From assembly GCA_035495615.1 (NCBI GenBank), contig DATJFP010000026.1, positions 15,635 to 79,634 on the forward strand: 64,000 nt of DNA, read 5' to 3'. Within the stretch, counting starts at the first letter, position 1. Each line of letters opens with the position of its first letter. This DNA is from Verrucomicrobiia bacterium (GTDB taxonomy: Bacteria; Omnitrophota; Omnitrophia; Omnitrophales; Aquincolibacteriaceae). Position numbers and translations under genes: made by a program. This document shows, one piece after another, positions 1 through 64,000 of the stretch. The notes under the pieces are model-generated. The model did not search any database and had not been told where the DNA came from. It saw only the letters and a list, made by a program, of their open reading frames with translations.

Positions 1-554
1 ACAATCTTACCACGGATTTTGTTTCCCCGGCGCGTGGGTTTTTCTTCCGGAAACCGCCGCAGCGTTTTCAGCCGCGGGCCGAGGCTCGCGACGCGTCCGC
101 CGCTGGCAAGATAGGCCGCGGCCGGGGCCATGATGTCCCGGCCGTGAAACGTGTTCGAGATTTTGGCCGCGAAAGCGCGGGAAACCGTATGGGCTTGCAG
201 CTTCGGGAAAAGGCCCGCGAGAAATCCGAGAAGTCCGTTGTCGGGCGCGATAAAAACGTAACGGCCGGTGTCCACGGCCACGATCTTTCTCGCCGTGCCT
301 ACGCCGGGATCGACCACGGCCACGAAAACCGTGCCCTGGGGATAATATTTGAAGCAAGCCTCGAGAAAATAACCGGCCCCGCGAACATCCAGCGGCGTGA
401 TTTCGTGAGAGAGGTCCGTGATCACAGCCTGCGGCGCGCGCAGCCGGAGCACGCCTTTCATGGATGCGGCATAGGGGTCGCGCGTTCCGAAATCGGTCAA
501 AAGCGCGATGGTCCGCGCCCGCGGGCGGGGCCTCATTCCGTTTTTCTCAGCCAT
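1..554 (-). CDS. S-adenosyl-L-methionine hydroxide adenosyltransferase family protein (DUF62/SAM_adeno_trans), 3' end runs off window
   Basis: Own minus-strand translation from ATG at 554: MAEKNG...ALLTDFGTRDPYAASMKGVL...VAVVDPGVGT. LTDFG-DPY-MKGV is the hallmark N-terminal motif of the chlorinase/fluorinase-like SAM hydroxide adenosyltransferase family. Not in the ORF track because no stop lies inside the window. Confidence 0.55.
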   Translation of the reverse strand, partial: MAEKNGMRPRPRARTIALLTDFGTRDPYAASMKGVLRLRAPQAVITDLSHEITPLDVRGAGYFLEACFKYYPQGTVFVAVVDPGVGTARKIVAVDTGRYVFIAPDNGLLGFLAGLFPKLQAHTVSRAFAAKISNTFHGRDIMAPAAAYLASGGRVASLGPRLKTLRRFPEEKPTRRGNKIRGKI

Positions 555-1804
555 TCCGAAGCGTGGACGATTTTCCTTTCCACGGAATCAAAGACGTGGA
601 TGCAGTTGCGGCCCTGACGTTTGGATTCCAGAAGCGCCGCGTCCACCCACTTGATGAGAAAGTCGGTGTCGATCGTCGACTGAGGAATTTCCGTCGTGAC
701 ACCCAGGCTGATCGTAATGTGGAAAGAATCGCGCGACGGCATCACGACGACGAGGTCAGGGTCTTGCTCCACGCTCTGGCGCAGCTGCTCCGCGGCGCGC
801 ACGGCTTCGGGAAGCCTCTGCCCCGGCAGGATGATGCAGAATTCGTCGCCGCCGTAGCGGAAGATGAGATTGCGTTCGGAAAGCGTGTTCTTGACCTTGT
901 GCGCCACCAGCTGGAGGATGCGGTCGCCCTGCTGATGGCCGGCCAGGTCGTTGATGGTCTTGAAGCCGTCCACGTCGAACATGATCAAGGAGAAAACCTG
1001 CAGGCATTCTTTGTCTTTGTAAATCTCGTTGGTCAGCCAGCGGGTCATGTAGCTGCGGTTGTAAGCGCCGGTCAGCGTATCCACGAGCGCGAGCGTCTCC
1101 ACCCTCTCATAGGCGCGCTTCAGGCGGACCTGGTAATCCTGCAAGACGCGGTTTTCCCTCTCGGTCTCGCTTTTCAGCGTGAATTCTTTGAAGCGCATGG
1201 TCTCGTTCATGCGCGACGCGACCATGGAAACGAAGATGAAGAATAGCAGGTAGCTGTTGGACTTGATGAACCAGGCCCATTCCACTTCCTGGCGCCCGAG
1301 CACGATGCCGAGGGGATAGAAAATGTAGAGCGGCACGCATACGCTGGCCGTCGCCGCCGCGCCCCACGGCATCAAAAATCCCATAAGAATAAAAAACAGC
1401 GTGAACGTCACCATCTGGTCGAAGCCCGTCTGGACGTTGAGAATGCGCTGGAGCATGGTGGTGGCGCCGACGAAGATCGCAAGCATGATCGTAAATGCGT
1501 AGCAGCTCTTCCGGAACGGCGGCACGAAGCTGAAGACGCCGAAGCACAGCAGCAGCGCGCTCGAAACGAACTCGATCCGGACGGAAGGATTGATGTTCGG
1601 CGCGGCGTTCGTGTTCCATTCCGTGATGAACGAAATCATGTAAAGCAGGAACAGAAAAACGACGCAAAGACGGAAACGGGGCACGGCAAGCCGTTCGGTT
1701 TCCATCTCGAAGAACGACTTCACTTCGTCGTTGACGGTGGTCTGGGCCTGAAAAAAACGGACCAGATGGGCGGATGTTTTTTTGTTCGCTGCTGCCATGC
1801 GCAC
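533..1804 (-). CDS. membrane-anchored diguanylate cyclase (multi-TM N-terminus + GGDEF domain)
   Basis: 423 aa ORF. Hydrophobic N-terminal half, C-terminal RYGGDEF motif with upstream DVDGFKTINDLAGH. Confidence 0.85.
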   Translation of the reverse strand: MRMAAANKKTSAHLVRFFQAQTTVNDEVKSFFEMETERLAVPRFRLCVVFLFLLYMISFITEWNTNAAPNINPSVRIEFVSSALLLCFGVFSFVPPFRKSCYAFTIMLAIFVGATTMLQRILNVQTGFDQMVTFTLFFILMGFLMPWGAAATASVCVPLYIFYPLGIVLGRQEVEWAWFIKSNSYLLFFIFVSMVASRMNETMRFKEFTLKSETERENRVLQDYQVRLKRAYERVETLALVDTLTGAYNRSYMTRWLTNEIYKDKECLQVFSLIMFDVDGFKTINDLAGHQQGDRILQLVAHKVKNTLSERNLIFRYGGDEFCIILPGQRLPEAVRAAEQLRQSVEQDPDLVVVMPSRDSFHITISLGVTTEIPQSTIDTDFLIKWVDAALLESKRQGRNCIHVFDSVERKIVHASEWLRKTE

Positions 1805-1823
1805 GCTGCGGCAAAGCCGCGGA

Positions 1824-2420
1824 TTATTCTTCCGGTTTGGCCATTTCGGTTTTCATGCTTTTCGTGGTGACGCGGTCCAGGTACGCAAAATCATCGGTGT
1901 CAATGCGCACAAACTCGCCTGTTTTGACGAACTGCGGTACCAGGATTTTGAGGCCGTTCTCGAGCTCCGCCTCTTTGGAGGTTGCGCCGCCGCCCATGGG
2001 AGCAGGCGTGCTCGTCACCTGCAATTCCACGATCTTAGGGAAATCCACGCCGACCGCCTTTCCCTCGACGAAATCCACGCCGATCTCCGAATTCTCTTTG
2101 AGGAAAACCGACTGCTTCCCGACGGCCTTCTCCGGGAGGGAAAATTGCTCGTACGTTTCCATGTTCATGAACACGTACTGGTTCGCGTCTTTGTACGAGT
2201 ACTGCATTTTGACCCGATGCGACTCCAGCGTCTCGATTTTTTCTTCGGCCCGCAGGCTTTTCTCCATCATGTGGCCGTCTTCCAGCGATTTGAGCTTCAT
2301 GTGCATGGTCTTGCCGACCTTGCCGCTGCCTTTCATTTCCTGCGAAATCACCTTGCAGATTTTGCCTTCCAGATTCAGGACATTGCCGACTCTGAGATCC
2401 CCTGCCACCGCCATACGCAC
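1824..2420 (-). CDS. efp: elongation factor P
   Basis: 198 aa. KPGKG-like loop (MKGSGKVGKT) and overall EF-P architecture. Start may be the second Met (2414). Confidence 0.9.
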   Translation of the reverse strand: MRMAVAGDLRVGNVLNLEGKICKVISQEMKGSGKVGKTMHMKLKSLEDGHMMEKSLRAEEKIETLESHRVKMQYSYKDANQYVFMNMETYEQFSLPEKAVGKQSVFLKENSEIGVDFVEGKAVGVDFPKIVELQVTSTPAPMGGGATSKEAELENGLKILVPQFVKTGEFVRIDTDDFAYLDRVTTKSMKTEMAKPEE

Positions 2421-2433
2421 CTCCCTGACTTTT

Positions 2434-3243
2434 CTACAGCAGCTCCTTGTAATCGCGCCATGCGAACGGCGGAGCGCCGCAGACCACGAACTCCGGGTTG
2501 ACCATGTCTTCCCGGTTGTAACGCAAGAGGCCGCCTTCCGCCGTGGCCAGGCTTCCTCCCGCCTCGTTGACCACGCAATGCGCGGCCGCCGTATCCCACT
2601 CCATGGTCGGACTGAGCCGGGGATAAAAATTTGCCTTCCCCTCGGCCACGAGGCAAATCTTGAGCGCGCTTCCCATGCTGATCATGGACGCGTCCGGCAG
2701 CCGGGCCAAAAAGGCCTTGAGCCGTTCGTTCGTATGCGACCGGCTGGCCACGACAATGAGTCCGTCCTTGCGGTAGTCGGAAACAAAAAGGCGCGTTTCG
2801 CCGCCGTTTGCTTTCTTGTAAGCGCCCAAGCCTTGGGCCCCGCTGTACGTCATTCCAAGCACCGGCGCGTGAACGACACCGAGGACCGGATCGCCGCCGC
2901 GCACCAGCGCGATGTTCACTGTAAATTCGCCGTTGCGCTTGATGAATTCCTTGGTGCCGTCCAGAGGATCCACGAGCCAGCACTGGCTCCAGCCCCGCCT
3001 TTTTTCGTACGGAGGAACCGCGGACTCCTCCGAAATCACGGGAATGTCCGGAGAAATCCTGATCAATTCGCCTTGGATCAGCTCGTGCGCGGCCTGGTCG
3101 GCCTTGGTCAACGGCGAGTGATCTTCCTTAAAAGTCGTGCCAAAATCGCCGCCTTCGTAAATCGCTTTGATGGCTCTTCCCGCTTGTTCGGAAATTTCCA
3201 CCACGCGGCGGCGCAAAGCGTCTGTCAGTTCGATAATTTTCAT
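2434..3243 (-). CDS. cysQ: 3'(2'),5'-bisphosphate nucleotidase / inositol monophosphatase family (CysQ-like)
   Basis: WLVDPLDGTKEF metal-binding motif. Longer ORF to 3345 rejected because it overlaps tRNA-Gly. Start taken at MKIIELTDAL. Confidence 0.8.
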   Translation of the reverse strand: MKIIELTDALRRRVVEISEQAGRAIKAIYEGGDFGTTFKEDHSPLTKADQAAHELIQGELIRISPDIPVISEESAVPPYEKRRGWSQCWLVDPLDGTKEFIKRNGEFTVNIALVRGGDPVLGVVHAPVLGMTYSGAQGLGAYKKANGGETRLFVSDYRKDGLIVVASRSHTNERLKAFLARLPDASMISMGSALKICLVAEGKANFYPRLSPTMEWDTAAAHCVVNEAGGSLATAEGGLLRYNREDMVNPEFVVCGAPPFAWRDYKELL

Positions 3244-3311
3244 GATGACCTTGCCTATGGTTATCGGCCGGGAGGGATAAGGAGTGAAGACACCCTTTTG
3301 CATGGTAAATT

Positions 3312-3385
3312 TGGAGCGGGATACGGGAATCGAACCCGTGTCCATAGCTTGGGAAGCTATTGTACTACCATTGTACTAATCCCGC
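3312..3385 (-). tRNA. tRNA-Gly (anticodon CCC), CCA encoded
   Basis: Hand-folded: acceptor GCGGGAT/ATCCCGC, anticodon stem ATAGC/GCTAT with loop TTCCCAA, T-arm CGGGTTCGATTCCCG, 3' TCCA. Confidence 0.8.
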
Positions 3386-3455
3386 TTGAACTGCGAAGGC
3401 ATGCTGCGAGCCTATTTTATGCCGGGCGGCAGGAAAATAAAGGCTTTTTTCAGGA

Positions 3456-4424
3456 TCAAAAGACGGACAGCTTGCGGAAAAGATCGAGGCGCTCTTCAAT
3501 GTCGGAGCGCTTGATGCGGCGCAGCTTTTCAAGCCCGAAATCTTCGACGGCAAAGGAAGCGACCATGCTTCCGTAAGCCGCGGCTTTTTTGATGGCTTCG
3601 AAGCTGACTTCGCCCTGAGACGCGAGATATCCCATGAGACCGCCGGCAAAACTGTCGCCCGCTCCCGTGGGATCAAAGACGCCGTCCAGCGGATACGCCG
3701 GAAGGGCAAAGAAAAGATTGTCCCCCAATATCAGGACCCCGTGCTCGCCTTTCTTGATAATGACGTACTGCGGCCCCCATTCCCGGATCTTCCGCGCGGC
3801 CTTGATCAGGTTCGCCTCGCCTGTCAGCTGGCGCGCCTCGCCGTCATTCAATACCATCGCATCGACGCGGGCCATCACCTTAAGAAGCGCATCGCGCTGG
3901 CTGTCGATCCAGTAATTCATCGTGTCCATGGCCACGAATTTGAGCCGGGGTTTTTCCAGCTGGTCCAGGACTTTTGCCTGCAGATGCGGATCGATGTTCG
4001 CAAGAAAAATAAACGGCGGCTTATTTTCGAATTTGAGCACCGGATCGAAACCCGTGAGCACGTTCAAATGGGTCTCGAGCGTTTTGGCCGAGTTCATGTC
4101 ATGCTCGTAAAAGCCTTTCCAGGAAAACGTCTTTCCTTCGACGACCTGCAAATGGCTGAGGTCGATCGGATGCTCCTTGAGCACGGCGCGATATTCGTCG
4201 GGGAAATCCTTGCCGACCACGCCGACAAGCGCGACGGAAGTAAAAAAACTGGCGGCATAGGAGAAATAAGCCGCGGAGCCGCCGAAGACTTTTTCGCGGA
4301 CGCCGAACGGCGTCTTGATGTTATCGATCGCGACCGTGCCGATGACTGCGAGAGAATTAGGCGACCGCGGTGTTTTCACGGCAAGCGTCGATTTGTTCGC
4401 AAAGCTTTTTTGTGGCTGCATAAA
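3456..4424 (-). CDS. PfkB/ribokinase-family carbohydrate kinase (candidate heptose-7-phosphate kinase, HldA-like)
   Basis: DPTGAGDSFAGG PfkB signature. Start taken at MQPQKSF (internal Met). Context with gmhA and hldC suggests a heptose kinase but specificity is not provable from sequence. Confidence 0.65.
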   Translation of the reverse strand, partial: FMQPQKSFANKSTLAVKTPRSPNSLAVIGTVAIDNIKTPFGVREKVFGGSAAYFSYAASFFTSVALVGVVGKDFPDEYRAVLKEHPIDLSHLQVVEGKTFSWKGFYEHDMNSAKTLETHLNVLTGFDPVLKFENKPPFIFLANIDPHLQAKVLDQLEKPRLKFVAMDTMNYWIDSQRDALLKVMARVDAMVLNDGEARQLTGEANLIKAARKIREWGPQYVIIKKGEHGVLILGDNLFFALPAYPLDGVFDPTGAGDSFAGGLMGYLASQGEVSFEAIKKAAAYGSMVASFAVEDFGLEKLRRIKRSDIEERLDLFRKLSVF

Positions 4425-5034
4425 CGTCCTCCGCGTCGAAGATGGCGCGGACCACGGCAAAACGCCGCGCCCCGCAGGAATAAACCGATGAAAGATTGGA
4501 TGCGTCGATGCCCCCAATGGCGACAAAAGGCCGCGAAATCGCACGCGAAACTTCCCGGACAAGGCTCATACCGACCGGCTCGTACGCGGGTTTCGTCGGC
4601 GTCGAAAAAACGGGACCGACGCCGATGTAATCCACTTCTTCCGCCGCCGTACGAAGCGCCTGCTCGTAACTGTGCGTGGACTTGCCGAGAAACATTTCGG
4701 CGCCTGCCCTCCGCATCAAAGCGCTCACATCCGCGACCGGCATGTCGTCCTGGCCGATGTGAAGGCCGTCGGCCGACGTGGCAAGGGCAATGTCCAGGCG
4801 GTCATTCACAAAATAAAGTTTCCGGCAGCGGTCCGCGATTTCGCGGATCCGGCGCCCGCAGGCGACAAGCTCGCCGTCAGAGAGAGCCTTGGAACGCAGC
4901 TGCACGATGTCCGCGCCGCCGGCATAAGCCGCTTCCACCTTTTTGAAAAAAGAAACATCCCCCGCTTTGATGTCCGTCACCGCGTAAAGCCGGAAATTCC
5001 GGAACACTTCGCTTTTCCAACCGGTCATGGTCAT
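4357..5034 (-). CDS. thiE: thiamine-phosphate synthase
   Basis: 225 aa. LYAVTD, GADIVQLR, IGVGPVFSTPTK motifs typical of ThiE. Confidence 0.85.
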   Translation of the reverse strand: MTMTGWKSEVFRNFRLYAVTDIKAGDVSFFKKVEAAYAGGADIVQLRSKALSDGELVACGRRIREIADRCRKLYFVNDRLDIALATSADGLHIGQDDMPVADVSALMRRAGAEMFLGKSTHSYEQALRTAAEEVDYIGVGPVFSTPTKPAYEPVGMSLVREVSRAISRPFVAIGGIDASNLSSVYSCGARRFAVVRAIFDAEDVYAATKKLCEQIDACRENTAVA

Positions 5035-5519
5035 TGGCCGCTTTTTTCCAGGATCTTGGTGATCACGTTCGTCGTGGAACGCCCCTTCAAAAACGTGATG
5101 CGTTTCACTTTGCCGCCCCAGCTTTTGACTTCAGGTCCGCCGACAATGTCCCCCGTTTTCCAATCCGCGCCTTTCACCAGGACATCGGGACGGATTTTGA
5201 GGATAAGGTTGATAGGCGTGGGTTCGCCGAAAAGGATGACGTTGTCGACACAGGCAAGCGCGGAGAGGACTTCGAGCCGGTCTTCCTGGGGATTCACGGG
5301 ACGGGTCGGGCCTTTGTAAGCGCGCACGGAAGCGTCGTTGTTCACGCCGATGATGAGCACGTCACCCAGCGTGCGGGCTTTGGCCAGGTACCGGACATGT
5401 CCGGCGTGAAGGATGTCGAACGTACCGTTGGTGAACACGATCTTTTTGCGTTTGGCGCGGTACTTGGCGACGGTGCGGGCGAGCGAGGTCTCGGTGAGGA
5501 TCTTCGGCCCGGCTTTCAT
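5031..5519 (-). CDS. hldC: D-glycero-beta-D-manno-heptose 1-phosphate adenylyltransferase (RfaE domain II type)
   Basis: FTNGTFDILHAGHVRYL and VNPQEDRLEVL...VLVKGADW closely match E. coli RfaE C-terminal domain. Start taken at MKAGPKIL. Confidence 0.85.
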   Translation of the reverse strand: MKAGPKILTETSLARTVAKYRAKRKKIVFTNGTFDILHAGHVRYLAKARTLGDVLIIGVNNDASVRAYKGPTRPVNPQEDRLEVLSALACVDNVILFGEPTPINLILKIRPDVLVKGADWKTGDIVGGPEVKSWGGKVKRITFLKGRSTTNVITKILEKSGQ

Positions 5520-5523
5520 GAAC

Positions 5524-6099
5524 TCACGAACCGAAAAGCGTCGCTTCGACCACTTCCGAAACGGCATGCAGGCAGGTAATGTGCATTTCCTGGATGTGCG
5601 GGGTTTTGTCGGATTGGGCGCAGAAGCAGATGTCGGCGAACTTTTTCATTTGCCCGCCGCTCCGGCCCGTGAACGCAATCGTGACCAGCCCCTGAGCTTT
5701 GGCCTTTTCCATCGCCAGAAGCACGTTTTTGGAATTGCCACTCGTGGAAATCCCGATCAGGATGTCGCCTTTCTGGCCGAGGCCTTCCACCTGGCGGGCA
5801 AAAACGACTTCATAATTATAGTCGTTTGCCAGCGCGGTCAGGATGGACGAATCCGTGGTGAGCGCGATCGCGGGCAGGCTCCGTCTTTCCAGCTTGAAGC
5901 GCGCGATGAACTCCGCGGCAATGTGCTGGGAATCCGCCGCGCTTCCGCCGTTACCGCAAAGCAGCAGCTTGTTCCCGGAACGGAAGGCGCGCAGAATTTC
6001 TTTCGCGACTTTTTCCAGCACGGCCACATGCTCGGGAACGAACGTCTTTTCAACGGCGTCCCGGTGATCGTCAAGAATTTGTCCAAGGGGCTTGATCAT
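5524..6099 (-). CDS. gmhA: D-sedoheptulose 7-phosphate isomerase
   Basis: 191 aa SIS-domain protein. LCGNGGSAADSQH and GISTSGNS motifs. Confidence 0.85.
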   Translation of the reverse strand: MIKPLGQILDDHRDAVEKTFVPEHVAVLEKVAKEILRAFRSGNKLLLCGNGGSAADSQHIAAEFIARFKLERRSLPAIALTTDSSILTALANDYNYEVVFARQVEGLGQKGDILIGISTSGNSKNVLLAMEKAKAQGLVTIAFTGRSGGQMKKFADICFCAQSDKTPHIQEMHITCLHAVSEVVEATLFGS

Positions 6100-6101
6100 G
6101 A

Positions 6102-7133
6102 TTATCCGAAGAAGATGCTCGCCATTTCGTAAAAATCAGGCGGCACGGTTTTCAGCTTGCCCACGGCTTCCTGCAGGGAAACGTCGCCGATGTTGCGGCC
6201 CTGAAGGCTGACCATGTGGCCGAACTTCTCGAGCTTCACCAGCTCCACGGCCTTGACGCCGAAACGGGTGCCGAGCACGCGGTCAAACGCGGTCGGTGTG
6301 CCGCCGCGCTGGATGTGGCCGAGCACGGTGACGCGCGTTTCGAAACCGGTCTTCTTTTCGATGAGGTCGCCCAGCAGATTGCCCACCCCGCCGAGACGCA
6401 CGTGGCCGAACTGATCGAGTTTTTCTTCCGCGACCACGTTCTGGTTCTTCATGTGTGCGCCTTCGGCGACAGCCACGATGCTGAACGTCTTGCCGCGGGC
6501 GTGGCGGCGCTTGATGAGGTCGCAGACTTTTTCGATGTCGATCGCAACTTCGGGAATCAGAATCACGTCCGCCCCTCCGGCAAGGCCGGCTTCCAGGGTG
6601 ATCCAGCCGGCATGACGGCCCATGATCTCGACCACCATGACGCGGTTGTGCGATTCCGCCGTCGTATGAAGACGGTCGATGCATTCTGTGGCGATGTTGA
6701 GCGCCGTATCGAAGCCGAACGTGTAGTCGGTGGCGTTCAGGTCGTTATCGATGGTCTTCGGAACGCCTACGACGCGCACGCCTTCCTTATGAAGCCTGAA
6801 GGCCGCGCCGAGCGTGTCTTCGCCGCCGATCGCGATCAGGGCATGGAGATTGTTCTTTTCCATGGTCGCCTTGACCTTGGCAATGTCTTCGGGCTTTTTG
6901 CAGGGGTTCGTACGCGAGGTCCCGAGGATCGTGCCGCCTTTGGGAAGAATGCCGGAAACGGAGTTGTCGTCCAGGACGATGAAATCGCTCTCGAGCATGC
7001 CCCTCCAGCCGTAACGGAATCCGAGCGTCTTCCACTCGTCGCGCTGGGCCGCCTTCACCACCGCGCGGATTACTGCGTTCAATCCGGGGCAATCCCCGCC
7101 GCCTGTCAAAACTCCGATCTGCTTCATTTTCAA
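6102..7133 (-). CDS. pfk: 6-phosphofructokinase (ATP- or PPi-dependent)
   Basis: GVLTGGGDCPGLNAVIR, IGGEDTLG, MGRHAGW motifs. Confidence 0.85.
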   Translation of the reverse strand: MKMKQIGVLTGGGDCPGLNAVIRAVVKAAQRDEWKTLGFRYGWRGMLESDFIVLDDNSVSGILPKGGTILGTSRTNPCKKPEDIAKVKATMEKNNLHALIAIGGEDTLGAAFRLHKEGVRVVGVPKTIDNDLNATDYTFGFDTALNIATECIDRLHTTAESHNRVMVVEIMGRHAGWITLEAGLAGGADVILIPEVAIDIEKVCDLIKRRHARGKTFSIVAVAEGAHMKNQNVVAEEKLDQFGHVRLGGVGNLLGDLIEKKTGFETRVTVLGHIQRGGTPTAFDRVLGTRFGVKAVELVKLEKFGHMVSLQGRNIGDVSLQEAVGKLKTVPPDFYEMASIFFG

Positions 7134-7151
7134 AACTCCTCCTTGAAATAA

Positions 7152-7733
7152 TTAAGCCGAGATCACCTGGTCATTGCTGGCTTCAGTGTTCGGAAGTTCA
7201 CCTTCATGGTCTTCTATTCTGATAACGTCGCAAATCACTTCGAGCCGGTTATCGGGCCCGAGAATTTTCCGCACGCGCTGGCCGACTTCGTCCTGGATTT
7301 CCGCCATGAGCTTGGGCACTCCGGCGCCGGACCAGAGTACGAGACGGATTTTGATCTCGAGATCCTTGCCGTGAATCATGGTCTTGATTTTCCCTTCCTT
7401 GACCATGTGAAAACGCTTGAGCGCCTTCTTGGCAATGTCTTCGACGGCGGTCACGGATACGATCATGGGCCCGATCTCGCTCTGGAAAATGATGGCGTCC
7501 GACTCGCGGCCCTTCTTCACGAGCATCTTGGAAAAAATAAGCCCCACGACGATGAAAAAAAGCCCGACAATTCCGGTTTGCACCGATTTCAACGGGCTGT
7601 CGTAAAGCTCGCGGATCTTGTAGATCGCGTCTTCCACGGAAAGCACGTGAAGGGCCACAATAATAAGAAGGCTTCCCAGCGTCAGGAAGGAAAAAATAGC
7701 GAAAATCTGGGCAAAGACATTGATGACTTTCAT
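7152..7733 (-). CDS. Asp23/Gls24-family (alkaline shock protein-like) protein with N-terminal TM segments
   Basis: Two hydrophobic helices then Asp23-like region (VICDVIRIED, VTAVEDIAKKAL). Confidence 0.45.
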   Translation of the reverse strand: MKVINVFAQIFAIFSFLTLGSLLIIVALHVLSVEDAIYKIRELYDSPLKSVQTGIVGLFFIVVGLIFSKMLVKKGRESDAIIFQSEIGPMIVSVTAVEDIAKKALKRFHMVKEGKIKTMIHGKDLEIKIRLVLWSGAGVPKLMAEIQDEVGQRVRKILGPDNRLEVICDVIRIEDHEGELPNTEASNDQVISA

Positions 7734-7737
7734 GGGA

Positions 7738-9129
7738 TCACCCCGCTGCCGCGGCAGCTTTTCCTTCGGCGGCAGGCGCCTTCGCCGCGGGAGTCAGATA
7801 GGTATCGATAAAGTTGGTCGTCACGGCGCCCTGGCGGAAGCGCGGCCGATTGAGGATTTTCTCGTGGAGCGAAACCGTGGTTTTGATCGGCCCGATCTGC
7901 GTTTCTTTCAGGGCGCGGAGCATGATCTGAATCGCGTCATGGCGGTTTTTGCCGTGCGCGATGAATTTCGCGATCATGGAATCGTAATACGGCGGAATCG
8001 CATAGCCGGCATAGCCCTGGCTGTCGACGCGGAAATGCGGGCCGCCCGGCACCATCCACGTGGTGATCTTGCCCGGCGAAGGCCGGAAATCGTTGTCCGG
8101 ATCTTCGGCATTGATGCGGCACTCGATCGCATGGCCGTTGATCTCGACCTTGTCCTGCGTCAGGCTCAATTTCTCTCCCGCCGCGATGTGGATCTGCTCC
8201 TTGACAATGTCGACGCCCGTCACCATTTCCGTCACCGGATGCTCCACCTGGAGCCTCGTGTTCATTTCCATGAAATAAAAATTATCTTCCGAATCGACGA
8301 GGAATTCAATGGTCCCGGCATTCTCATACTTGAACGTCTTGGCCGCCTTAATCGCAGCTTCGCCGATCTTACGCCGCAATTTCTGAGTCATGCCGGGCGC
8401 CGGAGACTCTTCGATCAGTTTCTGGTGACGGCGCTGCACCGAGCAATCGCGCTCCCCCAGGTGAATGATGTTACCACGGCTGTCCGCCATGATCTGAATT
8501 TCAATGTGCCGCGGGTCCTTCACCAGCTTTTCGATGTAAACTTCGCGGTTGCCGAACGCAGCTTCCGCCTCGGCCTGCGCCGTCAGAAATGCGCTGATCA
8601 GTTTGCCGTCATTGTGCGCGGGCTTAATGCCTTTCCCGCCGCCGCCGGCGGATGCCTTGAGGATGACCGGGTAGCCCATTTTCTTCGCCAGCCGAAGCGC
8701 CTCTTCCTGGTCTTTGATCGTGCCGCGGCTGCCGGGAATGATCGGAACGCCGGCCTTGCGCATTTCCTCGCGGGCCACAGACTTGTCTCCGGCCATGCGG
8801 ATGCTTTCCGGCTTCGGCCCGATAAATTTGATCTGGCAGGATTCGCAGATCTCGGCAAAATGCGCGTTCTCAGCCAAAAAGCCATAGCCGGGATGGATGG
8901 CCTCGACGTCGGCGATTTCCGCCGCAGAGATCAGCGCGGGGATGTTCAGGTAGCTTTCCGAAGAAGGCGCTTCTCCGATGCAGATGGCCTCGTCCGCTAG
9001 CTTGACGTGGAGAGAATCCCGGTCGGCTTTGGAAAAAACGGCCACCGAATAAATGCCCATGTCGCGGCAAGCGCGGATGATGCGCACCGCGACCTCGCCG
9101 CGGTTGGCGATCATGATTTTATGAAACAT
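7738..9129 (-). CDS. accC: acetyl-CoA carboxylase biotin carboxylase subunit
   Basis: 463 aa. [22 protein letters not shown]-terminus and ATP-grasp motifs. Confidence 0.9.
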
Positions 9130-9165
9130 AAACGGTCATTCCGTTGGACGGATGTTTTGTGAGGA

Positions 9166-9630
9166 TCACGCTTTTTTGATCCTGAAAAGAGGCTGGTCGA
9201 ATTCGATCGGGTCGCCATTGTCGACGAGAATTTCTTCGATTACTCCCGACACGTCGGACTTGATTTCATTCATCAGCTTCATCGCCTCGACGATGCACAG
9301 AACGTCCCCTTCCTTAATAGTCTGACCGACCGAAGCATACGGGGGCTGGTCCGGCGCCGGCGCCGAGTAAAAAGTCCCAACCATGGGCGAACGCACGAGA
9401 GTGCCTCCCATCGGCACTTCGGCGGAAGGAACGTCATGAACCTGGGCAGCGCCTCCTTCGTGACGGGGCGCGAATCCCCCCTGCGGCATCGCCATGGGCC
9501 GCTCCATCACGATCTGGCCGGCAATGTTCTTTCTGAGCTTGAGTTTCATGCCTTCTTTCTCGAGCTCGATTTCGCAAAGATCGTGTTCACGCATAAGGCC
9601 GAGTATTTCTTTGATCTCTTTAATATTCAT
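9166..9630 (-). CDS. accB: acetyl-CoA carboxylase biotin carboxyl carrier protein
   Basis: EAMKLMNEI biotinylation motif and Pro/Ala-rich linker. Confidence 0.85.
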   Translation of the reverse strand: MNIKEIKEILGLMREHDLCEIELEKEGMKLKLRKNIAGQIVMERPMAMPQGGFAPRHEGGAAQVHDVPSAEVPMGGTLVRSPMVGTFYSAPAPDQPPYASVGQTIKEGDVLCIVEAMKLMNEIKSDVSGVIEEILVDNGDPIEFDQPLFRIKKA

Positions 9631-9726
9631 CTGCTTCCCTACGGTTGCGGTGGAGAGTCCAAGTCGTTACGCAATAGCTAGTTATATTAGACAGTTTCCT
9701 CTCTTACGTCAAACGGAAACACACGG

Positions 9727-10731
9727 TTAGGCCAGGGGCGGTTCCTGGACCGCAGCTCCCATGCGGGAAATGGTCCCCGGCTTCAGCCCGCCCCTCATGG
9801 CAAAAACAAGGCCTGACGCGATGCCTGACCCGTAAATCAGGATGTTCATCAGCAGCGAATGCGCCAAGGCCATTTCCGACGGCATGTACATGGAAAAAAA
9901 GGCGATCGCGCCCGCCTCACGCACGCCAAGGCCGCCCAGCGACGGCGCCATGCTGGCCACGTTCACCATGGGAACCAGCATGAAGAAGACGATGGGGCTC
10001 AAATCCAGTTTCAGCGCCCTGGCCACCCAATAATACAGCATGATGAGCACAAACTGCCCTGCGATCGAGATCCCTACGCAGAACGCCAGAACCTTGCCAT
10101 GAGCATGACAGCCGTGGATCGCGGAATAAAGCTTGCCGAGAATGTCGCGAATTTTATGCGACGGCACGAGAAAAGCGAATCGTTTGAAGAAAAAGGCCAG
10201 CCGCTCGTTCGCGAAACAAAACAGCATAACTGCGATCACGCCCAGGAACACGAAGGCTACATAGCCGATTCGTGGGTCAGGCAGTTCCCCTTTCAATTGG
10301 AGGCGTAAGATGGCCACCAGCGCAATCAAGCTGATCGCGGTTAGCCCGACAAGCCGGTCGACGAGAATGGCGGTCGCGGTTTCGATTTTTTTTCCTGAGT
10401 GCCTGTACGCATAGTAAAGCTTGGCCACATCTCCGCCCAATGCCGACGGCAGGAAGAGATTGAAAAAAAGGCCGACGACGCATAGATAAAAGGTTTGCCC
10501 GTAAGTCAGGATGACATCCTGGATTCGGAAGATTCGGTACAGCCGGTAGGCCATGATGACCTGCACGATCCAATAGCCCAAGGCTGCCACGCCTAGCCAT
10601 TTCCAATCCACGTCCCCGCGGAGAATGGCAAAGGACTCGTTCAATTTGCCTCGGAGGAAATAACAAATGACGGCAAGGGCCCCGAGGCTCACGGCGATGC
10701 GAAGCAGCGGACCGGTAAGGAGTCGCTTCAT
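9727..10731 (-). CDS. flippase-like domain membrane protein (LPG_synthase_TM / UPF0104 family)
   Basis: 334 aa polytopic membrane protein with N-terminal KLNESF...DWKWL pattern. Resembles the MprF transmembrane flippase domain. Confidence 0.65.
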   Translation of the reverse strand: MKRLLTGPLLRIAVSLGALAVICYFLRGKLNESFAILRGDVDWKWLGVAALGYWIVQVIMAYRLYRIFRIQDVILTYGQTFYLCVVGLFFNLFLPSALGGDVAKLYYAYRHSGKKIETATAILVDRLVGLTAISLIALVAILRLQLKGELPDPRIGYVAFVFLGVIAVMLFCFANERLAFFFKRFAFLVPSHKIRDILGKLYSAIHGCHAHGKVLAFCVGISIAGQFVLIMLYYWVARALKLDLSPIVFFMLVPMVNVASMAPSLGGLGVREAGAIAFFSMYMPSEMALAHSLLMNILIYGSGIASGLVFAMRGGLKPGTISRMGAAVQEPPLA

Positions 10732-11141
10732 GAATGCTGGACGAATTTGAGTTGAAGCTCCGGGAGCACGGCATTGAAAAAATCCGCTTCCTGAGCGCTT
10801 AGGTGGCTTTCAGTCTTTTGTTTGAGGGCAAGAAGAAGCTCGATGATCTCACGCGCCGCGGCAAGGTCCACGTTCGCGGGCGCTCCCGGCGGTCCCTGGA
10901 TTTCACCGAGATGGAACATCACCTGATAAGCCAGCGAGTTCAAAAGCCCCATGAAAGCGGGCGATGTCTGGACTTGGGACTGCGTCTGGGGGCGCGATGC
11001 CGGTTTAGGCGGCGCAGATGCGGCGGGTTTGGATTGCGAAGGCGGGGGTGGGACTTCTTCCCCTCTGTCCTTGGCAACCTGATCCTTCCAGCTTTCGTCC
11101 ACTTTCTTTTCCGAAAACCGGACGTCTTTTGGGTATTCCAT
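10728..11141 (-). CDS. DUF1844 domain protein
   Basis: FMGLLNSLAYQVMFHLGEIQGPPG core and acidic/Pro-rich N-terminus. Confidence 0.5.
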   Translation of the reverse strand: MEYPKDVRFSEKKVDESWKDQVAKDRGEEVPPPPSQSKPAASAPPKPASRPQTQSQVQTSPAFMGLLNSLAYQVMFHLGEIQGPPGAPANVDLAAAREIIELLLALKQKTESHLSAQEADFFNAVLPELQLKFVQHS

Positions 11142-11173
11142 TTACTCTCTCCCGTAATTGCTGCACATGACGT

Positions 11174-11220
11174 AAAAAAAGAGGTTCCTAGCCAGTGGGG
11201 ATCGGTGGGCTAGGAACCTC
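11174..11220 (-). terminator. rho-independent terminator downstream of the STAS-PilZ gene
   Basis: Perfect 13-bp stem GAGGTTCCTAGCC...GGCTAGGAACCTC followed on the minus strand by TTTTTTT. A second small hairpin AGAGACC..GGTCTCT lies at ~11228-11248. Confidence 0.55.
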
Positions 11221-11325
11221 TACAGGTGAGAAGAGACCAGGGGGTCTCTATGGACCAACAGATTTATCACGGGCAAGCAGAAAGTGTCAATCGAAAAGAT
11301 TTATGACCGGAGGGACGGCAAAAGG

Positions 11326-12066
11326 CTAGAGCTTGACTTCGTTATCGGCCTTGAACTCGACACCAAGACCTAACTGCTTCTTGCGCAATTCTTTGCGGGT
11401 AATGATCCCCTTGAGATTGTATTCTTCCGGAAAGTTGGCGCTAGGATAGATATGGACCTCGACATCCATGCCTTTCATGTCATCGACCAGGGTGGCAAGG
11501 TTGTTGCCGATCTCCAGGTCCAGATATTCGGTGAACATGCCGCCTTCGCTGATGTTGGTCGCGATGGCCCGGGTCATGACGGTTTTCCCGTCTTTGAATT
11601 TGAGCTTTAATTCCACGGGAATGGCCACATGCATACGTTTGCTGCGGCGGCGTTCCATCTCGGTGCCGAGCGCCGGCTCGTCTTTGGTGTCGAGAAGGAA
11701 TTCCTTGTCCTTCTCTTTCTCGAGAAGGAAAGGTCCGAAGTCTTCCGCCACTTCTTTTTCTGAGGCGCAAATCCTGACATTGCGCGGAACGTACGTGTCT
11801 TCAAGGCTGTGCAAAAGGCCGTCGGAAGCGCCATAAATAAGACTTTTTTGAGGACGGATGCAGGCTGCCAAAAGTTTACGGAGGCCCAGCGAATCAAGGA
11901 AGTCCACGTACTGGAGATTGATGATAATGCGCTGCAGGCGATGGCGCCGGATATTGCGCTGGATTTTTTCAGCCACTTCCTGGACGGTTTCCTGGGTGGG
12001 CTCGCCTTCTATATCAAACACACAAACGCTTCCGATTTCCCGAGTCGTGACTCTCAGCTTTGCCAT
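11326..12066 (-). CDS. STAS-domain / PilZ-domain fusion protein (putative c-di-GMP receptor)
   Basis: N-terminal STAS-like region (VCVFDIEGEP...INLQYVDFLDSLGL). C-terminal PilZ motifs RRRSKRMHVAIPV and NISEGGMF. Confidence 0.7.
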   Translation of the reverse strand: MAKLRVTTREIGSVCVFDIEGEPTQETVQEVAEKIQRNIRRHRLQRIIINLQYVDFLDSLGLRKLLAACIRPQKSLIYGASDGLLHSLEDTYVPRNVRICASEKEVAEDFGPFLLEKEKDKEFLLDTKDEPALGTEMERRRSKRMHVAIPVELKLKFKDGKTVMTRAIATNISEGGMFTEYLDLEIGNNLATLVDDMKGMDVEVHIYPSANFPEEYNLKGIITRKELRKKQLGLGVEFKADNEVKL

Positions 12067-12325
12067 GTGCTGGTCTTCCCTTTCGGGAAGCCTCCTTGTC
12101 GCGATACTGTGCAGGACTTTTCTCTAACTGTTAGAAAGATAGCTTACGTGTTGTAATTATGCAAATCAAATATCACTTTTTTTTAATTATTTATAGCATC
12201 TAGAGTTACAAAGAAATTCTAAGCATAAAACCTAAGTAATTTCATAGCATCCCCTGTCAATTTGAAGCGTATTTAGGAAGGTTATTTTCCCTTGTGAAAA
12301 AACTGCTAGTTTCCAAAAGGGCCGA

Positions 12326-13660
12326 TTATTTTGCGGGTTTCTGAGGGCGAAGACGATTTAACAGATCGTGGAATTTTTTTTCAAATCCATTTTCGGTAGG
12401 GAAATAATATTGTTTGGACTGCGGCATGTAGGATTGCTTGACCACGTTCCCTGGATAATCATGGGGATAAAGGTAGCCTTCGCCGTGTCCGAGGCGGGCC
12501 GCGCCTTTATAATGAGTGTCACGCAAATGCTGCGGCACTTCTTGGGCCGGTTCTTTTTTGACATCCTCCAAGGCATTACCGATGGCCATGTAACTGGCAT
12601 TACTCTTGGGACACGAGGCAAGGTAGGTGACAAGCTGGCCCAGGATGATTTGCGCTTCGGGCATGCCGACGAATTCGACGGCATGCATTCCCGCGGATGC
12701 AAGGACCAAGGCCTGCGGATCGGCATTGCCAATGTCCTCACTGGCCAGAATGAGCAGACGGCGCACAATAAAACGCGGGTCTTCGCCCGCATAAAGCATC
12801 TTGGCCAGCCAGTAAACCGCCGCGTCGGGATCCGAGCCCCGGACGCTTTTGATGAATGCGCTGATCGTATCGTAATGATAATCCTCGTCGTGATCGTAAT
12901 ACACGACTTTGCGCTGGCAGCTCTCCTCCGCCGCGCCAAGATCGATGACGATGACGCCCGCTTCGTTCTTCGGCGTAGTCAGGACCGCCACTTCCAGAGA
13001 ATTCAGAGCCCGGCGCGCATCGCCGGAAGCCATGCCGACCAGATGCCTCAGCGCGTCTTCGTCCGCTCGAATCTTCAAATGGCCATAGCCTCTTTCGGGA
13101 TCGGCAATCGCGCGTTTCAAAAGTTTAATGAGATCCGCTTCTTCAAGGGGCCTTAATTCAAAAAGAAGCGAACGCGACAAAAGCGGGCCGTTCACGGAAA
13201 AGGAGGGATTGTGCGTCGTGGCGCCGACAAGAATGATCGTTCCATTCTCCACGTCCGGCATGAGAACGTCCTGCTGGGCTTTGTTGAAGCGGTGGATTTC
13301 GTCGACAAAAAGCACGGTCCTCTGCTTCGAAGCCCGCCGCCGCGCATCCTCGATGGCCTTTCTCAATTCCGCGACATTGGAGGTCACGGCATTGACGGCG
13401 ACGAAATGGGCATTGCTGAGCCGTGAAATGAGACGCGCGAGCGTTGTTTTTCCGCATCCGGGAGGACCGTAAAAAATAGCGGAAACGAGACGGTCGGCTT
13501 GAAGCGTACGGCGCAGCAGTTTCCCCTCGCCTAAAAGGTGGGCTTGTCCGACGACTTCGTCCAGCGTCCGCGGACGCATGCGGGCGGCCAAAGGAGCATT
13601 GGGCGAAAGCTCGGAGGAAGCAGACGGCTTGTCCTCGCCGAAGAGGTCTTCCGAATCCAT
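12326..13660 (-). CDS. rarA: replication-associated recombination protein A (AAA+ ATPase)
   Basis: GPPGCGKTTLA Walker A, VLFVDEIHRFNK, C-terminal MgsA-specific region. Confidence 0.9.
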   Translation of the reverse strand: MDSEDLFGEDKPSASSELSPNAPLAARMRPRTLDEVVGQAHLLGEGKLLRRTLQADRLVSAIFYGPPGCGKTTLARLISRLSNAHFVAVNAVTSNVAELRKAIEDARRRASKQRTVLFVDEIHRFNKAQQDVLMPDVENGTIILVGATTHNPSFSVNGPLLSRSLLFELRPLEEADLIKLLKRAIADPERGYGHLKIRADEDALRHLVGMASGDARRALNSLEVAVLTTPKNEAGVIVIDLGAAEESCQRKVVYYDHDEDYHYDTISAFIKSVRGSDPDAAVYWLAKMLYAGEDPRFIVRRLLILASEDIGNADPQALVLASAGMHAVEFVGMPEAQIILGQLVTYLASCPKSNASYMAIGNALEDVKKEPAQEVPQHLRDTHYKGAARLGHGEGYLYPHDYPGNVVKQSYMPQSKQYYFPTENGFEKKFHDLLNRLRPQKPAK

Positions 13661-13684
13661 GGAGGAATCTCCGTTTTCCGGGGG

Positions 13685-15730
13685 CTATTGAAAAGTGGCC
13701 TGAAACTTTTGGGCCACGTTCGAAGCGATCTGCGCGTGAAGCTCTTGAATGTCTTCGGAAACGAGGGTTTTCTGGTCGGACTGGTAGGTGACCCGAAACG
13801 CCATGTTTTTGGAGCCGGCAGGAATCCTTCCGCCGCGGAAAATATCGAAGACGCCGACATCCACGATCAGCCCTTCTCCGTGCGAACGAATTTCCTCGAT
13901 GACTTCGCCGGCATGCACGCTTTCCGCCACAACGACAGCCAAGTCGCGCCGGATCGCCGGGAAACGCGGCAGCGGCTTGAAAGAAGCCACGGCGTGCGTC
14001 CGGCATTCCAGGATTTTTTCCAGCGAGATCTCCGCGAAATAGACGCCCTTTTCAAGGCCCCATTCACGAATGAGAAACGGTGCCGCTTTTCCCAGGCGCC
14101 CCAGGGTCTTCCCGCCTGCCATTATCTCTTCCGAAGTCTCCGCGGCAAAAAAAGGCCAAGGCCGCGGCGCAAAACTGACGCCTCCGATGCCAAGGCGTTC
14201 GAAATAAACCTGCAGAATCCCTTTAAGATCATAGAAACCCGCTTCGCATTCCGGGTCGCGCCAATTCTTTTCCTTAAAAACGCCCGAAAGCGCGAGCGCC
14301 AGGTGCCTTTCTTCTTTCACTTTTTTGGGACCGCTCAGCTGATAGGTATTAGCGATCTCGAAAAAAGCCGCGCCAAGCGCGGAGTGATCGTAATTGCGGC
14401 GGATCACCGTGAGCAGGCTCGTCAGCATGGAAGGCCTGAGCCAGCGCAGTTCTTTATGCTGCGGATTTTCGACCACCACGGCATTTTTGAGCTCTTCTTC
14501 TGGAAATCCGCGATTGGAGATCAAGCTGAACGTCACGCTTTCATAGAGACCGCTGGCCGCCAGGACTTCCCGCGTGCAGTGTTCGAAAGACGGCAAAGGA
14601 TTTTCTTCGAACGTAAGCGGCGCGCGCACCGGCAGCGTCGAAGGGATCTGGTCGTATCCGTAAATGCGGGCGAATTCCTCGACAAGATCCACAGGCGTCA
14701 GGATGTCCGACCTGAAGCTCGGCACTGTCACCTCCCAAGACTGCAACGTGGATTTGACTTCAAATCCGAGCCGGGCAAAAATGGCCGTGACCGCATGCGA
14801 TTTGATTTCCATGCCGAGAATCCGGGTCAAATCCTGCGCGGCCAAATGCACCTTGGTGCCGGTCATTTTGGGAAGCGTTCCCATTTTCAGAATTGTGCTG
14901 ACGAAACGCGGCTTCGCATACCGCTTGATGAGCAGCAGCGCGCGCTGGCGCGCGTAGTCCACGCCGGCCGGATCCACACGGCGCTCGAAGCGGTAGGACG
15001 ATTCGCTCGAAATCTTGTGGGCCCGCGCGCTCTGGCGGACAAAGCGCGGGTTGAAGTAAGCGGATTCGAGAAAAATATTGCGGGTGCGCTCGTTGACTTC
15101 GGAATCCTTGCCGCCCATGATGCCGGCGAGAGCCACGGGCACGTTGGCATCCGCGATGACGACGTCCTGCGGCGTCAGCGCCAGCACTTTACCGTCGATG
15201 GCCGTGAATTTTTCTCCGGGCTTGGCGCGGCGCGCCTGGATTTCCTTGCCCTTCAGCAGATCGGCGTCGAAGGCATGCAGAGGCTGGCCGGTTTCCAGCA
15301 GCACATAATTGGTGATGTCGACAATGACGTTGATCAGGCGGACGCCGCAGGCCTCGAGCCTTTCCCGGATAAAGTCCGGCGTTTCTGCCATTTCAATGCC
15401 TTCGATGACAACTCCGGAATAATAAGGGCAGCCCTCGGGATCTTTGAGATTGACCTTCCAGCCCGAAAGCTGGTGCGTGTCGTGCGTCTCGATTTCCGGA
15501 AGCTTCAGCGGCAGGTTTTCGACCGCCGCGATTTCCCGCGCAACGCCGATATGCGAAAGCCAATCCGGACGGTTTGACGTGATTTCAATTTCGAACAGCG
15601 AGTCTTTTTTGTTCGCGGCCGGATGAATCCCCTTCACTTCCAGTCCGCCCATGGTGAGCTTGTCCGCCACGCTTTCGAGCGGCGGCTTGTAGCCGACATA
15701 GTCTTTGAGCCAAACGGTGCTGACCTTCAT
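13685..15730 (-). CDS. pheT: phenylalanine--tRNA ligase beta subunit
   Basis: 681 aa. tRNA-binding, B3/B4, B5 and FDX-ACB-like order. Conserved operon position after pheS. Confidence 0.9.
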   Translation of the reverse strand: MKVSTVWLKDYVGYKPPLESVADKLTMGGLEVKGIHPAANKKDSLFEIEITSNRPDWLSHIGVAREIAAVENLPLKLPEIETHDTHQLSGWKVNLKDPEGCPYYSGVVIEGIEMAETPDFIRERLEACGVRLINVIVDITNYVLLETGQPLHAFDADLLKGKEIQARRAKPGEKFTAIDGKVLALTPQDVVIADANVPVALAGIMGGKDSEVNERTRNIFLESAYFNPRFVRQSARAHKISSESSYRFERRVDPAGVDYARQRALLLIKRYAKPRFVSTILKMGTLPKMTGTKVHLAAQDLTRILGMEIKSHAVTAIFARLGFEVKSTLQSWEVTVPSFRSDILTPVDLVEEFARIYGYDQIPSTLPVRAPLTFEENPLPSFEHCTREVLAASGLYESVTFSLISNRGFPEEELKNAVVVENPQHKELRWLRPSMLTSLLTVIRRNYDHSALGAAFFEIANTYQLSGPKKVKEERHLALALSGVFKEKNWRDPECEAGFYDLKGILQVYFERLGIGGVSFAPRPWPFFAAETSEEIMAGGKTLGRLGKAAPFLIREWGLEKGVYFAEISLEKILECRTHAVASFKPLPRFPAIRRDLAVVVAESVHAGEVIEEIRSHGEGLIVDVGVFDIFRGGRIPAGSKNMAFRVTYQSDQKTLVSEDIQELHAQIASNVAQKFQATFQ

Positions 15731-16734
15731 CAGAATTGCCTCAGGAAACGGACGTCGTTTTCATAGAAATGGCGGATGTCGTCGATGCCGTGGCGAAGCA
15801 TGGCGATGCGCTCCACGCCCAGGCCAAAGGCGAAACCTTGGACCTGCTTGGGATCGTAGCCCACGGCCTCAAAAACTTTGGGATTCACGCTGCCTGCGCC
15901 GAGGATTTCCAGCCATCCTTTTTTGGACCAGCTGATGTCGATTTCTACACTCGGCTCGGTGAAAGGAAAAAAGTGCGGACGGAACCGGATCTTGGTTTTC
16001 TTGCCAAAAAGCTCCTGCAGAAAAAGGTAGAGCACGCCTTTCAAATCGCTGAAGGTCGTCTGCGTGTCGACCATCAGGCCTTCGATCTGATGGAACATGA
16101 AGGAGTGGCTGGCATCCACGGTGTCGGGCCGGTAAACGCGGCCGGGTGCGATGATCTTGAGCGGAGGCTTGCGCGACTCCATGACGCGGATCTGCACGGT
16201 CGAAGTCTGGGAACGGAGCAAATGGCCGCTCTCGGTATAAAAGGTATCGAAAGAATCGCGGGACGCGTGCTCGAGCGGGATGTTGAGGGCCGTGAAATTG
16301 TGGAATTCGGTTTCCACTTCCGGGCCGCAGACAATTTCGAAACCGAGCCGTTTGAAGATGGCTGTGATCTCGGCAATGGTCTGGGAAATCGGATGGATCC
16401 TGCCGAGCGCGGGCCTTAACCCCGGAAGCGACGGATCGAATGCCGGTTCATTGGCTCCGATTTTAGGCGCGTCGACCAGAGAGTCCTGGCGCGTACTGAA
16501 GGCGTTCTCGAGAAAATCTTTGACGCGGTTGATCTCGCGCCCGAACTCTTTGCGCTCTTCGGGCGGGAGATCCTTCATGCGCTGCATCAGATCCGTGAGC
16601 CTTCCCTTTTTGCCCAGATAGGCAATCCGGAATTGCTCAAGCTCTTCGCGGCTTTTGATCTTCCCGAGATCGGTCTTCGCCTGGTCTTCGAGCGTGGATA
16701 CGAGTTCCTTCATCGGCATGTCCTGAAGCATCAA
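15730..16734 (-). CDS. pheS: phenylalanine--tRNA ligase alpha subunit
   Basis: 334 aa class II aaRS core. FHQIEGL, GAGSVNP-like motifs. Confidence 0.9.
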   Translation of the reverse strand: MMLQDMPMKELVSTLEDQAKTDLGKIKSREELEQFRIAYLGKKGRLTDLMQRMKDLPPEERKEFGREINRVKDFLENAFSTRQDSLVDAPKIGANEPAFDPSLPGLRPALGRIHPISQTIAEITAIFKRLGFEIVCGPEVETEFHNFTALNIPLEHASRDSFDTFYTESGHLLRSQTSTVQIRVMESRKPPLKIIAPGRVYRPDTVDASHSFMFHQIEGLMVDTQTTFSDLKGVLYLFLQELFGKKTKIRFRPHFFPFTEPSVEIDISWSKKGWLEILGAGSVNPKVFEAVGYDPKQVQGFAFGLGVERIAMLRHGIDDIRHFYENDVRFLRQF

Positions 16735-16773
16735 GTTTCTTCCGCGTGGAGGGACCTCGGAGAGGACCGGATC

Positions 16774-17154
16774 CTATTTGGAAGCGGCGCCCGCGGTCAT
16801 CTTTTCTTTACCGACGGCGAGCTCCATGATGGTACGGAAGGCTTCTTCGTCGCGAACCGCGATTTCGGCCAGGCTTTTCCGGTCGAGAGCGATGTTCGCC
16901 TTCTTCAAGCCTGCGATAAAACGCGAATAGCTCACGCCGAACTCCCGGCAGGCCGCGTTGATGCGGACCGTCCAGAGCCTGCGGAATTCACGTTTGCGCA
17001 CGCGGCGGTCACGCGCCGAAAAACGGATGGCGCGCATGACGGTTTCTTTGGCCGAACGGATAAGCTTCCTGCGTCCGCCCCAGAAACCTTTGGCCCTCTT
17101 CAGAATTTTGTTCCGGCGCCTTCTCGACGCGGGATTATTAGTAGCTCTTGGCAT
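16774..17154 (-). CDS. rplT: 50S ribosomal protein L20
   Basis: Basic N-terminus [16 protein letters not shown]. Confidence 0.9.
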
Positions 17155-17183
17155 TCAAAACTCCTTTCATGGAATGATAAATT

Positions 17184-17393
17184 TCACTGGCCCTTAAGGC
17201 CGTAAGGCATGGACCATTTCACACGGTGCGCGTCCGACTTATCGACGGCGTGCCATCCTCTGTTCTGGCGTTTTTTCTTGGATGTGCGGTCCCCAAGAAG
17301 ATGCCGCTTCAAGGCTTTCGACATCAACACTTTTCCGTTTTTGGTAACCCGGAACCGTTTTTTAACAGCTTTGCACGTCTTCATCTTTGGCAT
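17184..17393 (-). CDS. rpmI: 50S ribosomal protein L35
   Basis: MPKMKTCKAVKKRFRVTKNGKV. Confidence 0.9.
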   Translation of the reverse strand: MPKMKTCKAVKKRFRVTKNGKVLMSKALKRHLLGDRTSKKKRQNRGWHAVDKSDAHRVKWSMPYGLKGQ

Positions 17394-17404
17394 TGTCGTT
17401 TCCT

Positions 17405-18016
17405 CTATTCTTGTGAATTTGTACCGGCATTGGCATCTTGATTTGCCGCGGCCTTTTTGCCCGTCGCGGGTTTCGCCGCGAAGTAAATCAGAAAGGCGTT
17501 ACCTTCCAGACCTTCGTTACGCTCGACATCAGCGATATCGGAGATGTCCTGAATGAATTTTTGAATGATCCGATCGCCCAATTCCTTGTGCGTAATTTCT
17601 CTTCCGCGGAAGATCAGGGTCAATTTCACCTTGTCGCCGTTCTCGATGAACTTACGGCTGTTGCGGAGCTTGGTCTGGTAATCATGCTCCTCGATCTTGG
17701 GCGTCATCTTCACTTCTTTGATGTGGATGACTTTTTGCTTCTTCCGCGCCTCTTTTTCCTTCTTATCGAGCGAGTACACGTATTTGCCCAGGTCCATGAG
17801 ACGGCAAACCGGAGGCTTCACGTTAGGTGCCACTTCCACCAGATCCAGGCCTTCTTCTTCCGCCTTGAGCAGGGCGTCCCGCGTGGCAACAATGCCGAGC
17901 TGCGAACCGTCGGAGCCGATGAGGCGCACTTCCGGAACGCGGATTTGATTATTAGCCCTGATTCTTGTCTTGGAATTGGTGTTCAATGAACCTCCATCAT
18001 GGTTAAAAGGTTGCAA
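17405..18016 (-). CDS. infC: translation initiation factor IF-3
   Basis: IRVPEVRLIGSDGSQLGIV...PPVCRLMDLGKYVY matches IF-3. Exact start uncertain: ORF begins with a non-ATG codon, as is usual for infC. Confidence 0.8.
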   Translation of the reverse strand: MQPFNHDGGSLNTNSKTRIRANNQIRVPEVRLIGSDGSQLGIVATRDALLKAEEEGLDLVEVAPNVKPPVCRLMDLGKYVYSLDKKEKEARKKQKVIHIKEVKMTPKIEEHDYQTKLRNSRKFIENGDKVKLTLIFRGREITHKELGDRIIQKFIQDISDIADVERNEGLEGNAFLIYFAAKPATGKKAAANQDANAGTNSQE

Positions 18017-18049
18017 AATCCTATCATAATCCCCCGTAGAATCAAGGGT

Positions 18050-19777
18050 TTATGCAGGGGGCGCCGACTCTTGTTTCAAGAGCTCGATAAACTCGTCGAG
18101 GCTTTTGACGCCCAGGTCGCGCCGGCCGCGGCCTCGCACAGCGACGCCACCGGAAGCGGCTTCCTTGTCGCCGATCACCGCGGCATACGGAATCTTCGAC
18201 GTTTCCGCCTCGCGGATCTTGTAGCCGATTTTTTCCGGCCGCAGGTCTTCTTCGACGCGAAAACCCGCGGCGCGCAATCTCGCCGCGGCATCCTTGGCCG
18301 CCTGTTCCTGTTTTTCTGAAATCGTCAGGATGCGTACCTGCACGGGCGCAAGCCACAGCGGAAATGCTCCGCCAAAATGTTCGATCAGGATTCCCAGGAA
18401 ACGCTCGATCGAGCCATAAATCGCGCGGTGCACCATGACCGGCCGCTTGCGCGACGCATCTTCGGCCACGTACTCCAGGTCGAAACGTTCCGGCATGGAA
18501 AAATCCACCTGGATCGTGCCGCACTGCCACGAGCGTCCCAGGCTGTCGTAAATCACGAACTCGATTTTCGGTCCGTAGAACGCGCCTTCCCCGTCGTGCA
18601 CTTCATACGGGATCTCGCGCTGTTCCAGAGCGCTCTTCAAGGCCTGCGTCGCCTTTTCCCAAATCTCGGAAGATCCAATGGCTTTTGCCGGCCGGGTCGA
18701 GACCGCGACTTCGTATTCGTTGAAACCGAACGCGGTATAGACTTCACGGATGAATTCGATCAGCGCGCCGATTTCGCTTTGAAGCTGGTCTTCGGTGCAA
18801 AAGTGATGCGCGTCGTCCTGCGTGAATGCCCGCACACGCATGAGACCGTGCGTAACCCCCGAACGCTCAAAACGGTGCACCTTGCCGAATTCCGCGATCC
18901 GCAGCGGCAGTTCGCGGTACGAATGCTGACGGCTTTTATAAATGAGCGCATGCCCCGGGCAGTTCATCGGCTTCACAGCATATTCCCGGTTCTCCGCCTT
19001 GGTGAAATACATGGCGTCGTGGAAATTGTCGTAATGCCCGCTTTTTTTCCAAAGATCGTCCGAGAGGACCATCGGGGCCTGGACTTCGTTGTAGCCCCGC
19101 ACGCGCAGCTTCTCGCGCATGAATCCGATCAAAGCGTTGAAAAGAAAAAAACCTTTGTCGTGAAAGAACACCATGGCCGGCGATTCGTCGTGGAAACTGA
19201 AAAGGTCCAGTTCCCGGCCGAGCTTGCGGTGGTCACGCTTCTGCGCTTCTTCCAGACGCTGCAGGTGCTCGTTCAGTTCTTTTTCCGAAAAAAACGCAGT
19301 CCCATAAATCCGCTGCAGCATCTTGTTCTGCTCGCTGCCGCGCCAGTACGCGCCGGCTACGGAAAGCAGCTTGAAGGCCTTCAGCTCATTCGTATTGTGG
19401 ATGTGATTGCCACGGCACAAATCCGTGAACGGTCCGTTCTTGACGAGCGTGATTTCGCCGTCATTGAGGTCCTTCAGGATTTCCAGTTTGTAAGGCTCCT
19501 GCCGCTCTTTGAAATACACTTCCGCATCTTTTTTGGAGATGGGATTCTGCTCAAAGGCCTGGCTTTCCCTGACAATCCTCGCCATTTCGACTTCAAGACG
19601 TTTCAGGTCATCGTCGGTGAACGGCTCGGCCCGGTCAAAATCGTAATAGAATCCGTCCTTGATGGCAGGACCGATCGTCAATTTTGATTCGGGGAATAAT
19701 TTCTGAACAGCTTGTGCCAGGATATGAGCAGCGGAGTGTCGCAGGCGGACAAGTGCTTCTGAATCGGATTTTTTCAT
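18050..19777 (-). CDS. thrS: threonine--tRNA ligase
   Basis: 575 aa class II aaRS with HRAIYGSIERF motif 3 and C-terminal anticodon-binding domain. Confidence 0.9.
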   Translation of the reverse strand: MKKSDSEALVRLRHSAAHILAQAVQKLFPESKLTIGPAIKDGFYYDFDRAEPFTDDDLKRLEVEMARIVRESQAFEQNPISKKDAEVYFKERQEPYKLEILKDLNDGEITLVKNGPFTDLCRGNHIHNTNELKAFKLLSVAGAYWRGSEQNKMLQRIYGTAFFSEKELNEHLQRLEEAQKRDHRKLGRELDLFSFHDESPAMVFFHDKGFFLFNALIGFMREKLRVRGYNEVQAPMVLSDDLWKKSGHYDNFHDAMYFTKAENREYAVKPMNCPGHALIYKSRQHSYRELPLRIAEFGKVHRFERSGVTHGLMRVRAFTQDDAHHFCTEDQLQSEIGALIEFIREVYTAFGFNEYEVAVSTRPAKAIGSSEIWEKATQALKSALEQREIPYEVHDGEGAFYGPKIEFVIYDSLGRSWQCGTIQVDFSMPERFDLEYVAEDASRKRPVMVHRAIYGSIERFLGILIEHFGGAFPLWLAPVQVRILTISEKQEQAAKDAAARLRAAGFRVEEDLRPEKIGYKIREAETSKIPYAAVIGDKEAASGGVAVRGRGRRDLGVKSLDEFIELLKQESAPPA

Positions 19778-19889
19778 TCCAAGGATTTACAATTGACTTA
19801 AGTGGCTCCCGCGTAAAAAGTTAGAGCGAATATCCTATCTAAAACCACGGGAATAGGCAAGTCTTTTCTTCGGGAGCCGCCGGTTGCGG

Positions 19890-19979
19890 TTATTTCGCAG
19901 AGCGGGCAACCTTCCGTTTGCGCTTAATGCGGGCCTTACGTCTCTGACGTTTGATCCGAACTTTGTGGTCGCGTCCCAT
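19890..19979 (-). CDS. small Arg/Lys-rich peptide (29 aa, MGRDHKVRIKRQRRKARIKRKRKVARSAK), possibly ribosome-associated
   Basis: Own translation. Strong RBS AAGGAGA 8 nt upstream of ATG. Sits between tRNA-Val and thrS on the same strand. Confidence 0.3.
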   Translation of the reverse strand: MGRDHKVRIKRQRRKARIKRKRKVARSAK

Positions 19980-20030
19980 GAATTCTCCTTTGTAACGTTA
20001 GAAACTGCTTCAGGATAGGCAAAAAAATTT

Positions 20031-20080
20031 GGGCGGTACAGGACTCGGTTCCGTCCGCTGCGCGGCCGGTAACCGCCCGC
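20031..20080 (-). pseudogene. tRNA-like remnant: acceptor stem plus degenerate T-arm of tRNA-Val fused to a short GC hairpin
   Basis: GGGCGGT...CCTGTACCGCCCA duplicates the 5' and 3' acceptor strands of the adjacent tRNA-Val. D and anticodon arms are replaced by CCGC-GCA-GCGG. Confidence 0.4.
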
Positions 20081-20149
20081 CCCAGCGACATGACCTCTGT
20101 CATGTCGCAAAACAGGGCTCCCTTCGAGGCCTGGTCTTTGGAAAAAATT

Positions 20150-20223
20150 TGGGCGGTACAGGACTCGAACCTGTGACCCCCACCATGTCAAGGTGATGCT
20201 CTAACCAACTGAGCTAACCGCCC
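20150..20223 (-). tRNA. tRNA-Val (anticodon GAC)
   Basis: Hand-folded: acceptor GGGCGGT/ACCGCCC, D-arm GCTCAGTTGGTTAGAGC, anticodon stem TCACC/GGTGG with loop TTGACAT, T-arm ACAGGTTCGAGTCCTGT. CCA not encoded. Confidence 0.8.
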
Positions 20224-20318
20224 AAAAACGGTAGGAAATAAAACCGAGGCTCTTCGGAAAGAACACCCACTATAAGCTTTACGCTTTTATTTTTCAATCA
20301 AATTTTCGGCCAAACCGT

Positions 20319-21386
20319 TCATAAGACCCGGACTTTTTTCATGGCGTCCTTGATGCGTCCAAGCCCTTCCTCGATCTGCTTCACGTCGAGCGCATAGCTC
20401 AAGCGGATGCGGTCCGGCGCACCGAACCATTCGCCAAGATACGTAATCACTTTGTACTCCTGATAAAGAATACTGAGAAACTCACGCGCGTTTTTGCATT
20501 TGGGCAGGATGTAAAAAGCGCCTTCCGGCCGCCAGAGGTCAAATCCCAGATCGCAGAAACCTTTGTAAATGAAATCGCGCCGTTCGCGCCACACCTGCTG
20601 CTGCTTGAGAATGTATTCCTTCGGCGCTTTCATCGCGGACAAGGCCATGTCCTGGCCCGTGAGGTTGGTGTTCATCGAGGTGTGCGTCTTCATCTCGCAG
20701 ACGTTTTCCACGATGGATTTGTCCGCGCTCCAAAGATAGCCGACACGCACGCCGCACATGGCATACGTTTTGGAAAACGAATTGACCGTGATGACGTGAT
20801 CGCCCTGCAGATGATAATTTTCACGTTCGTAGATGAGGTCTTTGTAGACTTCGTCCGAGACCACGTACACGCCGAGTTTCGCCGTGATTTTTTCGATCTC
20901 TTTCAGCGTCTCGATGTCTTCGACGCGCCCCGTGGGATTCGACGGCGAGTTGATCAGCACCGCGCGGCAGCCGTGGACCTTCTTTTTGAAGTCGTCGAGG
21001 TCGATGCGGCCGTCGATCAAGTCCGTGTAGACGGGCTCCATGTTCGCCAGCTCGATAATGGGCGGATAAGAATAATAGTAAGGCCGCGGCAGCAGCACTT
21101 TCCCGCCCTTCCCCCAGCCGCGGAAAATCAGGTCGAGCGCTTCGGACGCGCCGTTGGTGATCACGAAATTGTCCGCGCTCGATCCGGGATATTCTTTGCT
21201 GAGCGCCTCGCGCAGCTTCACCTCGCCCTGGATCAATCCATAGCGGAGGTCTTTGCGCGGGTCAATGTTTTCGAAGGCTTCTTTCGGCGGCGGCAGATCC
21301 GGCTGGCCGGAGCCGAAGCTGATCACGCCGTTGCCTTGCTTGCCAATGAAATCGGCCGGACTTTTTAATTTGAGTATCTGCGTCAT
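20319..21386 (-). CDS. pyridoxal phosphate-dependent aminotransferase (class I/II)
   Basis: 355 aa. SFSKTYAMCGVRVGY with PLP-lysine. NSPSNPTG motif. Confidence 0.8.
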   Translation of the reverse strand: MTQILKLKSPADFIGKQGNGVISFGSGQPDLPPPKEAFENIDPRKDLRYGLIQGEVKLREALSKEYPGSSADNFVITNGASEALDLIFRGWGKGGKVLLPRPYYYSYPPIIELANMEPVYTDLIDGRIDLDDFKKKVHGCRAVLINSPSNPTGRVEDIETLKEIEKITAKLGVYVVSDEVYKDLIYERENYHLQGDHVITVNSFSKTYAMCGVRVGYLWSADKSIVENVCEMKTHTSMNTNLTGQDMALSAMKAPKEYILKQQQVWRERRDFIYKGFCDLGFDLWRPEGAFYILPKCKNAREFLSILYQEYKVITYLGEWFGAPDRIRLSYALDVKQIEEGLGRIKDAMKKVRVL

Positions 21387-21475
21387 AAAATTCCTCGAAT
21401 AAATTAGGGCTATTGTATCGGAAAAGGAACGACAAACAAAGATCGGCTTGAGAAGGGTTCCTCTTTACAGGAAGG

Positions 21476-21835
21476 TCAGCCTAAAATCCATTTGCGCAAA
21501 AGGGCCAGAAACCCTTTACCTTGCGGCGCGGGTTCCTCGGCCGGATCTTCAGCGGCATCTTCGGGGACAAGTTCGGGGTGGGTTTGCTCGGGCATCTGGC
21601 TGCGCGCCAGGGTGGATTCCGCGAGAACGCGGTCCTCGAGACGGACGAAGACCTTGACGGTCCCCAGCAGCGGATTGATGCCTCCGATGCTGCCCATGCC
21701 GAAGAGATTTTGGACGTCCGCGTTTTTGATGTAGCAGGCAATGCCCGCTTCGTCCAAAACGGATTTGACGAGCTCCGCTCGCAGCGGGTCGCCGTCTTCG
21801 TAAATGAGATAGAATTCTTCTTTTTCTTTTTTCAT
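21476..21835 (-). CDS. DUF2007-domain protein (putative signal-transducing protein) with acidic Pro-rich tail
   Basis: Approx. 70 aa N-terminal domain pattern LDEAGIACYIKN...VFVRLEDRVLAE. Confidence 0.45.
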   Translation of the reverse strand: MKKEKEEFYLIYEDGDPLRAELVKSVLDEAGIACYIKNADVQNLFGMGSIGGINPLLGTVKVFVRLEDRVLAESTLARSQMPEQTHPELVPEDAAEDPAEEPAPQGKGFLALLRKWILG

Positions 21836-21853
21836 AGCGGGAACCGGGCCAGG

Positions 21854-22069
21854 CTACTTCTGGTGATAGTCGACGAGCCGTACGGTGGGATTCGGGAGTT
21901 CATCCCCGATGATGATGTTGTTTTCACGGGCCAGCCAGCCGAGCGCCATGTGGATGGTTTCCTTGGGCGCCTTGATGCCGGAAACGATGGCTTTGAATTT
22001 CGCCTCACCGTTGTGGCTTTCGAGGTATCTCCAGACTTCGCCGGCACAAAGGCCGATCCAGGTAATCAT
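21854..22069 (-). CDS. small winged-helix protein (DUF2582-like)
   Basis: 71 aa. ALGWLARENNI motif. Confidence 0.4.
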   Translation of the reverse strand: MITWIGLCAGEVWRYLESHNGEAKFKAIVSGIKAPKETIHMALGWLARENNIIIGDELPNPTVRLVDYHQK

Positions 22070-22127
22070 GATTTTTTTCCTCTCCCCTAAGGGTAAATCG
22101 CAAAACGGGAAAAAGCAAGAACGCGGC

Positions 22128-22739
22128 TCAGCGGCTTTTCTGCCATTCCGCGAAAAACTGCCGGACCCCCTCCAAAGCCTTGGCCCTGTGCGAAACCCGA
22201 TGCTTCATTTCCGGAGAAACCTGCCCGAATGTTTTCTGATAAGGCGGAAAATAAAAAATGGGATCGTAACCGAAACCGCCCGTGCCTGCGCGCTCGCGCG
22301 CGATGACACCGTGCACCTCACCTCGCACGGTGTTCAGCACCTTGCCGTTTTCTACGATAACGACCGCGGAAACATAGTAGGCGCTCCTGCAGTTATCGGG
22401 AAGATTGTGGAGCAGCCGGAGAAGCTTGTCGTTGTTATCCTCGTCACTTTTCCCCTCGCCTGCAAAGCGCGCGGAATAAACGCCGGGCGCGCCCTCGAGC
22501 GCGTCGCAGCACAAACCCGAATCCTCGGCGAGCGTCATGAGCCCGGACTGCGCTGCATATCCTAGCGCTTTCAGCGCCGCATTTTCCTCGAACGTGCGGC
22601 CGGTTTCCGGCACCTCCTGATAACTCGGCAGATCCTTCAGGCCGAGAAGCTGGAACGGCATGTCCTTGAGGAGCTCGCGGAGCTCTTCCAGTTTTTTCTT
22701 ATTCGTGCTCGCGACCAGGAGTTTCTGAGAGGAGTTCAT
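22128..22739 (-). CDS. rdgB: non-canonical purine NTP pyrophosphatase (dITP/XTP pyrophosphatase, RdgB/Ham1 family)
   Basis: [31 protein letters not shown] motifs. Confidence 0.85.
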
Positions 22740-23452
22740 TTCTTGAGTGATTTCCGCTGCGCTTCGATCAATTCGTTGATTCCCTTTTTAGCCAGAAGCA
22801 GCAGGGAGTCCATGTCTTTTTTGGAAAAAGGCTTGCCTTCGGCCGTCCCCTGCAGCTCGATGAATTCGCCGGTGCCCGTCATGACGACGTTCATGTCGAC
22901 TTCGGCCTTGGAATCTTCCTGGTAGCACAAATCAAGGACCGTGCTGCCGCCCACGATGCCCACGCTGACCGCCGCCACGGAATTCACGAAGGGATTCTCG
23001 ATCAGAAGCCCGCCCTTCATGAGCTTGCGCACCGCGTCGGAAACTGCCACATAGCTGCCCGTGATGGCCGCCGTGCGCGTGCCGCCGTCGCCCTGGATCA
23101 CGTCCGCGTCGATCCAGATTGTGCGCTCGCCGAGTTTGGTGAGGTCGATGACCGACCGCAGACTGCGGCCGATCAGACGCTGGATTTCCTGAGTGCGGCC
23201 CGACGGCTTGCCCTTCGAAGACTCGCGCGCGATGCGCTCCGTGCACGACGCAGGAAGCATGCCGTATTCCGCCGTCACCCAGCCTTTCCCCGCCCCCCGC
23301 AGAAACGGGGGCACGCCCTCCTGCACGCTGGCGGTGCAAAGAACTTTGGTGTTTCCCATTTCGATCAGGCAGGAACCCGAAGCGAATTTTAAATAATTGC
23401 GCGTGAATTTTGTTTTTCTCAGTTCATCTTTTTTACGGCCATCGATGCGCAA
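22736..23452 (-). CDS. rph: ribonuclease PH
   Basis: 238 aa. GRKKDELR...FTRNYLK...[18 protein letters not shown]. Confidence 0.9.
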
Positions 23453-23461
23453 AGGAACCTC

Positions 23462-24181
23462 CTAGCGGATGTTGAGTATTCGATGAAGGCGCGGAACGAT
23501 TCTAACGGAAGAAAGTTTGCGGGACGCCAGCGTCTGGAGCTCGCCCAGGAGCTTCATGAGATCGGCGTCCTCGTGCCCTTCGATCTCGGCCGAAATCGGC
23601 TGCAGGATGACGGGCATGGCGGGCGCGAGCCGAGCAACCAGGTTGACCTGATTTTCGAATTCGGAAATCTTGATCTCTTTCGAGAGGACGATTTTGATGA
23701 AGGTTTCTTTGCCGCTGGACAGCGCGGTTTTCAAAAATTCTTCGTGCTCGGTGTCAAAATTCTTTTCGCCGGTCACGCTGGAAGGCTTCAGGTCCATGGC
23801 GATGCAGTCGCAAAGGCCGGCCACCTGCTCGAGCGCGGGCCAGAGGATGCCGTCCGTCTCGAGGTAAACGCGAAAGCCTTCCCGCTTCAAACGTTCCATG
23901 AGCGGCCGCACAAAGCGAAGGTAGAGCAGCGGCTCCCCGCCCGTCAGGCTTACGAACGTGTGCGGGCCTTCCTCTTTTTCCAGGCGCTTCACTTCCGCCA
24001 TCACGCGCCCGATTTCCCATTCCATGGCAGGCTTTCCGAGCTCATCGCAGTAGCGGCAGTGGATGTGACATTCCTCGAAGCGGATGAAGATGTGCCGCTC
24101 CCCCACGTGGACGCCTTCGCCCTGAAGTGAGGAAAAAATTTCGGAAATGCGCGCTTTTTCAGCGGTGGGAGGAAATTGCAT
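23462..24181 (-). CDS. queE: 7-carboxy-7-deazaguanine synthase (radical SAM)
   Basis: ISEIFSSLQGEG, CHIHCRYC cluster motif. Start taken at MQFPPT. Confidence 0.8.
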   Translation of the reverse strand: MQFPPTAEKARISEIFSSLQGEGVHVGERHIFIRFEECHIHCRYCDELGKPAMEWEIGRVMAEVKRLEKEEGPHTFVSLTGGEPLLYLRFVRPLMERLKREGFRVYLETDGILWPALEQVAGLCDCIAMDLKPSSVTGEKNFDTEHEEFLKTALSSGKETFIKIVLSKEIKISEFENQVNLVARLAPAMPVILQPISAEIEGHEDADLMKLLGELQTLASRKLSSVRIVPRLHRILNIR

Positions 24182-24875
24182 AATGAGAAAGAGGATCGGG
24201 AATTCCCGCCTCTTCAAAACCTTTCTTGCGCAGGATGCACGAATCGCATTCCCCGCACGGGATGTCGCCGCCGACGTAGCACGACCAGGTGATTTCAAAC
24301 GGAACCTGCAGGGACTCGCCCAGGCGGACGATCGCCTTTTTGCTGAGCTTCACGAGCGGCGCTTCGATGCGAATATTCTTTCCGTTCACGCCCGCTTTGG
24401 TCCCGCGGCGGATAGCTTCGCAGAACGCGTTCAAAAATTCCGGACGGCAATCCGGATAGCCGCTGTAATCGATTGCGTTGGCGCCGATGAAGATGGCCTC
24501 GGCCCCGCGCGCTTCGGCCAGCGAGGCCGCAAAGGCCAGAAAAATGGAATTGCGCGCGGGCACGTACGTGGAAGGAATATCCCGCGACATGGCGGCTTCG
24601 TCGCGTCCCTGCGGAATGGGCATCTTCTTGTCGATCAAGGAGCTTCCGCCCCACGGCAGAGCGAAATTAACGGTGTGGTGCTCGAGGCCGAGCCGCGCGG
24701 CAAGGGCCTTGGCCGACTGGATTTCGCGGACATGCGACTGGCCGTAAAAAACGGTAAGCGCCGTCACTTCATAACCCTGGCGCACGGCCACGTAAAGCGC
24801 GGTCGCCGAATCCAGTCCCCCTGACAAAAGGCAGACGGCTTTCCTGGGCAAACTTGCTGAATCGGGTTTTTCCAT
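24159..24875 (-). CDS. queC: 7-cyano-7-deazaguanine synthase
   Basis: KAVCLLSGGLDS PP-loop and C-terminal CGECDSC zinc motif. Start at MEKPDS. Confidence 0.85.
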   Translation of the reverse strand: MEKPDSASLPRKAVCLLSGGLDSATALYVAVRQGYEVTALTVFYGQSHVREIQSAKALAARLGLEHHTVNFALPWGGSSLIDKKMPIPQGRDEAAMSRDIPSTYVPARNSIFLAFAASLAEARGAEAIFIGANAIDYSGYPDCRPEFLNAFCEAIRRGTKAGVNGKNIRIEAPLVKLSKKAIVRLGESLQVPFEITWSCYVGGDIPCGECDSCILRKKGFEEAGIPDPLSHYAISSHR

Positions 24876-24946
24876 GACGGCCTCCGGCACAAAAGAATGG
24901 GTTATTTTACAGGATTTTCCGCGGGGCGGCAAAGGGCTTCTTGGGG

Positions 24947-25822
24947 TCAGACGATGACGGATTCGCGCACGACTTTGAGATGCGAAAGCTTCTCGCGCAA
25001 AAAGTTTTCACCGACGCGGACGAAGTTGCGCGGCAGGTCGCTGACAAAAATCTTCAGCTTTCCCCGGATTTTCCGGGAAGCGTCCATCTCGCGGCCCGCA
25101 AGGATGCGCGAAAGATTGGCCACGCAGGGACCCGCCGAATCAATGAGCCGCACGCCGGCGCCCATGTACCGCGCGATGGAGGCTTTGAGCATGGGATAAT
25201 GGGTGCACCCGAGGATGAGCACGTCGATATCTCGCTTTTTGAGCGGCGCCAGATAATACGCCACCATTTCGCCTGCGACCTTTTCCTGCATCATCCCCTC
25301 TTCGACGATGGGCACGAAAAGCGGGCACGCAAGGCTCGTCACTTTCACGCCGGGGCTTCTTTTTTCCAGCGCGCGCTCGTAAGCGCCGCTTTCGACCGTG
25401 GCGGACGTGCCGATCACGCCGACGCGTCCGGTCCTGGTTTCATGCAGGGCGGCTTCGACCGCGGGCGAGATCACGTCGAGCACCGGCACGGGGCAGTAAC
25501 TTTTCAGGAAAGCATACGCCGCGCTGGAAGACGAATTACAGGCGATGACCAGCGCCTTGATGCCTTTGCGCAGCAGGAAATCTGAATTCTCGCGGGAAAA
25601 ACGCTTGATCTGCTCGCGCGATTTCGTGCCGTACGGCAGGCGCGCGATGTCGCCGAAATAAGTAACGGCTTCGAGCGGAAGGCGGTTGCGGAGTTCGCGG
25701 ACGATCGTCAGGCCGCCGAGCCCCGAATCGAAAACACCGATGGGATCATTGCGGGAAAAAAGATGCGTCTCGGTTTTAGGGCGCTTGACGGAAATCGCTT
25801 TGTCCTCAAGGGTGGTTTCCAC
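24947..25822 (-). CDS. murI: glutamate racemase
   Basis: IGVFDSGLGGLTIV and ACNSSS/GCTHYP catalytic cysteine motifs. Confidence 0.85.
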   Translation of the reverse strand: METTLEDKAISVKRPKTETHLFSRNDPIGVFDSGLGGLTIVRELRNRLPLEAVTYFGDIARLPYGTKSREQIKRFSRENSDFLLRKGIKALVIACNSSSSAAYAFLKSYCPVPVLDVISPAVEAALHETRTGRVGVIGTSATVESGAYERALEKRSPGVKVTSLACPLFVPIVEEGMMQEKVAGEMVAYYLAPLKKRDIDVLILGCTHYPMLKASIARYMGAGVRLIDSAGPCVANLSRILAGREMDASRKIRGKLKIFVSDLPRNFVRVGENFLREKLSHLKVVRESVIV

Positions 25823-25835
25823 GGACCTGATGGGA

Positions 25836-26099
25836 TTATTCGTCGTCTTCCTCTTCAGAATCGTCTTCGTCGTCGATGACGCAGAGAACTTCGCCTTTCG
25901 CGACCACTTCGCCTTCGTCGTAATACACCTCGACGAGGACTCCGGAGGCGGGCGCGGGAATCAGAAGGGTACCGTCTTCGGTCGAGAGTTCGACGAGATC
26001 ATCGCCTTCCTGGATCACGTCCCCTTCTTCCGAAAACCAAACCTGGACAGTGGCTTCTTCCACCCGGCTCGAAACTCCTTCCAACGCAACTTCTTTCAT
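25836..26099 (-). CDS. biotinyl/lipoyl-domain-like small acidic protein lacking the modifiable lysine
   Basis: 87 aa. Hybrid-barrel pattern ...EGDDLVELSTEDGTLLIPAPASGVLVEV... aligns with E2 lipoyl domains, but the ETDKA lysine position is Asp. Poly-acidic C-terminus. Confidence 0.45.
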   Translation of the reverse strand: MKEVALEGVSSRVEEATVQVWFSEEGDVIQEGDDLVELSTEDGTLLIPAPASGVLVEVYYDEGEVVAKGEVLCVIDDEDDSEEEDDE

Positions 26100-26126
26100 G
26101 ATGGTCCTCTCCTTTACCGCGAACAG

Positions 26127-26996
26127 TTAAAATGATTTCAGAAAAGTCTCGCCCGCGTGATAAGAACTCCGCACGTACGGCCCGGCAAACACTTCCCGGA
26201 ACCCGTAGGGCCTGATCTCCGCAGCCAGCGACTCGAACGCCTCGGGGCGTATGTATTCGACCAGCTGCAGATGATCCTTCGACGGAGGCAGGTACTGCCC
26301 GATCGTCAGAATGTCGCAGCCCGCCCTCTTTAAATCGGCCGCCGTCTCCAAGACTTCAGTCCTTGTTTCACCCAGCCCCAGCATGATGCCGCTTTTGGCC
26401 ATGACGTCCGGCCTTAAGGACTTCGCGAGCCGCAGCACTTCCAGCGAGCGTTCGTAACGCGCCTGAGGACGGATCTGGCCCTGCAGGCGGCGCACGGTCT
26501 CGATATTATGATTGAAGACATCCGGCCCGCCGGCCAGCACTTCCTGGATGAGCTCGACGCGCGCGTGAAAATCCGGTGTCAGCACTTCCACTTTGCAGCC
26601 CGGAATTCCCGCCTTCAATGCTTCAATGGTCCGGCGGAAATGGCCCGCGCCTTCGTCCTTCAGATCGTCACGCGCGACCGATGTCACGACAATATAATGA
26701 AGCCCCATTTCGCGGGCGGCTTCGGCCACTCGCTGCGGCTCATCCGATTCCACTTCGAGGCCGCGGCCGGTTTTGATCGCGCAAAACCCGCAGCTTCGCG
26801 TGCAAACATCGCCCAGGATCATAAACGTCGCGGTGCGATTCGAATAGCATTCGGCGCGATTGGGGCACACCGCGGATTCGCAGACCGTGTTCAGCCGGTT
26901 TTTGGCTAATACGTCATGTGTTTTTTCCGCCGAGCGCGCGGGAAGCGGGCGCCTTAACCATTCCGGAAGCCGTGTTCTTGAAATCTGGGTTGCCAT
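26127..26996 (-). CDS. lipA: lipoyl synthase
   Basis: CESAVCPN and CTRSCGFC cluster motifs. Confidence 0.9.
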   Translation of the reverse strand: MATQISRTRLPEWLRRPLPARSAEKTHDVLAKNRLNTVCESAVCPNRAECYSNRTATFMILGDVCTRSCGFCAIKTGRGLEVESDEPQRVAEAAREMGLHYIVVTSVARDDLKDEGAGHFRRTIEALKAGIPGCKVEVLTPDFHARVELIQEVLAGGPDVFNHNIETVRRLQGQIRPQARYERSLEVLRLAKSLRPDVMAKSGIMLGLGETRTEVLETAADLKRAGCDILTIGQYLPPSKDHLQLVEYIRPEAFESLAAEIRPYGFREVFAGPYVRSSYHAGETFLKSF

Positions 26997-27145
26997 TTAA
27001 TTATTCCGCGGAGATTGACCGCCATGGAACGGCGGTTTCCATTGTCGGGTGATATCCTAAATAAATTACAGCCGTCGAGTTACAAAAATTTAAACGCGTG
27101 TTTTTAACAAAAAGCCAGCCGGGTGTCAAGAGAAGGCCTCCGCCC

Positions 27146-27793
27146 TTAAGGCAAAAGCTCTCGGGGAATGCCAATATCGATCACGCGTATTTTTCCGGCG
27201 TGGGAAGGCCCGGCACCCGAGAGCAGGCCTTTCTTGACCGCGGCCAAAGTCCCGGTTTCGTGCGCCTTGACGGCAGTCCCCATGACCGCGCCGGTATCAC
27301 CGTGAATGCCCGAGGGAATGTCCACGGCAAGGACATGCGCGCCTGAGGCGCCGGCCCGGTTGATCAGACCGATTAATTCGGCGGGGATTCCGGCCACGGG
27401 CGCGTTTAATCCCACGCCGAAAATCGCATCGACGATCGTGCCGGTTCCCGCGAAAAGTCCGGCCTCGCCGCGGAACACCCGAACAGGAATCTTCAGGGCG
27501 CCGCAGATCTGGAAATTCACGGCCGCATCGCCTTTCAGCGCCGCGGGCGCCGCGGCCATGACGATCTCCACTTCGAGGGAGCGGTTCTTCAAATGGCGCG
27601 CGGCCACAAAGCCGTCGCCGCCGTTATTCCCCTTGCCGCAGACCACTGTGATGCGGCCGGGACGAATTTTTTCAGCGGCCATGTCCGCGATACCGCGCCC
27701 CGCGTTTTCCATGAGCAGCAGCGTGGGAATTCCGTAAATTTCAGCGGCTTTCCGGTCAGCGGCCTGCATTTCTTGAACAGAAACAGCCTTCAT
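27146..27793 (-). CDS. nnrE: NAD(P)H-hydrate epimerase (YjeF N-terminal domain)
   Basis: 215 aa. VVCGKGNNGGDGFV motif. Confidence 0.75.
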   Translation of the reverse strand: MKAVSVQEMQAADRKAAEIYGIPTLLLMENAGRGIADMAAEKIRPGRITVVCGKGNNGGDGFVAARHLKNRSLEVEIVMAAAPAALKGDAAVNFQICGALKIPVRVFRGEAGLFAGTGTIVDAIFGVGLNAPVAGIPAELIGLINRAGASGAHVLAVDIPSGIHGDTGAVMGTAVKAHETGTLAAVKKGLLSGAGPSHAGKIRVIDIGIPRELLP

Positions 27794-27969
27794 TTTTGTC
27801 CTGCGGGATGAGATTTCTACGCGATAGCGCCGTCCTTAACTCCTGTCCGAGTCGGCAAATGGAATCGCTTTTAGCGATAAAAAAAGAGCGTCCGGCCGCG
27901 AATAATAATGAGCCCGAAGCTGTTGCTATTGAATGTTTTGTTAGGTATGTTCTTTTCCAGGGGGTTTGC

Positions 27970-29067
27970 ATGGCAAGCAGCTTAAACCACGAAGGATTCC
28001 TCGAATACGCCAGCAAACGGATGATCCGGTACGCGCACAGCGAAAAATTCATGCGCTGGGTATGCCGCTACCTGATCCTCCATCTCCGCCCCACGCAGGT
28101 TTCGGTCGCGCTCTATGATGCCACGCTGCAATCCTTCTGCATCCAGGTTTCCGAAGGGCATCCGAAGGTTCCCTCGCGCCTGATCAGTCTAAACACAAAC
28201 AGCCCGCTGATCCAATGGTTTTTGAACCGCGGCGAGGCCAGCCACATCCGCCGTTCGCGCCGCGTCGTCACGTCGAGCTGCATGGCGCAAAAAGAAGGGC
28301 CGCGGGAACACGAAATTTACGAAGAGCTCGTCCGCCATCACGTCGAGGCCTGCGTCAGGATCGAGACGCGTGAGCGCCTTGCCGGCTATCTCCTCATCGG
28401 GCCGCGTGAAACCCAGCAGCCGTACAGCAAAGAGGACCTCACGTTTTTTCAGATCCTGGCCAACGACATCGGTATCGAAATCGAAAAGGAAGAATACCTT
28501 CATCATGCCCGCCACGATCCCATCACCGGACTGTATAACCGCGCCACGCTGCAGGAAACGTTGGGGGCCATTTTCGAAAAAGAACGGCACAACGACTTCG
28601 CCGCGGCCATGATCGACATCGACCATTTTAAGTCGGTCAATGACCGGTACGGCCATCTTGCCGGCGACCAGGTCATTCGCTGCGTGGCGGATTTCATCCG
28701 CTCCGGCATCCGCAAAACAGACACGGCCTTCCGCTACGGCGGCGAAGAGTTTCTGGTCTTATTCAAGAAGAACGCGAGAAATCCTGACCGCATCATCTCG
28801 GATGATGAATTTCAAAACGACATCATCCTCGCAGCCGACCGGCTTCGGCAAAAAGTGAACGCCCGCCCCGTGACGTGCCTTCAATACGAAATCCCCCTCA
28901 CCATAAGCATTGGATTGACATTTCTGACTCCCCAAACCCGCAGCACTGCGTCCCTGATTGCCGAAGCCGATCGCGCCCTTTATCAGGCCAAGAACGGCGG
29001 GAGAAACCGCGTGGTCGTATTCGCGGAAAGCGAGAGCCGGCAGCTTATTTCGAGAAGATCCCTTTGA
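27970..29067 (+). CDS. GAF-domain diguanylate cyclase (GGDEF)
   Basis: RYGGEEF motif with upstream DIDHFKSVNDRYGH. N-terminal GAF-like region. Start taken at MASSLNHEGF inside the longer ORF from 27796. Confidence 0.8.
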   Translation: MASSLNHEGFLEYASKRMIRYAHSEKFMRWVCRYLILHLRPTQVSVALYDATLQSFCIQVSEGHPKVPSRLISLNTNSPLIQWFLNRGEASHIRRSRRVVTSSCMAQKEGPREHEIYEELVRHHVEACVRIETRERLAGYLLIGPRETQQPYSKEDLTFFQILANDIGIEIEKEEYLHHARHDPITGLYNRATLQETLGAIFEKERHNDFAAAMIDIDHFKSVNDRYGHLAGDQVIRCVADFIRSGIRKTDTAFRYGGEEFLVLFKKNARNPDRIISDDEFQNDIILAADRLRQKVNARPVTCLQYEIPLTISIGLTFLTPQTRSTASLIAEADRALYQAKNGGRNRVVVFAESESRQLISRRSL

Positions 29068-31600
29068 GGCCGCGGGAATTGAGCGACGCGATGTCGGCCA
29101 GCGCGCGCGGCACGGAAAAGCCGCCGGGAAGGGCAATGTATTTCGGACGCCACTGCGGCCCGAACTTTTCTTTGTAATCGCGAAGGCCTTCGAAGTTGTA
29201 GAAATATTCGCCGCGCGAGAAAATGAAAGCGCCCAGCTTGTTCCACAACGGTGCGAACTCGCGGTTCTCGAGCCCCGCAAGAGGCGCCATGCCCACGTTG
29301 AACCACTGATAGCCCTGCTCTTTTCCCCAGAGGAAAAGATTCAGGAAAAGATAATCCATGGATCCGGCCGGCGCGAGATCCGGGTCATAGCGCATCAAGT
29401 CCACGGACAGTTCGCTTTTCTCCGCGCCCAGCATGACATTGGCAAACGCCACGGGCTTGCCTCCATACCGCATGACTGCCATGGGAAAATGACGCAGATA
29501 CGACACGTCGAAAAATCCGAGCGAGAAGCCTTTTTCCTTGGTGTTTTTCTTGGCGAGCCATGCGTCGGAAATCGTCTTCAGCTCCGCCGCGCGGCCGGGC
29601 ACCGCCTCTTTATCCACCCACTCGAAGGAAGCGCCCTCTTTTTCCATGCGCCGGAGGGTGTAGCGCATTTCTTTGCGCCCGCCGCCTTCCAGTGAAAACG
29701 CGGGAAGGAAAACGCGGCCTTCCTCACCCATCTTGATCAGGGCAAATCCCGCGTCGAGATAAAGCGGCAAATACTGCGGATTCACTTCGTAGAAAACGGG
29801 CATGCCGTCGTGACGGTCGACAAGCATGCGGAAAGACGTGATCAGGTCCAGCCAGGCATTGCTGTCACCAATCGGGTCGCCGAGCGACACCCAGCTCTTG
29901 CCCTGGACGCCGTACATGATGAACGCCAGGCCGTCCCGGCTGAAAAGAAAATTCTTATCGCCGCTCAGGGCGAGATAAGAGGTGGTATTGGACGAGCGCA
30001 CAATGATGTCGAGGGCGCGGGAAAGTTCTTCCGGTGAAGGCGGATGCACTTTGATCGTGGTCGTTCGCATGAGATTGGCGGCGGAAAGGATGCCGGCAAA
30101 GGCCATGACGCCTACCACGGCGCGCATGGAGCGCGCCGCATCCCCGCGCAGGCTGAAGTGCCACCAGAGGTCGCCTGAATAATTGACGTGCTTGAACGCA
30201 AAAAGCCCCAGCCATACGGACACACTGATGACGGTCAGGACCGAAAGAAGCCATGCCGGCGAAAGCGCTTCGCCGAAGAGCGACGCCTTCCGGTAAAAAA
30301 AGGGCCGGCTCGGAACGATCAGCAGGAACATGGCAAACAGGATCACGGCTTCTTCATAGTCAAAACCTTTCATCAGGGAAAACACCATGCCGAAGCCCAG
30401 AAGGATGAGCGCGAAATAATAAGCCGCATCGAGGCGCCGCTGGATGCCCCGCGCGAGGAATAAAAGCAGGACGCCCGCGAGGCTTCCGAGAAAATGCGAA
30501 AGTTCGATGGCCGGAAGAGGCAGGAAGCGCTCCAGCATGGCAAGACGGGAACCGACCGCGGGCGTGGATCCGGAAAGCAGCAGCACCGTGCCTGCAATGA
30601 ACGTGGTCACAGAAAGCAGCGGCGGCACGAACGGCGTCAGAATCTGATTGAAGGCCGCGCCGGCCTTGGCGTATTTCCGCAGATTCTTGAATTCGAGAAC
30701 GGCCAGAAACAGCAGCGACACGAAAAGCGGGAGAAGATAATAGATAAGCCGGTAATAAAGAAGGGAAACGAAAAGCTGGTCCGAAGGGACTCGGTCGGAG
30801 AGCGCGGCCAGAAGCGTCGCTTCGAAAACACCGAGGCCGCCGGGAACCTGGCTGACCATGCCCAGCAAATGCCCGGTGATGAAAAGCCCCACGAAGAAAA
30901 GATAGGACAGCCCATGTCCCTGCGGCAGCAAGACGTAAAGGACGGCCGCGGCCAGCAGCCAATCGGCAAGCGAAAAAAAAGCCTGGCCGAGAGCAAGCCG
31001 CCCTTCCGGCAAACGCAGCTCCCAGTCTTTGATCTTAAAGGAGCGGCGAACGAAGCCGCAGGCCAAAAGATAACTCAGGACTGCAGCGAGAAAGGCAATG
31101 CCCAGCATGCGCACCATTTCGGGACTCAGAAATTGCAGGCCCGGCAAAAGACGGCCGGGAGCGGTCACGAAAGAAAAACCGAGGAGCGCGATAAGGCCCA
31201 GAAAAAAACTCACGCTGTAAAACAGGATAACTTGGGCGGTTTCCAGCGCCGAGAGTCCCCACGTGGAGTACATGCGGTAGCGTACGGCAGCTCCGGAAAG
31301 CGCGACCGCGCCGAAATTATTTCCCAGCGCGCTGGCGATAAACGAGGCCGGAAAAATCTTGGCGTACTTCATGGGCTTGCGGATGTAGCGCAGACCCAGC
31401 CATTCGTAGGACGTCAGCGCCGCGTAATTGAAGGCCGTAAACAGCGCCGCCGCCAGCAGCGGACGCTTGGGGAAATCGGCAAAGTTATGCGTGACGTCGT
31501 TAAAGTGGTGGCCGCCAAGCTCGCGGTAAAGCACCCACAATCCCCCGATAAAAAAAACGAATCCGAGGGAATGAAAAACGCGAAGAAGGAATTTTTTCAT
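29045..31600 (-). CDS. mprF: bifunctional lysylphosphatidylglycerol flippase/synthetase (phosphatidylglycerol aminoacyltransferase)
   Basis: 851 aa. ~14 TM N-terminal flippase domain plus C-terminal synthase domain (DUF2156-like, FANVMLG...YDPDLAPAGSMDYLFLNLFLWGKEQGY). Confidence 0.85.
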   Translation of the reverse strand: MKKFLLRVFHSLGFVFFIGGLWVLYRELGGHHFNDVTHNFADFPKRPLLAAALFTAFNYAALTSYEWLGLRYIRKPMKYAKIFPASFIASALGNNFGAVALSGAAVRYRMYSTWGLSALETAQVILFYSVSFFLGLIALLGFSFVTAPGRLLPGLQFLSPEMVRMLGIAFLAAVLSYLLACGFVRRSFKIKDWELRLPEGRLALGQAFFSLADWLLAAAVLYVLLPQGHGLSYLFFVGLFITGHLLGMVSQVPGGLGVFEATLLAALSDRVPSDQLFVSLLYYRLIYYLLPLFVSLLFLAVLEFKNLRKYAKAGAAFNQILTPFVPPLLSVTTFIAGTVLLLSGSTPAVGSRLAMLERFLPLPAIELSHFLGSLAGVLLLFLARGIQRRLDAAYYFALILLGFGMVFSLMKGFDYEEAVILFAMFLLIVPSRPFFYRKASLFGEALSPAWLLSVLTVISVSVWLGLFAFKHVNYSGDLWWHFSLRGDAARSMRAVVGVMAFAGILSAANLMRTTTIKVHPPSPEELSRALDIIVRSSNTTSYLALSGDKNFLFSRDGLAFIMYGVQGKSWVSLGDPIGDSNAWLDLITSFRMLVDRHDGMPVFYEVNPQYLPLYLDAGFALIKMGEEGRVFLPAFSLEGGGRKEMRYTLRRMEKEGASFEWVDKEAVPGRAAELKTISDAWLAKKNTKEKGFSLGFFDVSYLRHFPMAVMRYGGKPVAFANVMLGAEKSELSVDLMRYDPDLAPAGSMDYLFLNLFLWGKEQGYQWFNVGMAPLAGLENREFAPLWNKLGAFIFSRGEYFYNFEGLRDYKEKFGPQWRPKYIALPGGFSVPRALADIASLNSRGLKGIFSK

Positions 31601-31604
31601 AGGA

Positions 31605-32225
31605 TCAGGTTTTTCCCAGCGGCCAGCACATGCCGCTCAGTACGCCGAAAAAGAAAGCAGTCAGATGCGCGAGATCCGCGTGTTTTTTGACCAGCGGATT
31701 TTCGCCTGCGGCCGCGGGCCTGCAAAAAACCACGATGAGGCCCGCGAATACAGCCGCAATCGCCGGCCACCGCCAGGCCCCCAGTCCGAGCATCAGAGCG
31801 CCCAGACAGCCGAAATACCCTGCGGATGGGCCGACGTCGCGGACAAGTTTGAGCTCCTCGCCAAAGAAATCTGTAAGCGGGCGCAGCGGAAGAAGCATCA
31901 GGACAGACAAGAACAGAAGAGTCAGAGTATGGGCACCCCAGAAGGTCAGTACGGCGCGTGCCGTACCGGCCACGCGTTCCAGGCCGCCGACAGCCAGCAG
32001 CGTCACGGCCATGGCCAGGACGAGGGATTTCGGGCCATCCGTAAAAAAAGTCGACACGAACATCCGGCCCAGGCGCCCTGCCCCCAAATCGGCCGGGGCA
32101 TAGCCGATTTTTTCGAGCCAGGGATCGGACAAAACGCCGGTATGCGTGCCGGCCCAGAAACCGGCGGCGGCAACGACTGCGAGTAAGATGAATGTAAACG
32201 GGAGCATAATGGAAAACCTTTTCAC
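31605..32225 (-). CDS. rhomboid-family-like small polytopic membrane protein (possible rhombosortase-type)
   Basis: 206 aa, ~6 TM. GPSAGYFGCLGA resembles the rhomboid GxSG serine motif and AHLTAFFFGVLSG the His-helix. Assignment tentative. Confidence 0.4.
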   Translation of the reverse strand: MKRFSIMLPFTFILLAVVAAAGFWAGTHTGVLSDPWLEKIGYAPADLGAGRLGRMFVSTFFTDGPKSLVLAMAVTLLAVGGLERVAGTARAVLTFWGAHTLTLLFLSVLMLLPLRPLTDFFGEELKLVRDVGPSAGYFGCLGALMLGLGAWRWPAIAAVFAGLIVVFCRPAAAGENPLVKKHADLAHLTAFFFGVLSGMCWPLGKT

Positions 32226-32275
32226 TAAAATACGGCTTTCCCGAAAATATCATGAGAGGCGGAACAGGGGGAGGC

Positions 32276-33643
32276 CTAAAGACGTTCTGCGATCAGCGTG
32301 TCGTGCGCCAAGCCGACGACGCGGACTTTCACAAAACTCCCAAGCAATTCGCGGGGACCCTCGAATACGACTTTCTTCTCCTGGTGCGACCGCCCGGTCA
32401 GCTGGGCGGCATCCTTCGCTCCCGGGGCTTCGGCGAAAACTTCCAATTCACGGCCGAGCCATTGCCGGTTGCTTTCTTCCGTAATTTTTTTCTGCAGCTG
32501 CAGAAGTTCCTGGTTGCGGGTTTCCTTGGTTTCGAGCGGGACGTCGTCTTCGAGCTTCGCGGCCGGAGTGCCGGGACGCACGGAATACTTATATATGTAG
32601 GCGCCGTCGTAACGGATTTCTTCCAGCGCACGCATCGTGGCTTCGTGGTCCTCCGGCGTTTCACCCGAAAAACCGGCGATGATGTCGGTGGTCACCGAGA
32701 CATCCGGAATCATGGCGCGCATGGCCCGGATCTTTTCCAGGTACTCCGCATATGTGTGAAGGCGCTTCATGCGCTTCAGCATCCTGTCGGAACCGGATTG
32801 AAGCGGAAGATGAAAACGGCGAGACAACTTCGGATTGCGCGCGATGACCCGGTACAGTTCCGGCGTGGCATCGTGCGGATGCGATGTGGTAAAAGAAATC
32901 CGCTCGACACCCGGGATCTCGCACAGCATTTCCAGGAGTTCGGGAAATCCCGTCTGCTTGGCGTCCGCGTCTCTCCCGCTGCCCGTGTATGAATTGACGT
33001 TCTGCCCGAGAAGCGTGATCCATTTGACGCCCTCGCCCGCGAGACGGCCGGCCTCGCGGTAGACTTCCCGAGCCGGCATGGAAACTTCGCTGCCGCGCGT
33101 GATGGGCACGATGCAAAACGTGCAGACCTTGTTGCATCCGGTCATGATGGGCAGCCAGGCGTGATGATGGCCCTGGCGCTGGATTTGGTCCGTATATTCA
33201 ATGGAAACGCCATCCTGCTTGATCTTGGAAACCTGGCGGCGGGTCCTGCGGACTTCTTCGACCAGCGCGGGAAGGTCCGCGATGTTGCGCGTGCCGACCA
33301 TGAGGTCGAGCTGGGGAAAACGCCGGAACAATTTCTCTTTGTGCTCTTCCACCATGCAGCCCATGAGGCCGACGATGAGCTCCGGATTCGTTTCCTTGGC
33401 CTTGCCGAGCATTCCAAGCCGCCCATAAACGCGGTCTTCCGCGTGCTCGCGCACCGAACACGTGTTCATGAGCACCACGTCCGCCGCAGGAAGCAGCTTG
33501 CGGCCGTCCCCGGAGCGTTCCCATTCTTCGGGAATGATCTCGAAGCCCTTCGCGGACAAAAGACCTCCGGCCACTTCGCTGTCATACATGTTCATCTGAC
33601 AGCCGAACGTCTTGATCGAAACTTTTAACTTCTGCTCGCTCAT
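32276..33643 (-). CDS. miaB: tRNA-2-methylthio-N6-dimethylallyladenosine synthase (radical SAM methylthiotransferase)
   Basis: N-terminal MTTase domain (FGCQMN), radical SAM CxxxCxxC, C-terminal TRAM. Confidence 0.8.
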   Translation of the reverse strand: MSEQKLKVSIKTFGCQMNMYDSEVAGGLLSAKGFEIIPEEWERSGDGRKLLPAADVVLMNTCSVREHAEDRVYGRLGMLGKAKETNPELIVGLMGCMVEEHKEKLFRRFPQLDLMVGTRNIADLPALVEEVRRTRRQVSKIKQDGVSIEYTDQIQRQGHHHAWLPIMTGCNKVCTFCIVPITRGSEVSMPAREVYREAGRLAGEGVKWITLLGQNVNSYTGSGRDADAKQTGFPELLEMLCEIPGVERISFTTSHPHDATPELYRVIARNPKLSRRFHLPLQSGSDRMLKRMKRLHTYAEYLEKIRAMRAMIPDVSVTTDIIAGFSGETPEDHEATMRALEEIRYDGAYIYKYSVRPGTPAAKLEDDVPLETKETRNQELLQLQKKITEESNRQWLGRELEVFAEAPGAKDAAQLTGRSHQEKKVVFEGPRELLGSFVKVRVVGLAHDTLIAERL

Positions 33644-34332
33644 TGTATCCCTCGATCGCGGACCAGCGTTTCAGAACCGACCTGGTCGGAAGACTGGCTA
33701 GCCCACCGCCCGATTAATTCATCGCCCTTAATCTCATAATAAATAACACCGGCACCGATTCCCCATCCCACGAACAGGAAATCACCCCGTAAGAGGCCGA
33801 CTCCAGTATACACAATATTATTGATGTGCCATGTCAGTCGGTAAATCTGGCCGCTCGGACGGATCTCCACCGTGCCGGAATAAGCGGCTCCTCCATCCTC
33901 CCCGGCGGCATCGACGATCTGATAGACGCCATTCAGGCCGGACGGCCCCTCGAGCGATTCCGTGCCCAAGTCGAATTCCGTCGTGTTCGAGATCCAATCA
34001 CCATAGAGCTTCCCGCCTTCCACTTTATAGATCACAAGGCCGTAGGAATCCGCATCGCTCCAGGCGGCCGCGAGCCCGTTCTGATCATGAAGCCCAATGC
34101 CGTGATAGGCGGTTCCGCCGCCTGTATTCCAACCCACGGAAAAAACCTCATCCCCGAGATCTTCAATCTCGACTTCGCCGGAGTATTCAGAGCCCCCCGG
34201 GCCCATGCCGTGGCTGATCGAATAGGATCCGGCAGGATTCAACGGTGCTTGGGCATTCGCAGGCGTTTGTTGAAGCGCGCCGAACAGGGCGATTGTGACG
34301 CACCCGGCGAAAGTTTTAAAGGGCGGTTTCAT
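33640..34332 (-). CDS. secreted protein with two internal ~75-aa repeats
   Basis: Signal peptide ending ANAQA. Repeat starts YSGEVEIE and YSGTVEIR, each ending in a G-rich beta-like segment. Confidence 0.45.
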   Translation of the reverse strand: MKPPFKTFAGCVTIALFGALQQTPANAQAPLNPAGSYSISHGMGPGGSEYSGEVEIEDLGDEVFSVGWNTGGGTAYHGIGLHDQNGLAAAWSDADSYGLVIYKVEGGKLYGDWISNTTEFDLGTESLEGPSGLNGVYQIVDAAGEDGGAAYSGTVEIRPSGQIYRLTWHINNIVYTGVGLLRGDFLFVGWGIGAGVIYYEIKGDELIGRWASQSSDQVGSETLVRDRGIQ

Positions 34333-34525
34333 GAGTGGGATTTTATATCAAATCGCGGCTTTTGGCATCAGCCTTTTGGAGCTGCGGGAACCCGAGAAAT
34401 CATTCGTTCGAAGGCGGGATAAGAAGGAATAGACACAGGAAGCCTGACAAAAAGTGCCGCTGCAGGAGCCGAGGCCATGAAGACCCATGCGGCCCCTGCA
34501 GCGGCGCAGAAAGCGTAGGTACAGG

Positions 34526-34867
34526 TCAGTCGACCGCCACTTCCCCGTTTTCACCCGTGCGGATGCGGATCGCGTCATCAATCGTCGTGATGAAGATCTT
34601 GCCGTCTCCGACCGAGTTGGTGCTTGCGGTGCGCACGATGGCCTCAACGATTTTTTTCACCTGCGTATCGCGCGCAACGATTTCGATCTTGGTTTTCGGC
34701 AGGAGGTCGACTTTGAATTCTCTGCCGCGGAATTGCTCCGTGATCCCGGCCTGCTTGCCGTGCCCGACGATTTCCCACACTTGCATGCCTGGGCAGCTGA
34801 TGCCGTCAAGCGCCTGCTTCACATCGCCGAGTCTTTCCCTGCGAATGATAGCTTGAATCATCTTCAT
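34526..34867 (-). CDS. glnK: nitrogen regulatory protein P-II
   Basis: Aligns along full length with E. coli GlnB. T-loop reads GHGKQAGITEQFRGREF, so Phe replaces Tyr51. Start taken at MKMIQAII. Confidence 0.85.
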   Translation of the reverse strand: MKMIQAIIRRERLGDVKQALDGISCPGMQVWEIVGHGKQAGITEQFRGREFKVDLLPKTKIEIVARDTQVKKIVEAIVRTASTNSVGDGKIFITTIDDAIRIRTGENGEVAVD

Positions 34868-34871
34868 TTGA

Positions 34872-36491
34872 TTATCTCCCTTTCCCGACACTAGCCGGCT
34901 CGTTATAAACGTAATTGCTCTTCGGGCCGGGGCCGTTCTTGCGTGTAGACAGCGGTGTCTCTGAAAACTTGTCCAGCTTCACGCCCACATAACCCGGAAC
35001 GCCCATTTCGGGAATGTCCAAACCTTCGACTTCGTCATCCGGCCGGACACGCAGCCCGATCGTGACATCGATCGCCTTAAGCACAATGTAGCCGATGACG
35101 CCCACGTAAACCACGTTTGCAAGAACGCCGATGCAGGAAGCCACAAACTGACTGGGATCGCCATAAAAAAGTCCGCGAACCGTTCCCGCAACGCCGTTCC
35201 AGCCGTCGCCGTACGTTCCGTCGGCGAAAAGGCCCGTGGCCAGAATGCCCCATGCGCCGTTCACGCCATGAACCGCTACGGCGCCGACGGGATCATCGAT
35301 CTTAAGCACGCCTTCAAAGAAATACACGGCTTCGACGACGAGCAGGCCCGAAACCGCGCCGATGATGCAGGCGTTCACCGAATTCACGAAAGCGCAGGGC
35401 GCCGTGATGGCGACAAGGCCCGCGAGCATACCGTTGCACATCATGCTGGGATCCGGCTTCTTGGTGCGGACTAGCCACATCCAAAGCGTTGCGACGAGCG
35501 CGCCGGTCATGGAGGCCAGCATCGTGTTCGTAGCCACGACGGAAATACGCAGGTCCGTGCCCGCCAGCGTGGAGCCGGGATTAAATCCGAACCATCCGAA
35601 GGCGAGAATGAACGTGCCGACAATGGCCATCGGGATATTATGCCCGGGAATCGCGTTGGGAGTTCCGTCCGCATTGAACTTCCCGATCCTGGGGCCAATG
35701 AGTTTCGCGCCCACGAAAGCCAGGACGCCGCCCGTCAAATGCACCACCGAAGAGCCTGCGAAGTCCACATGCCCATGGCCCAGACCGAAATTCTGGCCGA
35801 GCATGGCCAGCCAGCCGCCGCCCCAGGTCCAGTTGCCATAAATCGGATAGATGATGCTGCCCACGAAAAGGCCGTACACGACAAACGCCGAAAATTTCCA
35901 ACGCTCGGCCATGGATCCCGTAGGAATCGTTGCGGTCGTGTCCATGAACACCATCTGGAAAAGGAACATCGCGAAGATCGCGGCGTCATAGGATTGTCCC
36001 GTCAGGAAAAAGCCTTTCATGCCGAAAAGGCCGAAACTTTTTCCGAAAAGGTGCAGCGTAAACTCATGGTTCAGGACATCCACGCCTCCCAGCGTGCCAA
36101 ACGCTCCGATGCCTCCGAACATTAACGCAAACCCGCACACGTAGAAACCCAGCATGCCCAAGGGATAGATCATGAAGTTCATGGACATCGTATGCGCCGC
36201 GTTTTTTGCGCGGCAAAGCCCGGTTTCCACCATGGCAAAACCCGCTTGCATGAACATCACGAGAAATCCGGTGATTAGCGTCCATACAAAGTTAATCGAG
36301 ACCTTGTTATGGCCCACTGCGGTCGCGAGTTCTTGGAGAGTCGGCGCGCCCGCCGTGGCAGCCGTAACGTCAGCAGCAGTTCCGGTCAGTGCGCCGCTCG
36401 GATCGGCATCCTTGGCGAAAGCCAGGACCGGCACTATCAGCCCGAAAGCGAATAGCCCTAGGAAAAAAAGACTCACTAATTTCTTTTGCAT
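34872..36491 (-). CDS. amtB: ammonium transporter
   Basis: 539 aa Amt/MEP family with cleavable signal peptide and 11 TM core. Immediately upstream of glnK on the same strand. Confidence 0.85.
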   Translation of the reverse strand: MQKKLVSLFFLGLFAFGLIVPVLAFAKDADPSGALTGTAADVTAATAGAPTLQELATAVGHNKVSINFVWTLITGFLVMFMQAGFAMVETGLCRAKNAAHTMSMNFMIYPLGMLGFYVCGFALMFGGIGAFGTLGGVDVLNHEFTLHLFGKSFGLFGMKGFFLTGQSYDAAIFAMFLFQMVFMDTTATIPTGSMAERWKFSAFVVYGLFVGSIIYPIYGNWTWGGGWLAMLGQNFGLGHGHVDFAGSSVVHLTGGVLAFVGAKLIGPRIGKFNADGTPNAIPGHNIPMAIVGTFILAFGWFGFNPGSTLAGTDLRISVVATNTMLASMTGALVATLWMWLVRTKKPDPSMMCNGMLAGLVAITAPCAFVNSVNACIIGAVSGLLVVEAVYFFEGVLKIDDPVGAVAVHGVNGAWGILATGLFADGTYGDGWNGVAGTVRGLFYGDPSQFVASCIGVLANVVYVGVIGYIVLKAIDVTIGLRVRPDDEVEGLDIPEMGVPGYVGVKLDKFSETPLSTRKNGPGPKSNYVYNEPASVGKGR

Positions 36492-36683
36492 TTCGTTGGC
36501 TCCTTCTGTTTGCGAGACAAATCTGTGAATTTGACGAGGTCTTAATCAAGGTTCATGCCATCGACTTTTTTATTGATGCCATATTGATATCAATGCTTGA
36601 AACTTTCTTTTTAGAAGCAATGCTTTTATGTCACGAAAATCGGGCGGGCTTACAAAAATGAAGACAAACACAAAATTGACTGC

Positions 36684-37412
36684 TTAGGCGGGGACGGAAA
36701 TGGACGGAGGATCAATACGAAGACGATATCCCACGGCGGGCTCCGTGAGAATATAAATAGGACGCGCCGGGTCGGGCTCGAGTTTCTTGCGCAGGTTATA
36801 AATAACGACACGCAAAAGATGGTCCATCCGATGGACACTCTGATCATTATTCCAAACTTGTTTGTAGAGCTGCTCCGTTCTGACGATTTTACCCGCGCTC
36901 AAAACCAGGGCCTTCAGCACATCGTATTCCGTCGGCGTGAGATGCTGCGTGCGGTCCCCGACTTTGACGATACGCTGCTCGCCATCGAAAACAAGTTCGC
37001 CGGTCTTGAAAATCGGAGTTCCGCCTTTCGGCAGCCAGCGGCGCATGAGCGCTCGAACGCGGGCTAGAAACTCCGAAGGGCTGAAGGGCTTGGTGACATA
37101 GTCGTCGGCGCCTGCGTCAAGCGCCGCCACTTTATCCGCTTCGTCTCCGCGGACCGAGAGAATCATGATGGGTGTAGCCGCGCGCTGGCGTATCTCTCTG
37201 GCCACCTCGACTCCGCTGATATCGGGCAGTTTCAAATCCAGAATAATCGCATCAGGATGCGCTTTTACCGCGGCTTTCAAAGCCGCGCGGCCGTTAGCCG
37301 CTTCAAAGGTGCGGTACCCCTGGGATTGGAGCATTCTTTTGAGAACGCGCCTCAGCGGACGTTCGTCATCCACGATCAAAATACGCACCCCGTCTTTTTT
37401 AGGCCTAAGCAT
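36684..37412 (-). CDS. OmpR-family response regulator, KdpE-like (pair 1)
   Basis: Receiver domain (ILIVDDE...DLKLPD...DYVTKPF) plus winged-helix output (LTPTEYDVL, GYRL). Confidence 0.8.
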   Translation of the reverse strand: MLRPKKDGVRILIVDDERPLRRVLKRMLQSQGYRTFEAANGRAALKAAVKAHPDAIILDLKLPDISGVEVAREIRQRAATPIMILSVRGDEADKVAALDAGADDYVTKPFSPSEFLARVRALMRRWLPKGGTPIFKTGELVFDGEQRIVKVGDRTQHLTPTEYDVLKALVLSAGKIVRTEQLYKQVWNNDQSVHRMDHLLRVVIYNLRKKLEPDPARPIYILTEPAVGYRLRIDPPSISVPA

Positions 37413-38541
37413 GGGGCTTCTCGATGCAAAAAGGCAATTCCACAATCATTTTCGTCCCCTTTTCCGGCAGATTTTCGGCCCAGATTTTTCCTTGGTGCGC
37501 CTCAACAATTCCTTGGCAAATCGAGAGGCCGAGACCTGTACCCGGAATTTTCTGCGTTCGTTCACCGCGGTAGAACTTATCAAAGATACGATGCAATTCC
37601 CGTTCCGGAATGCCCGGGCCCTCGTCAGAAATTTCAATACGGACGCTTTGCATCGAGGTTTTGATCTCGAGCAAAACCAAAGAACCCCTGGGCGAATACT
37701 TCAGGGCATTGTCGATCACATTGACTAAGACTTTCAGCATCAGGTCGTAGTCGACGCAGGCTTCCGGGAGCTCATCCGGAAGAAGGACGCGCACACGATA
37801 TCCTTCCTCCCCCCGGGATAACTGCTGCAATGCCACTCCGATGAGATCGCTTAAGTCGCATGGTTTCCGGGTCAGCTCTAAAATGCCTCCCTCGACCTTG
37901 GTCATGTCCAATAAATTTTCAACGAGCTGACTGAGTCTCCCCGCCTCCGCGTTGGCTGTCGTAATGAGCTGCCGGCGGGAGGATTCATCCAGGTCCATGT
38001 TGTGGTGCATCAGATTCCCCAGGGCCGCAGTGATCGAGGACAACGGCGTTTTTAGATCATGAGAGATCGAGTTCAACAAAGTTGAATACAGTTTCTCCTT
38101 CTCCCGCAAAAGCTCCATCTGCTGAGTTTTCATGAGGCTGCGTCGGAGGCGCGTCGTCAAAGTGCTGATCGTGATTCCTACAATCAAGAATCCGGCCAGG
38201 GTGACGAAATCGTGCTGACTGAATGTGGCGAAGCTGAATTGCGGCGGGATGAAAAGGTAATCAAAAGCCAGCACGCTGGCGATCGAAGAGGCGATTGCGG
38301 GGCCACGGCCCCATTTGAGCGCAATAATTACGACCCCTAAGAGATAAAAAATAATGAGGTCGGTTGTGATCAGAAAGGCTTTGGCATAGGCAATCCAACC
38401 CGCAAGAAAAGCCGCTGCCACCAACATCAGGCTCAGGATATATGGCATGACGCGATCGGTTTTTTTTCCACCCCACTTCATGGTCATGAGAGCCCCTACG
38501 GATCGATAATTGTATCGAACGTCAGGGAAAGAAAATATCAA
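37405..38541 (-). CDS. sensor histidine kinase, KdpD C-terminal type (4-TM + HisKA + HATPase only)
   Basis: TM block LAFDYLFIPPQFSFATFSQHDFVTLAGFLIVG matches the KdpD membrane domain. LLNSISHDLKTPL H-box. No N-terminal KdpD/Usp domain and no GAF linker. Confidence 0.8.
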   Translation of the reverse strand: MIFSFPDVRYNYRSVGALMTMKWGGKKTDRVMPYILSLMLVAAAFLAGWIAYAKAFLITTDLIIFYLLGVVIIALKWGRGPAIASSIASVLAFDYLFIPPQFSFATFSQHDFVTLAGFLIVGITISTLTTRLRRSLMKTQQMELLREKEKLYSTLLNSISHDLKTPLSSITAALGNLMHHNMDLDESSRRQLITTANAEAGRLSQLVENLLDMTKVEGGILELTRKPCDLSDLIGVALQQLSRGEEGYRVRVLLPDELPEACVDYDLMLKVLVNVIDNALKYSPRGSLVLLEIKTSMQSVRIEISDEGPGIPERELHRIFDKFYRGERTQKIPGTGLGLSICQGIVEAHQGKIWAENLPEKGTKMIVELPFCIEKPHA

Positions 38542-38654
38542 AATTTGATCAAATCCGCAAAACCCGGCGCAAAATATTAAAAATGGGGATGTTGCTGAGA
38601 AGTCCTTTTGCTAAAATGGCCCATCACCGGACCGTGAACTGTCGGTAAACGCAC

Positions 38655-39728
38655 ATGCAGAGACAAGACTCGCCGATCAAATATCATTTTATCTGGCACG
38701 GTTATGCCCAGAGCCTTCTCATGGTGGTTCTGGTCACGCTTGGCGGGGAACTACTCAAGCGCACGATCGAGCCCATCAACCTTATCATGTTCTATCTTTT
38801 GGCCGTGATCGTCGCGGGCATCCGCTGGGGCCACGGCCCCGCTGTCCTGACTTCCGTTCTGAGCGTGCTTGCCTTTGATTTTTTTCTCATCCCTCCCTAT
38901 CTGACTTTCGGCGTCGAAGATTTCCAGTACGTCTTTACCTTCGCGGGTTTTCTCATTGTAGGTCTGATCACAAGCGAACTGATGACAAAAACAAAGGAGC
39001 AGGCGCGCAAAGCGCGGCAATTGGAACTGCTTCGAGCGACAAAAAAACTGCAGACAGCGCTCCTCAATTCAGTCTCGCACGACTTGCGCACGCCGCTGGC
39101 TTCGATCATCGGATCCATCAGCATGCTCCTGCAAGACGAGCCTTCCCTCGCCGAAGAAACCATAAAGGGGCTGCTCCGGGACGCCTATGGGGAATCGCTG
39201 CGCTTGAATCGCTTGGTCGGGAACCTCCTCGACATGACGCGGCTTGAAGCCGGCGCTCTGAATCTTTCTTTTAAATCCTGCGATTTAAGAGACGTGCTCG
39301 GCGTGGCTTTGCAGGAGCTCGCCGACAAATTGGAGCAGCGCCGAATTAAAACCCAGATCCCTCACGACCTCCCGGAAATCAGCGCGGACTTTTCTTTGAT
39401 CATGAAGGTGCTCGTGAATTTAATCGATAATGCGGCGAAATATTCGTCTGAGGACACACCGATCCGCATTGCCGCCAAAACGCAGGGCGACCGGATTAAA
39501 ATTGAAATCATGGACGAGGGAATTGGAATTGCCCCCAAAGACTTGAAACCTATCTTCGACAAATTTTACCGCGCTTCCCATCCGTCGACGGTCGAGGGTC
39601 TCGGGCTTGGGCTCTCGATAGCGAAAGGAATCGTGGAGGCGCATCATGGCGAAATCTGGGCGGAAAGCGGCGCGGGAAAAGGGACGACATTCGTCGTGCT
39701 TTTGCCTTACTCCAAGGAGACCGCATGA
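38655..39728 (+). CDS. sensor histidine kinase, KdpD C-terminal type (pair 2, paralog of 37405-38541)
   Basis: LAFDFFLIPPYLTFGVEDFQYVFTFAGFLIVG TM block. LLNSVSHDLRTPL H-box. About 50% identical to the divergent paralog. Confidence 0.8.
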   Translation: MQRQDSPIKYHFIWHGYAQSLLMVVLVTLGGELLKRTIEPINLIMFYLLAVIVAGIRWGHGPAVLTSVLSVLAFDFFLIPPYLTFGVEDFQYVFTFAGFLIVGLITSELMTKTKEQARKARQLELLRATKKLQTALLNSVSHDLRTPLASIIGSISMLLQDEPSLAEETIKGLLRDAYGESLRLNRLVGNLLDMTRLEAGALNLSFKSCDLRDVLGVALQELADKLEQRRIKTQIPHDLPEISADFSLIMKVLVNLIDNAAKYSSEDTPIRIAAKTQGDRIKIEIMDEGIGIAPKDLKPIFDKFYRASHPSTVEGLGLGLSIAKGIVEAHHGEIWAESGAGKGTTFVVLLPYSKETA

Positions 39729-40426
39729 AGGAGCAGCACGCCTTGCGCGCGTTGATTGTCGATGACGAGAAGGCCTTGCGCCGTTTTCTCAAGACCGCAC
39801 TGTCGTCCCACGGCTATCAAGTGTTCGAAGCCGGCAACGGCCTAGAGGCCCTCGAAGAATCCGTATCCTGCCATCCCGACGTCATCATCATCGACCTGGG
39901 CCTGCCCGACAAGGACGGCATCGAGGTCACGCGCGAGATCCGCCGGCGCACGAAGACGCCCATCATCATTTTGTCGGTGCGCGACCGCGAAGAGGACAAA
40001 ATCCAGGCGCTCGACGCGGGCGCGGACGACTACCTCACCAAGCCTTTCAGCGCAGGCGAATTGATGGCGCGTCTGCGGGCCGTCATCCGCCGCCTAGTTC
40101 CGCAAAACGAAACCACATTTTTTAAAGCCGGCAAATTAGCGATCGATATCGGCAAGCACACGGTGGAATTAAACGGCCGCGCCCTCCAGCTCTCGCCGAC
40201 CGAATTCGACATCGTTAAAGTGCTGGTCATGAACGCCGGAAAAGTCGTGACTCAAAAGCAGATCTTGAAAGAAGTCTGGAACAAAACCGAAGAAATGGAA
40301 GGGGCTTCCCATCTTCTCCGCGTCACCATCAGCAATCTGCGCAACAAAATCGAGCCCAATCCCGACCGTCCCACCTATCTTCTCACCGAGCCGGGCGTGG
40401 GATACCGCCTTCATACCGAAGATTGA
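39725..40426 (+). CDS. OmpR-family response regulator, KdpE-like (pair 2)
   Basis: ALIVDDEKALRRFL...DLGLPDKDG...DYLTKPF receiver. LSPTEFDIVKVL...GVGYRL winged helix. ATGA overlap with upstream kinase. Confidence 0.85.
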   Translation: MKEQHALRALIVDDEKALRRFLKTALSSHGYQVFEAGNGLEALEESVSCHPDVIIIDLGLPDKDGIEVTREIRRRTKTPIIILSVRDREEDKIQALDAGADDYLTKPFSAGELMARLRAVIRRLVPQNETTFFKAGKLAIDIGKHTVELNGRALQLSPTEFDIVKVLVMNAGKVVTQKQILKEVWNKTEEMEGASHLLRVTISNLRNKIEPNPDRPTYLLTEPGVGYRLHTED

Positions 40427-40459
40427 TTTGAAAGATTTTCCGCTTACCCATTTCCTCTT

Positions 40460-40504
40460 TTGACTCTCTTTTGACTTGGCCTTCCTTTGCCTCACGGCTA
40501 TCTT
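40460..40504 (+). promoter_or_regulatory. activator-type promoter: 11-bp-phased direct repeat TTGACTC-N4-TTGACTT, then TATCTT -10 element 22 nt downstream, no canonical -35
   Basis: Same architecture with identical spacings recurs at 43682-43726, upstream of the second riboswitch. Confidence 0.35.
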
Positions 40505-40514
40505 TTGCATAGAT

Positions 40515-40695
40515 CGAACAAGCCGAATCCGGATGACGGATCGGGGGACCCAGAGAAGGCTCCGGAGCTCGATGCTTCGGGGCGATAAGCAGCTCGAAAC
40601 TTGGTGTTTTTAGCTATCGGGGCGAATCACTGCAAAGTGAAAGGTTTCCACTCGACCTTAGCCCGACAGCTAACCCCGTAGGCGAAACGGAGAGA
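40515..40695 (+). promoter_or_regulatory. c-di-AMP riboswitch (ydaO/kimA class) in leader of ptsN-like/kimA operon
   Basis: GAAUCCGGAUGACGGAUCGGGGGACCCAG ... GGGGCGAAUC ... GUUUCCACUC ... AGCCCGACAGCUAACCCCGUAGGCGAAACGGAGAG. Conserved blocks remembered from the ydaO motif (GAAUC, ACGG..GGGGGACCCA, GGGGxGAAUC, CCCGAAGG-GCAA-like 3' end). Confidence 0.75.
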
Positions 40696-40796
40696 ACTGT
40701 GCACCGCATTTTCGAACCGCGCTTTTCAATCCTTTCCGTTTCCCCTGGTTTCACCGCCGAAGCGTTCCGCGCAGACGGGCTTTCAAGGAGGACGCC

Positions 40797-41381
40797 ATGG
40801 TTTCACTCATCGTGTTAGGAGGAGCAAAAATGCTGTCGTTTCGAAAGCAAAGGCAGGAAACATCATTAAGGCGCGGGCAGGCCGCCGCGAATCAGAGCTT
40901 AGGCCAAGCGGCGTTAAAAATTTCCGACTACCTGACGTCCGAACAGATTTGTTTTTTCCCCGAGGGAACAAACGCGCTCAGGGTATTCTCGGATTTGATA
41001 GGCACTCTCTCGATACCAAACCGGGAGTTCGCTTTGGAAGCCGTTCTTCGCAGGGAACAAGTCGGCGGGACGATCGTGGCTCCGGGAATCGCGCTTCCCC
41101 ATGCTCGGATTGACGGCACGGACCGGTTGCATTCGGCTCTCGCTCTTTGCCCAAGCGGTATCAAGCTCAGCGAAGACGAACCGGCGATCCGCCTGCTCCT
41201 CCTTTTTGTCAGCCCTTTTACCGAACTGAAAAACCACTTACGCTTTCTGGCCGCGGCAGCAGCTTTATTTCAAGACGAAATGCTTTGCGGCGACATGATC
41301 GCGCTGAAGTCGAGCGATGCCATTTTGGAAAAACTAAAACACAAAGAAATGAAAACCCATGCCGAACATTCCACAAAATAA
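40797..41381 (+). CDS. PTS EIIA type-2 protein, EIIA(Ntr)/PtsN-like
   Basis: ALEAVLRREQVGGTIVAPGIALPHARIDG...LLLLFVSPFTELKNHLRFL aligns with E. coli PtsN around the phosphorylatable His (GIAIPHG). AGGAGG RBS 7 nt upstream. Confidence 0.75.
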   Translation: MVSLIVLGGAKMLSFRKQRQETSLRRGQAAANQSLGQAALKISDYLTSEQICFFPEGTNALRVFSDLIGTLSIPNREFALEAVLRREQVGGTIVAPGIALPHARIDGTDRLHSALALCPSGIKLSEDEPAIRLLLLFVSPFTELKNHLRFLAAAAALFQDEMLCGDMIALKSSDAILEKLKHKEMKTHAEHSTK

Positions 41382-43389
41382 GTCGGTCCCTCGAAACGTC
41401 GTCATTGTGACGACCGCCATGCTGAGCTTTATCAGTTTCTGGCGGGCCGCCGCGATCGTGCTTTGCGATATTGCCTCCACGGTTTATTACATCGGCGGCA
41501 TTGCCGAGCATGCCATCGGAAAAGCCGCTCCGTGGTTTATTTTGGGCGTGATGCTCTTTTCCTACACGGTACGCGCCATTTACATCGAGTCTTGCGGCAT
41601 GTTTGTCCGCGGCGGCGTATACCGCGTCGTCAAGGAGGCTATGGGAGGAACGCTCGCCAAACTTTCCGTCTCGGCCCTGATGTTTGACTATGTCTTGACC
41701 GGGCCCATCAGCGCGGTTTCGGCAGGCCAATACATGGTCGGCCTTTTGAACACGACGTTTCCACACTTCGGCTTACCGTGGCATTTTCGCGCTGATATTT
41801 TTTCCGTTTTGTTCGCCGTCGCCGTCACGCTCTATTTCTGGTGGGAAAACGTTAAAGGCATTCCCGAGTCGAGCGACAAAGCCCTCAAAATCATGATCGC
41901 CACGACGATCATGGGCATCACCATGATCATTTGGAGCGTGACGACGCTCCTCGTGCGAGGCATCCACTGGCCCCCTTTCACTCCCGTCTTTAACGAAGAC
42001 TCGCTGGGCTGGCTGTATTCTCTGAAAGACAAGATCAAACCTCTGGGCGTCCTCGGCCTCACCATCGCCTTCGGCCATTCGCTGCTCGCCATGTCCGGCG
42101 AAGAATCCCTTGCCCAGGTCTACCGGGAAATCAAAGCGCCCAAGCTCAAGAATCTCGAAAAAGCAGCCTTCATCGTCTTTCTCTACAGCATGCTGTTGAC
42201 CACGCTGGGAAGTTTTTTCGCGATCATGATCATTCCCGATTCCGTGCGCATGAGCCAATACTCCGACAATCTGATAAGCGGCCTTGCGATGTATTTCGTC
42301 GGCCCGCTCCAACTCAGACTCCTTTATCAAGCCTTCGTGGTCTTCGTCGGATTTTTAATTCTTGCCGGCGCGGTGAATACGTCCATTATCGGGTCGAACG
42401 GGGTCCTCAATCGGCTGGGAGAAGACGGCATCCTGCCCGAGTTCCTCAGAAAGCCTCATGCCCGTTTCGGCACGTCTTCGCGGCTCATCAATATGACAGT
42501 AGGACTTCAACTGCTGACGATCGTACTCTGCCGGGGGAATATTTACGTGCTCGGTGAGGCCTATGCCTTCGGCGTCATCTGGAGCTTCGTATTCAAGGCC
42601 CTGGCCGTCCTCATCCTCCGCTATAAAGACAAGATGCCGCGCGAATGGAAAGTGCCCTTGAATATCAAAATCAAAGGCCTGGAATTCCCGGTCGGAATCG
42701 CCGCTATTTTTCTGATCCTTCTCCTTACCGCCAGCGCGAACCTTGTGACGAAAAAGGTCGCCACAATTTCCGGCTCCCTTTTTGCCCTTGTCTTTTTTGC
42801 CGTATTTGTGGCTTCGGAAAAGATCAACAAGCGGAAGCATCATGCCCTTCATGGCCAGCATGACATTCACGCGGGCCACATCGACCGGGTCAATCTGAAT
42901 GAGATCGAAAATCTCAGCCCCGAAAGTTGCGGCTGCACGAAACCCCGAAGGGTCATTGTTGCCGTACGAGGCCCGCACAGCCTCAGCCATCTCGAAAAAA
43001 CGCTCCATCAGATCCATCCGGAAGACACCGATGTCGTGGTGCTGACTTCGAAAGTCGGCAAGGGCTACCAGTTGGAAGGCGATTTGAGCCGTGTCGCGCC
43101 GGAGGAAGAAAAGCTCTTTACCCGCGTGATTGAAGTGGCAGAGAAAGTCGGCCGAACCGTCATCCTGCTGTCGGTCCCGACGAACGATCCTTACTACGTG
43201 ATGGCGCGCATCGCGCACGAGTTAAAAGCGCAGGAACTCGTGGTCGGAAAATCTGAAAAATTTTCCCCCGAAGTTCAGATGGAGGAAATCGCGATTGCCT
43301 GGGGCGCCGTGACGCCGCCGCGCCAGCATGTGCCGCCTCTGATGATTCGGATTCTGTGGGATGGGAAAGAAATGACCGAAATGTTCTAA
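41359..43389 (+). CDS. kimA: KimA-family K+ importer (APC superfamily) with C-terminal cytoplasmic Usp-like domain
   Basis: 676 aa, 12-TM APC fold. SGEESLAQV region corresponds to KimA SGVEAISN. C-terminal RRVIVAVRGPHSLSHLEK...VVVLTS...VILLSVP resembles the B. subtilis KimA cytoplasmic domain. Preceded by ydaO-class riboswitch. Confidence 0.75.
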   Translation: MPNIPQNKSVPRNVVIVTTAMLSFISFWRAAAIVLCDIASTVYYIGGIAEHAIGKAAPWFILGVMLFSYTVRAIYIESCGMFVRGGVYRVVKEAMGGTLAKLSVSALMFDYVLTGPISAVSAGQYMVGLLNTTFPHFGLPWHFRADIFSVLFAVAVTLYFWWENVKGIPESSDKALKIMIATTIMGITMIIWSVTTLLVRGIHWPPFTPVFNEDSLGWLYSLKDKIKPLGVLGLTIAFGHSLLAMSGEESLAQVYREIKAPKLKNLEKAAFIVFLYSMLLTTLGSFFAIMIIPDSVRMSQYSDNLISGLAMYFVGPLQLRLLYQAFVVFVGFLILAGAVNTSIIGSNGVLNRLGEDGILPEFLRKPHARFGTSSRLINMTVGLQLLTIVLCRGNIYVLGEAYAFGVIWSFVFKALAVLILRYKDKMPREWKVPLNIKIKGLEFPVGIAAIFLILLLTASANLVTKKVATISGSLFALVFFAVFVASEKINKRKHHALHGQHDIHAGHIDRVNLNEIENLSPESCGCTKPRRVIVAVRGPHSLSHLEKTLHQIHPEDTDVVVLTSKVGKGYQLEGDLSRVAPEEEKLFTRVIEVAEKVGRTVILLSVPTNDPYYVMARIAHELKAQELVVGKSEKFSPEVQMEEIAIAWGAVTPPRQHVPPLMIRILWDGKEMTEMF

Positions 43390-43400
43390 GCGAGAAAAGG

Positions 43401-43685
43401 ATGGATTTCTTTTTAAAATTCACTCTCATCTCTTATGCCTCGATTTTCTTTTTCACACTGGGATTGCGCCTGGCTGTTTCCAGCGAATTGGACTTGCGGG
43501 TCATCCAACTTTTTCTTATTTTTGCCGCTGTCTCGCTTCCTTTGTCTCTGACCTTCAAATCCCAGCCTTTGTATAGCCGTTTTCTGATGTCCCTGACCTG
43601 CACCTCCCTCATTCTGACCGGTTTCCGTTTCGGCAGGAAAATAAAGCGTTTGGGTGAAGAAAATCCCCTCAAACGTCATTTTTGA
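43401..43685 (+). CDS. small 3-TM membrane protein ending ...GFRFGRKIKRLG (paralog of 45622-45891)
   Basis: 94 aa. RBS GAAAAGG. Shares FFLxFxLxSYAxIFFFxxGL...FKSxPL...GFRFGRKI with the ORF following the second kimA. Confidence 0.5.
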   Translation: MDFFLKFTLISYASIFFFTLGLRLAVSSELDLRVIQLFLIFAAVSLPLSLTFKSQPLYSRFLMSLTCTSLILTGFRFGRKIKRLGEENPLKRHF

Positions 43686-43736
43686 CTCGTTTTTGACTCG
43701 TCCAATGCCCTCTCCCCGAGTATTTTGTCACGATTA

Positions 43737-43880
43737 ACGACAAGCCGAATCCCGACAGGGATCGGGGGACCCGATAAAGCGGCTCTCAAAGTTTTGAGCC
43801 ATGGGCGAATCCGCCGGAGCGCGGAGAGGTTTCCACTCAACCTCAGCCCGTCAGCTAACCCCGAAGGCGCAACGGAGAGG
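43737..43880 (+). promoter_or_regulatory. c-di-AMP riboswitch (ydaO/kimA class), second copy, abutting the kimA2 start codon
   Basis: ACAAGCCGAAUCCCGACAGGGAUCGGGGGACCCGA ... GGGCGAAUCC ... GUUUCCACUC ... AGCCCGUCAGCUAACCCCGAAGGCGCAACGGAGAGG. Co-linear with the first copy. The conserved 3' AACGGAGAGG contains the RBS for ATG at 43885. Confidence 0.75.
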
Positions 43881-43884
43881 TGTT

Positions 43885-45612
43885 ATGTCTTTGATGCTCA
43901 AAAAAGTCGATCGCCCGCGCGAATTGAAGTGGTATCAGGCGGGCGCCATGCTGTACGGCGATTGGGGAACCAGCAAGGCCTATGTGCTTGGCATCGCCTT
44001 CGCTCTTGCCGGCCACGCTTCCTGGTTTTTCCTCGGCCTCATGTCCGCGCTTACGGCCCTCATCGGCGTCTGCTACATGGTGATTTGCCGCGTGTATCCG
44101 GACGGCGGCGGCGTTTATTCTTCCGTGAAGCATCGCCACCGCCTGCTCGCGGTGATCGGCGCGTTTCTTTTGATCGCGGATTACGTGATTACCGCGTCGC
44201 TCAGCACGCTCGACGCCTTCCATTATTTCAACGCGCCGCATCCGGAAATCTGGGCCGTGGCCACGATCCTCGTCATCGGCGCCATCAACTGGCTCGGGCC
44301 CAGCAAATCCAGCACGATCGCGTCTTACATCGCCGTCGTGGCCTCGGCGGGCGCCCTGATTCTTTTCGCGGCAACCGTTCCCTCGCTCTCCCATGTGCAT
44401 CTGACCTGGCCCGGCAGCGACTGGCCCAAAAATTGGACGGTTTTCGTCGGCATCGTGCTCGCGCTTTCCGGCGTGGAAGCCATTGCCAACATGACGGGCA
44501 TCATGGAAGAGCCCGTCGAAAAAACATCCAAGCGCGCGATCTGGCCCGTGCTCCTGGAAGTTTCCGTGCTGACCTTTCTGCTTGGCATTGCCATGAATGC
44601 CATCCCGAACCTCAAAGACCATACCGAAGACATGCTCCGCGTCCTGGCCACGCATTATATCGGGCCTTGGTACGGCGCCTTCATCTCGCTCGCGTTCGGC
44701 TTCCTGCTGCTTTCGGCGACCAACACCGCCATCGGCGACCTGGTCAGCATCCAGTTTTTGATGGCCAAAGACCGCGAGCTGCCCGAAGCTTTCTCAAAGC
44801 TAAACCGCTTTGGCATGCCGGGCCTTGCGCTGATCATCGCCACGGCGATCCCCGCGGGCGTTTTAATCTTCGAGCACGATCTGGTTAAACTCGCGGCACT
44901 CTATGCCATCGGCGTGATCGGTGCCATCACGATCAATCTCGGCGCCTGCGCGACCAACTTCAAGATCCCGCTGAGCCGGAAGGAACGCATCCTCCTCGGC
45001 ATCGGCGCGGTCATCCTTTTTTTTATTGAATTGACGATCGCCTTCGAAAAGCACCACGCCCTGATTTTCGCGCTCACGGTCCTCGCGGTCGGATTGTCGC
45101 TGCGCTATGCCGCCAAGACGTTCCTGCCGATTCCGGTGCCGGCGCTTGCGCCCACGGTCAATCTGCTCACCGTTTCCGAAGCCAGAGAAATAGCGCCGCT
45201 TTACAAAAGCTCGTCGCTTGTCGCGATCCGCAGCTTTAATCCCGCGGTGCTCGACGAAGCCGCGCTGCGCGTGAAGGCCCTCAAGGAAAACGCGGTTTAT
45301 TTGAGCTACATCGAGGAAACTCCCACCGTGGCGGAATTGCCGGATGAAATCGAACCGTCCTCTCACTCCCTCGAAGTCCTGGGAGAGGCTCAGAAGGCCA
45401 TGGAGGAACGCGGGGTCACCGGCATCCCGGTCTGGCAGATCGGCGATGATCCCGGCCGCATGATCGCCAAAGCCGCGGCCGAACTTGGAGTCAATACGGT
45501 CATGATCGGGACGACGAGGCGCAGCGCGCTGGTCAACCTTCTCCGCGGCGACGTGCTGCGAACGCTCGCCCGTCATTTACCCAGAGAATGCCGCCTGGTG
45601 ATCAGCGGCTAG
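43885..45612 (+). CDS. kimA: KimA-family K+ importer, second paralog
   Basis: CYMVICRVYPDGGGVYSSVKH matches KimA YRQIIYAYPQGGGAYIVSKE. LALSGVEAIANMTG matches SGVEAISN. C-terminal Usp-like domain. Start moved from ORF-track 43801 to 43885 to clear the riboswitch. Confidence 0.8.
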   Translation: MSLMLKKVDRPRELKWYQAGAMLYGDWGTSKAYVLGIAFALAGHASWFFLGLMSALTALIGVCYMVICRVYPDGGGVYSSVKHRHRLLAVIGAFLLIADYVITASLSTLDAFHYFNAPHPEIWAVATILVIGAINWLGPSKSSTIASYIAVVASAGALILFAATVPSLSHVHLTWPGSDWPKNWTVFVGIVLALSGVEAIANMTGIMEEPVEKTSKRAIWPVLLEVSVLTFLLGIAMNAIPNLKDHTEDMLRVLATHYIGPWYGAFISLAFGFLLLSATNTAIGDLVSIQFLMAKDRELPEAFSKLNRFGMPGLALIIATAIPAGVLIFEHDLVKLAALYAIGVIGAITINLGACATNFKIPLSRKERILLGIGAVILFFIELTIAFEKHHALIFALTVLAVGLSLRYAAKTFLPIPVPALAPTVNLLTVSEAREIAPLYKSSSLVAIRSFNPAVLDEAALRVKALKENAVYLSYIEETPTVAELPDEIEPSSHSLEVLGEAQKAMEERGVTGIPVWQIGDDPGRMIAKAAAELGVNTVMIGTTRRSALVNLLRGDVLRTLARHLPRECRLVISG

Positions 45613-45621
45613 AGGTTCGAA

Positions 45622-45891
45622 ATGCCGGTTTCGAATATCGCTTTCTTCCTGAGGTTTGGGCTCACCTCGTATGCCGCCATTTTCTTCTTTGCCGCGGGGC
45701 TCGGGTTTGCCTTGTCTTATGCCGGCAGCCTGAAACACACGGATTTCGGCCTGCTTTTTTTCTTCATGGCCGCGGCCCTGTGTTTCAGTTTCAAGTCCGA
45801 ACCCCTTCAAGGCCGCCTGATCATCGCCGCCATCTGGGCCTCGATCGTTTGGGCCGGCTTCCGCTTCGGCCGGAAGATCCGGATGCGCTGA
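45622..45891 (+). CDS. small 3-TM membrane protein ending ...GFRFGRKIRMR (paralog of 43401-43685)
   Basis: 89 aa. RBS AGAGG. Conserved blocks shared with 43401-43685. Confidence 0.5.
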   Translation: MPVSNIAFFLRFGLTSYAAIFFFAAGLGFALSYAGSLKHTDFGLLFFFMAAALCFSFKSEPLQGRLIIAAIWASIVWAGFRFGRKIRMR

Positions 45892-45934
45892 TTTCCCTTC
45901 CCGCCTCGCTTCCTTCCTAAATACAGAGCACACG

Positions 45935-45962
45935 TTGCATTACGCCAAAATTTGTGTACAAT
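45935..45962 (+). promoter_or_regulatory. sigma70-type promoter (TTGCAT-16-TACAAT) for the flippase-like gene
   Basis: Near-consensus hexamers about 85 nt upstream of ATG at 46046. Confidence 0.4.
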
Positions 45963-46045
45963 CATACTTTCTCTGGTAGCGTTCCGGCTCAGGCCGGGAT
46001 TCCAGACACCGATTCAGGACTTGATGCGAGCCCAATAAGAACTCG

Positions 46046-47068
46046 ATGTCGACAAACGATCAGCCCTCAACTGCGCCCGCGGGCAAAAAACCCAAGATCA
46101 ACGCCCGCTTTCTCAGCCTGGGCAATTTGCTTCTGCCCGTCCTTCTGGTCATCATCGCGCTTCACTGGGGAGACGGCCGGGTTTTTGCCGAGCTGCTGCT
46201 GAAGATCAAGCCCCAATGGCTTGTCCTGGCCGCCCTCTGCCAGATCGGGACTTACCTCTGCGTAACCATGATCTGGCGCACGGTGTTCCGCCGCTGCGGC
46301 ATCCCCATCCGCTCTTATCAATTGTTTGCGCTCAGCATTGCCAAGCTTTTCTTCGACCAGACCCTGCCTTCCTTCGGCGTGAGCGGCAGCGTCATGGCCA
46401 TGCGCGGGTTCATCCGCCGGCAAAGCTCCAAGGGCGCGGCCGCCGCGGCGGTCATCATCAATACCACGAGCCGCTACCTGCCCTACGTGCTGCTGTTCAC
46501 GGCGGCCCTGGCCATCCTCTGGAAACACCACATGCTCAGCAAGCCGCTGGAATACACGGCGGCTCTTTTCATCGCAGTCATCGTCATGCTCATGGCCGCG
46601 ATCCCCGCGCTCGTGCAGCTGGCCATCAATCATAAAACACCGTCCTGGGTGCACCGGTTTGGCTGGCTCGAGAAGGTCCTGAAAACCTTGCGCGAGATCC
46701 CGGTCGAGATCATTGGGGACTGGCGCCTGTGGCTTGTGGCGTGCCTTGCGAACGCCTGCATTTTTCTGCTGGATTCGACGACGCTTTGGAGTCTGTTGTC
46801 GTCCCTCGGCATCGGGACCCATCCCTGGTTCCACGCCTACGTCAGCGACATGGTGTCGTCCGTCGTGACCGACCTGGCCATGGTGCCGGGAAAAATCGGG
46901 GTTTTCGAAGGAAGCTCCGTCACCATGCTGCGGCTCTTCAAATATCCGCTCGAAGAAGCCGTGGCCGCGACGCTCCTTTTCCGCGGCTTCACCTACTGGC
47001 TGCCCATGATCCCGGGATTTATTATCACCCGCCGCGAGCTCGGACAGCACCCTCACGAATCCCGCTGA
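46046..47068 (+). CDS. flippase-like domain membrane protein (LPG_synthase_TM / UPF0104 family), second stand-alone copy
   Basis: 340 aa polytopic. Same family pattern as 9727-10731 and the MprF N-terminal domain. Confidence 0.65.
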   Translation: MSTNDQPSTAPAGKKPKINARFLSLGNLLLPVLLVIIALHWGDGRVFAELLLKIKPQWLVLAALCQIGTYLCVTMIWRTVFRRCGIPIRSYQLFALSIAKLFFDQTLPSFGVSGSVMAMRGFIRRQSSKGAAAAAVIINTTSRYLPYVLLFTAALAILWKHHMLSKPLEYTAALFIAVIVMLMAAIPALVQLAINHKTPSWVHRFGWLEKVLKTLREIPVEIIGDWRLWLVACLANACIFLLDSTTLWSLLSSLGIGTHPWFHAYVSDMVSSVVTDLAMVPGKIGVFEGSSVTMLRLFKYPLEEAVAATLLFRGFTYWLPMIPGFIITRRELGQHPHESR

Positions 47069-47181
47069 TTCCCTTCCGCTTTCCGACGCATAGAACGGAT
47101 TTACAAAAAAGATTTGTCCGGCGGGAAATAGAACGCTGCCCGGCTTTTTCCAGAACTTGACTCGAGTTTTAAGATCGGGAA

Positions 47182-47955
47182 TTACGCCCGGGAAGCTTGC
47201 TTGCGCGGGAAAGGGAAGCGTTCGGAAATCAGATTCAGGCAAAGCCACAGGCCGCAGCCCGTGACGGTCAGGATCAGGTACCATTTGCCGTAGATTCCGT
47301 CACTCGAAAAAGGCTCGGTCGCGGCATGGAGCACTTCGCTGTTGGGAAGAACGCCGCCTTCGGCGAATTCATGGAAGGATTGCACTGCGATCTGGACCGT
47401 GAAAAGCAGCAGGTAAACGGCCGTGACCTGGAAAAAATGCTTGAGGTTGATAAGATAGCCGAACTGCTGCCAGAGATAGGCGACCAGGCCCGCCGCGGCA
47501 ACGCCAAGCAGGACACCGGTCACGATCTGCGCGTCCTGCACCTGGAGCAGGAGAAGGGCGGTTTCCATCCCCTCGCGGCTGATCATGAGAAGCGTAAACA
47601 GGAACACGCCCCAAAGCGAGCCTTTCAGGGTCGGTGCCGCGGAAGCTTTGGAAAGCTGGCTTTCCATTTCCTGCTTCATGGTCGGGCCGACCTTCATCAT
47701 GTGCACGACGAGCGTGGCCACAAGTACGGCGGTGATCAGCCCGAAGGCCCCTTCGATCACAGGCTGATGCTGCCCTTCAGTGATCCACAGAAAATAGCCG
47801 AGCAGGCCGCTCACGACAATGGAGCCGACGATGCCGGCGACAAGCGCGGGAATCAAATGGCCCTGGCAGGTTTTACGCAAATAGGCGGCGGTGATTGCGA
47901 CCATAAGAAAGGCTTCGACGCCTTCCCGTAAAACAATGAAAAATGCCTGGAGCAT
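47182..47955 (-). CDS. FTR1/EfeU-family high-affinity iron permease
   Basis: Two REGxE motifs (REGVEA in TM1, REGMET in TM4) diagnostic of FTR1. Confidence 0.8.
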   Translation of the reverse strand: MLQAFFIVLREGVEAFLMVAITAAYLRKTCQGHLIPALVAGIVGSIVVSGLLGYFLWITEGQHQPVIEGAFGLITAVLVATLVVHMMKVGPTMKQEMESQLSKASAAPTLKGSLWGVFLFTLLMISREGMETALLLLQVQDAQIVTGVLLGVAAAGLVAYLWQQFGYLINLKHFFQVTAVYLLLFTVQIAVQSFHEFAEGGVLPNSEVLHAATEPFSSDGIYGKWYLILTVTGCGLWLCLNLISERFPFPRKQASRA

Positions 47956-48106
47956 GAATTTCCTTCCAATTAGTATGAATTCTGAATCAGACAGAATCTT
48001 AATTGAAAACCTGTGGAAGTCAATGGCTTTCTTTGGGACGAATTTGGGGAAGAAGCGGCGGGAAAGAACCGCCGGGGCTGGGAACAGTCCCAGCCCCGGC
48101 GTAACC

Positions 48107-48853
48107 TTAAATGTATTTGACGCCCGGCTTTTCCCAGACGTATTCGGGATAAACCAGAGGCGCTTTGCCTTTGACGGGAAAATCGAACGGGAACGTCACG
48201 ACATCGAGAAGCCCGACGCCGATGCGGACCACGCCCTGCCCGAAGCCCCGGATGAGACCCACCGTCCAGCCGTACGCAAGGCTGTTCTCCTGTGAATCGA
48301 CCTGGATCGACCGGATGATTTCCACGGGCGAGCTGACGACATTCAGCGCGCCGCGGCCGAGCTTGTCATACCACTTGTAGCCCGTCTTTTCCACCGGCGC
48401 CTTTTCCGCTGCCCGGCTGCCTGCGGTTTCGTCGGCTGCGCTCTTGGTTTCACCAGTCGCATACGTGCCGAAAGCGCGTGACGTGCGCCTTCCCTTGCCG
48501 TCGGTGTAATTTTCCGAAGCGCTTTCATTTTCGCCGATCAGGCTGCGAAGCTGCGTGTCGGTTTCCGTCTCGGGCACGCGCAAGACTACCGGTTCGAAAC
48601 CCGTTTTCGTTTTTTCTCCTTCAAGGACCACGTCCTCGCCGACCTGAAGCTGGTCCAGCGAAGAAATGCCCTGGAAGTCCACCCGGTCGGGCGCCACGCT
48701 CATCTGGTCAGGCAAATCTCCCGCGTCCTTGGGAGCCACCACCAGGGAATTGTCCTGCGAATTCACGTAAGTCACCGTGGCATGCACGGTCTCCGCAAAG
48801 GCGGGAACCGAAAGCGCGAAAAGCATCGCCACTGCCGTCGTTAGAGTTTTCAT
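48107..48853 (-). CDS. secreted acidic protein with conserved C-terminal GWTVGLIRGFGQGVVRIGVGLLDVVTFPF block
   Basis: Signal peptide ending PAFA. Low-complexity acidic middle. Family not firmly recognised. Confidence 0.45.
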   Translation of the reverse strand: MKTLTTAVAMLFALSVPAFAETVHATVTYVNSQDNSLVVAPKDAGDLPDQMSVAPDRVDFQGISSLDQLQVGEDVVLEGEKTKTGFEPVVLRVPETETDTQLRSLIGENESASENYTDGKGRRTSRAFGTYATGETKSAADETAGSRAAEKAPVEKTGYKWYDKLGRGALNVVSSPVEIIRSIQVDSQENSLAYGWTVGLIRGFGQGVVRIGVGLLDVVTFPFDFPVKGKAPLVYPEYVWEKPGVKYI

Positions 48854-48977
48854 GCTCGGCCTCCTTCTATTAAGTCCGTTAACCGGGCTTATTATGGCTG
48901 AGGCCGCGCCCGAGAGCCTATCAGGGCGAGTCTGATTTTCCGATCAGGCTCCTGCTCGACGCCATGGGATTTTCATT

Positions 48978-49721
48978 TTGCCGCGGCGGGTTTTTAGCAT
49001 AAAATCGGCGGCTCAGGAGAGTGCAATGACCGATATGGACGCCTTCATGGCGCAGGTGAAAGCCTTCAAATCCCCAGGTGTTTTCAACCCGTGGCGGGAC
49101 GTGGACCGCGAAAACGATCGGGGTCCCTCGGGCCCGAAGATCCGTGCGGAGCAGCTCGAACATTACCTGGCCGCGCGCCGGGACAAAGCGCGCATCTGCC
49201 TGCTCGGCGAAGCCGTCGGCTATCAAGGCGGCCACTTCTCCGGCATTGCCATGATGTCGGAAAGAATCCTGCTGGGTCATTGCCGGGAAAAAGGACTGCG
49301 GCCCGAAGATGTGCTGCCGGATCTGGAGCCGAGGCGCACGAGCAAGCCTGCCATCATGGAGAAAGGATTCGCCGAGCCCACGGCCACCATGGTCTGGGGC
49401 CTGATGAAGGCCTCGGGGCATCCCCCGCTTGAATTCGTCACGTGGAATTCGTTTGCCTGGCATCCCTATCATCCGGCCAGGGGCCCGCTCACCAACCGCA
49501 GGCCCACACCGAAAGAATCGCAGGCCGGGCTTGGCGTGCTGCGCCTTTTTTTGAAGCTCTTTCCGCGGGCCAGGATCATTGCGCTGGGAAGGGTCGCGGA
49601 GGCATGCCTTGCCGATCTCGGCATCGCCGCGGAAGGCGTAAGGCATCCCGCGCAGGGCGGGTCCGTTAAATTTCGCAGTCAGATGGCGCGTATCCTCGAA
49701 GACGAAAAAGCGCGCGCCTGA
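48978..49721 (+). CDS. uracil-DNA glycosylase superfamily protein
   Basis: GEAVGYQGGHFSGIAM (motif A-like) and HPAQGG (motif B-like). Real start may be the internal Met at 49026. Confidence 0.55.
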   Translation: MPRRVFSIKSAAQESAMTDMDAFMAQVKAFKSPGVFNPWRDVDRENDRGPSGPKIRAEQLEHYLAARRDKARICLLGEAVGYQGGHFSGIAMMSERILLGHCREKGLRPEDVLPDLEPRRTSKPAIMEKGFAEPTATMVWGLMKASGHPPLEFVTWNSFAWHPYHPARGPLTNRRPTPKESQAGLGVLRLFLKLFPRARIIALGRVAEACLADLGIAAEGVRHPAQGGSVKFRSQMARILEDEKARA

Positions 49722-49731
49722 TTCCGGAGAA

Positions 49732-50262
49732 TTATTGGCAGGCGTTCCGTTTGGCCCGGAACCGGTCCTCGGCCTGGCGGATGATCTGGATCGCATCTTC
49801 CCTGTCGTGCCATCCCTCCACGCCCGTCTTCTTCTTTTCCAGCTCTTTGTAGATCTTGAAGAAGTGCTCGATCTCCTTGAGCAGATGCGGCGGAACGTCG
49901 GAAAGCCCGTTGATGTAATTCCAAAACGGCTCATGCACGGGCACACAGAGGATTTTTTCGTCCGGCCCCTTTTCGTCCCACATCTTGAAAAGCCCGACGG
50001 GCTTGGCCTCGATCAGGCATCCGGGGAACGTCGGCTCCCAGACTAAGACCAGCGCGTCGAGCGGGTCCCCGTCCTGGGCCAGCGTATCAAAAATAAAACC
50101 GTAATCGCTCGGGTAATGCACAGCGGAAAAAAGCATACGGTCGAATTTGACCGCTTTCTTTTCCGCGTCGTATTCATACTTATTCCGGCTCCCTTTCGGG
50201 ATTTCGATCATGACCGATAAGGTCACGTTTCCATTGTCTTCGACTTGCATAAGGCTCCTCAA
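49732..50262 (-). CDS. ppa: inorganic pyrophosphatase
   Basis: 176 aa family I PPase. EIPKGSRNKYEYD, DPLDALV motifs. Confidence 0.9.
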   Translation of the reverse strand: MRSLMQVEDNGNVTLSVMIEIPKGSRNKYEYDAEKKAVKFDRMLFSAVHYPSDYGFIFDTLAQDGDPLDALVLVWEPTFPGCLIEAKPVGLFKMWDEKGPDEKILCVPVHEPFWNYINGLSDVPPHLLKEIEHFFKIYKELEKKKTGVEGWHDREDAIQIIRQAEDRFRAKRNACQ

Positions 50263-50526
50263 TTGATTGGATTTTTACCGCTTAGGGCCTGCCCTCAACC
50301 GCTTGTCGGGATTGAGTCGAAATCCGGCCATGCACCTGCTTTACTTGAATCAGAAGGGGGAACGCCATGAGAAACATCCAGACACGCTTCCCAGACGCCC
50401 ATCAAGGGGGGAATTCCGGAACTGAAAAACGGCAGGAATGGTCCAACGAACGCGCCGCCTTCCTGAGAAAGCATTATCCGCTGCGCTACCTGCGCTTCCT
50501 CAATGAAATTCTGGCGATCGCGGAAA

Positions 50527-50760
50527 CTACATGTGCTTGACAGCTTCCTGAATGAATGGAAGCACGGCTTCGAGCTCTTCCTTGCTCATCCGGCCGAGCT
50601 TGGCAAAGCGGTATTCGCCTTCCGCCGTCTTGCCTTCCCTGCTGATCTGCAGTTTCTTGGCGGCTTTATTATAGGAAAAGACGGCCACGACCAACCGGGT
50701 GTTGTCGTTTTCCCAGGTTTTGGAAAAAAGGCATTCATCAAGACTGGCGTTGTACGGCAT
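50527..50760 (-). CDS. small PC4/YdbC-like (DUF2128-type) putative ssDNA-binding protein
   Basis: 77 aa. VVAVFSYNKAAKKLQISREG...FAKLGRMSKEELEAVLPFIQEA resembles bacterial PC4-like proteins. Tentative. Confidence 0.35.
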   Translation of the reverse strand: MPYNASLDECLFSKTWENDNTRLVVAVFSYNKAAKKLQISREGKTAEGEYRFAKLGRMSKEELEAVLPFIQEAVKHM

Positions 50761-50784
50761 GTCTCCTCCTTGTTGGGTCCGGCG

Positions 50785-51180
50785 CTAAAACAAATGAGAA
50801 AAGTGCTTTGCGTATTTGGCGATCCAGGCGCGCGCAGCTTCTTCTTCCGTGATCTCTTCGTTGCGTTCCTGCGACAGTTTTTCCTGGTAAGCCTTGATCA
50901 AATGGATCTGTTCCGCCAGCTTGGCGTTGAAAGCGCTCGTGGGATCGCGGAAGGCCAGGCCCGTACGGTACCGGCCCGATTCGGTGACGCGGTTGCAGTA
51001 AGCCACCTGGCCGTGGATGCGGAACACTTCCTCTTTCACCGGGATCGACACGTCCATCAGCGTTCCCTTCGAGAAAAAGCGCTCGGCCATGAAACTCAGC
51101 CCGCCTTGGGAAAGATCAATGGACGACGAATTGTCGATCGTATGCGAGCGGACTTCGTAATACTGGATCGGGACCTGAAG
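50785..51180 (-). CDS. PilZ-domain protein (stand-alone c-di-GMP receptor)
   Basis: MEKRRFFRHPLQVPIQYY (RxxxR) and DLSQGGLSF (DxSxxG). Upstream part of the ORF-track entry rejected because it reads through gene 51318-51806. Confidence 0.65.
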   Translation of the reverse strand, partial: LQVPIQYYEVRSHTIDNSSSIDLSQGGLSFMAERFFSKGTLMDVSIPVKEEVFRIHGQVAYCNRVTESGRYRTGLAFRDPTSAFNAKLAEQIHLIKAYQEKLSQERNEEITEEEAARAWIAKYAKHFSHLF

Positions 51181-51317
51181 GGGGTGTCTGAAAAAACGCC
51201 TTTTTTCCATACGGTACGAGTTAACCTCCGAGCGGCCCACAGTATACGCCGCCCGCACGCGGAAAGCAATTTCCGGCAAAAAAAATGATCGCGGCCACTT
51301 CAAATCGATCCAAGGCT

Positions 51318-51806
51318 CTACAAGACCTTGCACGAAACCGCGCCCCCGGCCTTCTGCTGGAAAGCCGGGTCTTCCATGCAGGCTTTTTCCAGTTCTTTCA
51401 GCTCGTCCAGAAGGATTTCGCGGGATAAACGGTATTTGTTCTTGCCATCTTTGACCCAGATCAGCACCCCGTTGGGCACGGTGACATTGCACCATTTCAT
51501 GATCCATTCCACCGGGCGTTCTTTGCGGTACTGAACCCCCAAAAACCATTTGGCCAGGCGCGCGGCCATCGGCGCCGGAAAATAGTGGCCGTCATACACA
51601 ATGTCGAGCTCCGCTTCTTTGAAACGGTCGATCAGGTAAATGAGGACTGATAAGTCCGAAAAGGGCCGCTGCTGGAATTGCCCATAAGCCTTCGACTGCT
51701 CGATCGGCGGAAGGCCGGGGTCAAACGCGTGCGCGGCCGGCGCGGCAAAAAAGAGCGCTGCCTGCGCGCAGATCAGGAGTGAAATCGGGAGCACCAAACG
51801 TTTCAT
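51318..51806 (-). CDS. secreted hypothetical protein
   Basis: Signal peptide ending AAHA. No recognisable domain. Confidence 0.45.
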   Translation of the reverse strand: MKRLVLPISLLICAQAALFFAAPAAHAFDPGLPPIEQSKAYGQFQQRPFSDLSVLIYLIDRFKEAELDIVYDGHYFPAPMAARLAKWFLGVQYRKERPVEWIMKWCNVTVPNGVLIWVKDGKNKYRLSREILLDELKELEKACMEDPAFQQKAGGAVSCKVL

Positions 51807-51844
51807 CGGGTGGGGATTCTACTAGAAGACGCGGAAGAAAACAA

Positions 51845-53371
51845 TCAGACAGGTTTAGATAAAGCCGAAGGCTCGGAAGACGGCACGGACTGCGGAACCG
51901 TGACTCCGATCCTGGCGATGCAGGCCGACCAGGCGCCCATATTCACCCCCGCACTGCCCGAAAAATTCCCGCCGTCGGCATGCGCTTCCCCGGCGGAAAA
52001 CTGGAGGCTCATGCCTGAGGCCGTCCGGCCTTCGGCAAGCCTTTGCAGTTCAATCCTGCCTTTCGCCGGGTGTTCGGAATAATTCACGGCGACAAGACGG
52101 CCTTCCTCGCCCAGGATCCATACCCATGCCAGGATACTTTTGGAAATGCCGCCGAAAGCGGGGTCCATCACTTCCAGGCTGGCCCATTGCCCTTGATGGA
52201 AACACGGCGTGTTCACGCAGTCCCAAAGCTCGCGGTAAAAAACCATGGTTTCAACGTCCGGCTTTTCCGCGGGTTCGCGAACCAGCTGCACGGGCAGCCG
52301 CTTTTTTTTGCCCTCGGCCTGGCCGTCGTGAAAAAAACGCAAACCGGGCAGCGTGGCGACCATGACGGCCGCGGCCATGGATTTTTTAGGTCCGAACGCC
52401 TTGACCGCGCGCTGCTCGTCGTGATTTTCGATGAAACGCATGCACTGTTCCTGGAAGGCCGGCGCCGCTTCCAGATGCGTCCGGATCCCGGCGACGTCGC
52501 CGGAAAGGAGGTGGTCGTAAAAGGGTTTGTCGTACGCGTAATCAAAACCCAGCTCGTGCAGCGGCCATTCGAGCCCCCAATACGCTTCCGCGAGAAAAAG
52601 GAAAGAAGCGTTCTCTTCCTTGATGCGCCGGATCGCCTGCGTCCAGAATTCGGATTGGACCGGGGCGGCATTGGCCGCAAAAGGCGACCAAACCCGATCG
52701 AACACGGCGTTCATGGCGAGCATGGCCATGTCGCAGCGCACGCCGTCGGCCAGCTTCGAAATGTGTCCCAGCTCCTGGATCATGACTTGGCGCAGTTCCG
52801 CGGAAAAATAATTCAGCTGCGCGGAATCCGTCCAGGGCGGGAAATAAGGATCCCGGCCATGCGCGAGGTCGATGCCGTGGCGGGTTTTGAAAAACCAGTC
52901 GGGATGCTCCCCCAACGCCTCGCTTTTAGGGCGCACGAACCATTCGGGATGCGAGAGCGTCCAGGGATGATCGAGCGCCACGTGGTTCGGCACGAAATCC
53001 ACGATCAGCTTCATGCCGAGATAGTTGAGCCGTTTTTTCAGCTCGAGCAGCTCTTCATGGCGGCCGAGAGCCGGATCCAGCATGTACGAATAAACCGCAT
53101 ACGGCGAACCTTCGATATCTTTGTCGCTGAGGTCGGGCAGGGCTTCAGGAAAGTGGCGGCGCAGGGCCTCATGTCGGAGCGCGACCTGGGCGGCGCCCGG
53201 ACTTCTCTGCCACGCGCCCATCAGCCAGATGAGGTCAAAGCCTCTCTCACGGATCTTTTCCCATTCTTCTTCGGGAACCGTGGAAAGCGTCAGGCGGCTG
53301 TTGTGCTTCCGCGACAGGCGCTCCAGAAAAATTCTTGCATTAGCCTCGAACAAATGAGGATGACGTCGCAT
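51845..53371 (-). CDS. alpha-amylase-family glycoside hydrolase (GH13-like)
   Basis: GFDLIWLMGAW and LIVDFVPNH conserved regions I/II of the alpha-amylase catalytic domain. Confidence 0.7.
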   Translation of the reverse strand: MRRHPHLFEANARIFLERLSRKHNSRLTLSTVPEEEWEKIRERGFDLIWLMGAWQRSPGAAQVALRHEALRRHFPEALPDLSDKDIEGSPYAVYSYMLDPALGRHEELLELKKRLNYLGMKLIVDFVPNHVALDHPWTLSHPEWFVRPKSEALGEHPDWFFKTRHGIDLAHGRDPYFPPWTDSAQLNYFSAELRQVMIQELGHISKLADGVRCDMAMLAMNAVFDRVWSPFAANAAPVQSEFWTQAIRRIKEENASFLFLAEAYWGLEWPLHELGFDYAYDKPFYDHLLSGDVAGIRTHLEAAPAFQEQCMRFIENHDEQRAVKAFGPKKSMAAAVMVATLPGLRFFHDGQAEGKKKRLPVQLVREPAEKPDVETMVFYRELWDCVNTPCFHQGQWASLEVMDPAFGGISKSILAWVWILGEEGRLVAVNYSEHPAKGRIELQRLAEGRTASGMSLQFSAGEAHADGGNFSGSAGVNMGAWSACIARIGVTVPQSVPSSEPSALSKPV

Positions 53372-53459
53372 GATGTCACTCGAATCGGTCGCGTCTTAAA
53401 TAAAAGTAAGAAATGAATGCACCTATGATACCCCTTAACGCAAGCGGCCCCAAATCTTT

Positions 53460-53825
53460 TCACTTCAGGATCTCTCGCATCGCCGTGAGAAGGATATCGA
53501 CGTCCAGCGGCTTTTCGAAAACCCGCGCCGCGCCGACTTTCATGGCCAGCTCGAGATACCCTCTGGCCTCGATGCGTCCCCCGCCCGACATCGCGAAAAT
53601 TTTGGCGTCGGGGGATTCCTTGCGCATCACGCGGATGGTCTCGATGCCTTCCTGTTCCGGCATGATGATGTCGGTAATGACCAGATCGATTTCATTTTCA
53701 CGGAAACATTTCAGGCCTTCGCGGCCGTTCGCGGCCACGCTCACCTTGTAGCCTTCGGATTCCAAAAGGTCGCCCAGAGCTTCGCGGATGCCGGATTCGT
53801 CGTCGATGATCAGGATATGCGCCAC
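53460..53825 (-). CDS. single-domain response regulator (CheY-like receiver)
   Basis: ILIIDDE...DLVITDIIMP...KPL receiver residues. Confidence 0.8.
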   Translation of the reverse strand: MAHILIIDDESGIREALGDLLESEGYKVSVAANGREGLKCFRENEIDLVITDIIMPEQEGIETIRVMRKESPDAKIFAMSGGGRIEARGYLELAMKVGAARVFEKPLDVDILLTAMREILK

Positions 53826-53834
53826 GGCCTCTCC

Positions 53835-54725
53835 TTATTTGGCGATCTTGCCATACGAATTGCCCTCGGGCTCGGGTTCCCGCGGCGCCCTGGAAATCTT
53901 CATGGTCCGGAAATTGGGATCGCCCGCGCGGAAATAGCTGATGATCAGCCGGACCGGAAACTTCGGAAATTTTCCGGCATCCATGCCGTGAATCAATTTG
54001 TCCAGCGCCCCGCGTACGGTAAATGCGCGCTTGCGGTAAGGACGGTCCGCGACAAGGGCGTCGAAGATGTCGATGATGGCCACGATCTTCGTGTACTTGC
54101 TCAGTTTCTTGATGCCTTTGGGATAGCCGCTGCCGTCGAGCGTTTCATGGTGTTCATAAGCCACGCGGCAGGCCTCGGTGCCGCCGCGCCCCAGGTAATA
54201 GCGCAGCAGTAAGAGGCTGTTCAGCGGATAGCTGTGCAGGATGCGGTACTCGTTCGAGGTCAGCCGCCCCTTTTTGTTCAGAACGCTTTTTGAAAGGCGC
54301 GTTTTTCCGATGTCATGGACCAAGCCGTAAACAAAGGCCAGGCGCGGATCATAGCCGTAGCTGCGCAGGTCGAGGGCCATCTTCGCCGAAAGCGCCGCGA
54401 TCAGCACAAAATGGCGGTAAGTGTAGGGTGATGTTTTTTTCAGCCGCCGGATTTCGCGGTACAATGAAGACTGGAGGCGGCATTTTTTCGAAATTTCCAG
54501 AATCTTCCGGCGAATCGCGGGAGTCTCGAATACTTTGGCGTAAAGCGGCTCCTCGACCGCTTTTTCCACGTCGCGGGAAAATTCTTTGCTGTTGAGCGAC
54601 CGCAGATCCCGGCAATGGCCTTCGCCTTCGCGGGTCACGCGGCGGATCAAAGCACCGTCCATTTCGGAACCCGCTTTGGCAATCATCCGTCCGTCGATGT
54701 CCCGTAAGTCCGCTAAAATCTTCAT
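53835..54725 (-). CDS. HD-GYP domain c-di-GMP phosphodiesterase
   Basis: LVHDIGK and HHETLDGSGYPKG motifs. Confidence 0.85.
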   Translation of the reverse strand: MKILADLRDIDGRMIAKAGSEMDGALIRRVTREGEGHCRDLRSLNSKEFSRDVEKAVEEPLYAKVFETPAIRRKILEISKKCRLQSSLYREIRRLKKTSPYTYRHFVLIAALSAKMALDLRSYGYDPRLAFVYGLVHDIGKTRLSKSVLNKKGRLTSNEYRILHSYPLNSLLLLRYYLGRGGTEACRVAYEHHETLDGSGYPKGIKKLSKYTKIVAIIDIFDALVADRPYRKRAFTVRGALDKLIHGMDAGKFPKFPVRLIISYFRAGDPNFRTMKISRAPREPEPEGNSYGKIAK

Positions 54726-54865
54726 GCTTCCCCCTGGGTCCCCGCCCCTGGGCCGGGACCGCTTCTAATATTGTCGGAATTTCGCTCCAAAACCTGACTC
54801 CGGTGCGGTTTAGGGCTCATGAGATAAAGATACCCCGGGGGGAAAGCAAATACAAAAGCAGGCGG

Positions 54866-55654
54866 TCAGGAAGCTGAGACGGATTCGCCGGAGGCCTCGT
54901 AAACCGGGCTCTGGGGCCCGGCAGGCTTGTCCTTCTCGGCATGGATGGCGGCATTCTTATCGATGAAAAAGTGGCGAAGCCCCAGGGAGGGTTCTACAGG
55001 ATCGGCATTGATGCCCGGCTCCGGTTCCTCGGAAATCAGCGAAAATTTGTATTTCCCATAGACACCTTTCGCATAACGATCGGGAAGACTGCCCGTTTGC
55101 ACGAGCTGCTCGAGACTGGCGGGACGCTGCCCTTTCTGGCTGGCGAAAGTCGAACCTGCCTGGTAAATCTGCATGAGGTCCGTAACCGCGATCCGTTCCC
55201 AAAGGTCGGCTTTAGCCTGGCCGCGGGGTGCGTTCTGCTTTTGGGGAAATGTCCCCTCCCACCACGCCTTCAGCGCTTCCTGCCATGACGGCTTCGGAGC
55301 CTCAGGCAAAGGCGCGGCGGACTGAGCCGCAGCGGCTTCAGTTACGTCGAGCCGGACTTCTGCCCCGCCCGCTTCAGGCGCCGTGAAAACGCAATTTCTT
55401 TCCACGCGCAGGATTTTCTGTCCGTCCACGACTTGCCCCGCGCGGACAGCCTGGCCATTGATGAGAGCGAGAGAAGCTGAGGGATCGGCGTCGTCAAACA
55501 TCACGCCTTCGAGGCGGAGGTCCGAAGCGGCTAGCGAGGCACTGAGAAAAAAAAGAACGGCGGCCAAAACCAGAAGGGCGCACGCCGCGCTGCGGGACAA
55601 GGGCTGCCCCGCCCTTTTAATGCGCATGCCCGCCTTCGCCATGGGCATGGCCAT
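54866..55654 (-). CDS. secreted or membrane-anchored hypothetical protein
   Basis: Signal/anchor MRIKRAGQPLSRSAACALLVLAAVLFFLSASLAA. Ala/Pro/Gln-rich. Start ambiguous (Met at 55654 or 55627). ORF-track extension to 55900 rejected. Confidence 0.4.
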   Translation of the reverse strand: MAMPMAKAGMRIKRAGQPLSRSAACALLVLAAVLFFLSASLAASDLRLEGVMFDDADPSASLALINGQAVRAGQVVDGQKILRVERNCVFTAPEAGGAEVRLDVTEAAAAQSAAPLPEAPKPSWQEALKAWWEGTFPQKQNAPRGQAKADLWERIAVTDLMQIYQAGSTFASQKGQRPASLEQLVQTGSLPDRYAKGVYGKYKFSLISEEPEPGINADPVEPSLGLRHFFIDKNAAIHAEKDKPAGPQSPVYEASGESVSAS

Positions 55655-56087
55655 GCTGGATTTCTTCCGAAGTGGCATCGCGAACGTCGGTGATCTCGAC
55701 GTCGAAAAAAAGATTTTTCCCCGCCAGAGGATGATTGCCGTCCAGCGTGACCTCGGTCTCGCTGACGTCCACCACGGTAAAAATCCGGGCTTCTTCCTCC
55801 TGGCCCGCGCGGAAGCGGTCGCCCACGCGCACGCCGGCCTCGCCGAATTTATCGCGGGGTTCCCGGATGATGAGTTCTTCGTCCCTTTCGCCGTAAGCAT
55901 CCGCGGCCAGGACAGTAATGTTCTTGCGGCTGCCCTTTTCGAGGCTGGAGATCTGGTCTTCCAGGCCGGGGATGATTTGCCGGGATCCGGTCATGAACGC
56001 GAAAGGCTCCGCGGACCTGGACGAGTCGAGAACTTTTCCGGCTTCGTCGGTAAGCGTGTAGTGAAAGGAAATGACGCGGTAATCCAT
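55617..56087 (-). CDS. slyD: FKBP-type peptidyl-prolyl cis-trans isomerase SlyD-like with His-rich metal-binding tail
   Basis: MDYRVISFHYTLTDEAGKVLDSS...LAGKNLFFDVEITDVR and C-terminal HGHAHGEGGHAH. Confidence 0.8.
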   Translation of the reverse strand: MDYRVISFHYTLTDEAGKVLDSSRSAEPFAFMTGSRQIIPGLEDQISSLEKGSRKNITVLAADAYGERDEELIIREPRDKFGEAGVRVGDRFRAGQEEEARIFTVVDVSETEVTLDGNHPLAGKNLFFDVEITDVRDATSEEIQHGHAHGEGGHAH

Positions 56088-56169
56088 AAAACCTCCGTTG
56101 GCAAACCCAATGAAAAGTTGAGGGGGGCATTTTATACCCCGCTTCGGAAGAAAGATAGGGCAAAGAGCG

Positions 56170-57102
56170 TTAACTCGAGCGGGCGTCTGCGGCCAGGATG
56201 CGGCGGAAGGAATCCGGAAGCGGTGTTTCGAACGCGAGCGGTTTGCCGGTGGCCGGATGGCGGAATGCAAGCTTGAAGGCATGAAGCGCCAGGCGTCCCG
56301 CCGGGTCGGTTCGCGCGCCGTAGTCCTTGTCTCCCGCGATGGGAGTACCGAGATCCGAAAGGTGCACGCGGATCTGATGCTTGCGCCCGGTCTCGAGCCG
56401 CACGCGCAAAAGCGTGTAGCGAGGCGAACCTTCGAGCGTTTCATAATGCGTGACCGAAAGCTTGCCTTCGCGTTTGTCCGTCGTGCTGAAGACGCGCAGG
56501 ATTTTATTTTCACGAAGGTAGCTTTCCACCGTGCCCGCGGGCCGGGCAGGCGCGCCTTCCACGACCGCGTAATAAAATTTTTCCACCTGGTCCCAATTTC
56601 CCTGCAGCGCCAGCTTCATGTCTTCGGTACGCGCAAAAACCAGCAGGCCGGAGGCATCGCGGTCCAGGCGGTGCACGATGAACGCCTGTTTGCCGGTCAC
56701 CCGGCGCGCGCTGCCCCGCTTTCCGGCGGCGCGGGCATTTTGATTTTCCGCGCGCTGGCGCAGATAATCCTGAACCGCGGCCATGGCCGTCCGGTTCTGG
56801 ATCTTGTCTGTGGCCACGGTCAAAAGGCGCGGCGGCTTTTCCACGACTACGAGAAAGTCGTCTTCGTAAATCATGCGGAGGCCCCACAGCGGTTCGACGT
56901 GAGACGACCTTTCCTGGCGCGTGAGTAGCGATACCTTATCGCCGCTTTTCAGCCGCTGGCGGTATTGCGTGGTCATGCGGCCGTTCACGGACACGCTGCC
57001 GAATTTCAACCATTGCTTGACGCGGGTTTTGTTCGCGCCTTCCACGGAGCCTAGCAGAAAATCCGCCAGCTCCATGTCTTCCCGCACGGTCATGATTTTC
57101 AT
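56170..57102 (-). CDS. RluA-family 23S rRNA/tRNA pseudouridine synthase with N-terminal S4 domain
   Basis: HRLDRDASGLLVFAR catalytic Asp motif. Start taken at MKIMTVRED. Upstream ORF-track extension rejected. Confidence 0.8.
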   Translation of the reverse strand: MKIMTVREDMELADFLLGSVEGANKTRVKQWLKFGSVSVNGRMTTQYRQRLKSGDKVSLLTRQERSSHVEPLWGLRMIYEDDFLVVVEKPPRLLTVATDKIQNRTAMAAVQDYLRQRAENQNARAAGKRGSARRVTGKQAFIVHRLDRDASGLLVFARTEDMKLALQGNWDQVEKFYYAVVEGAPARPAGTVESYLRENKILRVFSTTDKREGKLSVTHYETLEGSPRYTLLRVRLETGRKHQIRVHLSDLGTPIAGDKDYGARTDPAGRLALHAFKLAFRHPATGKPLAFETPLPDSFRRILAADARSS

Positions 57103-59135
57103 GGCGTCTTGGCCTCCGGTGCCGCGGCTTTCAGGCGTTCCACTTCTTTCAGCCCCGCGGCCGCGCCCGCATGAGCGGGATCGATCCGGAGCGCCTGGGA
57201 GAAATAAAGCCCGGCAGCGCGCAGGTCGCCCGCGCGCGCAAAGGCAAGGCCGAGATTGTAATGGTATTGCGCATTCATGGGGTCCAGGCGGATCGCCTGT
57301 GAAAACGCGCGCTGCGATTCCCGGAAGCGTCCGAGCGAAGAAAGCGCGATGCCGAGATTCGAATAGAGTACGGGATTCGTCCTGTCCAGCTGGAGGCCCT
57401 TGTTCAGAACAGCCGCGGCCTGTCCGAATTGTTTGAGGCCGATGAGTGCCGCGCCCCAATCACGGTAGGCTTCCGGCGCCGCGGGCATCAAGGCCGCGGC
57501 ACGCTGGAGATAAGGCAAAGCCTCCGCGGATTTTCCCTGGGACTGCAGCGCGCTTCCCAGCCCCAGCGATGCGGGACCCACATCGGGATTGATTTCGAGC
57601 GCCCTGCGGTAATGCGCGGCGGCCGCGTCCTTGTCGCCGGCCAGCAGGAAATAAAATCCAAGATTCGTCTGCAGGTCGGCATCGGCCGGATCGCGCCTCA
57701 GGATTTCATCGAAATACGGCTTGGCTTCATCCATGCGCCCTTCTTTGGCCAGCAGGCTTCCTGTGCGCGCGTAAGCCGTCGTGTTCCGCGGATTGAGCGC
57801 GATCGCCTTCGACAAATGTTCGAGCCCTTCCTCGGTGCGGCCTTCGCCTGCCAGCCAGGCGCCCAGCAGCATCTGGCCATGATCATTCTCAGGATCACGC
57901 GCGAGCGCCTGGCGAAAAAGGCTTTCGGTGTCCTTCCATGTCCGGATCTGCGCGGACGACAGGGTCCCGTAAAAAAAGCATGCCGCGCATCCGGCCGCGC
58001 AGGCCAGGGCCGAAAGAACCCGCGATTTCTCCGCCCAAGCTGCCACGGTCCAGATCACCATAATCCCCAGGCCGAGCAGCGGTACGTACATGAAACGGTC
58101 GGAGAAGGCCATAAAACCCGAGACGGGCAGAAGGAAAATCAAATACCAGAGCCAGCCGGCCGCGGCATGACCGGCTTTCCGCGCGGCGAACGCGGCAAGC
58201 GAGACTCCGGCCAAAAAAAAGGCGGCCGAAGCAAGCGAAGACGCCGAAGGATAGTCATACCATGACGGCGCAATCCCCAGGCGCAGCGGCACGAAAAAAA
58301 GCCGCACGCCTTCGAAATAAGCCACGAGCACGTTCGCGGCTTGAACGCCCCACGGCAAATGTCCGAGGGCTTCGGGGCGGCGAATCGCGTCAAGTAAAGC
58401 CAGCCCGGCCGGCGGCAGCAGCATGAGAAGCCGAGCAGCCAGAACTTCCCTGCGTGGGCCCAGGCTCTCCTGCGTGCGCAGCGGCCAAAAGTCCAGCACG
58501 TAAAGCGCAAACGGCAGCGGCGCGAAGACCGGTTTCGCGGCCAGCGAGGCAAGATAAAAAACATAAAACCACCCGCCATGGCCGGGAAGATTTTTTTTTC
58601 GACGGCGCGCGTAAGCCAGCAAGGCCAGGAAGCCGAAAAAAGACGCGGCCAGATCTTTCCGCGCTGTCACCCAGGCCGCGGCCTCGACCTGGTATGGATG
58701 CACGGCGAACAAAAGCGCGAGGAAAAAAGAGCGTCCCGGCTTCCCCGTCATCAGGGAAAATAAAAGAAAGACCAGGACCGCGTTGGACGCGTGATAAATC
58801 ACGTTCATGACGTGATGCATCGCAGGCCGCATGCCGAACAGCGCGGCGTCGAAGATGCGGGACACAAGCGTGACCGGCTGGTAATAATCCGCGTAAAACG
58901 AATCGTTATAAGAATCCGCGGTCAAAGCCCATGAGAAAGTCCGCAGGGAAAGAGGCTCGGCCAGATAGGGATTGTCCACGATGTAGCGGGTATCGTCGTA
59001 GCCGACGAATTGGAGCGTTGGCGCTTCACGGTAAACCGCCGCGGCCGCCAGGACCAGCAACGCGGCAAGGACGGCCTTCAAATATTTAGGACGCGCAGAA
59101 ACAACAGCCGGCCCCTGGGAGGCCGCGGGGCTCAT
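57099..59135 (-). CDS. membrane protein with N-terminal glycosyltransferase-39/PMT-like 9-11 TM domain and C-terminal TPR repeats
   Basis: 678 aa. Polytopic N-half. C-half shows repeated TPR 34-mers (AxxYxxLGxAL...G...EA). Confidence 0.65.
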   Translation of the reverse strand: MSPAASQGPAVVSARPKYLKAVLAALLVLAAAAVYREAPTLQFVGYDDTRYIVDNPYLAEPLSLRTFSWALTADSYNDSFYADYYQPVTLVSRIFDAALFGMRPAMHHVMNVIYHASNAVLVFLLFSLMTGKPGRSFFLALLFAVHPYQVEAAAWVTARKDLAASFFGFLALLAYARRRKKNLPGHGGWFYVFYLASLAAKPVFAPLPFALYVLDFWPLRTQESLGPRREVLAARLLMLLPPAGLALLDAIRRPEALGHLPWGVQAANVLVAYFEGVRLFFVPLRLGIAPSWYDYPSASSLASAAFFLAGVSLAAFAARKAGHAAAGWLWYLIFLLPVSGFMAFSDRFMYVPLLGLGIMVIWTVAAWAEKSRVLSALACAAGCAACFFYGTLSSAQIRTWKDTESLFRQALARDPENDHGQMLLGAWLAGEGRTEEGLEHLSKAIALNPRNTTAYARTGSLLAKEGRMDEAKPYFDEILRRDPADADLQTNLGFYFLLAGDKDAAAAHYRRALEINPDVGPASLGLGSALQSQGKSAEALPYLQRAAALMPAAPEAYRDWGAALIGLKQFGQAAAVLNKGLQLDRTNPVLYSNLGIALSSLGRFRESQRAFSQAIRLDPMNAQYHYNLGLAFARAGDLRAAGLYFSQALRIDPAHAGAAAGLKEVERLKAAAPEAKTP

Positions 59136-60049
59136 GCGGACGGAGCGGGCGCGGGGGTTTCGGCCGGAGGCGTTACCGCGGCTTCAGCCGGAGCCGCCGC
59201 CGCAGCGTCGGCAGGAGGCGCAGCAACAGCTTCACCGCTGGACTCCGCGATGTCTTCCGCGCCCACAGGAGCGACCTTGGAGTATCCGGTGTAGCGCCAA
59301 TGCCACGGCTCGTACGTGATGCCCGGCTTGTCGCGCGGATACGAAAGCTCGAAATCGTATTCACCGGCGTGCTTCTGCAGCCAGGCGTACTCGGGCAATT
59401 CCTCGAAGTCTTCGACGCGGTCTTCGCCGTTCACGCCGTAGGGATTGATGAAATCAATCGCCTGCAGCTGCGGCGCGCCGTGCTCGCTGTAGCCCGGCAG
59501 AGCGACCCAGTGGCCGGTCTCGACGAGCGAATAGTTGTGCTTGGGCATGTAAAAAAGATACGTGTATAACTGGTAAGCCGGCGAACGGTACCCGGATTCC
59601 ACGAGAAGATGGCGACCCAGGTCCTGGTTCATGGCCGCCATCATTTTATCGTAGGCCTGGAAAACCTCCACGGGCAGGTACTGAGGCGCGAGCGTTTCCT
59701 TATTGCCGTTCTTGGTGACCTGCTGGCCTTCGATCTGGCGCATGCGGAAGCCTTCCCGCGATTCTCCCAGGTACTCGCCCTGGAAATTAAAACTTTCCTT
59801 GGGATTGATTTTCCGCACGCGGTCGAGAAAACCGCTCTCTTCCGGGCTCAGCCCTTTGTAGAGATCTTCGAAGGTGACCAGCGGCGCGGTGCCGTCGGCT
59901 TTTTTGGCCGGCATCCACGTTTCCCATTGCGCCAGCACCTTGTCCAGCGTCGCCTTTTCGGAATCGGACAGCACGTTCCACACGTCTTCGGCGCGCGCCG
60001 CGGGCACGATGAGAAGCTGCAACACGACAAACCCTATGAGCCACCGCAT
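59132..60049 (-). CDS. D-alanyl-D-alanine carboxypeptidase family protein (peptidase M15B, VanY-like), secreted
   Basis: ESGYRSPAYQ, PGYSEHGAPQLQAIDF and EPWHWRY motifs. Signal peptide. Ala/Pro-rich C-terminal tail. Confidence 0.7.
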   Translation of the reverse strand: MRWLIGFVVLQLLIVPAARAEDVWNVLSDSEKATLDKVLAQWETWMPAKKADGTAPLVTFEDLYKGLSPEESGFLDRVRKINPKESFNFQGEYLGESREGFRMRQIEGQQVTKNGNKETLAPQYLPVEVFQAYDKMMAAMNQDLGRHLLVESGYRSPAYQLYTYLFYMPKHNYSLVETGHWVALPGYSEHGAPQLQAIDFINPYGVNGEDRVEDFEELPEYAWLQKHAGEYDFELSYPRDKPGITYEPWHWRYTGYSKVAPVGAEDIAESSGEAVAAPPADAAAAAPAEAAVTPPAETPAPAPSA

Positions 60050-60612
60050 CAAGAACCTCCTTTGGCAAGCGCCGGAGCGCGCCATGATTGGATGGATTTC
60101 AAAATCTCTTCCGTGGGCGGATTGCCCCGTTTACCATACCGGACAAGCCCCTGCTTGTCGATAACGTAGACCGTACGATTGGCAAGCAGCCCGCCGAAGC
60201 CAAGCGAACGGTAATCCCGGCAGGTCTTCTTCGCCGGATCGCTGAGCAGGGGAAATTTCAAATGGGAATTATCGCAAAACGAGGCGTGGTTTTTCTGAGA
60301 TTCCGGATTGATGGCCAGCACTTCGGTGTCCAGATCGTGGAACGAGGCGAGCTTCGCATTGAGCGACGCAAGCTGACGGGAGCAGGTAAACGACTTGTCT
60401 TTCGGATAAAAAACGATCACGACGTTTTTCTTGCCCAGGAAATCCGCAAGGCACACGACCCGGCCGCTGGCGTCTTTCAGGGAAAAATGCGGCGCCTTGG
60501 CAAAAAGCGGAAGCGGACCTTTTTCGTCCGGACGCTTGTAGGTCAGGGCCATGAGGGCAAAGATTCCGCCGAAAGCGGAAAAGGTCAGAAAGAAAGCAAA
60601 GTCGTGCGTCAT
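60049..60612 (-). CDS. peroxiredoxin / redoxin-family thiol peroxidase (AhpC/TSA, Bcp-like) with N-terminal membrane anchor
   Basis: VVIVFYPKDKSFTCSRQ peroxidatic-Cys motif. Confidence 0.7.
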   Translation of the reverse strand: MTHDFAFFLTFSAFGGIFALMALTYKRPDEKGPLPLFAKAPHFSLKDASGRVVCLADFLGKKNVVIVFYPKDKSFTCSRQLASLNAKLASFHDLDTEVLAINPESQKNHASFCDNSHLKFPLLSDPAKKTCRDYRSLGFGGLLANRTVYVIDKQGLVRYGKRGNPPTEEILKSIQSWRAPALAKGGS

Positions 60613-60716
60613 GAAGCGTATTGTATTTTGTTATCTTCCCGGCGTCAAACCGTTGGTGGACTTCAGGAGATTATGGCTTTAGACTTTAAGTGACGGCTAT
60701 TCGGGAGAGAATCTTC

Positions 60717-62066
60717 ATGAAGCTTCGATATTTTTTTTCGGTCCTGTTTCTGAGCCTTTCCTGCGCCTCGGTGCCGCGCCTGGTGCCCCAGCCTCAGGCT
60801 GCCGGCGGCTTTGAGCGCACGCCTGTCATCTTGATCCCGGGCACGACGCGCAGCATGCTTTTCAATCCCGAGCGCCAGGACATCGTGTGGGGCGTCCTCG
60901 CCAATTTCACGGGTCCGGCCCGCACGGACGAGCTGTCGCTTCCCATCGACTCCACGGACCTGCGCGAAAACCGGGACAGCCTGATTCCCGCCGGGCTTCT
61001 GGACCACATCACCATCATTCCCGGCCTCGTGGAAATGCAGCTGTACACGCGGTTCCTCAAGACGATGAAGAACCACGGCTACGTGATCGGCGACATCAAC
61101 CATCCGCGTCCCGGCGACAATTTTTTCATTTTCTATTACGATTGGCGCCGCCCTTTTGATGAGAATGCCCTTCGCCTGGCCGAAACCGTGAACAGGCTCA
61201 AACAAATGCCGGGGCGCGAAAACGCAAAGTTCGACGTCATCGCGCATTCGTCCGCCGTGTTCCTCGCTCGTTATTACGCCCTGTACGGAGGCCGCGACCT
61301 CCGCAGTGAAAAAAATCCCGCGCCCGATTATGAAGGCGCTAAAAATATCCGTAAACTCATCCTGATCAATCCCGCGCACGAGGGCCTGCTCTACGTCTTC
61401 CGCATCTTGAACGAAGGCTTCACTCCGGCCAAGGGGCCGCTTTTCCGCAGGTTCACGCCCCAAGAACTTTTCACTATGCCCGCGTTTTTCGGACTGCTCC
61501 CGCGTTATGACACCCAGCCGTTCGTGGATGCTTCCGGCAACGTCGCGGACCTCGACCTCTACGATGCCGGGAACTGGGTGCGTTACGGATGGTCGGTCTT
61601 CAGCCCGGCGCAGCAGGCGCTTCTCGAAAGCCAGATGAAGCGCCGCTTCCCGCTTACGTGGCAAGAGGAAATGAAATCCGAGAACGAGAAGCGGAAACGC
61701 TATCTTGAGGCGGCGCTGGCGTGGGCCAAATTCATCCAAAGCGCGGTCAGCGAGAAACTGCACCCGCTGCCGGCTGAAGTGAAGACTTATGTTTTTGCGA
61801 CCGAGTGGGGACCGACGCCGGAGCGCGTCTGCATCATGAAAGAGGATAAGAAACTGGACTTCGGGGACGGCAAGAGCTGCAACGCGCAGCTTTTTTCTTC
61901 AGGCGACAACATGGTGACCAGCTCGAGCCTGCGCGGGCATTACACGGAAAATCCGCCGCAGTACATTTTCCTGAAGGAACAGCACCGCAAGATCGCCAAC
62001 AACAAGAAGATCCACCGGCACATCATCCGCATTCTCTGGGATTCGAAAGAGGACGGAAAAAGCTAA
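60717..62066 (+). CDS. secreted/lipoprotein alpha/beta-hydrolase, LCAT/PGAP1-like lipase family
   Basis: Signal peptide with LSLSC. VIAHSSAV nucleophile-elbow-like motif. Assignment moderate. Confidence 0.5.
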   Translation: MKLRYFFSVLFLSLSCASVPRLVPQPQAAGGFERTPVILIPGTTRSMLFNPERQDIVWGVLANFTGPARTDELSLPIDSTDLRENRDSLIPAGLLDHITIIPGLVEMQLYTRFLKTMKNHGYVIGDINHPRPGDNFFIFYYDWRRPFDENALRLAETVNRLKQMPGRENAKFDVIAHSSAVFLARYYALYGGRDLRSEKNPAPDYEGAKNIRKLILINPAHEGLLYVFRILNEGFTPAKGPLFRRFTPQELFTMPAFFGLLPRYDTQPFVDASGNVADLDLYDAGNWVRYGWSVFSPAQQALLESQMKRRFPLTWQEEMKSENEKRKRYLEAALAWAKFIQSAVSEKLHPLPAEVKTYVFATEWGPTPERVCIMKEDKKLDFGDGKSCNAQLFSSGDNMVTSSSLRGHYTENPPQYIFLKEQHRKIANNKKIHRHIIRILWDSKEDGKS

Positions 62067-63901
62067 CCCTGCCCGATTTTTTTCTTCAGCTTCTCGAGCT
62101 GGGCCTGCAGCTTGTACCAGGCGTCTTCTTCCTCTTCCAGCTTCGCGGTCACGCGCTTGATGTTCTCGTTCCGCTCGCGCGAGAAATTGAAGGGATTTTC
62201 CTTCATGTCCTTCAAAAGCCGGTCGCGTTCCTGGGTGAGATTCTGCACGCGCGTCTCGGCCTTCTTGATCTTTTGCGTCAGCTTGGTCATGTCGGACTTG
62301 AGCTGCTTGAAATCCTCGTAAGAGCCGGCTTTTTCTCCCGCGCCGCCCTCGCGTTCCGGCTTTGCGGCCTGGGCCGGCGCTCCGCCGTCTTCTTCCGCGG
62401 CCCCGCCCATCTCTTCCCGCGCGCGCGCCTCAAGCGAATACACGTAGTCTTCGTAGGTGCCGGGATAGGCCGTGATGCGGCCGTCTTTCACGTCCACGAT
62501 CTTGGTCGCGATCAGGTTCACGAACGTGCGGTCGTGACTGATAAAAAAAACCGTGCCGTTAAATTCCCGCAGCGCGTCGGCCAGCGCTTCAACGGTTTCG
62601 AAGTCCAAGTGGTTGGTGGGCTCGTCGAGCATCAGCACGTGGCTGCGAGACAAAAGAAGCCCGGCCAGCACGCAGCGCGCCCTCTCGCCGCCGCTCAGGA
62701 CCGAAATCCTTTTCTTCACTTCGTCGCCGCGGAACAGAAAGCTTCCGGCCAGGTTCAGGACGTCCTGCGTGGTCACGCCCTGGGACGCTTCCCTTTGAAG
62801 GTGCGTGAACACGTCGTCCTGCGGGTGAAGCGAGGTAAAGACATGCTGCGCGTAATACGCGACGCGAAGGCCCGTGCCCCAACGGAAGGAACCCGCCAGC
62901 GGCTGAAGGTCGGAGGCCAGCGTGCGCAAGAAAGTGGTCTTCCCCTGCCCGTTGTCGCCTAGAATCGCGATGCGGTCCCCGCGTTCGAACTCCATCTCGA
63001 TGCCGCGGGCGACGGTCCGGTCCGGATAACCGACGGAAAGCCCGCTGCACTGGAGCGCGATGCCCGCTTTGTTTTCCACGCTCGGGATCCGGATCTTGGC
63101 CGCGGCCAGGGTGTGCGCGATTTCAATCGTTTTGAGTTTGGAGATCTGCTTCATCTTGGATTTGGCGCGGGTCGCCGTGGACGCCTTGGCTTTGAACCGG
63201 TCCACGAATTCCTGGAGCTGCTCGCGCTTTTTTTCCACGGTGCGGTTGTAGGCAATCTGCTGGGCGCGGTTTTCCTCTTTGAATTCGAAATAGTCCTCGA
63301 TGTTGCCCGGGTAAAGCGACAGCCTTCCGTTTTCGATTTCCAGCGTGTGGTCGCAGGTGCGCTTCAGGAATTCGCGGTCGTGCGACACGATGAGGTAGCC
63401 GCCGTTGAAGTCCTGGAGGAAATTTTCGAGGATGATGAGCGTGCTGAGGTCCAGGTAGTTCGTCGGTTCGTCGAGGATCAGGAAGTTCGGGTCGCGCAGC
63501 AGCATGGCCGCCAGCTTCACGCGCGTCCGATACCCGCCGGGGAGCGTTCCGATCGCCGCGTGCTGTTTTTCGTATGGCAGCTGGAATTTGCCCGCCATCT
63601 CCCCGCATTCCCATTCCTCTTTGCCTGTGTAGCGCACGAGGAAGTCGAGCACGGTCTCGTCGGTCTTATACGGGTCGTGCTGCTCGAGGTAGCTGAGTTT
63701 CAACTCCGAATTCTTGATCACGCTGCCCGAGTCCATGGTCTCATGGCCCGTGATGATGCGGCAAAGCGTGGACTTGCCCGCGCCGTTTCGCCCGATGACA
63801 CCGATCTTCTGGTCGTGGGCAAAGGAGGCGCTGGCGTCCTCCAGGAGCACCGCATGTCCGTAGGTTTTCCGTATGCCTTTCAATTGCAGTAAAACGCTCA
63901 T
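62063..63901 (-). CDS. ABC-F family ATPase (two ABC domains, Uup/EttA-like, C-terminal coiled coil)
   Basis: Two Walker A motifs (GRNGAGKST, GDNGQGKTT), two LSGGE signatures, K/E-rich C-terminal coiled coil. Confidence 0.85.
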   Translation of the reverse strand: MSVLLQLKGIRKTYGHAVLLEDASASFAHDQKIGVIGRNGAGKSTLCRIITGHETMDSGSVIKNSELKLSYLEQHDPYKTDETVLDFLVRYTGKEEWECGEMAGKFQLPYEKQHAAIGTLPGGYRTRVKLAAMLLRDPNFLILDEPTNYLDLSTLIILENFLQDFNGGYLIVSHDREFLKRTCDHTLEIENGRLSLYPGNIEDYFEFKEENRAQQIAYNRTVEKKREQLQEFVDRFKAKASTATRAKSKMKQISKLKTIEIAHTLAAAKIRIPSVENKAGIALQCSGLSVGYPDRTVARGIEMEFERGDRIAILGDNGQGKTTFLRTLASDLQPLAGSFRWGTGLRVAYYAQHVFTSLHPQDDVFTHLQREASQGVTTQDVLNLAGSFLFRGDEVKKRISVLSGGERARCVLAGLLLSRSHVLMLDEPTNHLDFETVEALADALREFNGTVFFISHDRTFVNLIATKIVDVKDGRITAYPGTYEDYVYSLEARAREEMGGAAEEDGGAPAQAAKPEREGGAGEKAGSYEDFKQLKSDMTKLTQKIKKAETRVQNLTQERDRLLKDMKENPFNFSRERNENIKRVTAKLEEEEDAWYKLQAQLEKLKKKIGQG

Positions 63902-64000
63902 GAAGCCTTCTTCCTTTCGTTTATGATTATTAAAAAGATACCACGATCAGCGCGCGAGCAAGTCCGGATTTTCGAAACGGTTGCCGAGCACTTCGAATTC

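Follow-up and report, generated by a model that had tools for sequence, protein, structure and literature searches.

The stretch of DNA analyzed here (hereafter the window, 64,000 nucleotides) carries two divergently transcribed histidine kinase genes, HK1 and HK2, each followed by the gene of a KdpE-like response regulator (RR1 and RR2, respectively). An ammonium transporter gene and its glnK lie beyond RR1, and two riboswitch-led operons encoding KimA-like permeases and small membrane proteins lie beyond RR2 (Table 1).

Table 1. Genes, riboswitches, and candidate regulator sites around the kinase pair, in positions of the window.
Feature	Position	Strand	Evidence and remarks
glnK	34526-34891	-	Beyond amtB, downstream of RR1
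amtB	34872-36491	-	Downstream of RR1, 192-bp gap
RR1, KdpE-like OmpR-family response regulator	36684..37412	-	Pfam Response_reg and Trans_reg_C; top NCBIfam KdpE
HK1, minimal KdpD-type histidine kinase, 360 aa	37405..38487	-	Pfam DUF4118 4-TM block, HisKA, HATPase_c
Degenerate KdpE-type box ATTTGAT-CAAA-TTTTGAT, HK1 promoter	38537..38554	-	3 mismatches to TTTTGAC-N4-TTTTGAC
HK2, minimal KdpD-type histidine kinase, 357 aa	38655..39728	+	Pfam domains; KdpD 6lgq_C is the top solved structure
RR2, KdpE-like response regulator	39725..40426	+	Top solved structures KdpE
Perfect KdpE-type box TTTTGAC-TCTC-TTTTGAC	40458..40475	+	0 mismatches; -10-like TATCTT 40499-40504
c-di-AMP riboswitch (ydaO/yuaA type), EIIA/KimA-like operon leader	40511..40699	+	Rfam RF00379, 75.1 bits, E 1.3e-15
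PtsN-like EIIA(Ntr) protein	40797..41381	+	Pfam PTS_EIIA_2, E 5e-13; top NCBIfam PtsN, under cut-off
Permease A, KimA-like APC/KUP-type K+ importer (predicted), 676 aa	41359..43389	+	Pfam AA_permease_2; profile match KimA 6S3K
Small membrane protein A, 94 aa	43401..43685	+	Behind permease A; shares 43% identity with small protein B
Second perfect KdpE-type box TTTTGAC-TCGT-TTTTGAC	43680..43697	+	0 mismatches; -10-like TATTTT 43721-43726
Second c-di-AMP riboswitch	43733..43884	+	Rfam RF00379, 76.3 bits, E 6e-16; ends at permease B start codon
Permease B, second KimA-like importer (predicted), 575 aa, C-terminal Usp	43885..45612	+	Pfam Usp E 2.6e-8
Small membrane protein B, 89 aa	45622..45891	+	Behind permease B; paralogous to small protein A (E 2e-21)

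In both kinases, Pfam recognized DUF4118 (PF13493; E 1e-24 in HK1 and 2e-30 in HK2), HisKA, and HATPase_c, and nothing else: neither protein gave a Pfam match to the KdpD N-terminal domain (PF02702, an atypical serine kinase), to a Usp domain, or to GAF, which in canonical KdpD separates the membrane block from the H-box. The three domains of HK2 cover residues 17–122, 134–200, and 247–352 of 357, so that a hidden domain would find no space. An AlphaFold2 model of HK2 displays four transmembrane helices and one unbroken helix, residues 90–160, running from TM4 into the DHp helix that carries His142. Both kinases retain intact H, N, G1, F, and G2 boxes, with invariant catalytic motifs, and the two proteins share 46% identity. 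KdpD is the top NCBIfam family of each, at scores (220 bits for HK1, 262 bits for HK2) below the 1123-bit cut-off of the KdpD equivalog (NF007793). HK1 and HK2 are intact, paralogous, minimal KdpD-type kinases, as the earlier note on this DNA had proposed, and its view that they lack the KdpD N-domain, Usp, and GAF is upheld by the domain search and by the model of HK2. Of the lengths it gave (about 360–378 aa), the upper one does not stand: the 378-aa HK1 frame opening at TTG 38541 is overlong, since the NCBI gene call (record P0241, a protein identical to HK1 in its 360-aa form) and an AGGGG Shine-Dalgarno sequence 5 nt upstream favor ATG 38487.

This minimal architecture is not unusual, and instead belongs to a large clade already annotated automatically in public databases, where homologues are named “DUF4118 domain-containing protein” or “KdpD”. 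Homologues number in the thousands, the 340–380-aa DUF4118-HisKA-HATPase_c form is the majority among the best-scoring ones listed, and HK2 orthologues at 60–73% identity retain the architecture unchanged. The same clade includes TM-GAF-kinase relatives of ~500 aa (P0015, L019, L034), and sister proteins can differ in the presence of GAF, as in the short P0020 versus the GAF-bearing P0015, and likewise P0248 and P0272. Alignment with the GAF-bearing sisters leaves a clean, in-frame gap of roughly 150 columns where GAF sits, and the domain appears to have been excised cleanly several times inside the clade. The kinase core is 49–54% identical to that of full-length KdpDs adjoining kdpAB.

RR1 and RR2, which are 54% identical, are predicted OmpR-family regulators with a receiver and a winged helix, closest to KdpE. 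KdpE is their top NCBIfam family at 204 and 224 bits, under the cut-off of 325, and the best solved structures for RR2 are KdpE entries (6lgq_D, 1e-60; 4kny, 4e-60), ahead of the next family at 1e-44. R193, R200, and T215, through which KdpE contacts DNA, are conserved in both regulators. The last 8 nt of HK1 are shared with the start of RR1, an overlap reproduced in the gene calls of a Logan contig, and the start of RR2 overlaps the HK2 stop (ATGA), which suggests that each kinase is translationally coupled to its regulator.

Candidate sites for these regulators, of the form TTTTGAC-N4-TTTTGAC, precede both permease operons, each perfect box starting 53 nt ahead of its riboswitch. The box followed 23 nt on by a −10-like hexamer recurs upstream of importers in 12 independent loci, and TAnnnT stands ~23 nt downstream of the box in all 12 transporter sites (24 in L020). 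When boxes were searched at ≤1 mismatch in 1.42 Mb of loci, nearly all matches fell right behind a regulator gene. The layout is a 6-5-6 direct repeat, like the E. coli KdpE site TTTATA-N5-TTTACA (PMC3264566). The half-sites of the two perfect boxes are identical, so that the assignment of regulator to operon is undecidable from them. Neither these two boxes nor the two riboswitches, which are pointers to what the kinases control, had been picked up in the earlier note.

Both riboswitches score well above the RF00379 gathering score of 38 and span model positions 1–134. RF00379 elements were also found in two related loci (L082 and L085), and a PtsN-like EIIA gene likewise sits behind a riboswitch in L173. 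The EIIA(Ntr) protein of the window keeps the GIALPH active-site histidine motif. The permease B start was set at ATG 43885; the listed reading-frame start at 43801 falls inside the riboswitch. Permeases A and B, 25% identical over the transmembrane domain, are predicted to be KimA-like K+/H+ importers. KimA (6S3K) is the top solved structure for the profile of their family (E 2.7e-17), and single-sequence searches of the permeases against 6S3K yielded no match at E 0.01. KimA residues D36, Y43, D117, T121, S125, T230, E233, and Y377 align to D37, Y44, D110, T114, S118, S246, E249, and Y402, and these eight K+/H+ positions are invariant columns shared by permease B (alignment A2). The relationship to KimA that had been suggested for these permeases is thereby supported, and the Usp-like fold suggested at both C-termini is clear in permease B, where it also matches the Usp structure 4wny, and weak in permease A (Pfam E 0.031; hhalign against the Usp end of permease B, probability 66%, E 5.6e-5). 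No Pfam family matched small membrane protein A. Homologues of it stand behind the permease in L082, L084, and L085, and an 86-aa gene takes this place in L091.

We then compared gene neighborhoods across related loci. Most full-length kinases (880–980 aa) of the GTDB loci adjoin kdpA or kdpB, while neither gene was found beside any short kinase of these loci within the up to 10 kb examined on each side. Short kinase modules are followed by KimA-like genes in the window, L082, L084, L085, L021, and L061, and by TrkH genes in L002, L089, L175, and L176. The nearest relatives of HK1 show no consistent transporter partner, there being none near the kinase in L087 and L172 being too short to show one. 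The lineages bearing the box are little studied and comprise MAGs labelled Verrucomicrobiae, Omnitrophota, and Planctomycetales, as well as unassigned metagenome contigs. Most KimA-like relatives in soil metagenomes have no adjoining kinase-regulator pair, and the module is therefore confined to certain lineages.

Taken together, we consider it probable that HK1-RR1 and HK2-RR2 derive from KdpD/KdpE by reduction to the membrane block and kinase core, and that they are complete, insulated two-component pairs whose targets have shifted from the Kdp pump to secondary importers of potassium. By domain search and model, the four-helix DUF4118 bundle is the sole input module, and one continuous helix joins it to the phospho-accepting histidine. 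By analogy with E. coli KdpD, for which the passages of PMC11018627 on sensing assign external K+ to the transmembrane domain and internal K+ to GAF, this bundle may report external K+. Under low K+, the kinase would phosphorylate its KdpE-like regulator, which would bind the conserved TTTTGAC-N4-TTTTGAC box, placed 23 nt upstream of the −10, and promote transcription of the EIIA/KimA-like operon and of the second KimA-like operon. The riboswitch opening each transcript would then, if the logic known from Bacillus applies, veto expression when c-di-AMP, a signal of potassium sufficiency, is high, and internal K+ status would be read by RNA, replacing the GAF and Usp domains lost from the kinases. 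The KdpD N-domain, described in PMC11018627, where its activity is addressed, as a serine kinase for KdpB, would be dispensable because no KdpB, its substrate, is encoded in the window. A kdpFABC operon or a free-standing KdpD N-domain protein may lie in other parts of the genome. A degenerate box in the HK1 promoter may add auto- or cross-regulation of HK1-RR1. It is conceivable, if somewhat short of probable, that this arrangement typifies a widespread, undescribed KdpD/KdpE branch with a bare four-helix sensor and core, rewired through the box to KimA-like or TrkH importers, with a riboswitch supplying the internal-K+ input in some members.

Alternatively, the kinases may not sense K+ at all, and their bare membrane bundle may instead read a partner membrane protein, either the KimA-like importer or the small membrane protein, in the manner of BceS, such that the transporter acts as co-sensor. 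We regard this as unlikely. It would account for an input made of membrane helices alone, and for the persistence of a four-gene set (kinase, regulator, permease, and small membrane protein) in otherwise unrelated neighborhoods. The structural matches include full-length BceS from the BceAB-S complex, with 349 columns aligned, and accessory proteins such as PtsN are reported to feed into E. coli KdpD as well (PMC9239096). However, the kinase clade and box also accompany TrkH-type channels without the small protein, so that the contact would have to re-evolve, and the DUF4118 block, which is strongly conserved, also occurs in full-length KdpD, where the sensing passages of PMC11018627 place the detection of external K+.

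A second alternative takes HK1-RR1 out of potassium control and has it regulate amtB-glnK, with NH4+ (similar to K+ in ionic size) or nitrogen status as the signal. Although amtB and glnK lie directly downstream of RR1 on the same strand, and the cluster contains a PtsN-like nitrogen-PTS protein, the region upstream of amtB offers no correctly oriented box-like direct repeat, only TTTGAC on the opposite strand, and relatives of HK1 do not adjoin amtB. A comparable amtB-glnK pair occurs in just one other locus, L004, where 7.5 kb separate it from a full-length kdpD. HK1 does fall in a different subclade from that of KimA-linked HK2 in a neighbor-joining tree without support values. On balance, we judge control of amtB-glnK by HK1-RR1 to be improbable.

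The HK1/HK2 intergenic region spans 38488–38654 (167 bp) rather than 38542–38654 as earlier given, and contains the perfect palindrome ATCAAAATTTGAT at 38537–38549, 40 bp away from the position first reported for it (~38577–38589). The earlier note saw in this palindrome a possible shared operator. As a symmetric dimer site (ATCAAA-A-TTTGAT), it would co-regulate both divergent kinase operons, and its location in the shared spacer, its half-site TTTGAT, which is like the box half-site TTTGAC, and the chance of only about 3% that a shuffled 167-bp spacer holds a 6-1-6 palindrome would all suit such a role. Such palindromes are nevertheless common in the window (34, versus about 17 in shuffles), KdpE/OmpR-family regulators bind direct repeats head-to-tail (PMC3264566), HK2 and its orthologues have extended −10 promoters (TGnTAnnAT-like) just upstream without a box, and L173, the sole related locus with a comparable upstream spacer, has no such palindrome. 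We accordingly give a symmetric operator little chance. The palindrome is best read as part of a minus-strand direct repeat with an 11-bp period (38554->38537), a putative imperfect copy of the box lying in the HK1 promoter. TACAAT (38514->38509) stands 22 nt beyond it, in a geometry like that of the perfect boxes and the 22–23-nt spacing of the 12 transporter sites. What marks out this degenerate box is its position and −10 spacing; at 3 mismatches, the window holds 10 box matches versus 6.7 expected.

Finally, the chance that HK1 and HK2 are pseudogene fragments of a disrupted full-length kdpD is negligible: their core is 40–55% identical to genuine full-length KdpD, but same-length relatives predominate among the best-scoring homologues listed, domain boundaries are clean and in frame, no kinase motif is degraded, each kinase gene overlaps the start codon of its regulator, the spacer has a promoter before each kinase and no coding remnants, and tblastn of the 64-kb window with two KdpD N-domains, a KdpD-type GAF, kdpA, and kdpB found nothing. 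The fragment reading, which the earlier note had named as a way to refute its own, is itself refuted as far as sequence analysis allows.

What KdpD senses, and at which site, has been disputed for decades, in part because its five domains have overlapping inputs. If re-targeting to secondary importers is correct, these 350-aa kinases would be the smallest natural KdpD-type K+ sensors and a clean system for locating the K+-sensing site of the membrane domain, and the clade as a whole, as a set of natural minimal versions still seemingly governing potassium uptake, would narrow the search for it. The KdpD/KdpE circuit would not be bound to the Kdp pump, with the box also found before KimA-like and TrkH importers, and many proteins automatically named “KdpD” may not control kdp, which would help to improve annotation. 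The combination of promoter box and riboswitch could place one transporter under compact control by two signals, external K+ via the kinase and internal K+ status via c-di-AMP.

Overall, the minimal kinases with their boxes and riboswitches appear to form an undescribed variant of a known system, all of whose regulatory steps we infer from sequence. As in E. coli KdpD/KdpE, a DUF4118 block, a HisKA/HATPase core, and a KdpE-type regulator are each the top database match, the candidate regulator site has two 6-bp repeats in direct orientation, 5 bp apart, and control of K+ uptake is predicted. Unlike in E. coli, the serine kinase N-domain, Usp, and GAF are missing, scores fall far under the NCBIfam equivalog cut-offs, the half-site is TTTGAC rather than TTTATA/TTTACA, and KimA-like or TrkH importers take the place of kdpFABC as predicted targets. 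The split and shortened KdpDs in the architectures section of Silberberg et al. 2024 (PMC11018627) similarly have a kinase half without the N-terminal domain and keep a KdpE partner, and P0015, L019, and L034 fit one class from that section, TM/GAF/DHpCA with a separate KdpD/Usp serine kinase. That survey covers species with an annotated Kdp pump only, and its architectures section includes no GAF-less TM-DHpCA form; compared to the variants in that section, the kinases described here lack GAF too, have no nearby Kdp genes, and are linked to transporters from other families. An RF00379 riboswitch before a K+ importer gene is likewise found at Bacillus subtilis kimA (ydaO), whose KimA residues are kept here in permeases that are distant relatives only, and at Bacillus thuringiensis kdp, an operon that PMC6488665 places under riboswitch control without kdpDE. 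The riboswitch is the described element in these Bacillus examples, whereas here it would lie behind a promoter with a two-component regulator box, in two layers of control. BceS/LiaS-type intramembrane-sensing kinases share the membrane-helix-only input joined directly to DHp and the adjoining transporter gene, but have two helices in place of the four DUF4118/KdpD-type helices in the AlphaFold2 model of HK2, a BceAB-type ABC transporter in place of APC or TrkH transporters, and no sequence relationship to HK1 and HK2 beyond the kinase core.

Two kinase–regulator operons are transcribed divergently within the window, and both kinases, HK1 and HK2, consist of DUF4118, HisKA and HATPase_c domains and nothing further in Pfam searches. 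The earlier note had described them as minimal KdpD-type kinases lacking the KdpD N-domain, Usp and GAF, and this description is correct for both proteins by Pfam and for HK2 also in an AlphaFold2 model (mean pLDDT 73). In this model, membrane helices span residues 9–33, 40–58, 60–78 and the start of 90–160, with the fourth running unbroken into the DHp helix that bears His142, followed by a standard ATP-binding domain. Since the HK2 domains fill residues 17–122, 134–200 and 247–352 of 357, there is no room for a hidden sensor domain. Structural matches were limited to the cytoplasmic kinase core, full-length BceS excepted. The proposed lengths of ~360–378 aa hold for HK1 (360 aa) and nearly so for HK2 (357 aa), although the 378-aa TTG form of HK1 does not stand: the identical NCBI protein (P0241) starts at ATG 38487, with an AGGGG Shine–Dalgarno motif 5 nt upstream. 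The best NCBIfam family was KdpD for both kinases and KdpE for the two regulators, RR1 and RR2, but scores fell well short of the equivalog thresholds (220 and 262 bits vs 1123 for the kinases, 204 and 224 bits vs 325 for the regulators). HK1 and HK2 are 46% identical, and RR1 and RR2 54%.

Features of the divergent kinase operons, the downstream permease operon and related loci (window coordinates unless a locus is named)
Feature	Position	Strand	Remarks
MprF-like ORF	29045-31600	minus	851 aa
amtB then glnK	34526-36491	minus	glnK overlap 20 nt
RR1	36684-37412	minus	start overlaps HK1 end by 8 nt
HK1	37405-38541	minus	as in ORF list, TTG start; start revised to ATG 38487
HK2	38655-39728	plus	357 aa
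RR2	39725-40426	plus	ATGA overlap with HK2
Perfect box 1	40458-40475
c-di-AMP (ydaO/yuaA) riboswitch 1	40511-40699		full-length; Rfam 75 bits vs gathering score 38
PtsN-like EIIA	40797-41381	plus	first gene after RR2
Permease A	41359-43389	plus	676 aa, APC family
Small membrane protein, 94 aa	43401-43685
Perfect box 2	43680-43697
c-di-AMP (ydaO/yuaA) riboswitch 2	43733-43884		full-length; Rfam 76 bits vs gathering score 38
Permease B	43885-45612		575 aa
Small membrane protein, 89 aa	45622-45891
LPG_synthase_TM ORF	46046-47068		340 aa
Small membrane protein family	L082 7793-8068
Small membrane protein family	L084 13870-14109
Small membrane protein family	L085 14117-14371
Small membrane protein family	L091 10348-10608
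Lone OmpR-family regulator	L173 73-744	minus	divergent, in the HK1-RR1 position
Conserved ~170-aa gene	L175 8531-9046		after trkH, no Pfam match
Conserved ~170-aa gene	L176 8533-9036		after trkH, no Pfam match

The short architecture is widespread. HK2 had >7,800 scored relatives, of which the best 120 were mostly 320–380 aa with an identical three-domain make-up, belonged to Verrucomicrobiae, Omnitrophota and further uncultured lineages, and carried the labels "DUF4118 domain-containing protein" or "KdpD"; the relatives listed for HK1 gave a similar picture. A second class of relatives (~480–520 aa) adds a GAF domain, and across 80 loci from GTDB species genomes kinases fell into length classes of ~340–430, ~500–600 and 880–980 aa, the last being full-length KdpD. 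When sister proteins without and with GAF were aligned (P0020 and P0015; P0248 and P0272), near-identical flanks enclosed an in-frame gap of ~150 columns, and in the GAF-less proteins the helix after TM4 runs straight into RQLELLR...SHDL. In a neighbor-joining tree without support values, short and GAF-bearing forms were interleaved, which suggests that GAF was lost repeatedly, and HK1 and HK2 fell in different subclades and are thus long-diverged paralogues, not products of recent tandem duplication. The catalytic boxes (H, N, G1, F and G2) show no variation. That these genes are pseudogenes or fragments of a disrupted full-length kdpD was rejected, as the catalytic boxes are intact, the GAF gap is clean and in frame, the short form is common, and tblastn with KdpA, KdpB, two KdpD N-domains, two KdpD GAF domains and TrkH found no match in the 64-kb window.

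Kinase length was associated with different transporter partners. Among the GTDB loci, kdpA/kdpB adjoin full-length kinases almost always, mid-length kinases neighbor kdpAB, KimA-like or TrkH genes, and short kinases never adjoin kdpAB. The order kinase, regulator, ~675-aa permease and ~85-aa small protein recurs in L082/L083, L084 and L085/L086 with entirely different flanking genes, and in L091 with a GAF-bearing kinase, and L173 matches the window in carrying kinase, regulator, riboswitch and EIIA. Short kinase–regulator pairs are followed by TrkH in four further loci (L002, L089, L175 and L176). The trkH gene in L175 and L176 precedes a conserved ~170-aa gene, in the position in which one might look for a TrkA/KtrA gating subunit. 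L020 has a clear TrkH gene and box, and was dropped as a short form because the ORF starts within a GAF-like stretch, leaving its kinase class uncertain. No transporter was found near the HK1-like pair of L087, and most KimA-like genes in soil metagenomes have no adjacent kinase.

Between regulator and transporter gene, every module contains a direct repeat, TTTTGAC-N4-TTTTGAC (hereafter the box), with two perfect copies in the window. Allowing ≤1 mismatch, the box occurred at 11 places in 1.42 Mb of collected loci, all on the kinase strand and 10 of them directly after a regulator gene, and a TAnnnT hexamer lay ~23 nt downstream in 12/12 transporter sites (24 in L020). The closest solved structure to RR2 is KdpE, by a wide margin, and the KdpE DNA-contact residues R193, R200 and T215 are kept in both regulators. 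No convincing box was found before amtB or on the plus strand before HK2; HK2 and its orthologues likewise lack an upstream box and have extended −10-like elements directly upstream, as read from sequence, consistent with constitutive expression. A generic promoter and terminator scan returned no more than chance.

A perfect palindrome had been proposed as a possible shared operator of the two kinase operons. The palindrome, ATCAAAATTTGAT, is present, but at 38537-38549, which lies 40 bp to the left of the ~38577-38589 originally assigned, and the divergent spacer is 38488-38654 (167 bp) rather than 38542-38654. Taken alone it is weak evidence, as perfect 6-1-6 palindromes are common in the window (34 vs ~17 in composition-matched shuffles), although a shuffled 167-bp spacer holds one only ~3% of the time. 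Read on the minus strand, the palindrome lies within ATTTGAT-CAAA-TTTTGAT (38554→38537), a copy of the box with 3 mismatches, followed 22 nt further by TACAAT (38514→38509) and then the HK1 start. At this stringency the window held 10 box matches vs 6.7 expected, so that the match alone is not significant, yet the geometry shared with the other boxes makes a direct repeat more likely than a symmetric operator; HK1 would then be autoregulated. L001 duplicates the window at 100% identity, the nearest relative of HK1 occurs in a different genomic context, and L173 has no palindrome. As the HK2 orthologue of L173 (68% identical) faces a different divergent gene, the divergent partner is not conserved.

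Each of the two perfect boxes in the window is followed by a full-length c-di-AMP riboswitch, with exactly 53 nt between the box start and the riboswitch start, which lies approximately where transcription is expected to begin. The contig carrying both is of Verrucomicrobiae type. A riboswitch was also found in L082 and L085, and by eye in L173; none was detected in L084, which also has too short a spacer, or in L091, whose spacer could not hold one. Scoring six module loci for GAF loss against riboswitch gain, short kinases co-occurred with a riboswitch in the window, L082, L085 and L173, a short kinase occurred without one in L084, and L091 was GAF-bearing without one, so that a coupling between the two remains anecdotal. 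A permease-based metagenome scan yielded mostly relatives without an adjacent kinase–regulator pair. Seven JGI metagenome loci (L092, L095, L121, L129, L151, L152 and L154) have more distant KimA-like permeases with a riboswitch-like leader (nhmmer) and no such pair, indicating that in this permease family a riboswitch-only arrangement also occurs without the kinase module.

Downstream of RR2, the gene order is EIIA, permease A, a 94-aa membrane protein, permease B and an 89-aa paralogue of the 94-aa protein. The second riboswitch ends at ATG 43885, so the 603-aa ORF from 43801 is over-extended and permease B starts at this ATG. As single sequences, neither permease matched KimA or another transporter among solved structures; a family profile including both matched KimA 6S3K (E 2.7e-17, next match 0.02), which supports their earlier identification as KimA relatives. 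KimA residues with an experimentally demonstrated role in K+ binding or H+ coupling (D36, Y43, D117, T121, S125, T230, E233 and Y377; PMC6994465) all align with invariant columns (D37, Y44, D110, T114, S118, S246, E249 and Y402), and both permeases are thus very likely K+/H+ symporters. The Usp-like fold previously placed at both C-termini is supported by Pfam for permease B, while a profile of the permease A C-terminal domain resembled this Usp region only weakly and had no hit among solved structures at E ≤10. Membrane proteins of 80–95 aa without Pfam match always directly follow a KimA-like permease (the two in the window are 43% identical) and may be accessory subunits. EIIA retains the GIALPH histidine motif, and its gene shares a transcript with permease A, the start of which its 3′ end overlaps by 23 nt. 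EIIA homologues occur in L173 (~3241 onward) and close to KimA-like genes in several loci from metagenomes (L094, L095, L097, L106 and L108), with an HPr gene close to the L082 module. This suggests a nitrogen-PTS input to K+ uptake; given the PtsN–KdpD interaction in E. coli and Sinorhizobium (PMC9239096), the PtsN-like EIIA could add a further input.

Immediately following HK1-RR1 on the minus strand is the amtB-glnK pair, whose order is inverted relative to the usual glnK-amtB. The Omnitrophota locus L004 has a 67%-identical pair at 7.5 kb from a full-length kdpD. The potassium cluster is flanked by an ORF resembling an MprF-type lysyl-phosphatidylglycerol synthase (from translation only) and a separate ORF with an LPG_synthase_TM domain (Pfam). 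An unusually strong AT skew (0.36) marks the 2-kb bin 30001-32000, covering the MprF-like ORF and its neighbor.

Building on the directly observed domain content, synteny, box and geometry, riboswitches and conserved KimA residues, the most likely arrangement is a two-input gate. Low external K+, the presumed ligand, would act through the membrane bundle, kinase and regulator on the box, the pairing of regulators with promoters and the direction of control being presumptive, and the riboswitch would gate output by c-di-AMP level. A KdpD survey (PMC11018627) places external K+ sensing by E. coli KdpD in the membrane domain and internal sensing in GAF, and describes the N-terminal domain as a serine kinase phosphorylating KdpB; the Staphylococcus Usp domain binds c-di-AMP (PMC11018627; PMC4686210). 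A kinase governing KimA-like or TrkH genes has no KdpB to phosphorylate, which would explain the loss of the N-domain, and in this window GAF and Usp would be dispensable, as the riboswitch can read the internal signal. Databases already contain this domain architecture, and a published survey of KdpD length variants, restricted to species with a Kdp pump, includes no GAF-less TM-DHpCA class in its section on domain architecture (PMC11018627). Full-text literature searches returned no KdpD/KdpE-type control of KimA-like or TrkH genes, no account of the box, and no two-component promoter combined with a c-di-AMP riboswitch. Canonical KdpE of Sinorhizobium shows no binding to the trkA or kup promoters (PMC9239096). 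The E. coli KdpE site, TTTATA-N5-TTTACA, shares with the box an organization as 6-bp direct repeats with 5-bp spacing (PMC3264566).

Follow-up and report, generated by a model that had tools for sequence, protein, structure and literature searches.

Genes, riboswitches and paired boxes at the locus

The window, by which we mean the whole 64-kb stretch of DNA analysed here, contains a sensor kinase gene and a response regulator gene (HK1 and RR1), followed on the same strand by transporter-related genes that are preceded by c-di-AMP riboswitches (Table 1). HK1 is a protein of 357 amino acids that lacks the KdpD N-terminal domain and the Usp domain (Pfam). Its best NCBIfam match is to the C-terminal portion of KdpD (positions 660-884 of 895), and its score of 262 bits against the KdpD model NF007793 is below the cut-off of 1123. 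The gene lies directly upstream of the regulator gene, an arrangement that is kept in orthologous loci. For RR1, the best PDB matches are E. coli KdpE (6lgq_D, 1e-60; 4kny, 4e-60), with the next family at 1e-44. KdpE is also its best-scoring NCBIfam family, at 224.3 bits, still below the cut-off of 325 of the equivalog model NF007820. A second, divergently transcribed kinase-regulator pair (HK2 and RR2) is found upstream, and RR2 is 54% identical to RR1. No gene for a KdpD N-terminal domain protein was seen adjoining the two-component system in the window, and no kdp, trk or ktr genes, including kdpA and kdpC, were found within it.

Table 1. Coordinates of genes, riboswitches, boxes and predicted promoter elements in the window
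Feature	Position	Strand	Description
Second mini-KdpD/KdpE-like pair	36684..38541	-	HK2 37405-38541, RR2 36684-37445; divergent; Pfam, NCBIfam
HK1, sensor histidine kinase, 'mini-KdpD'	38655..39728	+	Pfam DUF4118 + HisKA + HATPase_c
RR1, KdpE-like OmpR/PhoB-family response regulator	39725..40426	+	Pfam Response_reg + Trans_reg_C; proposed box-binder
Box 1	40460..40476	+	TTGACT-ctctt-TTGACT direct repeat, 11-bp phasing; predicted position -51..-35
Box 1, repeat 1	40460..40465
Box 1, repeat 2	40471..40476
Weak -35-like hexamer, promoter 1	40476..40481	+	TTGGCC, 4/6 match to TTGACA
-10 of promoter 1	40499..40504	+	TATCTT, 22-nt gap to repeat 2; transcription predicted to start near 40511
c-di-AMP riboswitch 1 (RF00379)	40511..40699	+	Rfam 75.1 bits (gathering score 38)
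PTS EIIA-2 (PtsN-like) domain protein	40797..41381	+	Pfam PF00359; weak NCBIfam PtsN match
676-aa APC-superfamily permease	41359..43389	+	Predicted promoter 1 target; Pfam AA_permease_2, 3.8e-50
Box 2	43682..43698	+	TTGACT-cgttt-TTGACT
Box 2, repeat 1	43682..43687
Box 2, repeat 2	43693..43698
Weak -35-like hexamer, promoter 2	43698..43703	+	TCGTCC, 3/6 match to TTGACA
-10 of promoter 2	43721..43726	+	TATTTT, 22-nt gap to repeat 2; transcription predicted to start near 43733
c-di-AMP riboswitch 2 (RF00379)	43733..43884	+	Rfam 76.3 bits (gathering score 38)
575-aa KimA-like transporter	43885..45612	+	Predicted promoter 2 target; Pfam C-terminal Usp domain
Weaker matrix match	38541	-	14.0 bits; 5' end of HK2
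Weaker matrix match	42797	+	13.7 bits; within permease gene
Weaker matrix match	36573	+	12.6 bits; between RR2 and amt

The EIIA-2 gene more likely starts with the ATG at 40830, which has an AGGAGG in front of it, and in orthologous loci, too, this gene precedes the permease gene. The 676-aa permease and the 575-aa protein are distant paralogues, with 24% identity (E = 5e-14). No link of the permeases to solved transporters was found at the sequence level in PDB searches with phmmer or with a 12-sequence profile, and the membrane domain of the 575-aa protein likewise had no sequence-level PDB match. The AlphaFold model of the latter (pLDDT 73.6) has B. subtilis KimA as its best PDB folds (8b70, 8b71 and 6s3k; E 5e-16 to 3e-15); the fold match is full-length, with a TM of 0.6, but sequence identity is 18%. 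Several orthologues of the KimA-like gene have no box and are found among nitrogen genes.

Both riboswitch matches cover positions 1-134 of the RF00379 model, and they follow the two boxes as the initial annotation had described. The first helix of aptamer 1 begins 17 nt 3' of the -10, and the 3' tail of riboswitch 2 (GGAGAGG) is the ribosome-binding site of the 575-aa transporter gene. A terminator was sought in the leader of riboswitch 1, where the folding of 40660-40840 was no better than that of shuffles (z = 0.28).

The TTGACT direct repeats upstream of the riboswitches read as initially annotated, although the strings quoted there are 18 letters long and cover 40460-40477 and 43682-43699, so that each exceeds its stated range by one base. 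The KdpE-like gene does end just upstream of box 1, its stop codon ending 33 nt before the box. Perfect TTGACT-N5-TTGACT sites occur exactly twice in the window, against 0.004 expected from base composition, and 100 dinucleotide shuffles of the window yielded none. The sole additional TTGACT-like site at up to two mismatches, at 41684, was rejected as part of a permease coding motif, FDY[VI]LTGP, that recurs in homologues. Site-like matches in five related loci (L017, L040, L045, L057 and L063) are the same coding motif within the permease gene.

Conservation of the box at related loci

A matrix was built from 21 boxes of other loci, with the window sites left out. It ranks the two window boxes first, at 27.9 bits (box 2) and 25.0 bits (box 1), and the next-best match in the window scores 14.0 bits. 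Shuffled sequence peaks at 17.2 bits, and since the weaker window matches are within this range, no further regulon members are claimed. Matches of at least 17 bits were counted in 1.5 Mb of fetched loci. Every one of them adjoins an RR1 orthologue and is located on the regulator's strand. They amount to 31 loci and 29 distinct promoters, namely the two in the window and 27 further ones from other organisms. The taxonomy labels of the homologues are mostly Candidatus Omnitrophica or Omnitrophota. No match of at least 17 bits was found in ~1.1 Mb of permease-homologue loci without an RR1 orthologue, nor beside regulators with other helices among the fetched loci.

The half-sites across the 29 sites are TTGAC(T/G/C/A) followed by TTGACT, separated by a spacer with the consensus cTTTt, and the TT start is present in both half-sites at all 29. 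The distance to the -10 is equally constrained. A TAnnnT hexamer lies 22 nt after the second repeat in 21 of the 29 distinct promoters and 21-23 nt after it in 29/29, with counts of 0-3 at other offsets, and the flanking columns and those between the box and TAnnnT hold no information.

At the two window sites one could suspect mere coincidence, or a promoter-riboswitch cassette that was duplicated recently, given that homologous riboswitches follow both copies and that the downstream transporters are distant paralogues. The two boxes are identical at 15/17 positions and the two -10 hexamers at 5/6. The spacers agree at only 7/22 positions, the upstream flanks at 13/40, and the stretches from the -10 to the aptamer at 6/17. 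Beyond box, -10 and aptamer, identity is at random level, and the two promoters did not arise by recent duplication. The low number of sites expected by chance and the conservation of the box in the 27 further promoters point the same way. We consider this explanation extremely improbable and take it to be refuted by the matrix ranking, the locus scan, the conserved geometry and the random-level identity of the flanks.

The genes 3' of the box differ by locus, and may encode a KimA-like/APC permease, KtrB/TrkH, KdpFA or Nuo proteins. At L096 the order is box, small peptide, kdpF and kdpA, with the kinase-regulator genes adjoining. The box heads KtrB/TrkH genes in L082, L099, L100, L107 and L110, and nuoABCD in L095, L097 and L101. 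The box promoters of kdpF-kdpA, KtrB/TrkH and nuoABCD are mostly without a riboswitch. Since the downstream genes vary and not every box has a riboswitch, the box goes with the regulator and not with the riboswitch. Known potassium-uptake genes are among those that it heads, and the set comprising kdpF-kdpA in L096, the KtrB/TrkH genes and the KimA-like permease genes is, as judged from this gene content, a putative potassium-uptake regulon. RR1 orthologues with 64-68% identity are linked to kdp genes at L091 (kdpB-kdpC-regulator), L096 and L092; in the last of these, the two-component system is located ~1.2 kb upstream of a riboswitch-controlled kdpFA. The kinase-regulator operons of L002 and L079 likewise have a riboswitch in front of them.

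Individual loci depart from the common arrangement. A remote box copy at L161, with no regulator adjoining it, heads an orthologue that is 84% identical to the KimA-like gene. At L091 the site that separates kdpC from the gene for the regulator is a hybrid, TTTATG-N5-TTGACT, and this is the sole instance of TTTATG as the first half-site. L004 encodes a divergent regulator with a different helix and has TCGTAA-N5-TCGTAA, also with 11-bp phasing, at the equivalent place. At L098, which has an orthologue with the same helix, no box was found in the 5.7-kb contig.

Core promoters and the candidate box-binding regulator

In both window promoters, a TAT(C/T)TT -10 follows the second repeat by exactly 22 nt, in agreement with the initial annotation, which had further held that the repeat replaces the -35 and that no usable -35 is present. 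The match to a -35 is indeed weak, but a degenerate hexamer stands exactly 17 nt 5' of each -10, and TTG is kept at this position in 18 of the 29 related promoters. The first base of each hexamer is the last T of repeat 2, so that the box does not replace the -35 but abuts a weak residual one with a 1-base overlap. The box promoters are weak overall, with a mean match of 2.7/6 at the -35 and 3.8/6 at the -10 (29 promoters), and a consensus promoter scan called no promoter at either window site. Box-free riboswitch or kinase promoters of the same lineages have canonical elements, which include TTGACA-17-TATAAT (L002 and L079), TTGACA-17-TATGAT (L003 and L092) and TTGACG-18-TACAAT (L165). The 22-nt gap between box and -10 is thus not a peculiarity of the lineage.

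Class-II promoters of OmpR/PhoB-family activators, among them those with a pho box or promoter-proximal OmpR sites, share with the box promoters tandem repeats one helical turn apart at or next to the -35, a poor -35, a recognisable -10, and a fixed distance between the activator site and the -10. The pho box is placed ~10 bp 5' of the -10 and takes over the -35 position entirely; the present promoters differ in having a 22-nt gap and a TTG remnant at the -35 position. TTGACT could also be read as the duplicated -35 of a long-spacer or alternative-sigma promoter that works without an activator, as it matches the sigma-70 -35 consensus at 5/6 positions. Sigma-70 spacers are 16-19 nt long, and 22 nt is outside this range. 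An alternative -10 located 16-18 nt past either repeat was looked for and discarded, since TAnnnT occurs at those offsets in only 0-2 of the 29 promoters. With canonical promoters in use in the same lineages, the consensus scan blank at both sites and the motif co-occurring with one regulator clade only, we consider a duplicated -35 highly improbable.

The layout of the box resembles that of the E. coli KdpE operator at kdpFABC, which is given as TTTATA-N5-TTTACA (Sugiura 1992, as cited in Narayanan 2012, PMC3264566) and is described as having TTTA(T/C)A half-sites, each beginning with an invariant TT, and a spacer rich in T (PMC3264566). Shared features are two 6-bp direct repeats, a 5-bp spacer, 11-bp phasing, TT starts, T-rich spacer and 5' flanks, and orientation toward the regulated gene. 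TTGACT and TTTACA match at 4/6 positions, but the half-site core is TTGAC here and not TTTA(T/C)A. The footprint of E. coli KdpE covers -72 to -50 (PMC3264566), whereas the box is predicted at -51 to -35, abutting the -35. As both the half-site and the predicted position differ from those of E. coli, the activation geometry is not simply transferable. Up to 2017, KdpE binding sequences had been determined for the kdp promoters of only four species, and the sites differ between phyla (PMC5401905). No published TTGAC-type KdpE box was found in a literature search.

RR1 keeps R193, R200 and T215 of KdpE in an alignment with the E. coli protein (6lgq_D), and an arginine at R193 is conserved only among KdpE orthologues (PMC3264566). 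In the same alignment, SHLLRVTISNLR of RR1 is paired with SHYLRIYMGHLR of E. coli KdpE, and LTEP with ITET; where the latter protein has Y191, Y195, G197 and H198, the RR1 helix has L, T, S and N. The recognition helix SHLLRVTISNLR co-occurs with the box. More generally, the helix HLLRV(T/M)xSNLR is common to RR1 orthologues and tracks the box, and among the fetched loci the box was not found beside regulators with the canonical KdpE helix HYLR(V/I)YM..LR.

Cross-talk between paralogues is common, and the box might be bound by another factor, either RR2 or an unlinked OmpR-family protein. RR2 is one candidate in view of its identity to RR1 and its similar helix (DHLLRVVIYNLR, compared with SHLLRVTISNLR in RR1). 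Against this, most of the 31 box-bearing loci show the HK1-RR1 pair only, within the stretch fetched, the box tracks the RR1-type helix, and no site of at least 17 bits is found beside the RR2-like regulators of L115 and L116. We therefore regard a binder other than RR1 as quite unlikely, and RR2 is probably not the primary one. The initial annotation had named both regulators, of which RR1 is the one favoured here. Its suggestion of a candidate KdpE-like binding box, at a promoter that would depend on an activator, is in accord with all the in-silico tests, which comprised the footprint, the helix, the closeness of RR1 to KdpE, the 6-5-6 layout, the targets and the poor -35.

Proposed control of potassium uptake

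The comparative evidence indicates that the boxes are probably operators through which phosphorylated RR1 activates weak promoters placed in series with c-di-AMP riboswitches. An RR1 dimer, phosphorylated by the truncated KdpD-like kinase HK1 as its partner, would bind both boxes. Each box would be located at about -51 to -35 (centre about -43), just upstream of the degenerate -35 (TTGnnn). With its subunits arranged head-to-tail along a single face of the DNA helix, RR1 would recruit sigma-70 RNA polymerase in a class-II-like manner to a promoter that would be too weak without it. Transcription would start ~10 nt before the aptamer of the c-di-AMP riboswitch. The predicted -10 is found 9-19 nt 5' of the first aptamer helix at every box promoter that has a riboswitch. 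High c-di-AMP would then lead the riboswitch to switch expression off. The EIIA-permease operon and the KimA-like gene would accordingly be on only when the kinase signals, presumably in response to potassium limitation, and c-di-AMP is low; from the arrangement of these elements, the transporter genes appear to need both RR1 and low c-di-AMP.

RR1 could instead occupy the box as a repressor or roadblock, or insulate the following operon from the regulator gene, acting by occlusion of the -35. The one-base overlap with the -35 hexamer would fit such a role, as would the placement of the box just past the regulator gene, where read-through would need control. The core promoter, however, is weak at the -35, while box-free sister promoters are strong and canonical. 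The 21-23-nt gap, fixed in all 29 promoters, fits activation from one face of the helix and is not needed for occlusion. Copies without an upstream regulator gene also exist (L161 and box 2 of the window), and E. coli KdpE is an activator (PMC3264566). Repression or a roadblock is consequently unlikely, and activation by RR1 remains the preferred reading.

Truncated kinases of the HK1 type have precedents. Split KdpD systems, in which a kinase corresponding to the C-terminal half is paired with a regulator, occur in Deinococcus radiodurans and cyanobacteria, and their KdpE-like regulator binds the promoter of a potassium transporter in a T-rich region (PMC5716572). HK1 likewise matches the C-terminal half of KdpD, and its partner regulator is KdpE-like; unlike in those systems, comparison here defines the candidate operator to the single base, and the predicted regulon reaches non-Kdp transporters.

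The c-di-AMP riboswitch is known to control potassium importers, such as kimA and ktrAB in B. subtilis and the kdp operon in B. thuringiensis (PMC6488665). The RF00379 aptamers of the window are similarly found in the 5' leaders of predicted potassium-uptake genes, including one with a predicted KimA-like fold. In contrast to E. coli kdpFABC, the window targets are APC/KimA-like permeases, and their transcript is predicted to begin with a c-di-AMP riboswitch. A riboswitch-controlled kdp operon was reported to be absent from every genome with an effective KdpDE, and the two were suggested to exclude each other in the regulation of kdp (PMC6488665). Here, a predicted KdpE-like operator and a riboswitch are arranged in series on the same transcription units.

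We tentatively propose that Omnitrophota-like bacteria and uncultured relatives use a truncated KdpD/KdpE system, in which both the recognition helix (HLLRVTISNLR) and the operator (TTGACN-N5-TTGACT at -51 to -35) are re-specified, to run a whole potassium-uptake regulon, AND-gated with c-di-AMP OFF-riboswitches. If true, the regulon would comprise kdp, ktr/trk, two uncharacterised families of KimA-like APC permeases and a protein like EIIA(Ntr), with complex I as a possible further member, and it would run counter to the mutual exclusion that has been reported for KdpDE and riboswitch control by c-di-AMP. The box provides a base-resolution, comparatively supported candidate operator for a KdpE clade in uncultivated bacteria, and the matched change in the recognition helix offers a handle on how specificity is re-programmed in the OmpR/PhoB family. 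Through the predicted regulon, two uncharacterised families of APC permeases would acquire a function linked to potassium. Control of initiation by a two-component system and control by a c-di-AMP riboswitch are predicted to be stacked on the same genes.

Phased direct repeats at two riboswitch promoters

Two copies of the 11-bp-phased direct repeat TTGACT-N5-TTGACT (the box) precede the c-di-AMP riboswitches of the window, each followed by a -10 hexamer at the spacing that the initial annotation had read from the sequence. They are the only perfect copies on either strand of the 64 kb; 100 dinucleotide shuffles yielded 0, and 0.004 are predicted from composition. The two promoters agree in the box (15/17 positions) and the -10 (5/6), and differ in the spacer (7/22), upstream (13/40) and between -10 and aptamer (6/17), a low identity that rules out recent copying of one from the other. 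A near-match at 41684 was dismissed as irrelevant, as it lies inside the permease gene and codes for FDY[VI]LTGP, a conserved motif also present in homologues. A putative hydrophobic small ORF was observed within 43356-43685 (+), between the permease and box 2 (likely start ATG 43402, ~94 aa), and its TGA stop (43683-43685) falls in the first half-site of the box.

Features of the box region, with gene order and families assigned using Pfam and NCBIfam
Feature	Coordinates	Strand	Basis or remark
Ammonium transporter (amt)	34872-36491	-	Pfam/NCBIfam
RR2, OmpR-type regulator	36684-37445	-	Pfam/NCBIfam
HK2, kinase of RR2	37405-38541	-	Pfam/NCBIfam
HK1, kinase, divergent from HK2	38655-39728	+	Pfam/NCBIfam
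RR1, regulator	39725-40426	+	Pfam/NCBIfam; then box 1 and riboswitch 1
Box 1 region	40457-40479	+	cttTTGACTctcttTTGACTtgg
Box 1 half-sites	40460-40465 and 40471-40476	+	sequence
Promoter 1 -10, TATCTT	40499-40504	+	starts 22 nt after second half-site
c-di-AMP riboswitch 1	40511-40699	+	Rfam 75.1 bits, gathering score 38
PTS-EIIA-2/PtsN-like protein	40797-41381	+	Pfam/NCBIfam
676-aa AA_permease_2 protein	41359-43389	+	Pfam/NCBIfam; then box 2 and riboswitch 2
Box 2 region	43679-43701	+	tttTTGACTcgtttTTGACTcgt
Box 2 half-sites	43682-43687 and 43693-43698	+	sequence
Promoter 2 -10, TATTTT	43721-43726	+	starts 22 nt after second half-site
c-di-AMP riboswitch 2	43733-43884	+	Rfam 76.3 bits, gathering score 38
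575-aa protein with C-terminal Usp domain	43885-45612	+	Pfam/NCBIfam

Both kinases comprise DUF4118, HisKA and HATPase_c domains and find their best match in the C-terminal part of KdpD. HK1 corresponds to only the C-terminal half of KdpD; Deinococcus and cyanobacteria were already known to have such an arrangement (PMC5716572). KdpE is the best match of both RR1 (224 bits) and RR2 (204 bits), neither reaching the equivalog cut-off of 325, and the best PDB matches of RR1 are E. coli KdpE chains (6lgq_D, 1e-60; 4kny, 4e-60), with RegX3 the next family (1e-44). Its best match and its signature residues make RR1 KdpE-like, yet it falls below the curated cut-off. No kdpA, kdpC, trkH or nuoD was found in the 64-kb window. 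The PtsN/EIIA(Ntr)-like gene is predicted to share a transcript with the permease, controlled by box and riboswitch, and this pairing is kept in many orthologous loci. In E. coli, KdpD and Trk are both modulated by EIIA(Ntr), which suggests that the protein may feed back on either kinase or transporter.

Box conservation and regulator specificity

Permease homologues were fetched from genomes and RR1 homologues from metagenomes (loci numbered L, with their own coordinates). TTGAC(N)-N5-TTGACT lies ~10-270 nt past the stop codon of nearly every RR1 orthologue (55-79% identity), in otherwise unconserved intergenic DNA. Together with the two window sites and two more reached via orthologues of the 575-aa protein, the RR1-orthologue sites make up 29 distinct promoters with the consensus tTTTTGACg-cTTTt-TTGACT-TG. 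The TTGAC cores of both half-sites are nearly invariant (variant core in 5/29 sites), while flanks and spacer carry essentially zero information. TAnnnT occurs exactly 22 nt past the second repeat in 21 of the 29 promoters and at 21-23 nt in all 29; other offsets score 0-3.

A 23-column matrix trained on the non-window sites only ranked the two window boxes top (27.9 and 25.0 bits), the next match scoring 14.0 and ten shuffles peaking at no more than 17.2. The search for further boxes that the initial annotation had called for covered 1.5 Mb of fetched loci: all matches of at least 17 bits adjoin RR1 orthologues (31 loci). None was found in ~1.1 Mb of permease-homologue loci of other phyla, nor beside other-type regulators in the fetched loci. 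On this comparison, the box is almost certainly a functional cis-element tied to the RR1 clade.

Several variants were observed. Tandem boxes 23 bp apart, making four half-sites, stand upstream of the riboswitch in L094 (4770-4810) and L113 (582-620); they read TTGACG-N5-TTGATT and TTGACA-N5-TTGATG, the second lying nearer the -10 than usual. L098 (regulator 2833-3516) is the sole orthologue with a box-type helix, HLLRVTISNLR, that has no box along its 5.7-kb contig; the promoter it targets may be located off this contig. In the window, an 11-bp-phased TTGATG-ccata-TTGATA (36573-36589, +) between RR2 and amt overlaps the palindrome TTGATATCAA. The repeat faces the opposite way from amt, and its 12.6 bits are inside the shuffle range, so we do not claim it as a site; it could be an operator of the paralogous RR2.

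All box-associated regulators share the recognition helix HLLRV(T/M)xSNLR, and no such box was found beside regulators from the same search with HYLR(V/I)YM..LR (E. coli KdpE type) or other helices. The L004 regulator, 43% identical to RR1, has a different helix (VRIIVHQLRQRIE) and is followed (6040-6110) by an 11-bp-phased TCGTAA-caccc-TCGTAA, with TAACTT ~22-24 nt on, preceding the same secreted-protein/EIIA/permease operon; helix and operator have apparently changed together. The L109 regulator, whose helix is the variant HLLRVNISNLR, precedes TTGACC-N5-TTGATG and TTGATA-N5-TTGATA (1465-1540), a hint that a related operator subfamily of TTGAT type exists. RR1 keeps R193 (specific to KdpE orthologues), R200 and T215, which are required for KdpE binding (PMC3264566), and differs where KdpE has Y191, Y195, G197 and H198. 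Between the two regulators named as candidates in the initial annotation (39725-40426 and 36684-37412), the helix data make RR1, and not RR2, the likely binder.

Promoter anatomy and proposed coupling to the riboswitches

With the -10 hexamer set as -12 to -7, repeat 2 is predicted to occupy -40 to -35 and repeat 1 -51 to -46. The last T of repeat 2 and the conserved TG form TTGnnn exactly 17 nt before the -10 (TTG in 18/29 promoters; the window hexamers are TTGGCC and TCGTCC), and agreement with consensus averages 2.7/6 (-35) and 3.8/6 (-10). The proposal of a KdpE-like operator gains strong comparative evidence, except that the box abuts a residual weak TTGnnn instead of replacing the -35. 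Box-less promoters of the same lineages are canonical: TTGACA-17-TATAAT before a riboswitch 5′ of the kinase gene (L002, L079), TTGACA-17-TATGAT (L003, and before the kdp riboswitch of L092) and TTGACG-18-TACAAT before the kinase gene (L165). Ordinary sigma-70 geometry is therefore in use in these organisms, the box promoters being intrinsically weak.

RR1 probably binds the box and activates transcription. A phosphorylated dimer would sit head-to-tail on the repeat and, most likely, recruit RNA polymerase while bound right next to the -35, as in class-II-like activation. The E. coli KdpE site is TTTATA-N5-TTTACA, with invariant TT starts, a T-rich spacer and a footprint from -72 to -50 (PMC3264566); the architecture is common to both, whereas half-site sequence and position differ. 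The box would work like a KdpE operator.

Transcription is predicted to start at ~40511 and ~43733, ~10 nt ahead of the first helix of the aptamer; where orthologues carry a riboswitch, this helix follows the -10 at 9-19 nt. The c-di-AMP riboswitch of B. subtilis kimA is an OFF switch. So is that of B. thuringiensis kdp (PMC6488665). As those studied are OFF switches, the two controls would act in series, RR1 at the promoter and the riboswitch in the leader. The ribosome-binding site GGAGAGG falls within the aptamer 3′ tail of riboswitch 2, and no convincing terminator was found for riboswitch 1.

Predicted regulon and relation to known KdpE systems

Judged by gene context, the box goes with the regulator, not with the riboswitch. 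In many loci it precedes a riboswitch and the (EIIA-)permease genes, and in L082 a riboswitch and KtrB/TrkH; without a riboswitch, it precedes KtrB/TrkH (L099, L100, L107, L110) or a small peptide, kdpF and kdpA (L096). L091 runs kdpB, kdpC, TTTATG-N5-TTGACT, 22 nt, TATGAT, RR1 orthologue. Among 575-aa orthologues, the one in L161 (84% identity) is preceded by the box, TAAGCT after 21 nt and a riboswitch, and a regulator gene is absent from its vicinity; in L165 (80%) kinase and regulator genes come first, then the box, TAATCT after 22 nt and the orthologue itself, with no riboswitch. L002 (3995-6230) and L079 (3753-5999) each carry two riboswitches; the box promoter is predicted to transcribe a ~48-aa hydrophobic peptide ORF ahead of the second, and since the first heads the kinase-regulator operon, c-di-AMP would also gate synthesis of the two-component system. 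In three loci (L095, L097, L101) the box stands directly 5′ of nuoABCD (complex I), with a 22-nt spacer and TAATAT or TACTAT (L097: box 4723-4739, nuoA from 4829), an unexpected member of a potassium regulon.

The predicted structure of the 575-aa protein has a KimA-like fold, its best PDB matches being B. subtilis KimA (8b70, 8b71, 6s3k; E ~1e-15, full length), followed by cation-chloride cotransporters; the 676-aa permease is a distant paralogue. With kdp, KtrB/TrkH and KimA-like genes downstream of the box, the predicted regulon has potassium uptake at its centre. Five further 575-aa orthologues (L162, L163, L164, L166, L167; 71-77% identity) have neither box nor riboswitch. Four of them (L162, L163, L164, L166) have amt and glnB genes as neighbours and glnA and/or a gene for a sigma-54 activator close by, L167 adjoins a GlnE-domain gene, and in the window amt adjoins RR2/HK2; a tie of this transporter family to ammonium or nitrogen metabolism is possible.

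By 2017, KdpE sites had been determined in only four species (PMC5401905); for Caulobacter, a motif has been derived by ChIP (bioRxiv 10.1101/2023.07.05.547876). As these sites differ between phyla, lineage-specific operators are expected; our literature searches turned up no account of a KdpE box of the TTGAC type. For kdp regulation, control by KdpDE and control by the c-di-AMP riboswitch were suggested to be mutually exclusive (PMC6488665); here single transcription units that encode other potassium importers carry both. L092 (4735-5990) also departs from this exclusivity, combining a KdpDE-like system with a riboswitch-controlled kdp operon: kinase, regulator, box and a 152-aa ORF with a hydrophobic N-terminus (a secreted protein by eye) are followed by the operon's own canonical promoter, a riboswitch (5324-5516) with a terminator, a small peptide, kdpF and kdpA, the two-component system lying ~1.2 kb upstream of the riboswitch-controlled kdpFA. 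The class of mechanism is familiar; the novelty lies in the definition of the operator, the re-specified helix, the regulon predicted here and the proposed series coupling to c-di-AMP riboswitches, all of them readily testable.

Follow-up and report, generated by a model that had tools for sequence, protein, structure and literature searches.

The stretch of DNA analysed here (64,000 nt, hereafter the window) had been annotated as carrying a ydaO-class c-di-AMP riboswitch whose first downstream gene encodes an EIIA(Ntr)/PtsN-like protein rather than a transporter, with kimA in second place. The locus raises the question of what such a riboswitch controls when an EIIA gene is the first to follow it, and of how ligand binding could be relayed to that gene across a long spacer.

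The aptamer and the genes downstream

The search of the whole window with Rfam cmscan revealed a match to RF00379 (c-di-AMP/ydaO) at 40511-40699 on the forward strand (75.1 bits; E = 1.3e−15), almost twice the gathering score of 38 bits. This match (riboswitch 1) spans model positions 1 to 134 without truncation, with every conserved block intact, and its limits agree within 4 nt with those of the initial annotation (40515-40695). The claim of a ydaO-class c-di-AMP riboswitch, for which a covariance-model search had been named beforehand as the check, is thus borne out. The folding of nine related aptamers with RNAalifold gave 31 pairs, eight of which showed compensatory changes on both sides, with few pairs broken. 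A lineage-specific insertion (40552-40612, forward strand) occupies the variable hairpin of the aptamer: the 59 additional nucleotides fall between model positions 41 and 42 in the cmscan alignment and form a stable stem (−22.2 kcal/mol; z = −2.2).

The 3′ tail of the aptamer, GGAGAGAA (40689-40696, forward strand), is both the 3′ strand of the pseudoknot and a Shine-Dalgarno (SD) sequence. It aligns with model positions 125 to 130 (GaGaGg), and its partner is the loop UCCACUC at 40647-40653. Loop and tail covary in the alignment of the nine related aptamers. In the second riboswitch of the window (see below) and in the relatives the pairings are clear and covarying (UCCACUC:GAGAGGA, UCCUC:GAGGA, and UUCCUUC:GGAGGAA), while the pseudoknot of riboswitch 1 is weaker than that of riboswitch 2, with one G-to-A change leaving 3 + 1 + 1 pairs between 40647-40653 and 40690-40696. 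Riboswitch 1 lies in the 5′ untranslated region, on the same strand as the EIIA and KimA-like genes. By its sequence it is a genuine c-di-AMP riboswitch of the known ydaO class, expected to respond to this ligand. As such it is one further member of an already known class, and the interesting parts are its gene context and its putative relay through an upstream open reading frame (uORF). Verrucomicrobia are among the phyla with predicted c-di-AMP riboswitches (PMC6488665). No diadenylate cyclase gene was seen among the ~30 open reading frames of the window that were scanned.

The first gene (40797-41381, forward strand) encodes a PtsN-like EIIA of 194 amino acids. It matches PTS_EIIA_2 (PF00359) with 49.6 bits (cut-off, 27 bits), and its best PDB sequence match is the IIA-Ntr/PtsN structure 1a6j (E = 1.9e−9), with the active-site histidine aligned. 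The AF2 model (pLDDT of 83) has IIA-Ntr/PtsN structures as its top six Foldseek matches (TM of 0.81 to 0.82; rmsd of 2.2 to 2.8 Å). H102, in the motif ALPHAR, occupies the position of the IPH histidine in Escherichia coli PtsN, and R86, H102, and H147 do not vary among the partners compared, 10 of them close and 3 distant. The two closest homologs, P0002 and P0003, are 52 to 54% identical. An N-terminal extension of ~40 residues consists of MVSLIVLGGA and a basic helix. The first 10 codons differ from those of the related locus L121 by six synonymous and no nonsynonymous changes, indicating that the ATG at 40797 is the real start. The description of this protein as EIIA(Ntr)/PtsN-like holds for the fold and the catalytic residues, but its scores are below the NCBIfam equivalog cut-offs for PtsN (TIGR01419, 42.4 versus 138.7 bits; NF008145, 38.3 versus 221 bits), and we therefore call it PtsN-like and not PtsN. 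The rpoN-operon context of PtsN is absent: the gene is part of a transporter operon, and no rpoN was found in the parts of the window that were scanned. EI(-Ntr), NPr, and other components of the phosphotransferase system were not seen among the ~30 open reading frames scanned.

The second gene (41359-43389, forward strand), which overlaps the EIIA stop by 23 nt, encodes a candidate KimA-like K+/H+ symporter of 676 amino acids (APC1). It is a permease of the APC superfamily (Pfam AA_permease_2), and its best match by fold is KimA of Bacillus subtilis. The comparison with PDB sequences by phmmer and hmmsearch gave no match to KimA, and a fold search and hhalign were therefore needed. The top three Foldseek matches are the KimA structures 8b70, 8b71, and 6s3k (E = 1e−15), aligned over the full length (~670 columns), and the family profile matches KimA in hhalign with a probability of 95.3% (E = 2e−8); the KimA query sequence was validated against 6s3k. 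The KimA fold, which we defined as a LeuT-type domain of 12 transmembrane helices followed by a swapped C-terminal nucleotide-binding-like domain, is found in APC1, whose AF2 model shows a C-terminal alpha/beta cytosolic domain at residues 530 to 676. The residues of KimA implicated in K+ binding and H+ coupling are D36, Y43, D117, T121, T230, E233, and Y377 (PMC6994465). In the hhalign alignment, D110/Y111/T114/S118, S246/E249, and Y402 of APC1 correspond to D117/Y118/T121/S125, T230/E233, and Y377 of KimA, and the residues matching the K+/H+ set are invariant in 28 homologs. D37 and Y44 of APC1 have the same 7-residue spacing as D36 and Y43 of KimA, in a first transmembrane helix that lies outside the range aligned by hhalign. 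The annotation of the second gene as kimA is thus to be narrowed to a distant homolog of the KimA type, visible to Foldseek, hhalign, and the residue comparison but not to phmmer and hmmsearch. Sequence and model together point to a KimA-type K+/H+ importer, with K+ as the probable substrate.

A third gene (43401-43685, forward strand) encodes a small membrane protein of 94 amino acids of no known family, without a Pfam or NCBIfam match, that is a conserved partner of the transporter. Its gene comes after that of the transporter in the related loci L042, L122, and L124; in L047 and L048 it lies ahead of the regulator gene.

A second riboswitch unit and shared promoter repeats

Directly after these genes, the window carries a second c-di-AMP aptamer (riboswitch 2; 43733-43884, forward strand), which matches the full RF00379 model with 76.3 bits. 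Its tail, GGAGAGG (43873-43879), is the SD sequence of the ATG at 43885, 5 nt downstream. This ATG opens the gene of a second KimA/KUP-like transporter, APC2 (43885-45612, forward strand; 575 amino acids), which BLASTP aligns with KimA at 24% identity over 417 amino acids (E = 3e−12). The aligned KimA residues are D36, Y43, D117/Y118/T121/S125, T230 (S in APC2)/E233, and Y377. The first transmembrane helix of APC2 reads LYGDWGTSKAY and resembles the IYGD motif carried by this helix in the KUP family (PMC6994465); the C-terminal domain is Usp-like (Pfam Usp). APC1 and APC2 are paralogs with 24% identity, and so are the small membrane proteins that follow them, that of the second unit (45622-45891, forward strand; 89 amino acids) being 43% identical to that of the first. 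As judged from the sequence, riboswitch 2 controls APC2 and the paralogous small protein, presumably in response to c-di-AMP.

Upstream of riboswitch 1 lie the genes of a two-component system. The first (38655-39728, forward strand) encodes a short KdpD-type histidine kinase with the architecture DUF4118-HisKA-HATPase, lacking the N-terminal KdpD/Usp sensor domains in Pfam; in NCBIfam it is closest to the C-terminal part of KdpD, with 261.8 bits versus a cut-off of 1,123 bits. The second (39725-40426, forward strand) encodes a KdpE-like response regulator of the OmpR family (Pfam Response_reg and Trans_reg_C), with KdpE as its best NCBIfam match (224.3 bits, below the cut-off of 325 bits). The pair has neither the full KdpD architecture nor an equivalog score for KdpE. 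Relatives retain the kinase gene upstream of the operon, and the regulator, 65 to 81% identical in related loci, is always encoded directly upstream of it. In L047, full-length kdpD and kdpE adjoin the module, which in L047 and L048 comes directly after kdpC-kdpD-kdpE.

Just downstream of the regulator gene lies a direct repeat with a period of 11 bp, TTTTGAC-TCTC-TTTTGAC (40458-40475, forward strand), a putative operator. It is followed by a −10-like hexamer read from the sequence, TATCTT (40499-40504, forward strand), which places the transcription start near 40511. The same arrangement is found before riboswitch 2, where TTTTGAC-TCGT-TTTTGAC (43680-43697, forward strand) overlaps the stop codon of the first small-protein gene and precedes the −10-like hexamer TATTTT (43721-43726, forward strand). 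TTTTGAC-N4-TTTTGAC occurs exactly twice in the window, each time ahead of a riboswitch and each time followed by 23 nt and a TAnnnT hexamer, so that the geometry is identical at both riboswitches. The shorter pattern TTGAC-N6-TTGAC occurs once each in 9 of the 127 loci of our sample, every time in the interval that separates the regulator gene from the transporter operon. A generic sigma-70 scan of 40300-44100 found no consensus promoter, which fits an activator-dependent promoter. The KdpE-like regulator probably binds these pho-box-like repeats and activates both promoters, and K+ limitation would then switch them on.

From the aptamer tail to the EIIA gene

The initial annotation described a long spacer (~100 nt) before a strong AGGAGG, and this is what we measured: the spacer between the end of aptamer 1 and the EIIA ATG is 97 nt long, and AGGAGG lies at 40786-40791 (forward strand), 5 nt ahead of the ATG. 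It also proposed a transcriptional expression platform, and here the evidence goes the other way. The search for an intrinsic terminator or antiterminator in the leader (40695-40800) found no terminator-like site, leading us to drop the intrinsic-terminator model; the scan of 40300-44100 gave four weak sites elsewhere, at chance level. The minimum free energy (MFE) folds of the whole leader are no better than those of shuffled sequences and lend no support to a strongly structured platform. The tail of the aptamer carries an SD sequence, for which there is a translational precedent (PMC11963983). Riboswitch 1 is most likely a translational OFF switch and not an intrinsic terminator.

The SD-like tail of aptamer 1 (GGAGAG) is followed after 4 nt by a GTG at 40699, which opens a uORF of 39 codons (40699-40818, forward strand). 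The TAG stop of the uORF falls inside a second AGGAGG and its end overlaps the start of the EIIA gene by 22 nt. This start codon, riboswitch 2, and the operator repeat ahead of both aptamers are absent from the initial annotation. The GTG lines up with the ATG that starts a leader peptide in L121, L043, L047, and L048, where the polyproline-containing sequence MK.IS.LYP.I..PSDPPP is conserved and codon changes are synonymous and nonsynonymous in ratios of 6:2, 6:5, and 7:5. The peptide of the window shares ~5 of 17 aligned residues with this conserved leader, a weak resemblance, and has lost the PPP motif. In L128, an analogous uORF of 28 codons has its stop 7 nt into the transporter gene. In three other loci (L046, L042, and L126) the tail is the SD sequence of the main start codon, as in riboswitch 2. 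The PPP codons of L121 pair with the EIIA SD sequence, and in the window the best predicted spacer partner of this SD sequence is 40745-40764, within the uORF.

We give a probability of roughly 65% to the reading that riboswitch 1 and a uORF relay exert translational OFF control over an EIIA-transporter operon under a KdpE-like promoter. Riboswitch 1 would be the 5′ leader of an operon for the PtsN-like EIIA, the KimA-type K+/H+ importer, and the small membrane protein, transcribed from a start ~36 nt after the TTTTGAC-N4-TTTTGAC repeat to which the KdpE-like regulator would bind. The promoter would be turned on by K+ limitation and the mRNA turned off by c-di-AMP, at high K+ or osmotic sufficiency. 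Binding of c-di-AMP would lock the 3′ tail GGAGAG in the pseudoknot and hide its SD sequence. For riboswitch 2, the start codon served by this sequence would be the ATG of the transporter itself. For riboswitch 1, it would be the GTG of the 39-codon uORF, which runs through the 97-nt spacer and 22 nt into the EIIA gene; since the tail then starts the uORF and not the regulated gene, a relay step to EIIA is required. Translation of the uORF would unfold the structure hiding the SD sequence and start codon of EIIA, and the passing ribosomes would keep Rho off the C-rich leader. When c-di-AMP is bound, the uORF would not be translated and the EIIA-transporter operon would stay silent.

Among the other ways of connecting aptamer and gene is an RNA-only relay. 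The CU-rich segment CUUUCCGUUUC (40732-40742, forward strand), a candidate anti-tail/anti-SD element, is complementary over 11 bp to 40684-40694. In the ligand-free state the tail would pair with this segment and leave the EIIA SD sequence free; in the bound state the pseudoknot would retain the tail, and the pyrimidine-rich spacer, no longer paired with it, would pair with AGGAGG and block EIIA translation, with no role for translation of the uORF. The 11-bp helix is present in the MFE fold, and its duplex energy (−22.1) beats 98% of shuffled sequences (−16.3 ± 2.3; 35 of 2,000 reach it). Moreover, UCCUUUCC is able to pair with either AGGAGG, and L131 has no uORF and yet shows CU-rich segments complementary to the tail and to the SD sequence. 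Against this, the helix is neither conserved in relatives nor above chance there, the best partners of the tail and of the SD sequence are adjacent and not overlapping, and thermodynamic modelling of the aptamer in free and locked states gave small and ambiguous differences in SD accessibility. This alternative is unlikely. In eight leaders we asked whether one CU-rich element might switch its pairing from the tail to the SD sequence; the best partners do not overlap consistently, and this model is kept as a rival only. Rho could also provide the main output, the hidden SD sequence leaving an untranslated C-rich leader on which Rho would load, with the uORF acting only as a shield. This is consistent with a spacer that is C-rich and G-poor (34 C versus 23 G), with the absence of an intrinsic terminator, with a uORF beginning right at the end of the aptamer, and with the precedent of the Salmonella mgtA leader. 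However, over these 97 nt the C/G ratio is 1.5, which makes the spacer no more than mildly rut-like. We consider Rho rather unlikely to be the main output, and its involvement is compatible with the uORF relay, not exclusive of it.

A terminator that c-di-AMP would allow to form in the spacer before EIIA, as in Bacillus subtilis kimA, could be expected from the length of the spacer and from the class members of B. subtilis and Bacillus thuringiensis that use one (PMC6488665), and L043, L047, and L048 do have a hairpin and a U-run after the leader peptide and before EIIA. In the window, the only candidate stem of the spacer (~40752-40776) ends in UUUC and the region folds with a z-score of +0.62 relative to shuffled sequence, which together with the terminator scan makes this reading improbable. 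Even less credible is the view of aptamer 1 as a decaying relic in an operon under two-component control only. The insertion and the loss of one pseudoknot pair could be read as decay, and two close homologs of the operon, in L122 and L124, lack any riboswitch. Nevertheless, the score over the full model is nearly twice the gathering threshold with the conserved blocks intact, the insertion is a clean stem in a hairpin known to vary, and about a dozen related loci have kept the riboswitch.

The uORF relay, as the preferred reading, can be extended further, although this extension is less likely than not. In this lineage the riboswitch might gate a leader ORF that in relatives encodes a conserved polyproline peptide, with CCN codons pairing with the downstream SD sequence; ribosome occupancy might then unmask the SD sequence of a dedicated EIIA, and EIIA, c-di-AMP, and a truncated KdpD/KdpE system might jointly control a previously unrecognised and widespread family of KimA-like K+ importers. 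If so, a riboswitch-uORF relay would stack on one operon three layers of K+ control that are usually studied in separate model bacteria.

Known systems and recurrence of the module

The leader of B. subtilis kimA (ydaO) is the founding RF00379 riboswitch, and the window resembles it in the class of the aptamer and in a KimA-type symporter with the same K+/H+ residues. The logic expected, off at high c-di-AMP, is shared as well. The B. subtilis leader uses an intrinsic terminator (bioRxiv 10.1101/2023.07.05.547876), whereas that of the window has none, places an EIIA gene and a uORF between aptamer and transporter, and follows a promoter with a response-regulator repeat; moreover, the transporter is only ~16 to 25% identical to KimA. 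The closest precedent for the tail is the riboswitch of Thermoanaerobacter pseudethanolicus, in which a pseudoknot of nucleotides 83 to 88 with 125 to 130 sequesters the SD sequence ahead of a GUG start and c-di-AMP represses translation (PMC11963983). Riboswitch 2 is a straightforward example of this arrangement. Riboswitch 1 has the same tail and then a GTG, but this start opens a 39-codon uORF and not the regulated gene. The arrangement would be a new example of a pseudoknot-SD riboswitch controlling a gene ~100 nt downstream, and a testable variant of the expression platform.

The leader can also be compared with that of Salmonella mgtA, which combines a Mg2+ riboswitch, the proline-rich ORF mgtL, and Rho, and in which the translation of mgtL influences downstream expression. 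A short proline-rich ORF in a riboswitch leader is common to mgtA and to the relatives of the window, whose leader peptide carries PSDPPP. Ligand and aptamer are different, and so is the site of the uORF, which here starts at the SD tail of the aptamer; the copy in the window lacks the polyproline run. Our literature search found no paper joining a c-di-AMP riboswitch with a leader peptide.

PtsN (EIIA-Ntr) of Proteobacteria takes part in the control of K+ homeostasis, with TrkA among its targets. It also acts on KdpD (PMC6488665) and directly binds the K+ transporter YcgO (bioRxiv 10.64898/2026.08.14.744764). The EIIA of the window shares with it the EIIA-2 fold, the Arg/His/His active site, and a link to K+ transport and a KdpD-type kinase; it differs by its N-terminal extension of ~40 residues, by its scores below the equivalog thresholds, and by its translational coupling to a KimA-like operon. 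By analogy, it probably adjusts the transporter, the short KdpD-like kinase, or both after translation. This would extend PtsN-type regulation of K+ transport beyond Proteobacteria, in the form of a PtsN-like EIIA hard-wired to a K+ importer. For the combination of c-di-AMP riboswitch and PtsN, the literature search gave PMC6488665 only; the ydaO gene lists of Nelson 2013 and Block 2010 may tabulate EIIA.

The riboswitch is ordinary; its setting is unusually layered, since the same operon is also apparently driven by a two-component regulator of the potassium type. In B. thuringiensis, a c-di-AMP riboswitch governs kdpFABC, a K+ uptake system responding to K+ limitation, and for kdp operons, regulation by a riboswitch and regulation by KdpDE were reported to exclude each other (PMC6488665). 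In contrast, the window apparently stacks a KdpDE-like system and a riboswitch on one KimA-like operon, suggesting that a riboswitch and a KdpE-type operator can coexist. The locus also gives a functional handle on a widespread family, whose more than 8,000 homologs are annotated merely as “APC family permease” or “amino acid transporter.” The KimA fold, the K+/H+ residues, the c-di-AMP riboswitches, and the neighbouring KdpDE-like regulators suggest that this family consists of KimA-type K+/H+ importers.

In 107 loci with EIIA homologs that are more distant (L002-L039 and L049-L119), neither the riboswitch motif nor a KimA-like neighbour was found. Closer to the window, 12 of the contigs sampled have the riboswitch ahead of a member of the KimA-like transporter family, and the order riboswitch-EIIA-transporter recurs in eight related metagenomic contigs, so that the EIIA-first arrangement, described earlier as unusual, is indeed so but not unique. 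There are also EIIA-transporter pairs that lack the riboswitch; EIIA and transporter are paired in the window, L001/L045, L129, and L130. EIIA is thus a conserved partner of the KimA-like transporter family. The window comes from a metagenome-assembled genome labelled Verrucomicrobiae, with relatives in Omnitrophota and Elusimicrobia.

Tandem riboswitch units and layout of the locus

The points of interest in this locus are a conserved EIIA-KimA-like module, twin riboswitch units, a putative stacked two-component operator and a proposed leader-ORF relay, the last being best developed in relatives. Scanning the whole window with the covariance models of Rfam 15 identified a c-di-AMP riboswitch (RF00379, ydaO/yuaA leader) at 40511-40699 (+), riboswitch 1, which scored 75.1 bits (E = 1.3e-15) against a gathering score of 38 bits and matched 134 of 134 model positions without truncation. 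This bears out the ydaO-class riboswitch placed at 40515-40695 in the initial annotation. Only one feature is odd: model positions 41 and 42, in the variable hairpin, are separated by a 59-nt insertion (40552-40612), which forms a clean stem. The same scan revealed a second full-length copy, riboswitch 2 (43733-43884, +; 76.3 bits), absent from that annotation. RNAalifold analysis of nine related aptamers (window and metagenomic relatives) gave 31 consensus pairs, 8 of them with compensatory changes. In the aptamer alignment, the loop-tail pairing covaries among relatives (UCCACUC:GAGAGGA, UCCUC:GAGGA, and UUCCUUC:GGAGGAA); this pseudoknot is weaker in riboswitch 1 than in riboswitch 2. The aptamer of riboswitch 1 is genuine and adds a member to a class already described; its probable mechanism, in which a pseudoknot sequesters the Shine-Dalgarno (SD) sequence, has precedent too.

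The layout built from ORFs and Pfam/NCBIfam scans comprises two tandem riboswitch-controlled transporter units, all on the forward strand. A short KdpD-type kinase (38655-39728; DUF4118-HisKA-HATPase, without the N-terminal KdpD/Usp domains) and a KdpE-like response regulator (39725-40426) precede riboswitch 1, which is followed by the PTS_EIIA_2 protein EIIA (40797-41381), the 676-aa AA_permease_2 transporter APC1 (41359-43389), and a 94-aa membrane protein (43401-43685). APC1 overlaps the end of EIIA by 23 nt, and the two genes are translationally coupled. Riboswitch 2 is followed by APC2 (43885-45612), a 575-aa permease with a Usp-like C terminus, and an 89-aa membrane protein (45622-45891). 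The two small proteins are paralogs (43% identity) sharing a C-terminal GFRFGRKI motif, and neither matched a Pfam or NCBIfam family. Each directly follows a KimA-like transporter, a pairing kept in relatives, and they may be accessory subunits.

Expression platform and leader ORF

The suggestion of a transcriptional expression platform was not borne out: a terminator scan of 40300-44100 found no terminator-like site in 40695-40800 and four weak ones elsewhere, a number within chance expectation, and the leader fold was no better than shuffles. The conserved 3' tail of riboswitch 1, GGAGAG (40689-40694; Rfam model positions 125-130), is a strand of the long-range pseudoknot. In the riboswitch of T. 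pseudethanolicus, the pseudoknot sequesters the SD, a GUG start comes next, and c-di-AMP represses translation (PMC11963983); riboswitch 1 has its tail at the same position, followed after 4 nt by GTG 40699. The aptamer tail is the regulated gene's own SD in riboswitch 2 (GGAGAGG, 5 nt, ATG 43885) and in three of the loci fetched around EIIA or APC1 homologs (L046, L042, and L126). In L120, ~210 nt of AT-rich sequence (1143-1355) separate the riboswitch tail from the EIIA start, and L120 has lost the ATG found directly after the tail in L046, which it otherwise resembles; this has the look of an insertion into the leader.

GTG 40699 opens a 39-codon upstream ORF (uORF) spanning the spacer; its stop codon, TAG 40816-40818, is 22 nt inside EIIA and within a second AGGAGG. 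The GTG lines up precisely with the ATG that starts, at the SD-containing riboswitch tail, a leader peptide of 23 to 27 residues, MK(M/I/T)IS(R/E)LYP(L/C)I(S/T)(I/L/V)PSDPPP..., conserved in L047 (5853-5924), L048 (5747-5818), L043 (760-831), and L121 (117-200), whose codon differences are more often synonymous than non-synonymous (6:2, 6:5, and 7:5). The window peptide, which has no PPP, resembles this leader weakly (~5 of 17 residues). An unrelated 28-codon uORF occupies the same position in L128 and runs 7 nt into the transporter gene. In L121, pairing is predicted between the polyproline codons (GCCUCC) and the SD of EIIA; the best predicted partner of the window's EIIA SD (40745-40764) falls inside the uORF. 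Our literature search found no paper pairing a c-di-AMP riboswitch with a leader peptide.

We prefer a two-state relay through the uORF. When c-di-AMP is absent, the tail SD would be free and the uORF translated, and its ribosomes would unmask the EIIA start and protect the C-rich leader (34 C versus 23 G); when c-di-AMP is bound, the pseudoknot would hide the SD, leaving the uORF silent and the operon off. A relay by RNA alone, through a helix between tail and spacer, is possible: the 11-bp pairing of 40684-40694 with 40732-40742 beats 98% of shuffles, but it is not kept in relatives, and calculations of SD accessibility were ambiguous. Involvement of Rho is plausible.

EIIA and KimA-like transporters

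By sequence, the closest solved relative of EIIA is E. coli IIA-Ntr (1a6j; E = 1.9e-9), with the active-site histidine in register (ALPH102AR versus AIPHGK), and the six best Foldseek matches of its AF2 model (pLDDT 83) are all IIA-Ntr/PtsN (TM ~0.82). The family shows no variation at R86, H102, or H147. The first gene thus fits its description as EIIA(Ntr)/PtsN-like, while scoring 42 bits against the curated PtsN equivalog threshold of 139; EIIA is PtsN-like, not PtsN. It carries an N-terminal extension of ~40 residues, and its codons 1 to 10 (MVSLIVLGGA) show six synonymous and no non-synonymous changes relative to L121, indicating that the true start is ATG 40797 and not the internal ATG 40830. 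A second perfect SD (AGGAGG, 40817-40822), in which the uORF stop codon is embedded, precedes the in-frame ATG 40830-40832, 11 codons into EIIA; this second ATG corresponds to the EIIA start in L043, L047, and L048. Two EIIA isoforms, or termination-reinitiation at the second SD and ATG, are possible.

KdpD is a known target of PtsN (PMC6488665; bioRxiv 10.1101/2023.07.05.547876), which also binds YcgO, a K+/H+ antiporter, directly at its cytosolic regulatory domains (bioRxiv 10.64898/2026.08.14.744764). The neighbours of EIIA are a coupled KimA-like transporter with a cytosolic C-terminal domain and a kinase comprising little beyond the KdpD transmitter part. The most economical reading is that EIIA would be dedicated to regulating the transporter, the kinase, or both at the post-translational level. 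No genes for diadenylate cyclase, EI, or NPr were found among the ~30 window ORFs scanned.

APC1 had no phmmer or hmmsearch match in the PDB. The top Foldseek matches of its AF2 model (pLDDT 78) were three KimA entries (8b70, 8b71, and 6s3k; E = 1e-15), aligned from end to end, C-terminal domain included, and ranked above cation-chloride cotransporters and amino-acid transporters. The KimA reference sequence was validated in two ways: 21 of 21 residue numbers from PMC6994465 and PMC10284832 agree, and it matches 6s3k_B with 1316 bits over residues 1-607. Using hhalign, the APC1 family profile matched KimA with 95.3% probability, placing D110/Y111/T114/S118 on KimA D117/Y118/T121/S125, S246/E249 on T230/E233, and Y402 on Y377, residues with roles in K+ binding and H+ coupling (PMC6994465). 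The aligned K+/H+ residues are invariant in 28 homologs; D37 and Y44 are spaced as KimA D36 and Y43, TM1 being outside the aligned range. APC2 is 24% identical to KimA over 417 residues (BLASTP; E = 3e-12), with all K+/H+ residues in register. Because of these alignments, APC1 and APC2 are best read as KimA/KUP-type K+/H+ symporters, distant relatives and not orthologs; the initial call of kimA as second gene holds for fold, profile, and residues, but only at that distance. The APC1 family has >8,000 members, annotated merely as APC permeases or amino acid transporters.

The placement of EIIA before the transporter, which the initial annotation had called unusual for this riboswitch class, is indeed so, yet it is a conserved module and not an accident, since it recurs across related loci. 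The operon is modular: a short KdpD-like kinase and a KdpE-like regulator come first, then the direct repeat, then a riboswitch and EIIA (in that order, each optional), and finally APC1 and the small membrane protein. Riboswitch, EIIA, and APC1 occur together in the window, L041, L042, L043, L046, L047, L048, L120, and L121; the riboswitch lies directly on APC1 in L126/L127, L128, and L131; EIIA and APC1 occur without it in L001/L045 (Elusimicrobia), L129, and L130; and L122-L125 have only the two-component system. In L047 and L048, the module sits after kdpC, full-length kdpD, and kdpE. APC1 is 58 to 89% identical among these loci, whereas its EIIA partner evolves fast (28 to 43%), which explains why a word-based search found only 14 EIIA homologs. 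The 107 loci carrying more distantly related EIIA homologs had neither the riboswitch motif nor a KimA-like neighbour.

Putative two-component input and genomic neighbourhood

Across the 64-kb window, the exact repeat TTTTGAC-N4-TTTTGAC has only two copies (40458-40475 and 43680-43697, both +), the second overlapping the stop codon of the small-protein gene. Both end 36 nt before the start of an Rfam match and are followed, after 23 nt, by a TAnnnT hexamer (TATCTT and TATTTT, respectively). Of 127 fetched loci (~1 Mb), 9 contain a single copy of the form TTGAC-N6-TTGAC, which in all nine lies in the gap separating the regulator gene from the transporter operon, with or without a riboswitch. 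Activator sites of the OmpR/PhoB family classically pair two 7-bp direct repeats, set at an 11-bp period, directly beside the -35 region; the pho-box-like repeat upstream of each -10-like hexamer has this arrangement. We infer that the adjacent KdpE-like regulator drives both promoters. In kdp operons, riboswitch and two-component control were reported to be mutually exclusive (PMC6488665), whereas the window operon would stack a putative two-component input on a c-di-AMP riboswitch.

A second short KdpD-like kinase (37405-38541, -) and KdpE-like regulator (36684-37445, -) lie divergently, followed by an ammonium transporter gene (34872-36491, -) that is not preceded by the TTTTGAC repeat. In L040, an EIIA homolog is likewise close to genes for a kinase, a regulator, and an Amt transporter. 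The window also encodes a full MprF-like lysyl-phosphatidylglycerol synthase and two stand-alone LPG_synthase_TM proteins (29045-31600, -; 9727-10731, -; 46046-47068, +), one of these genes being directly downstream of the second transporter unit. The Rfam scan detected two tRNA genes (3315-3385, -; 20150-20223, -). Two GGDEF diguanylate cyclase genes (533-1804, -; 27796-29067, +) indicate c-di-GMP signalling in the same genome region.
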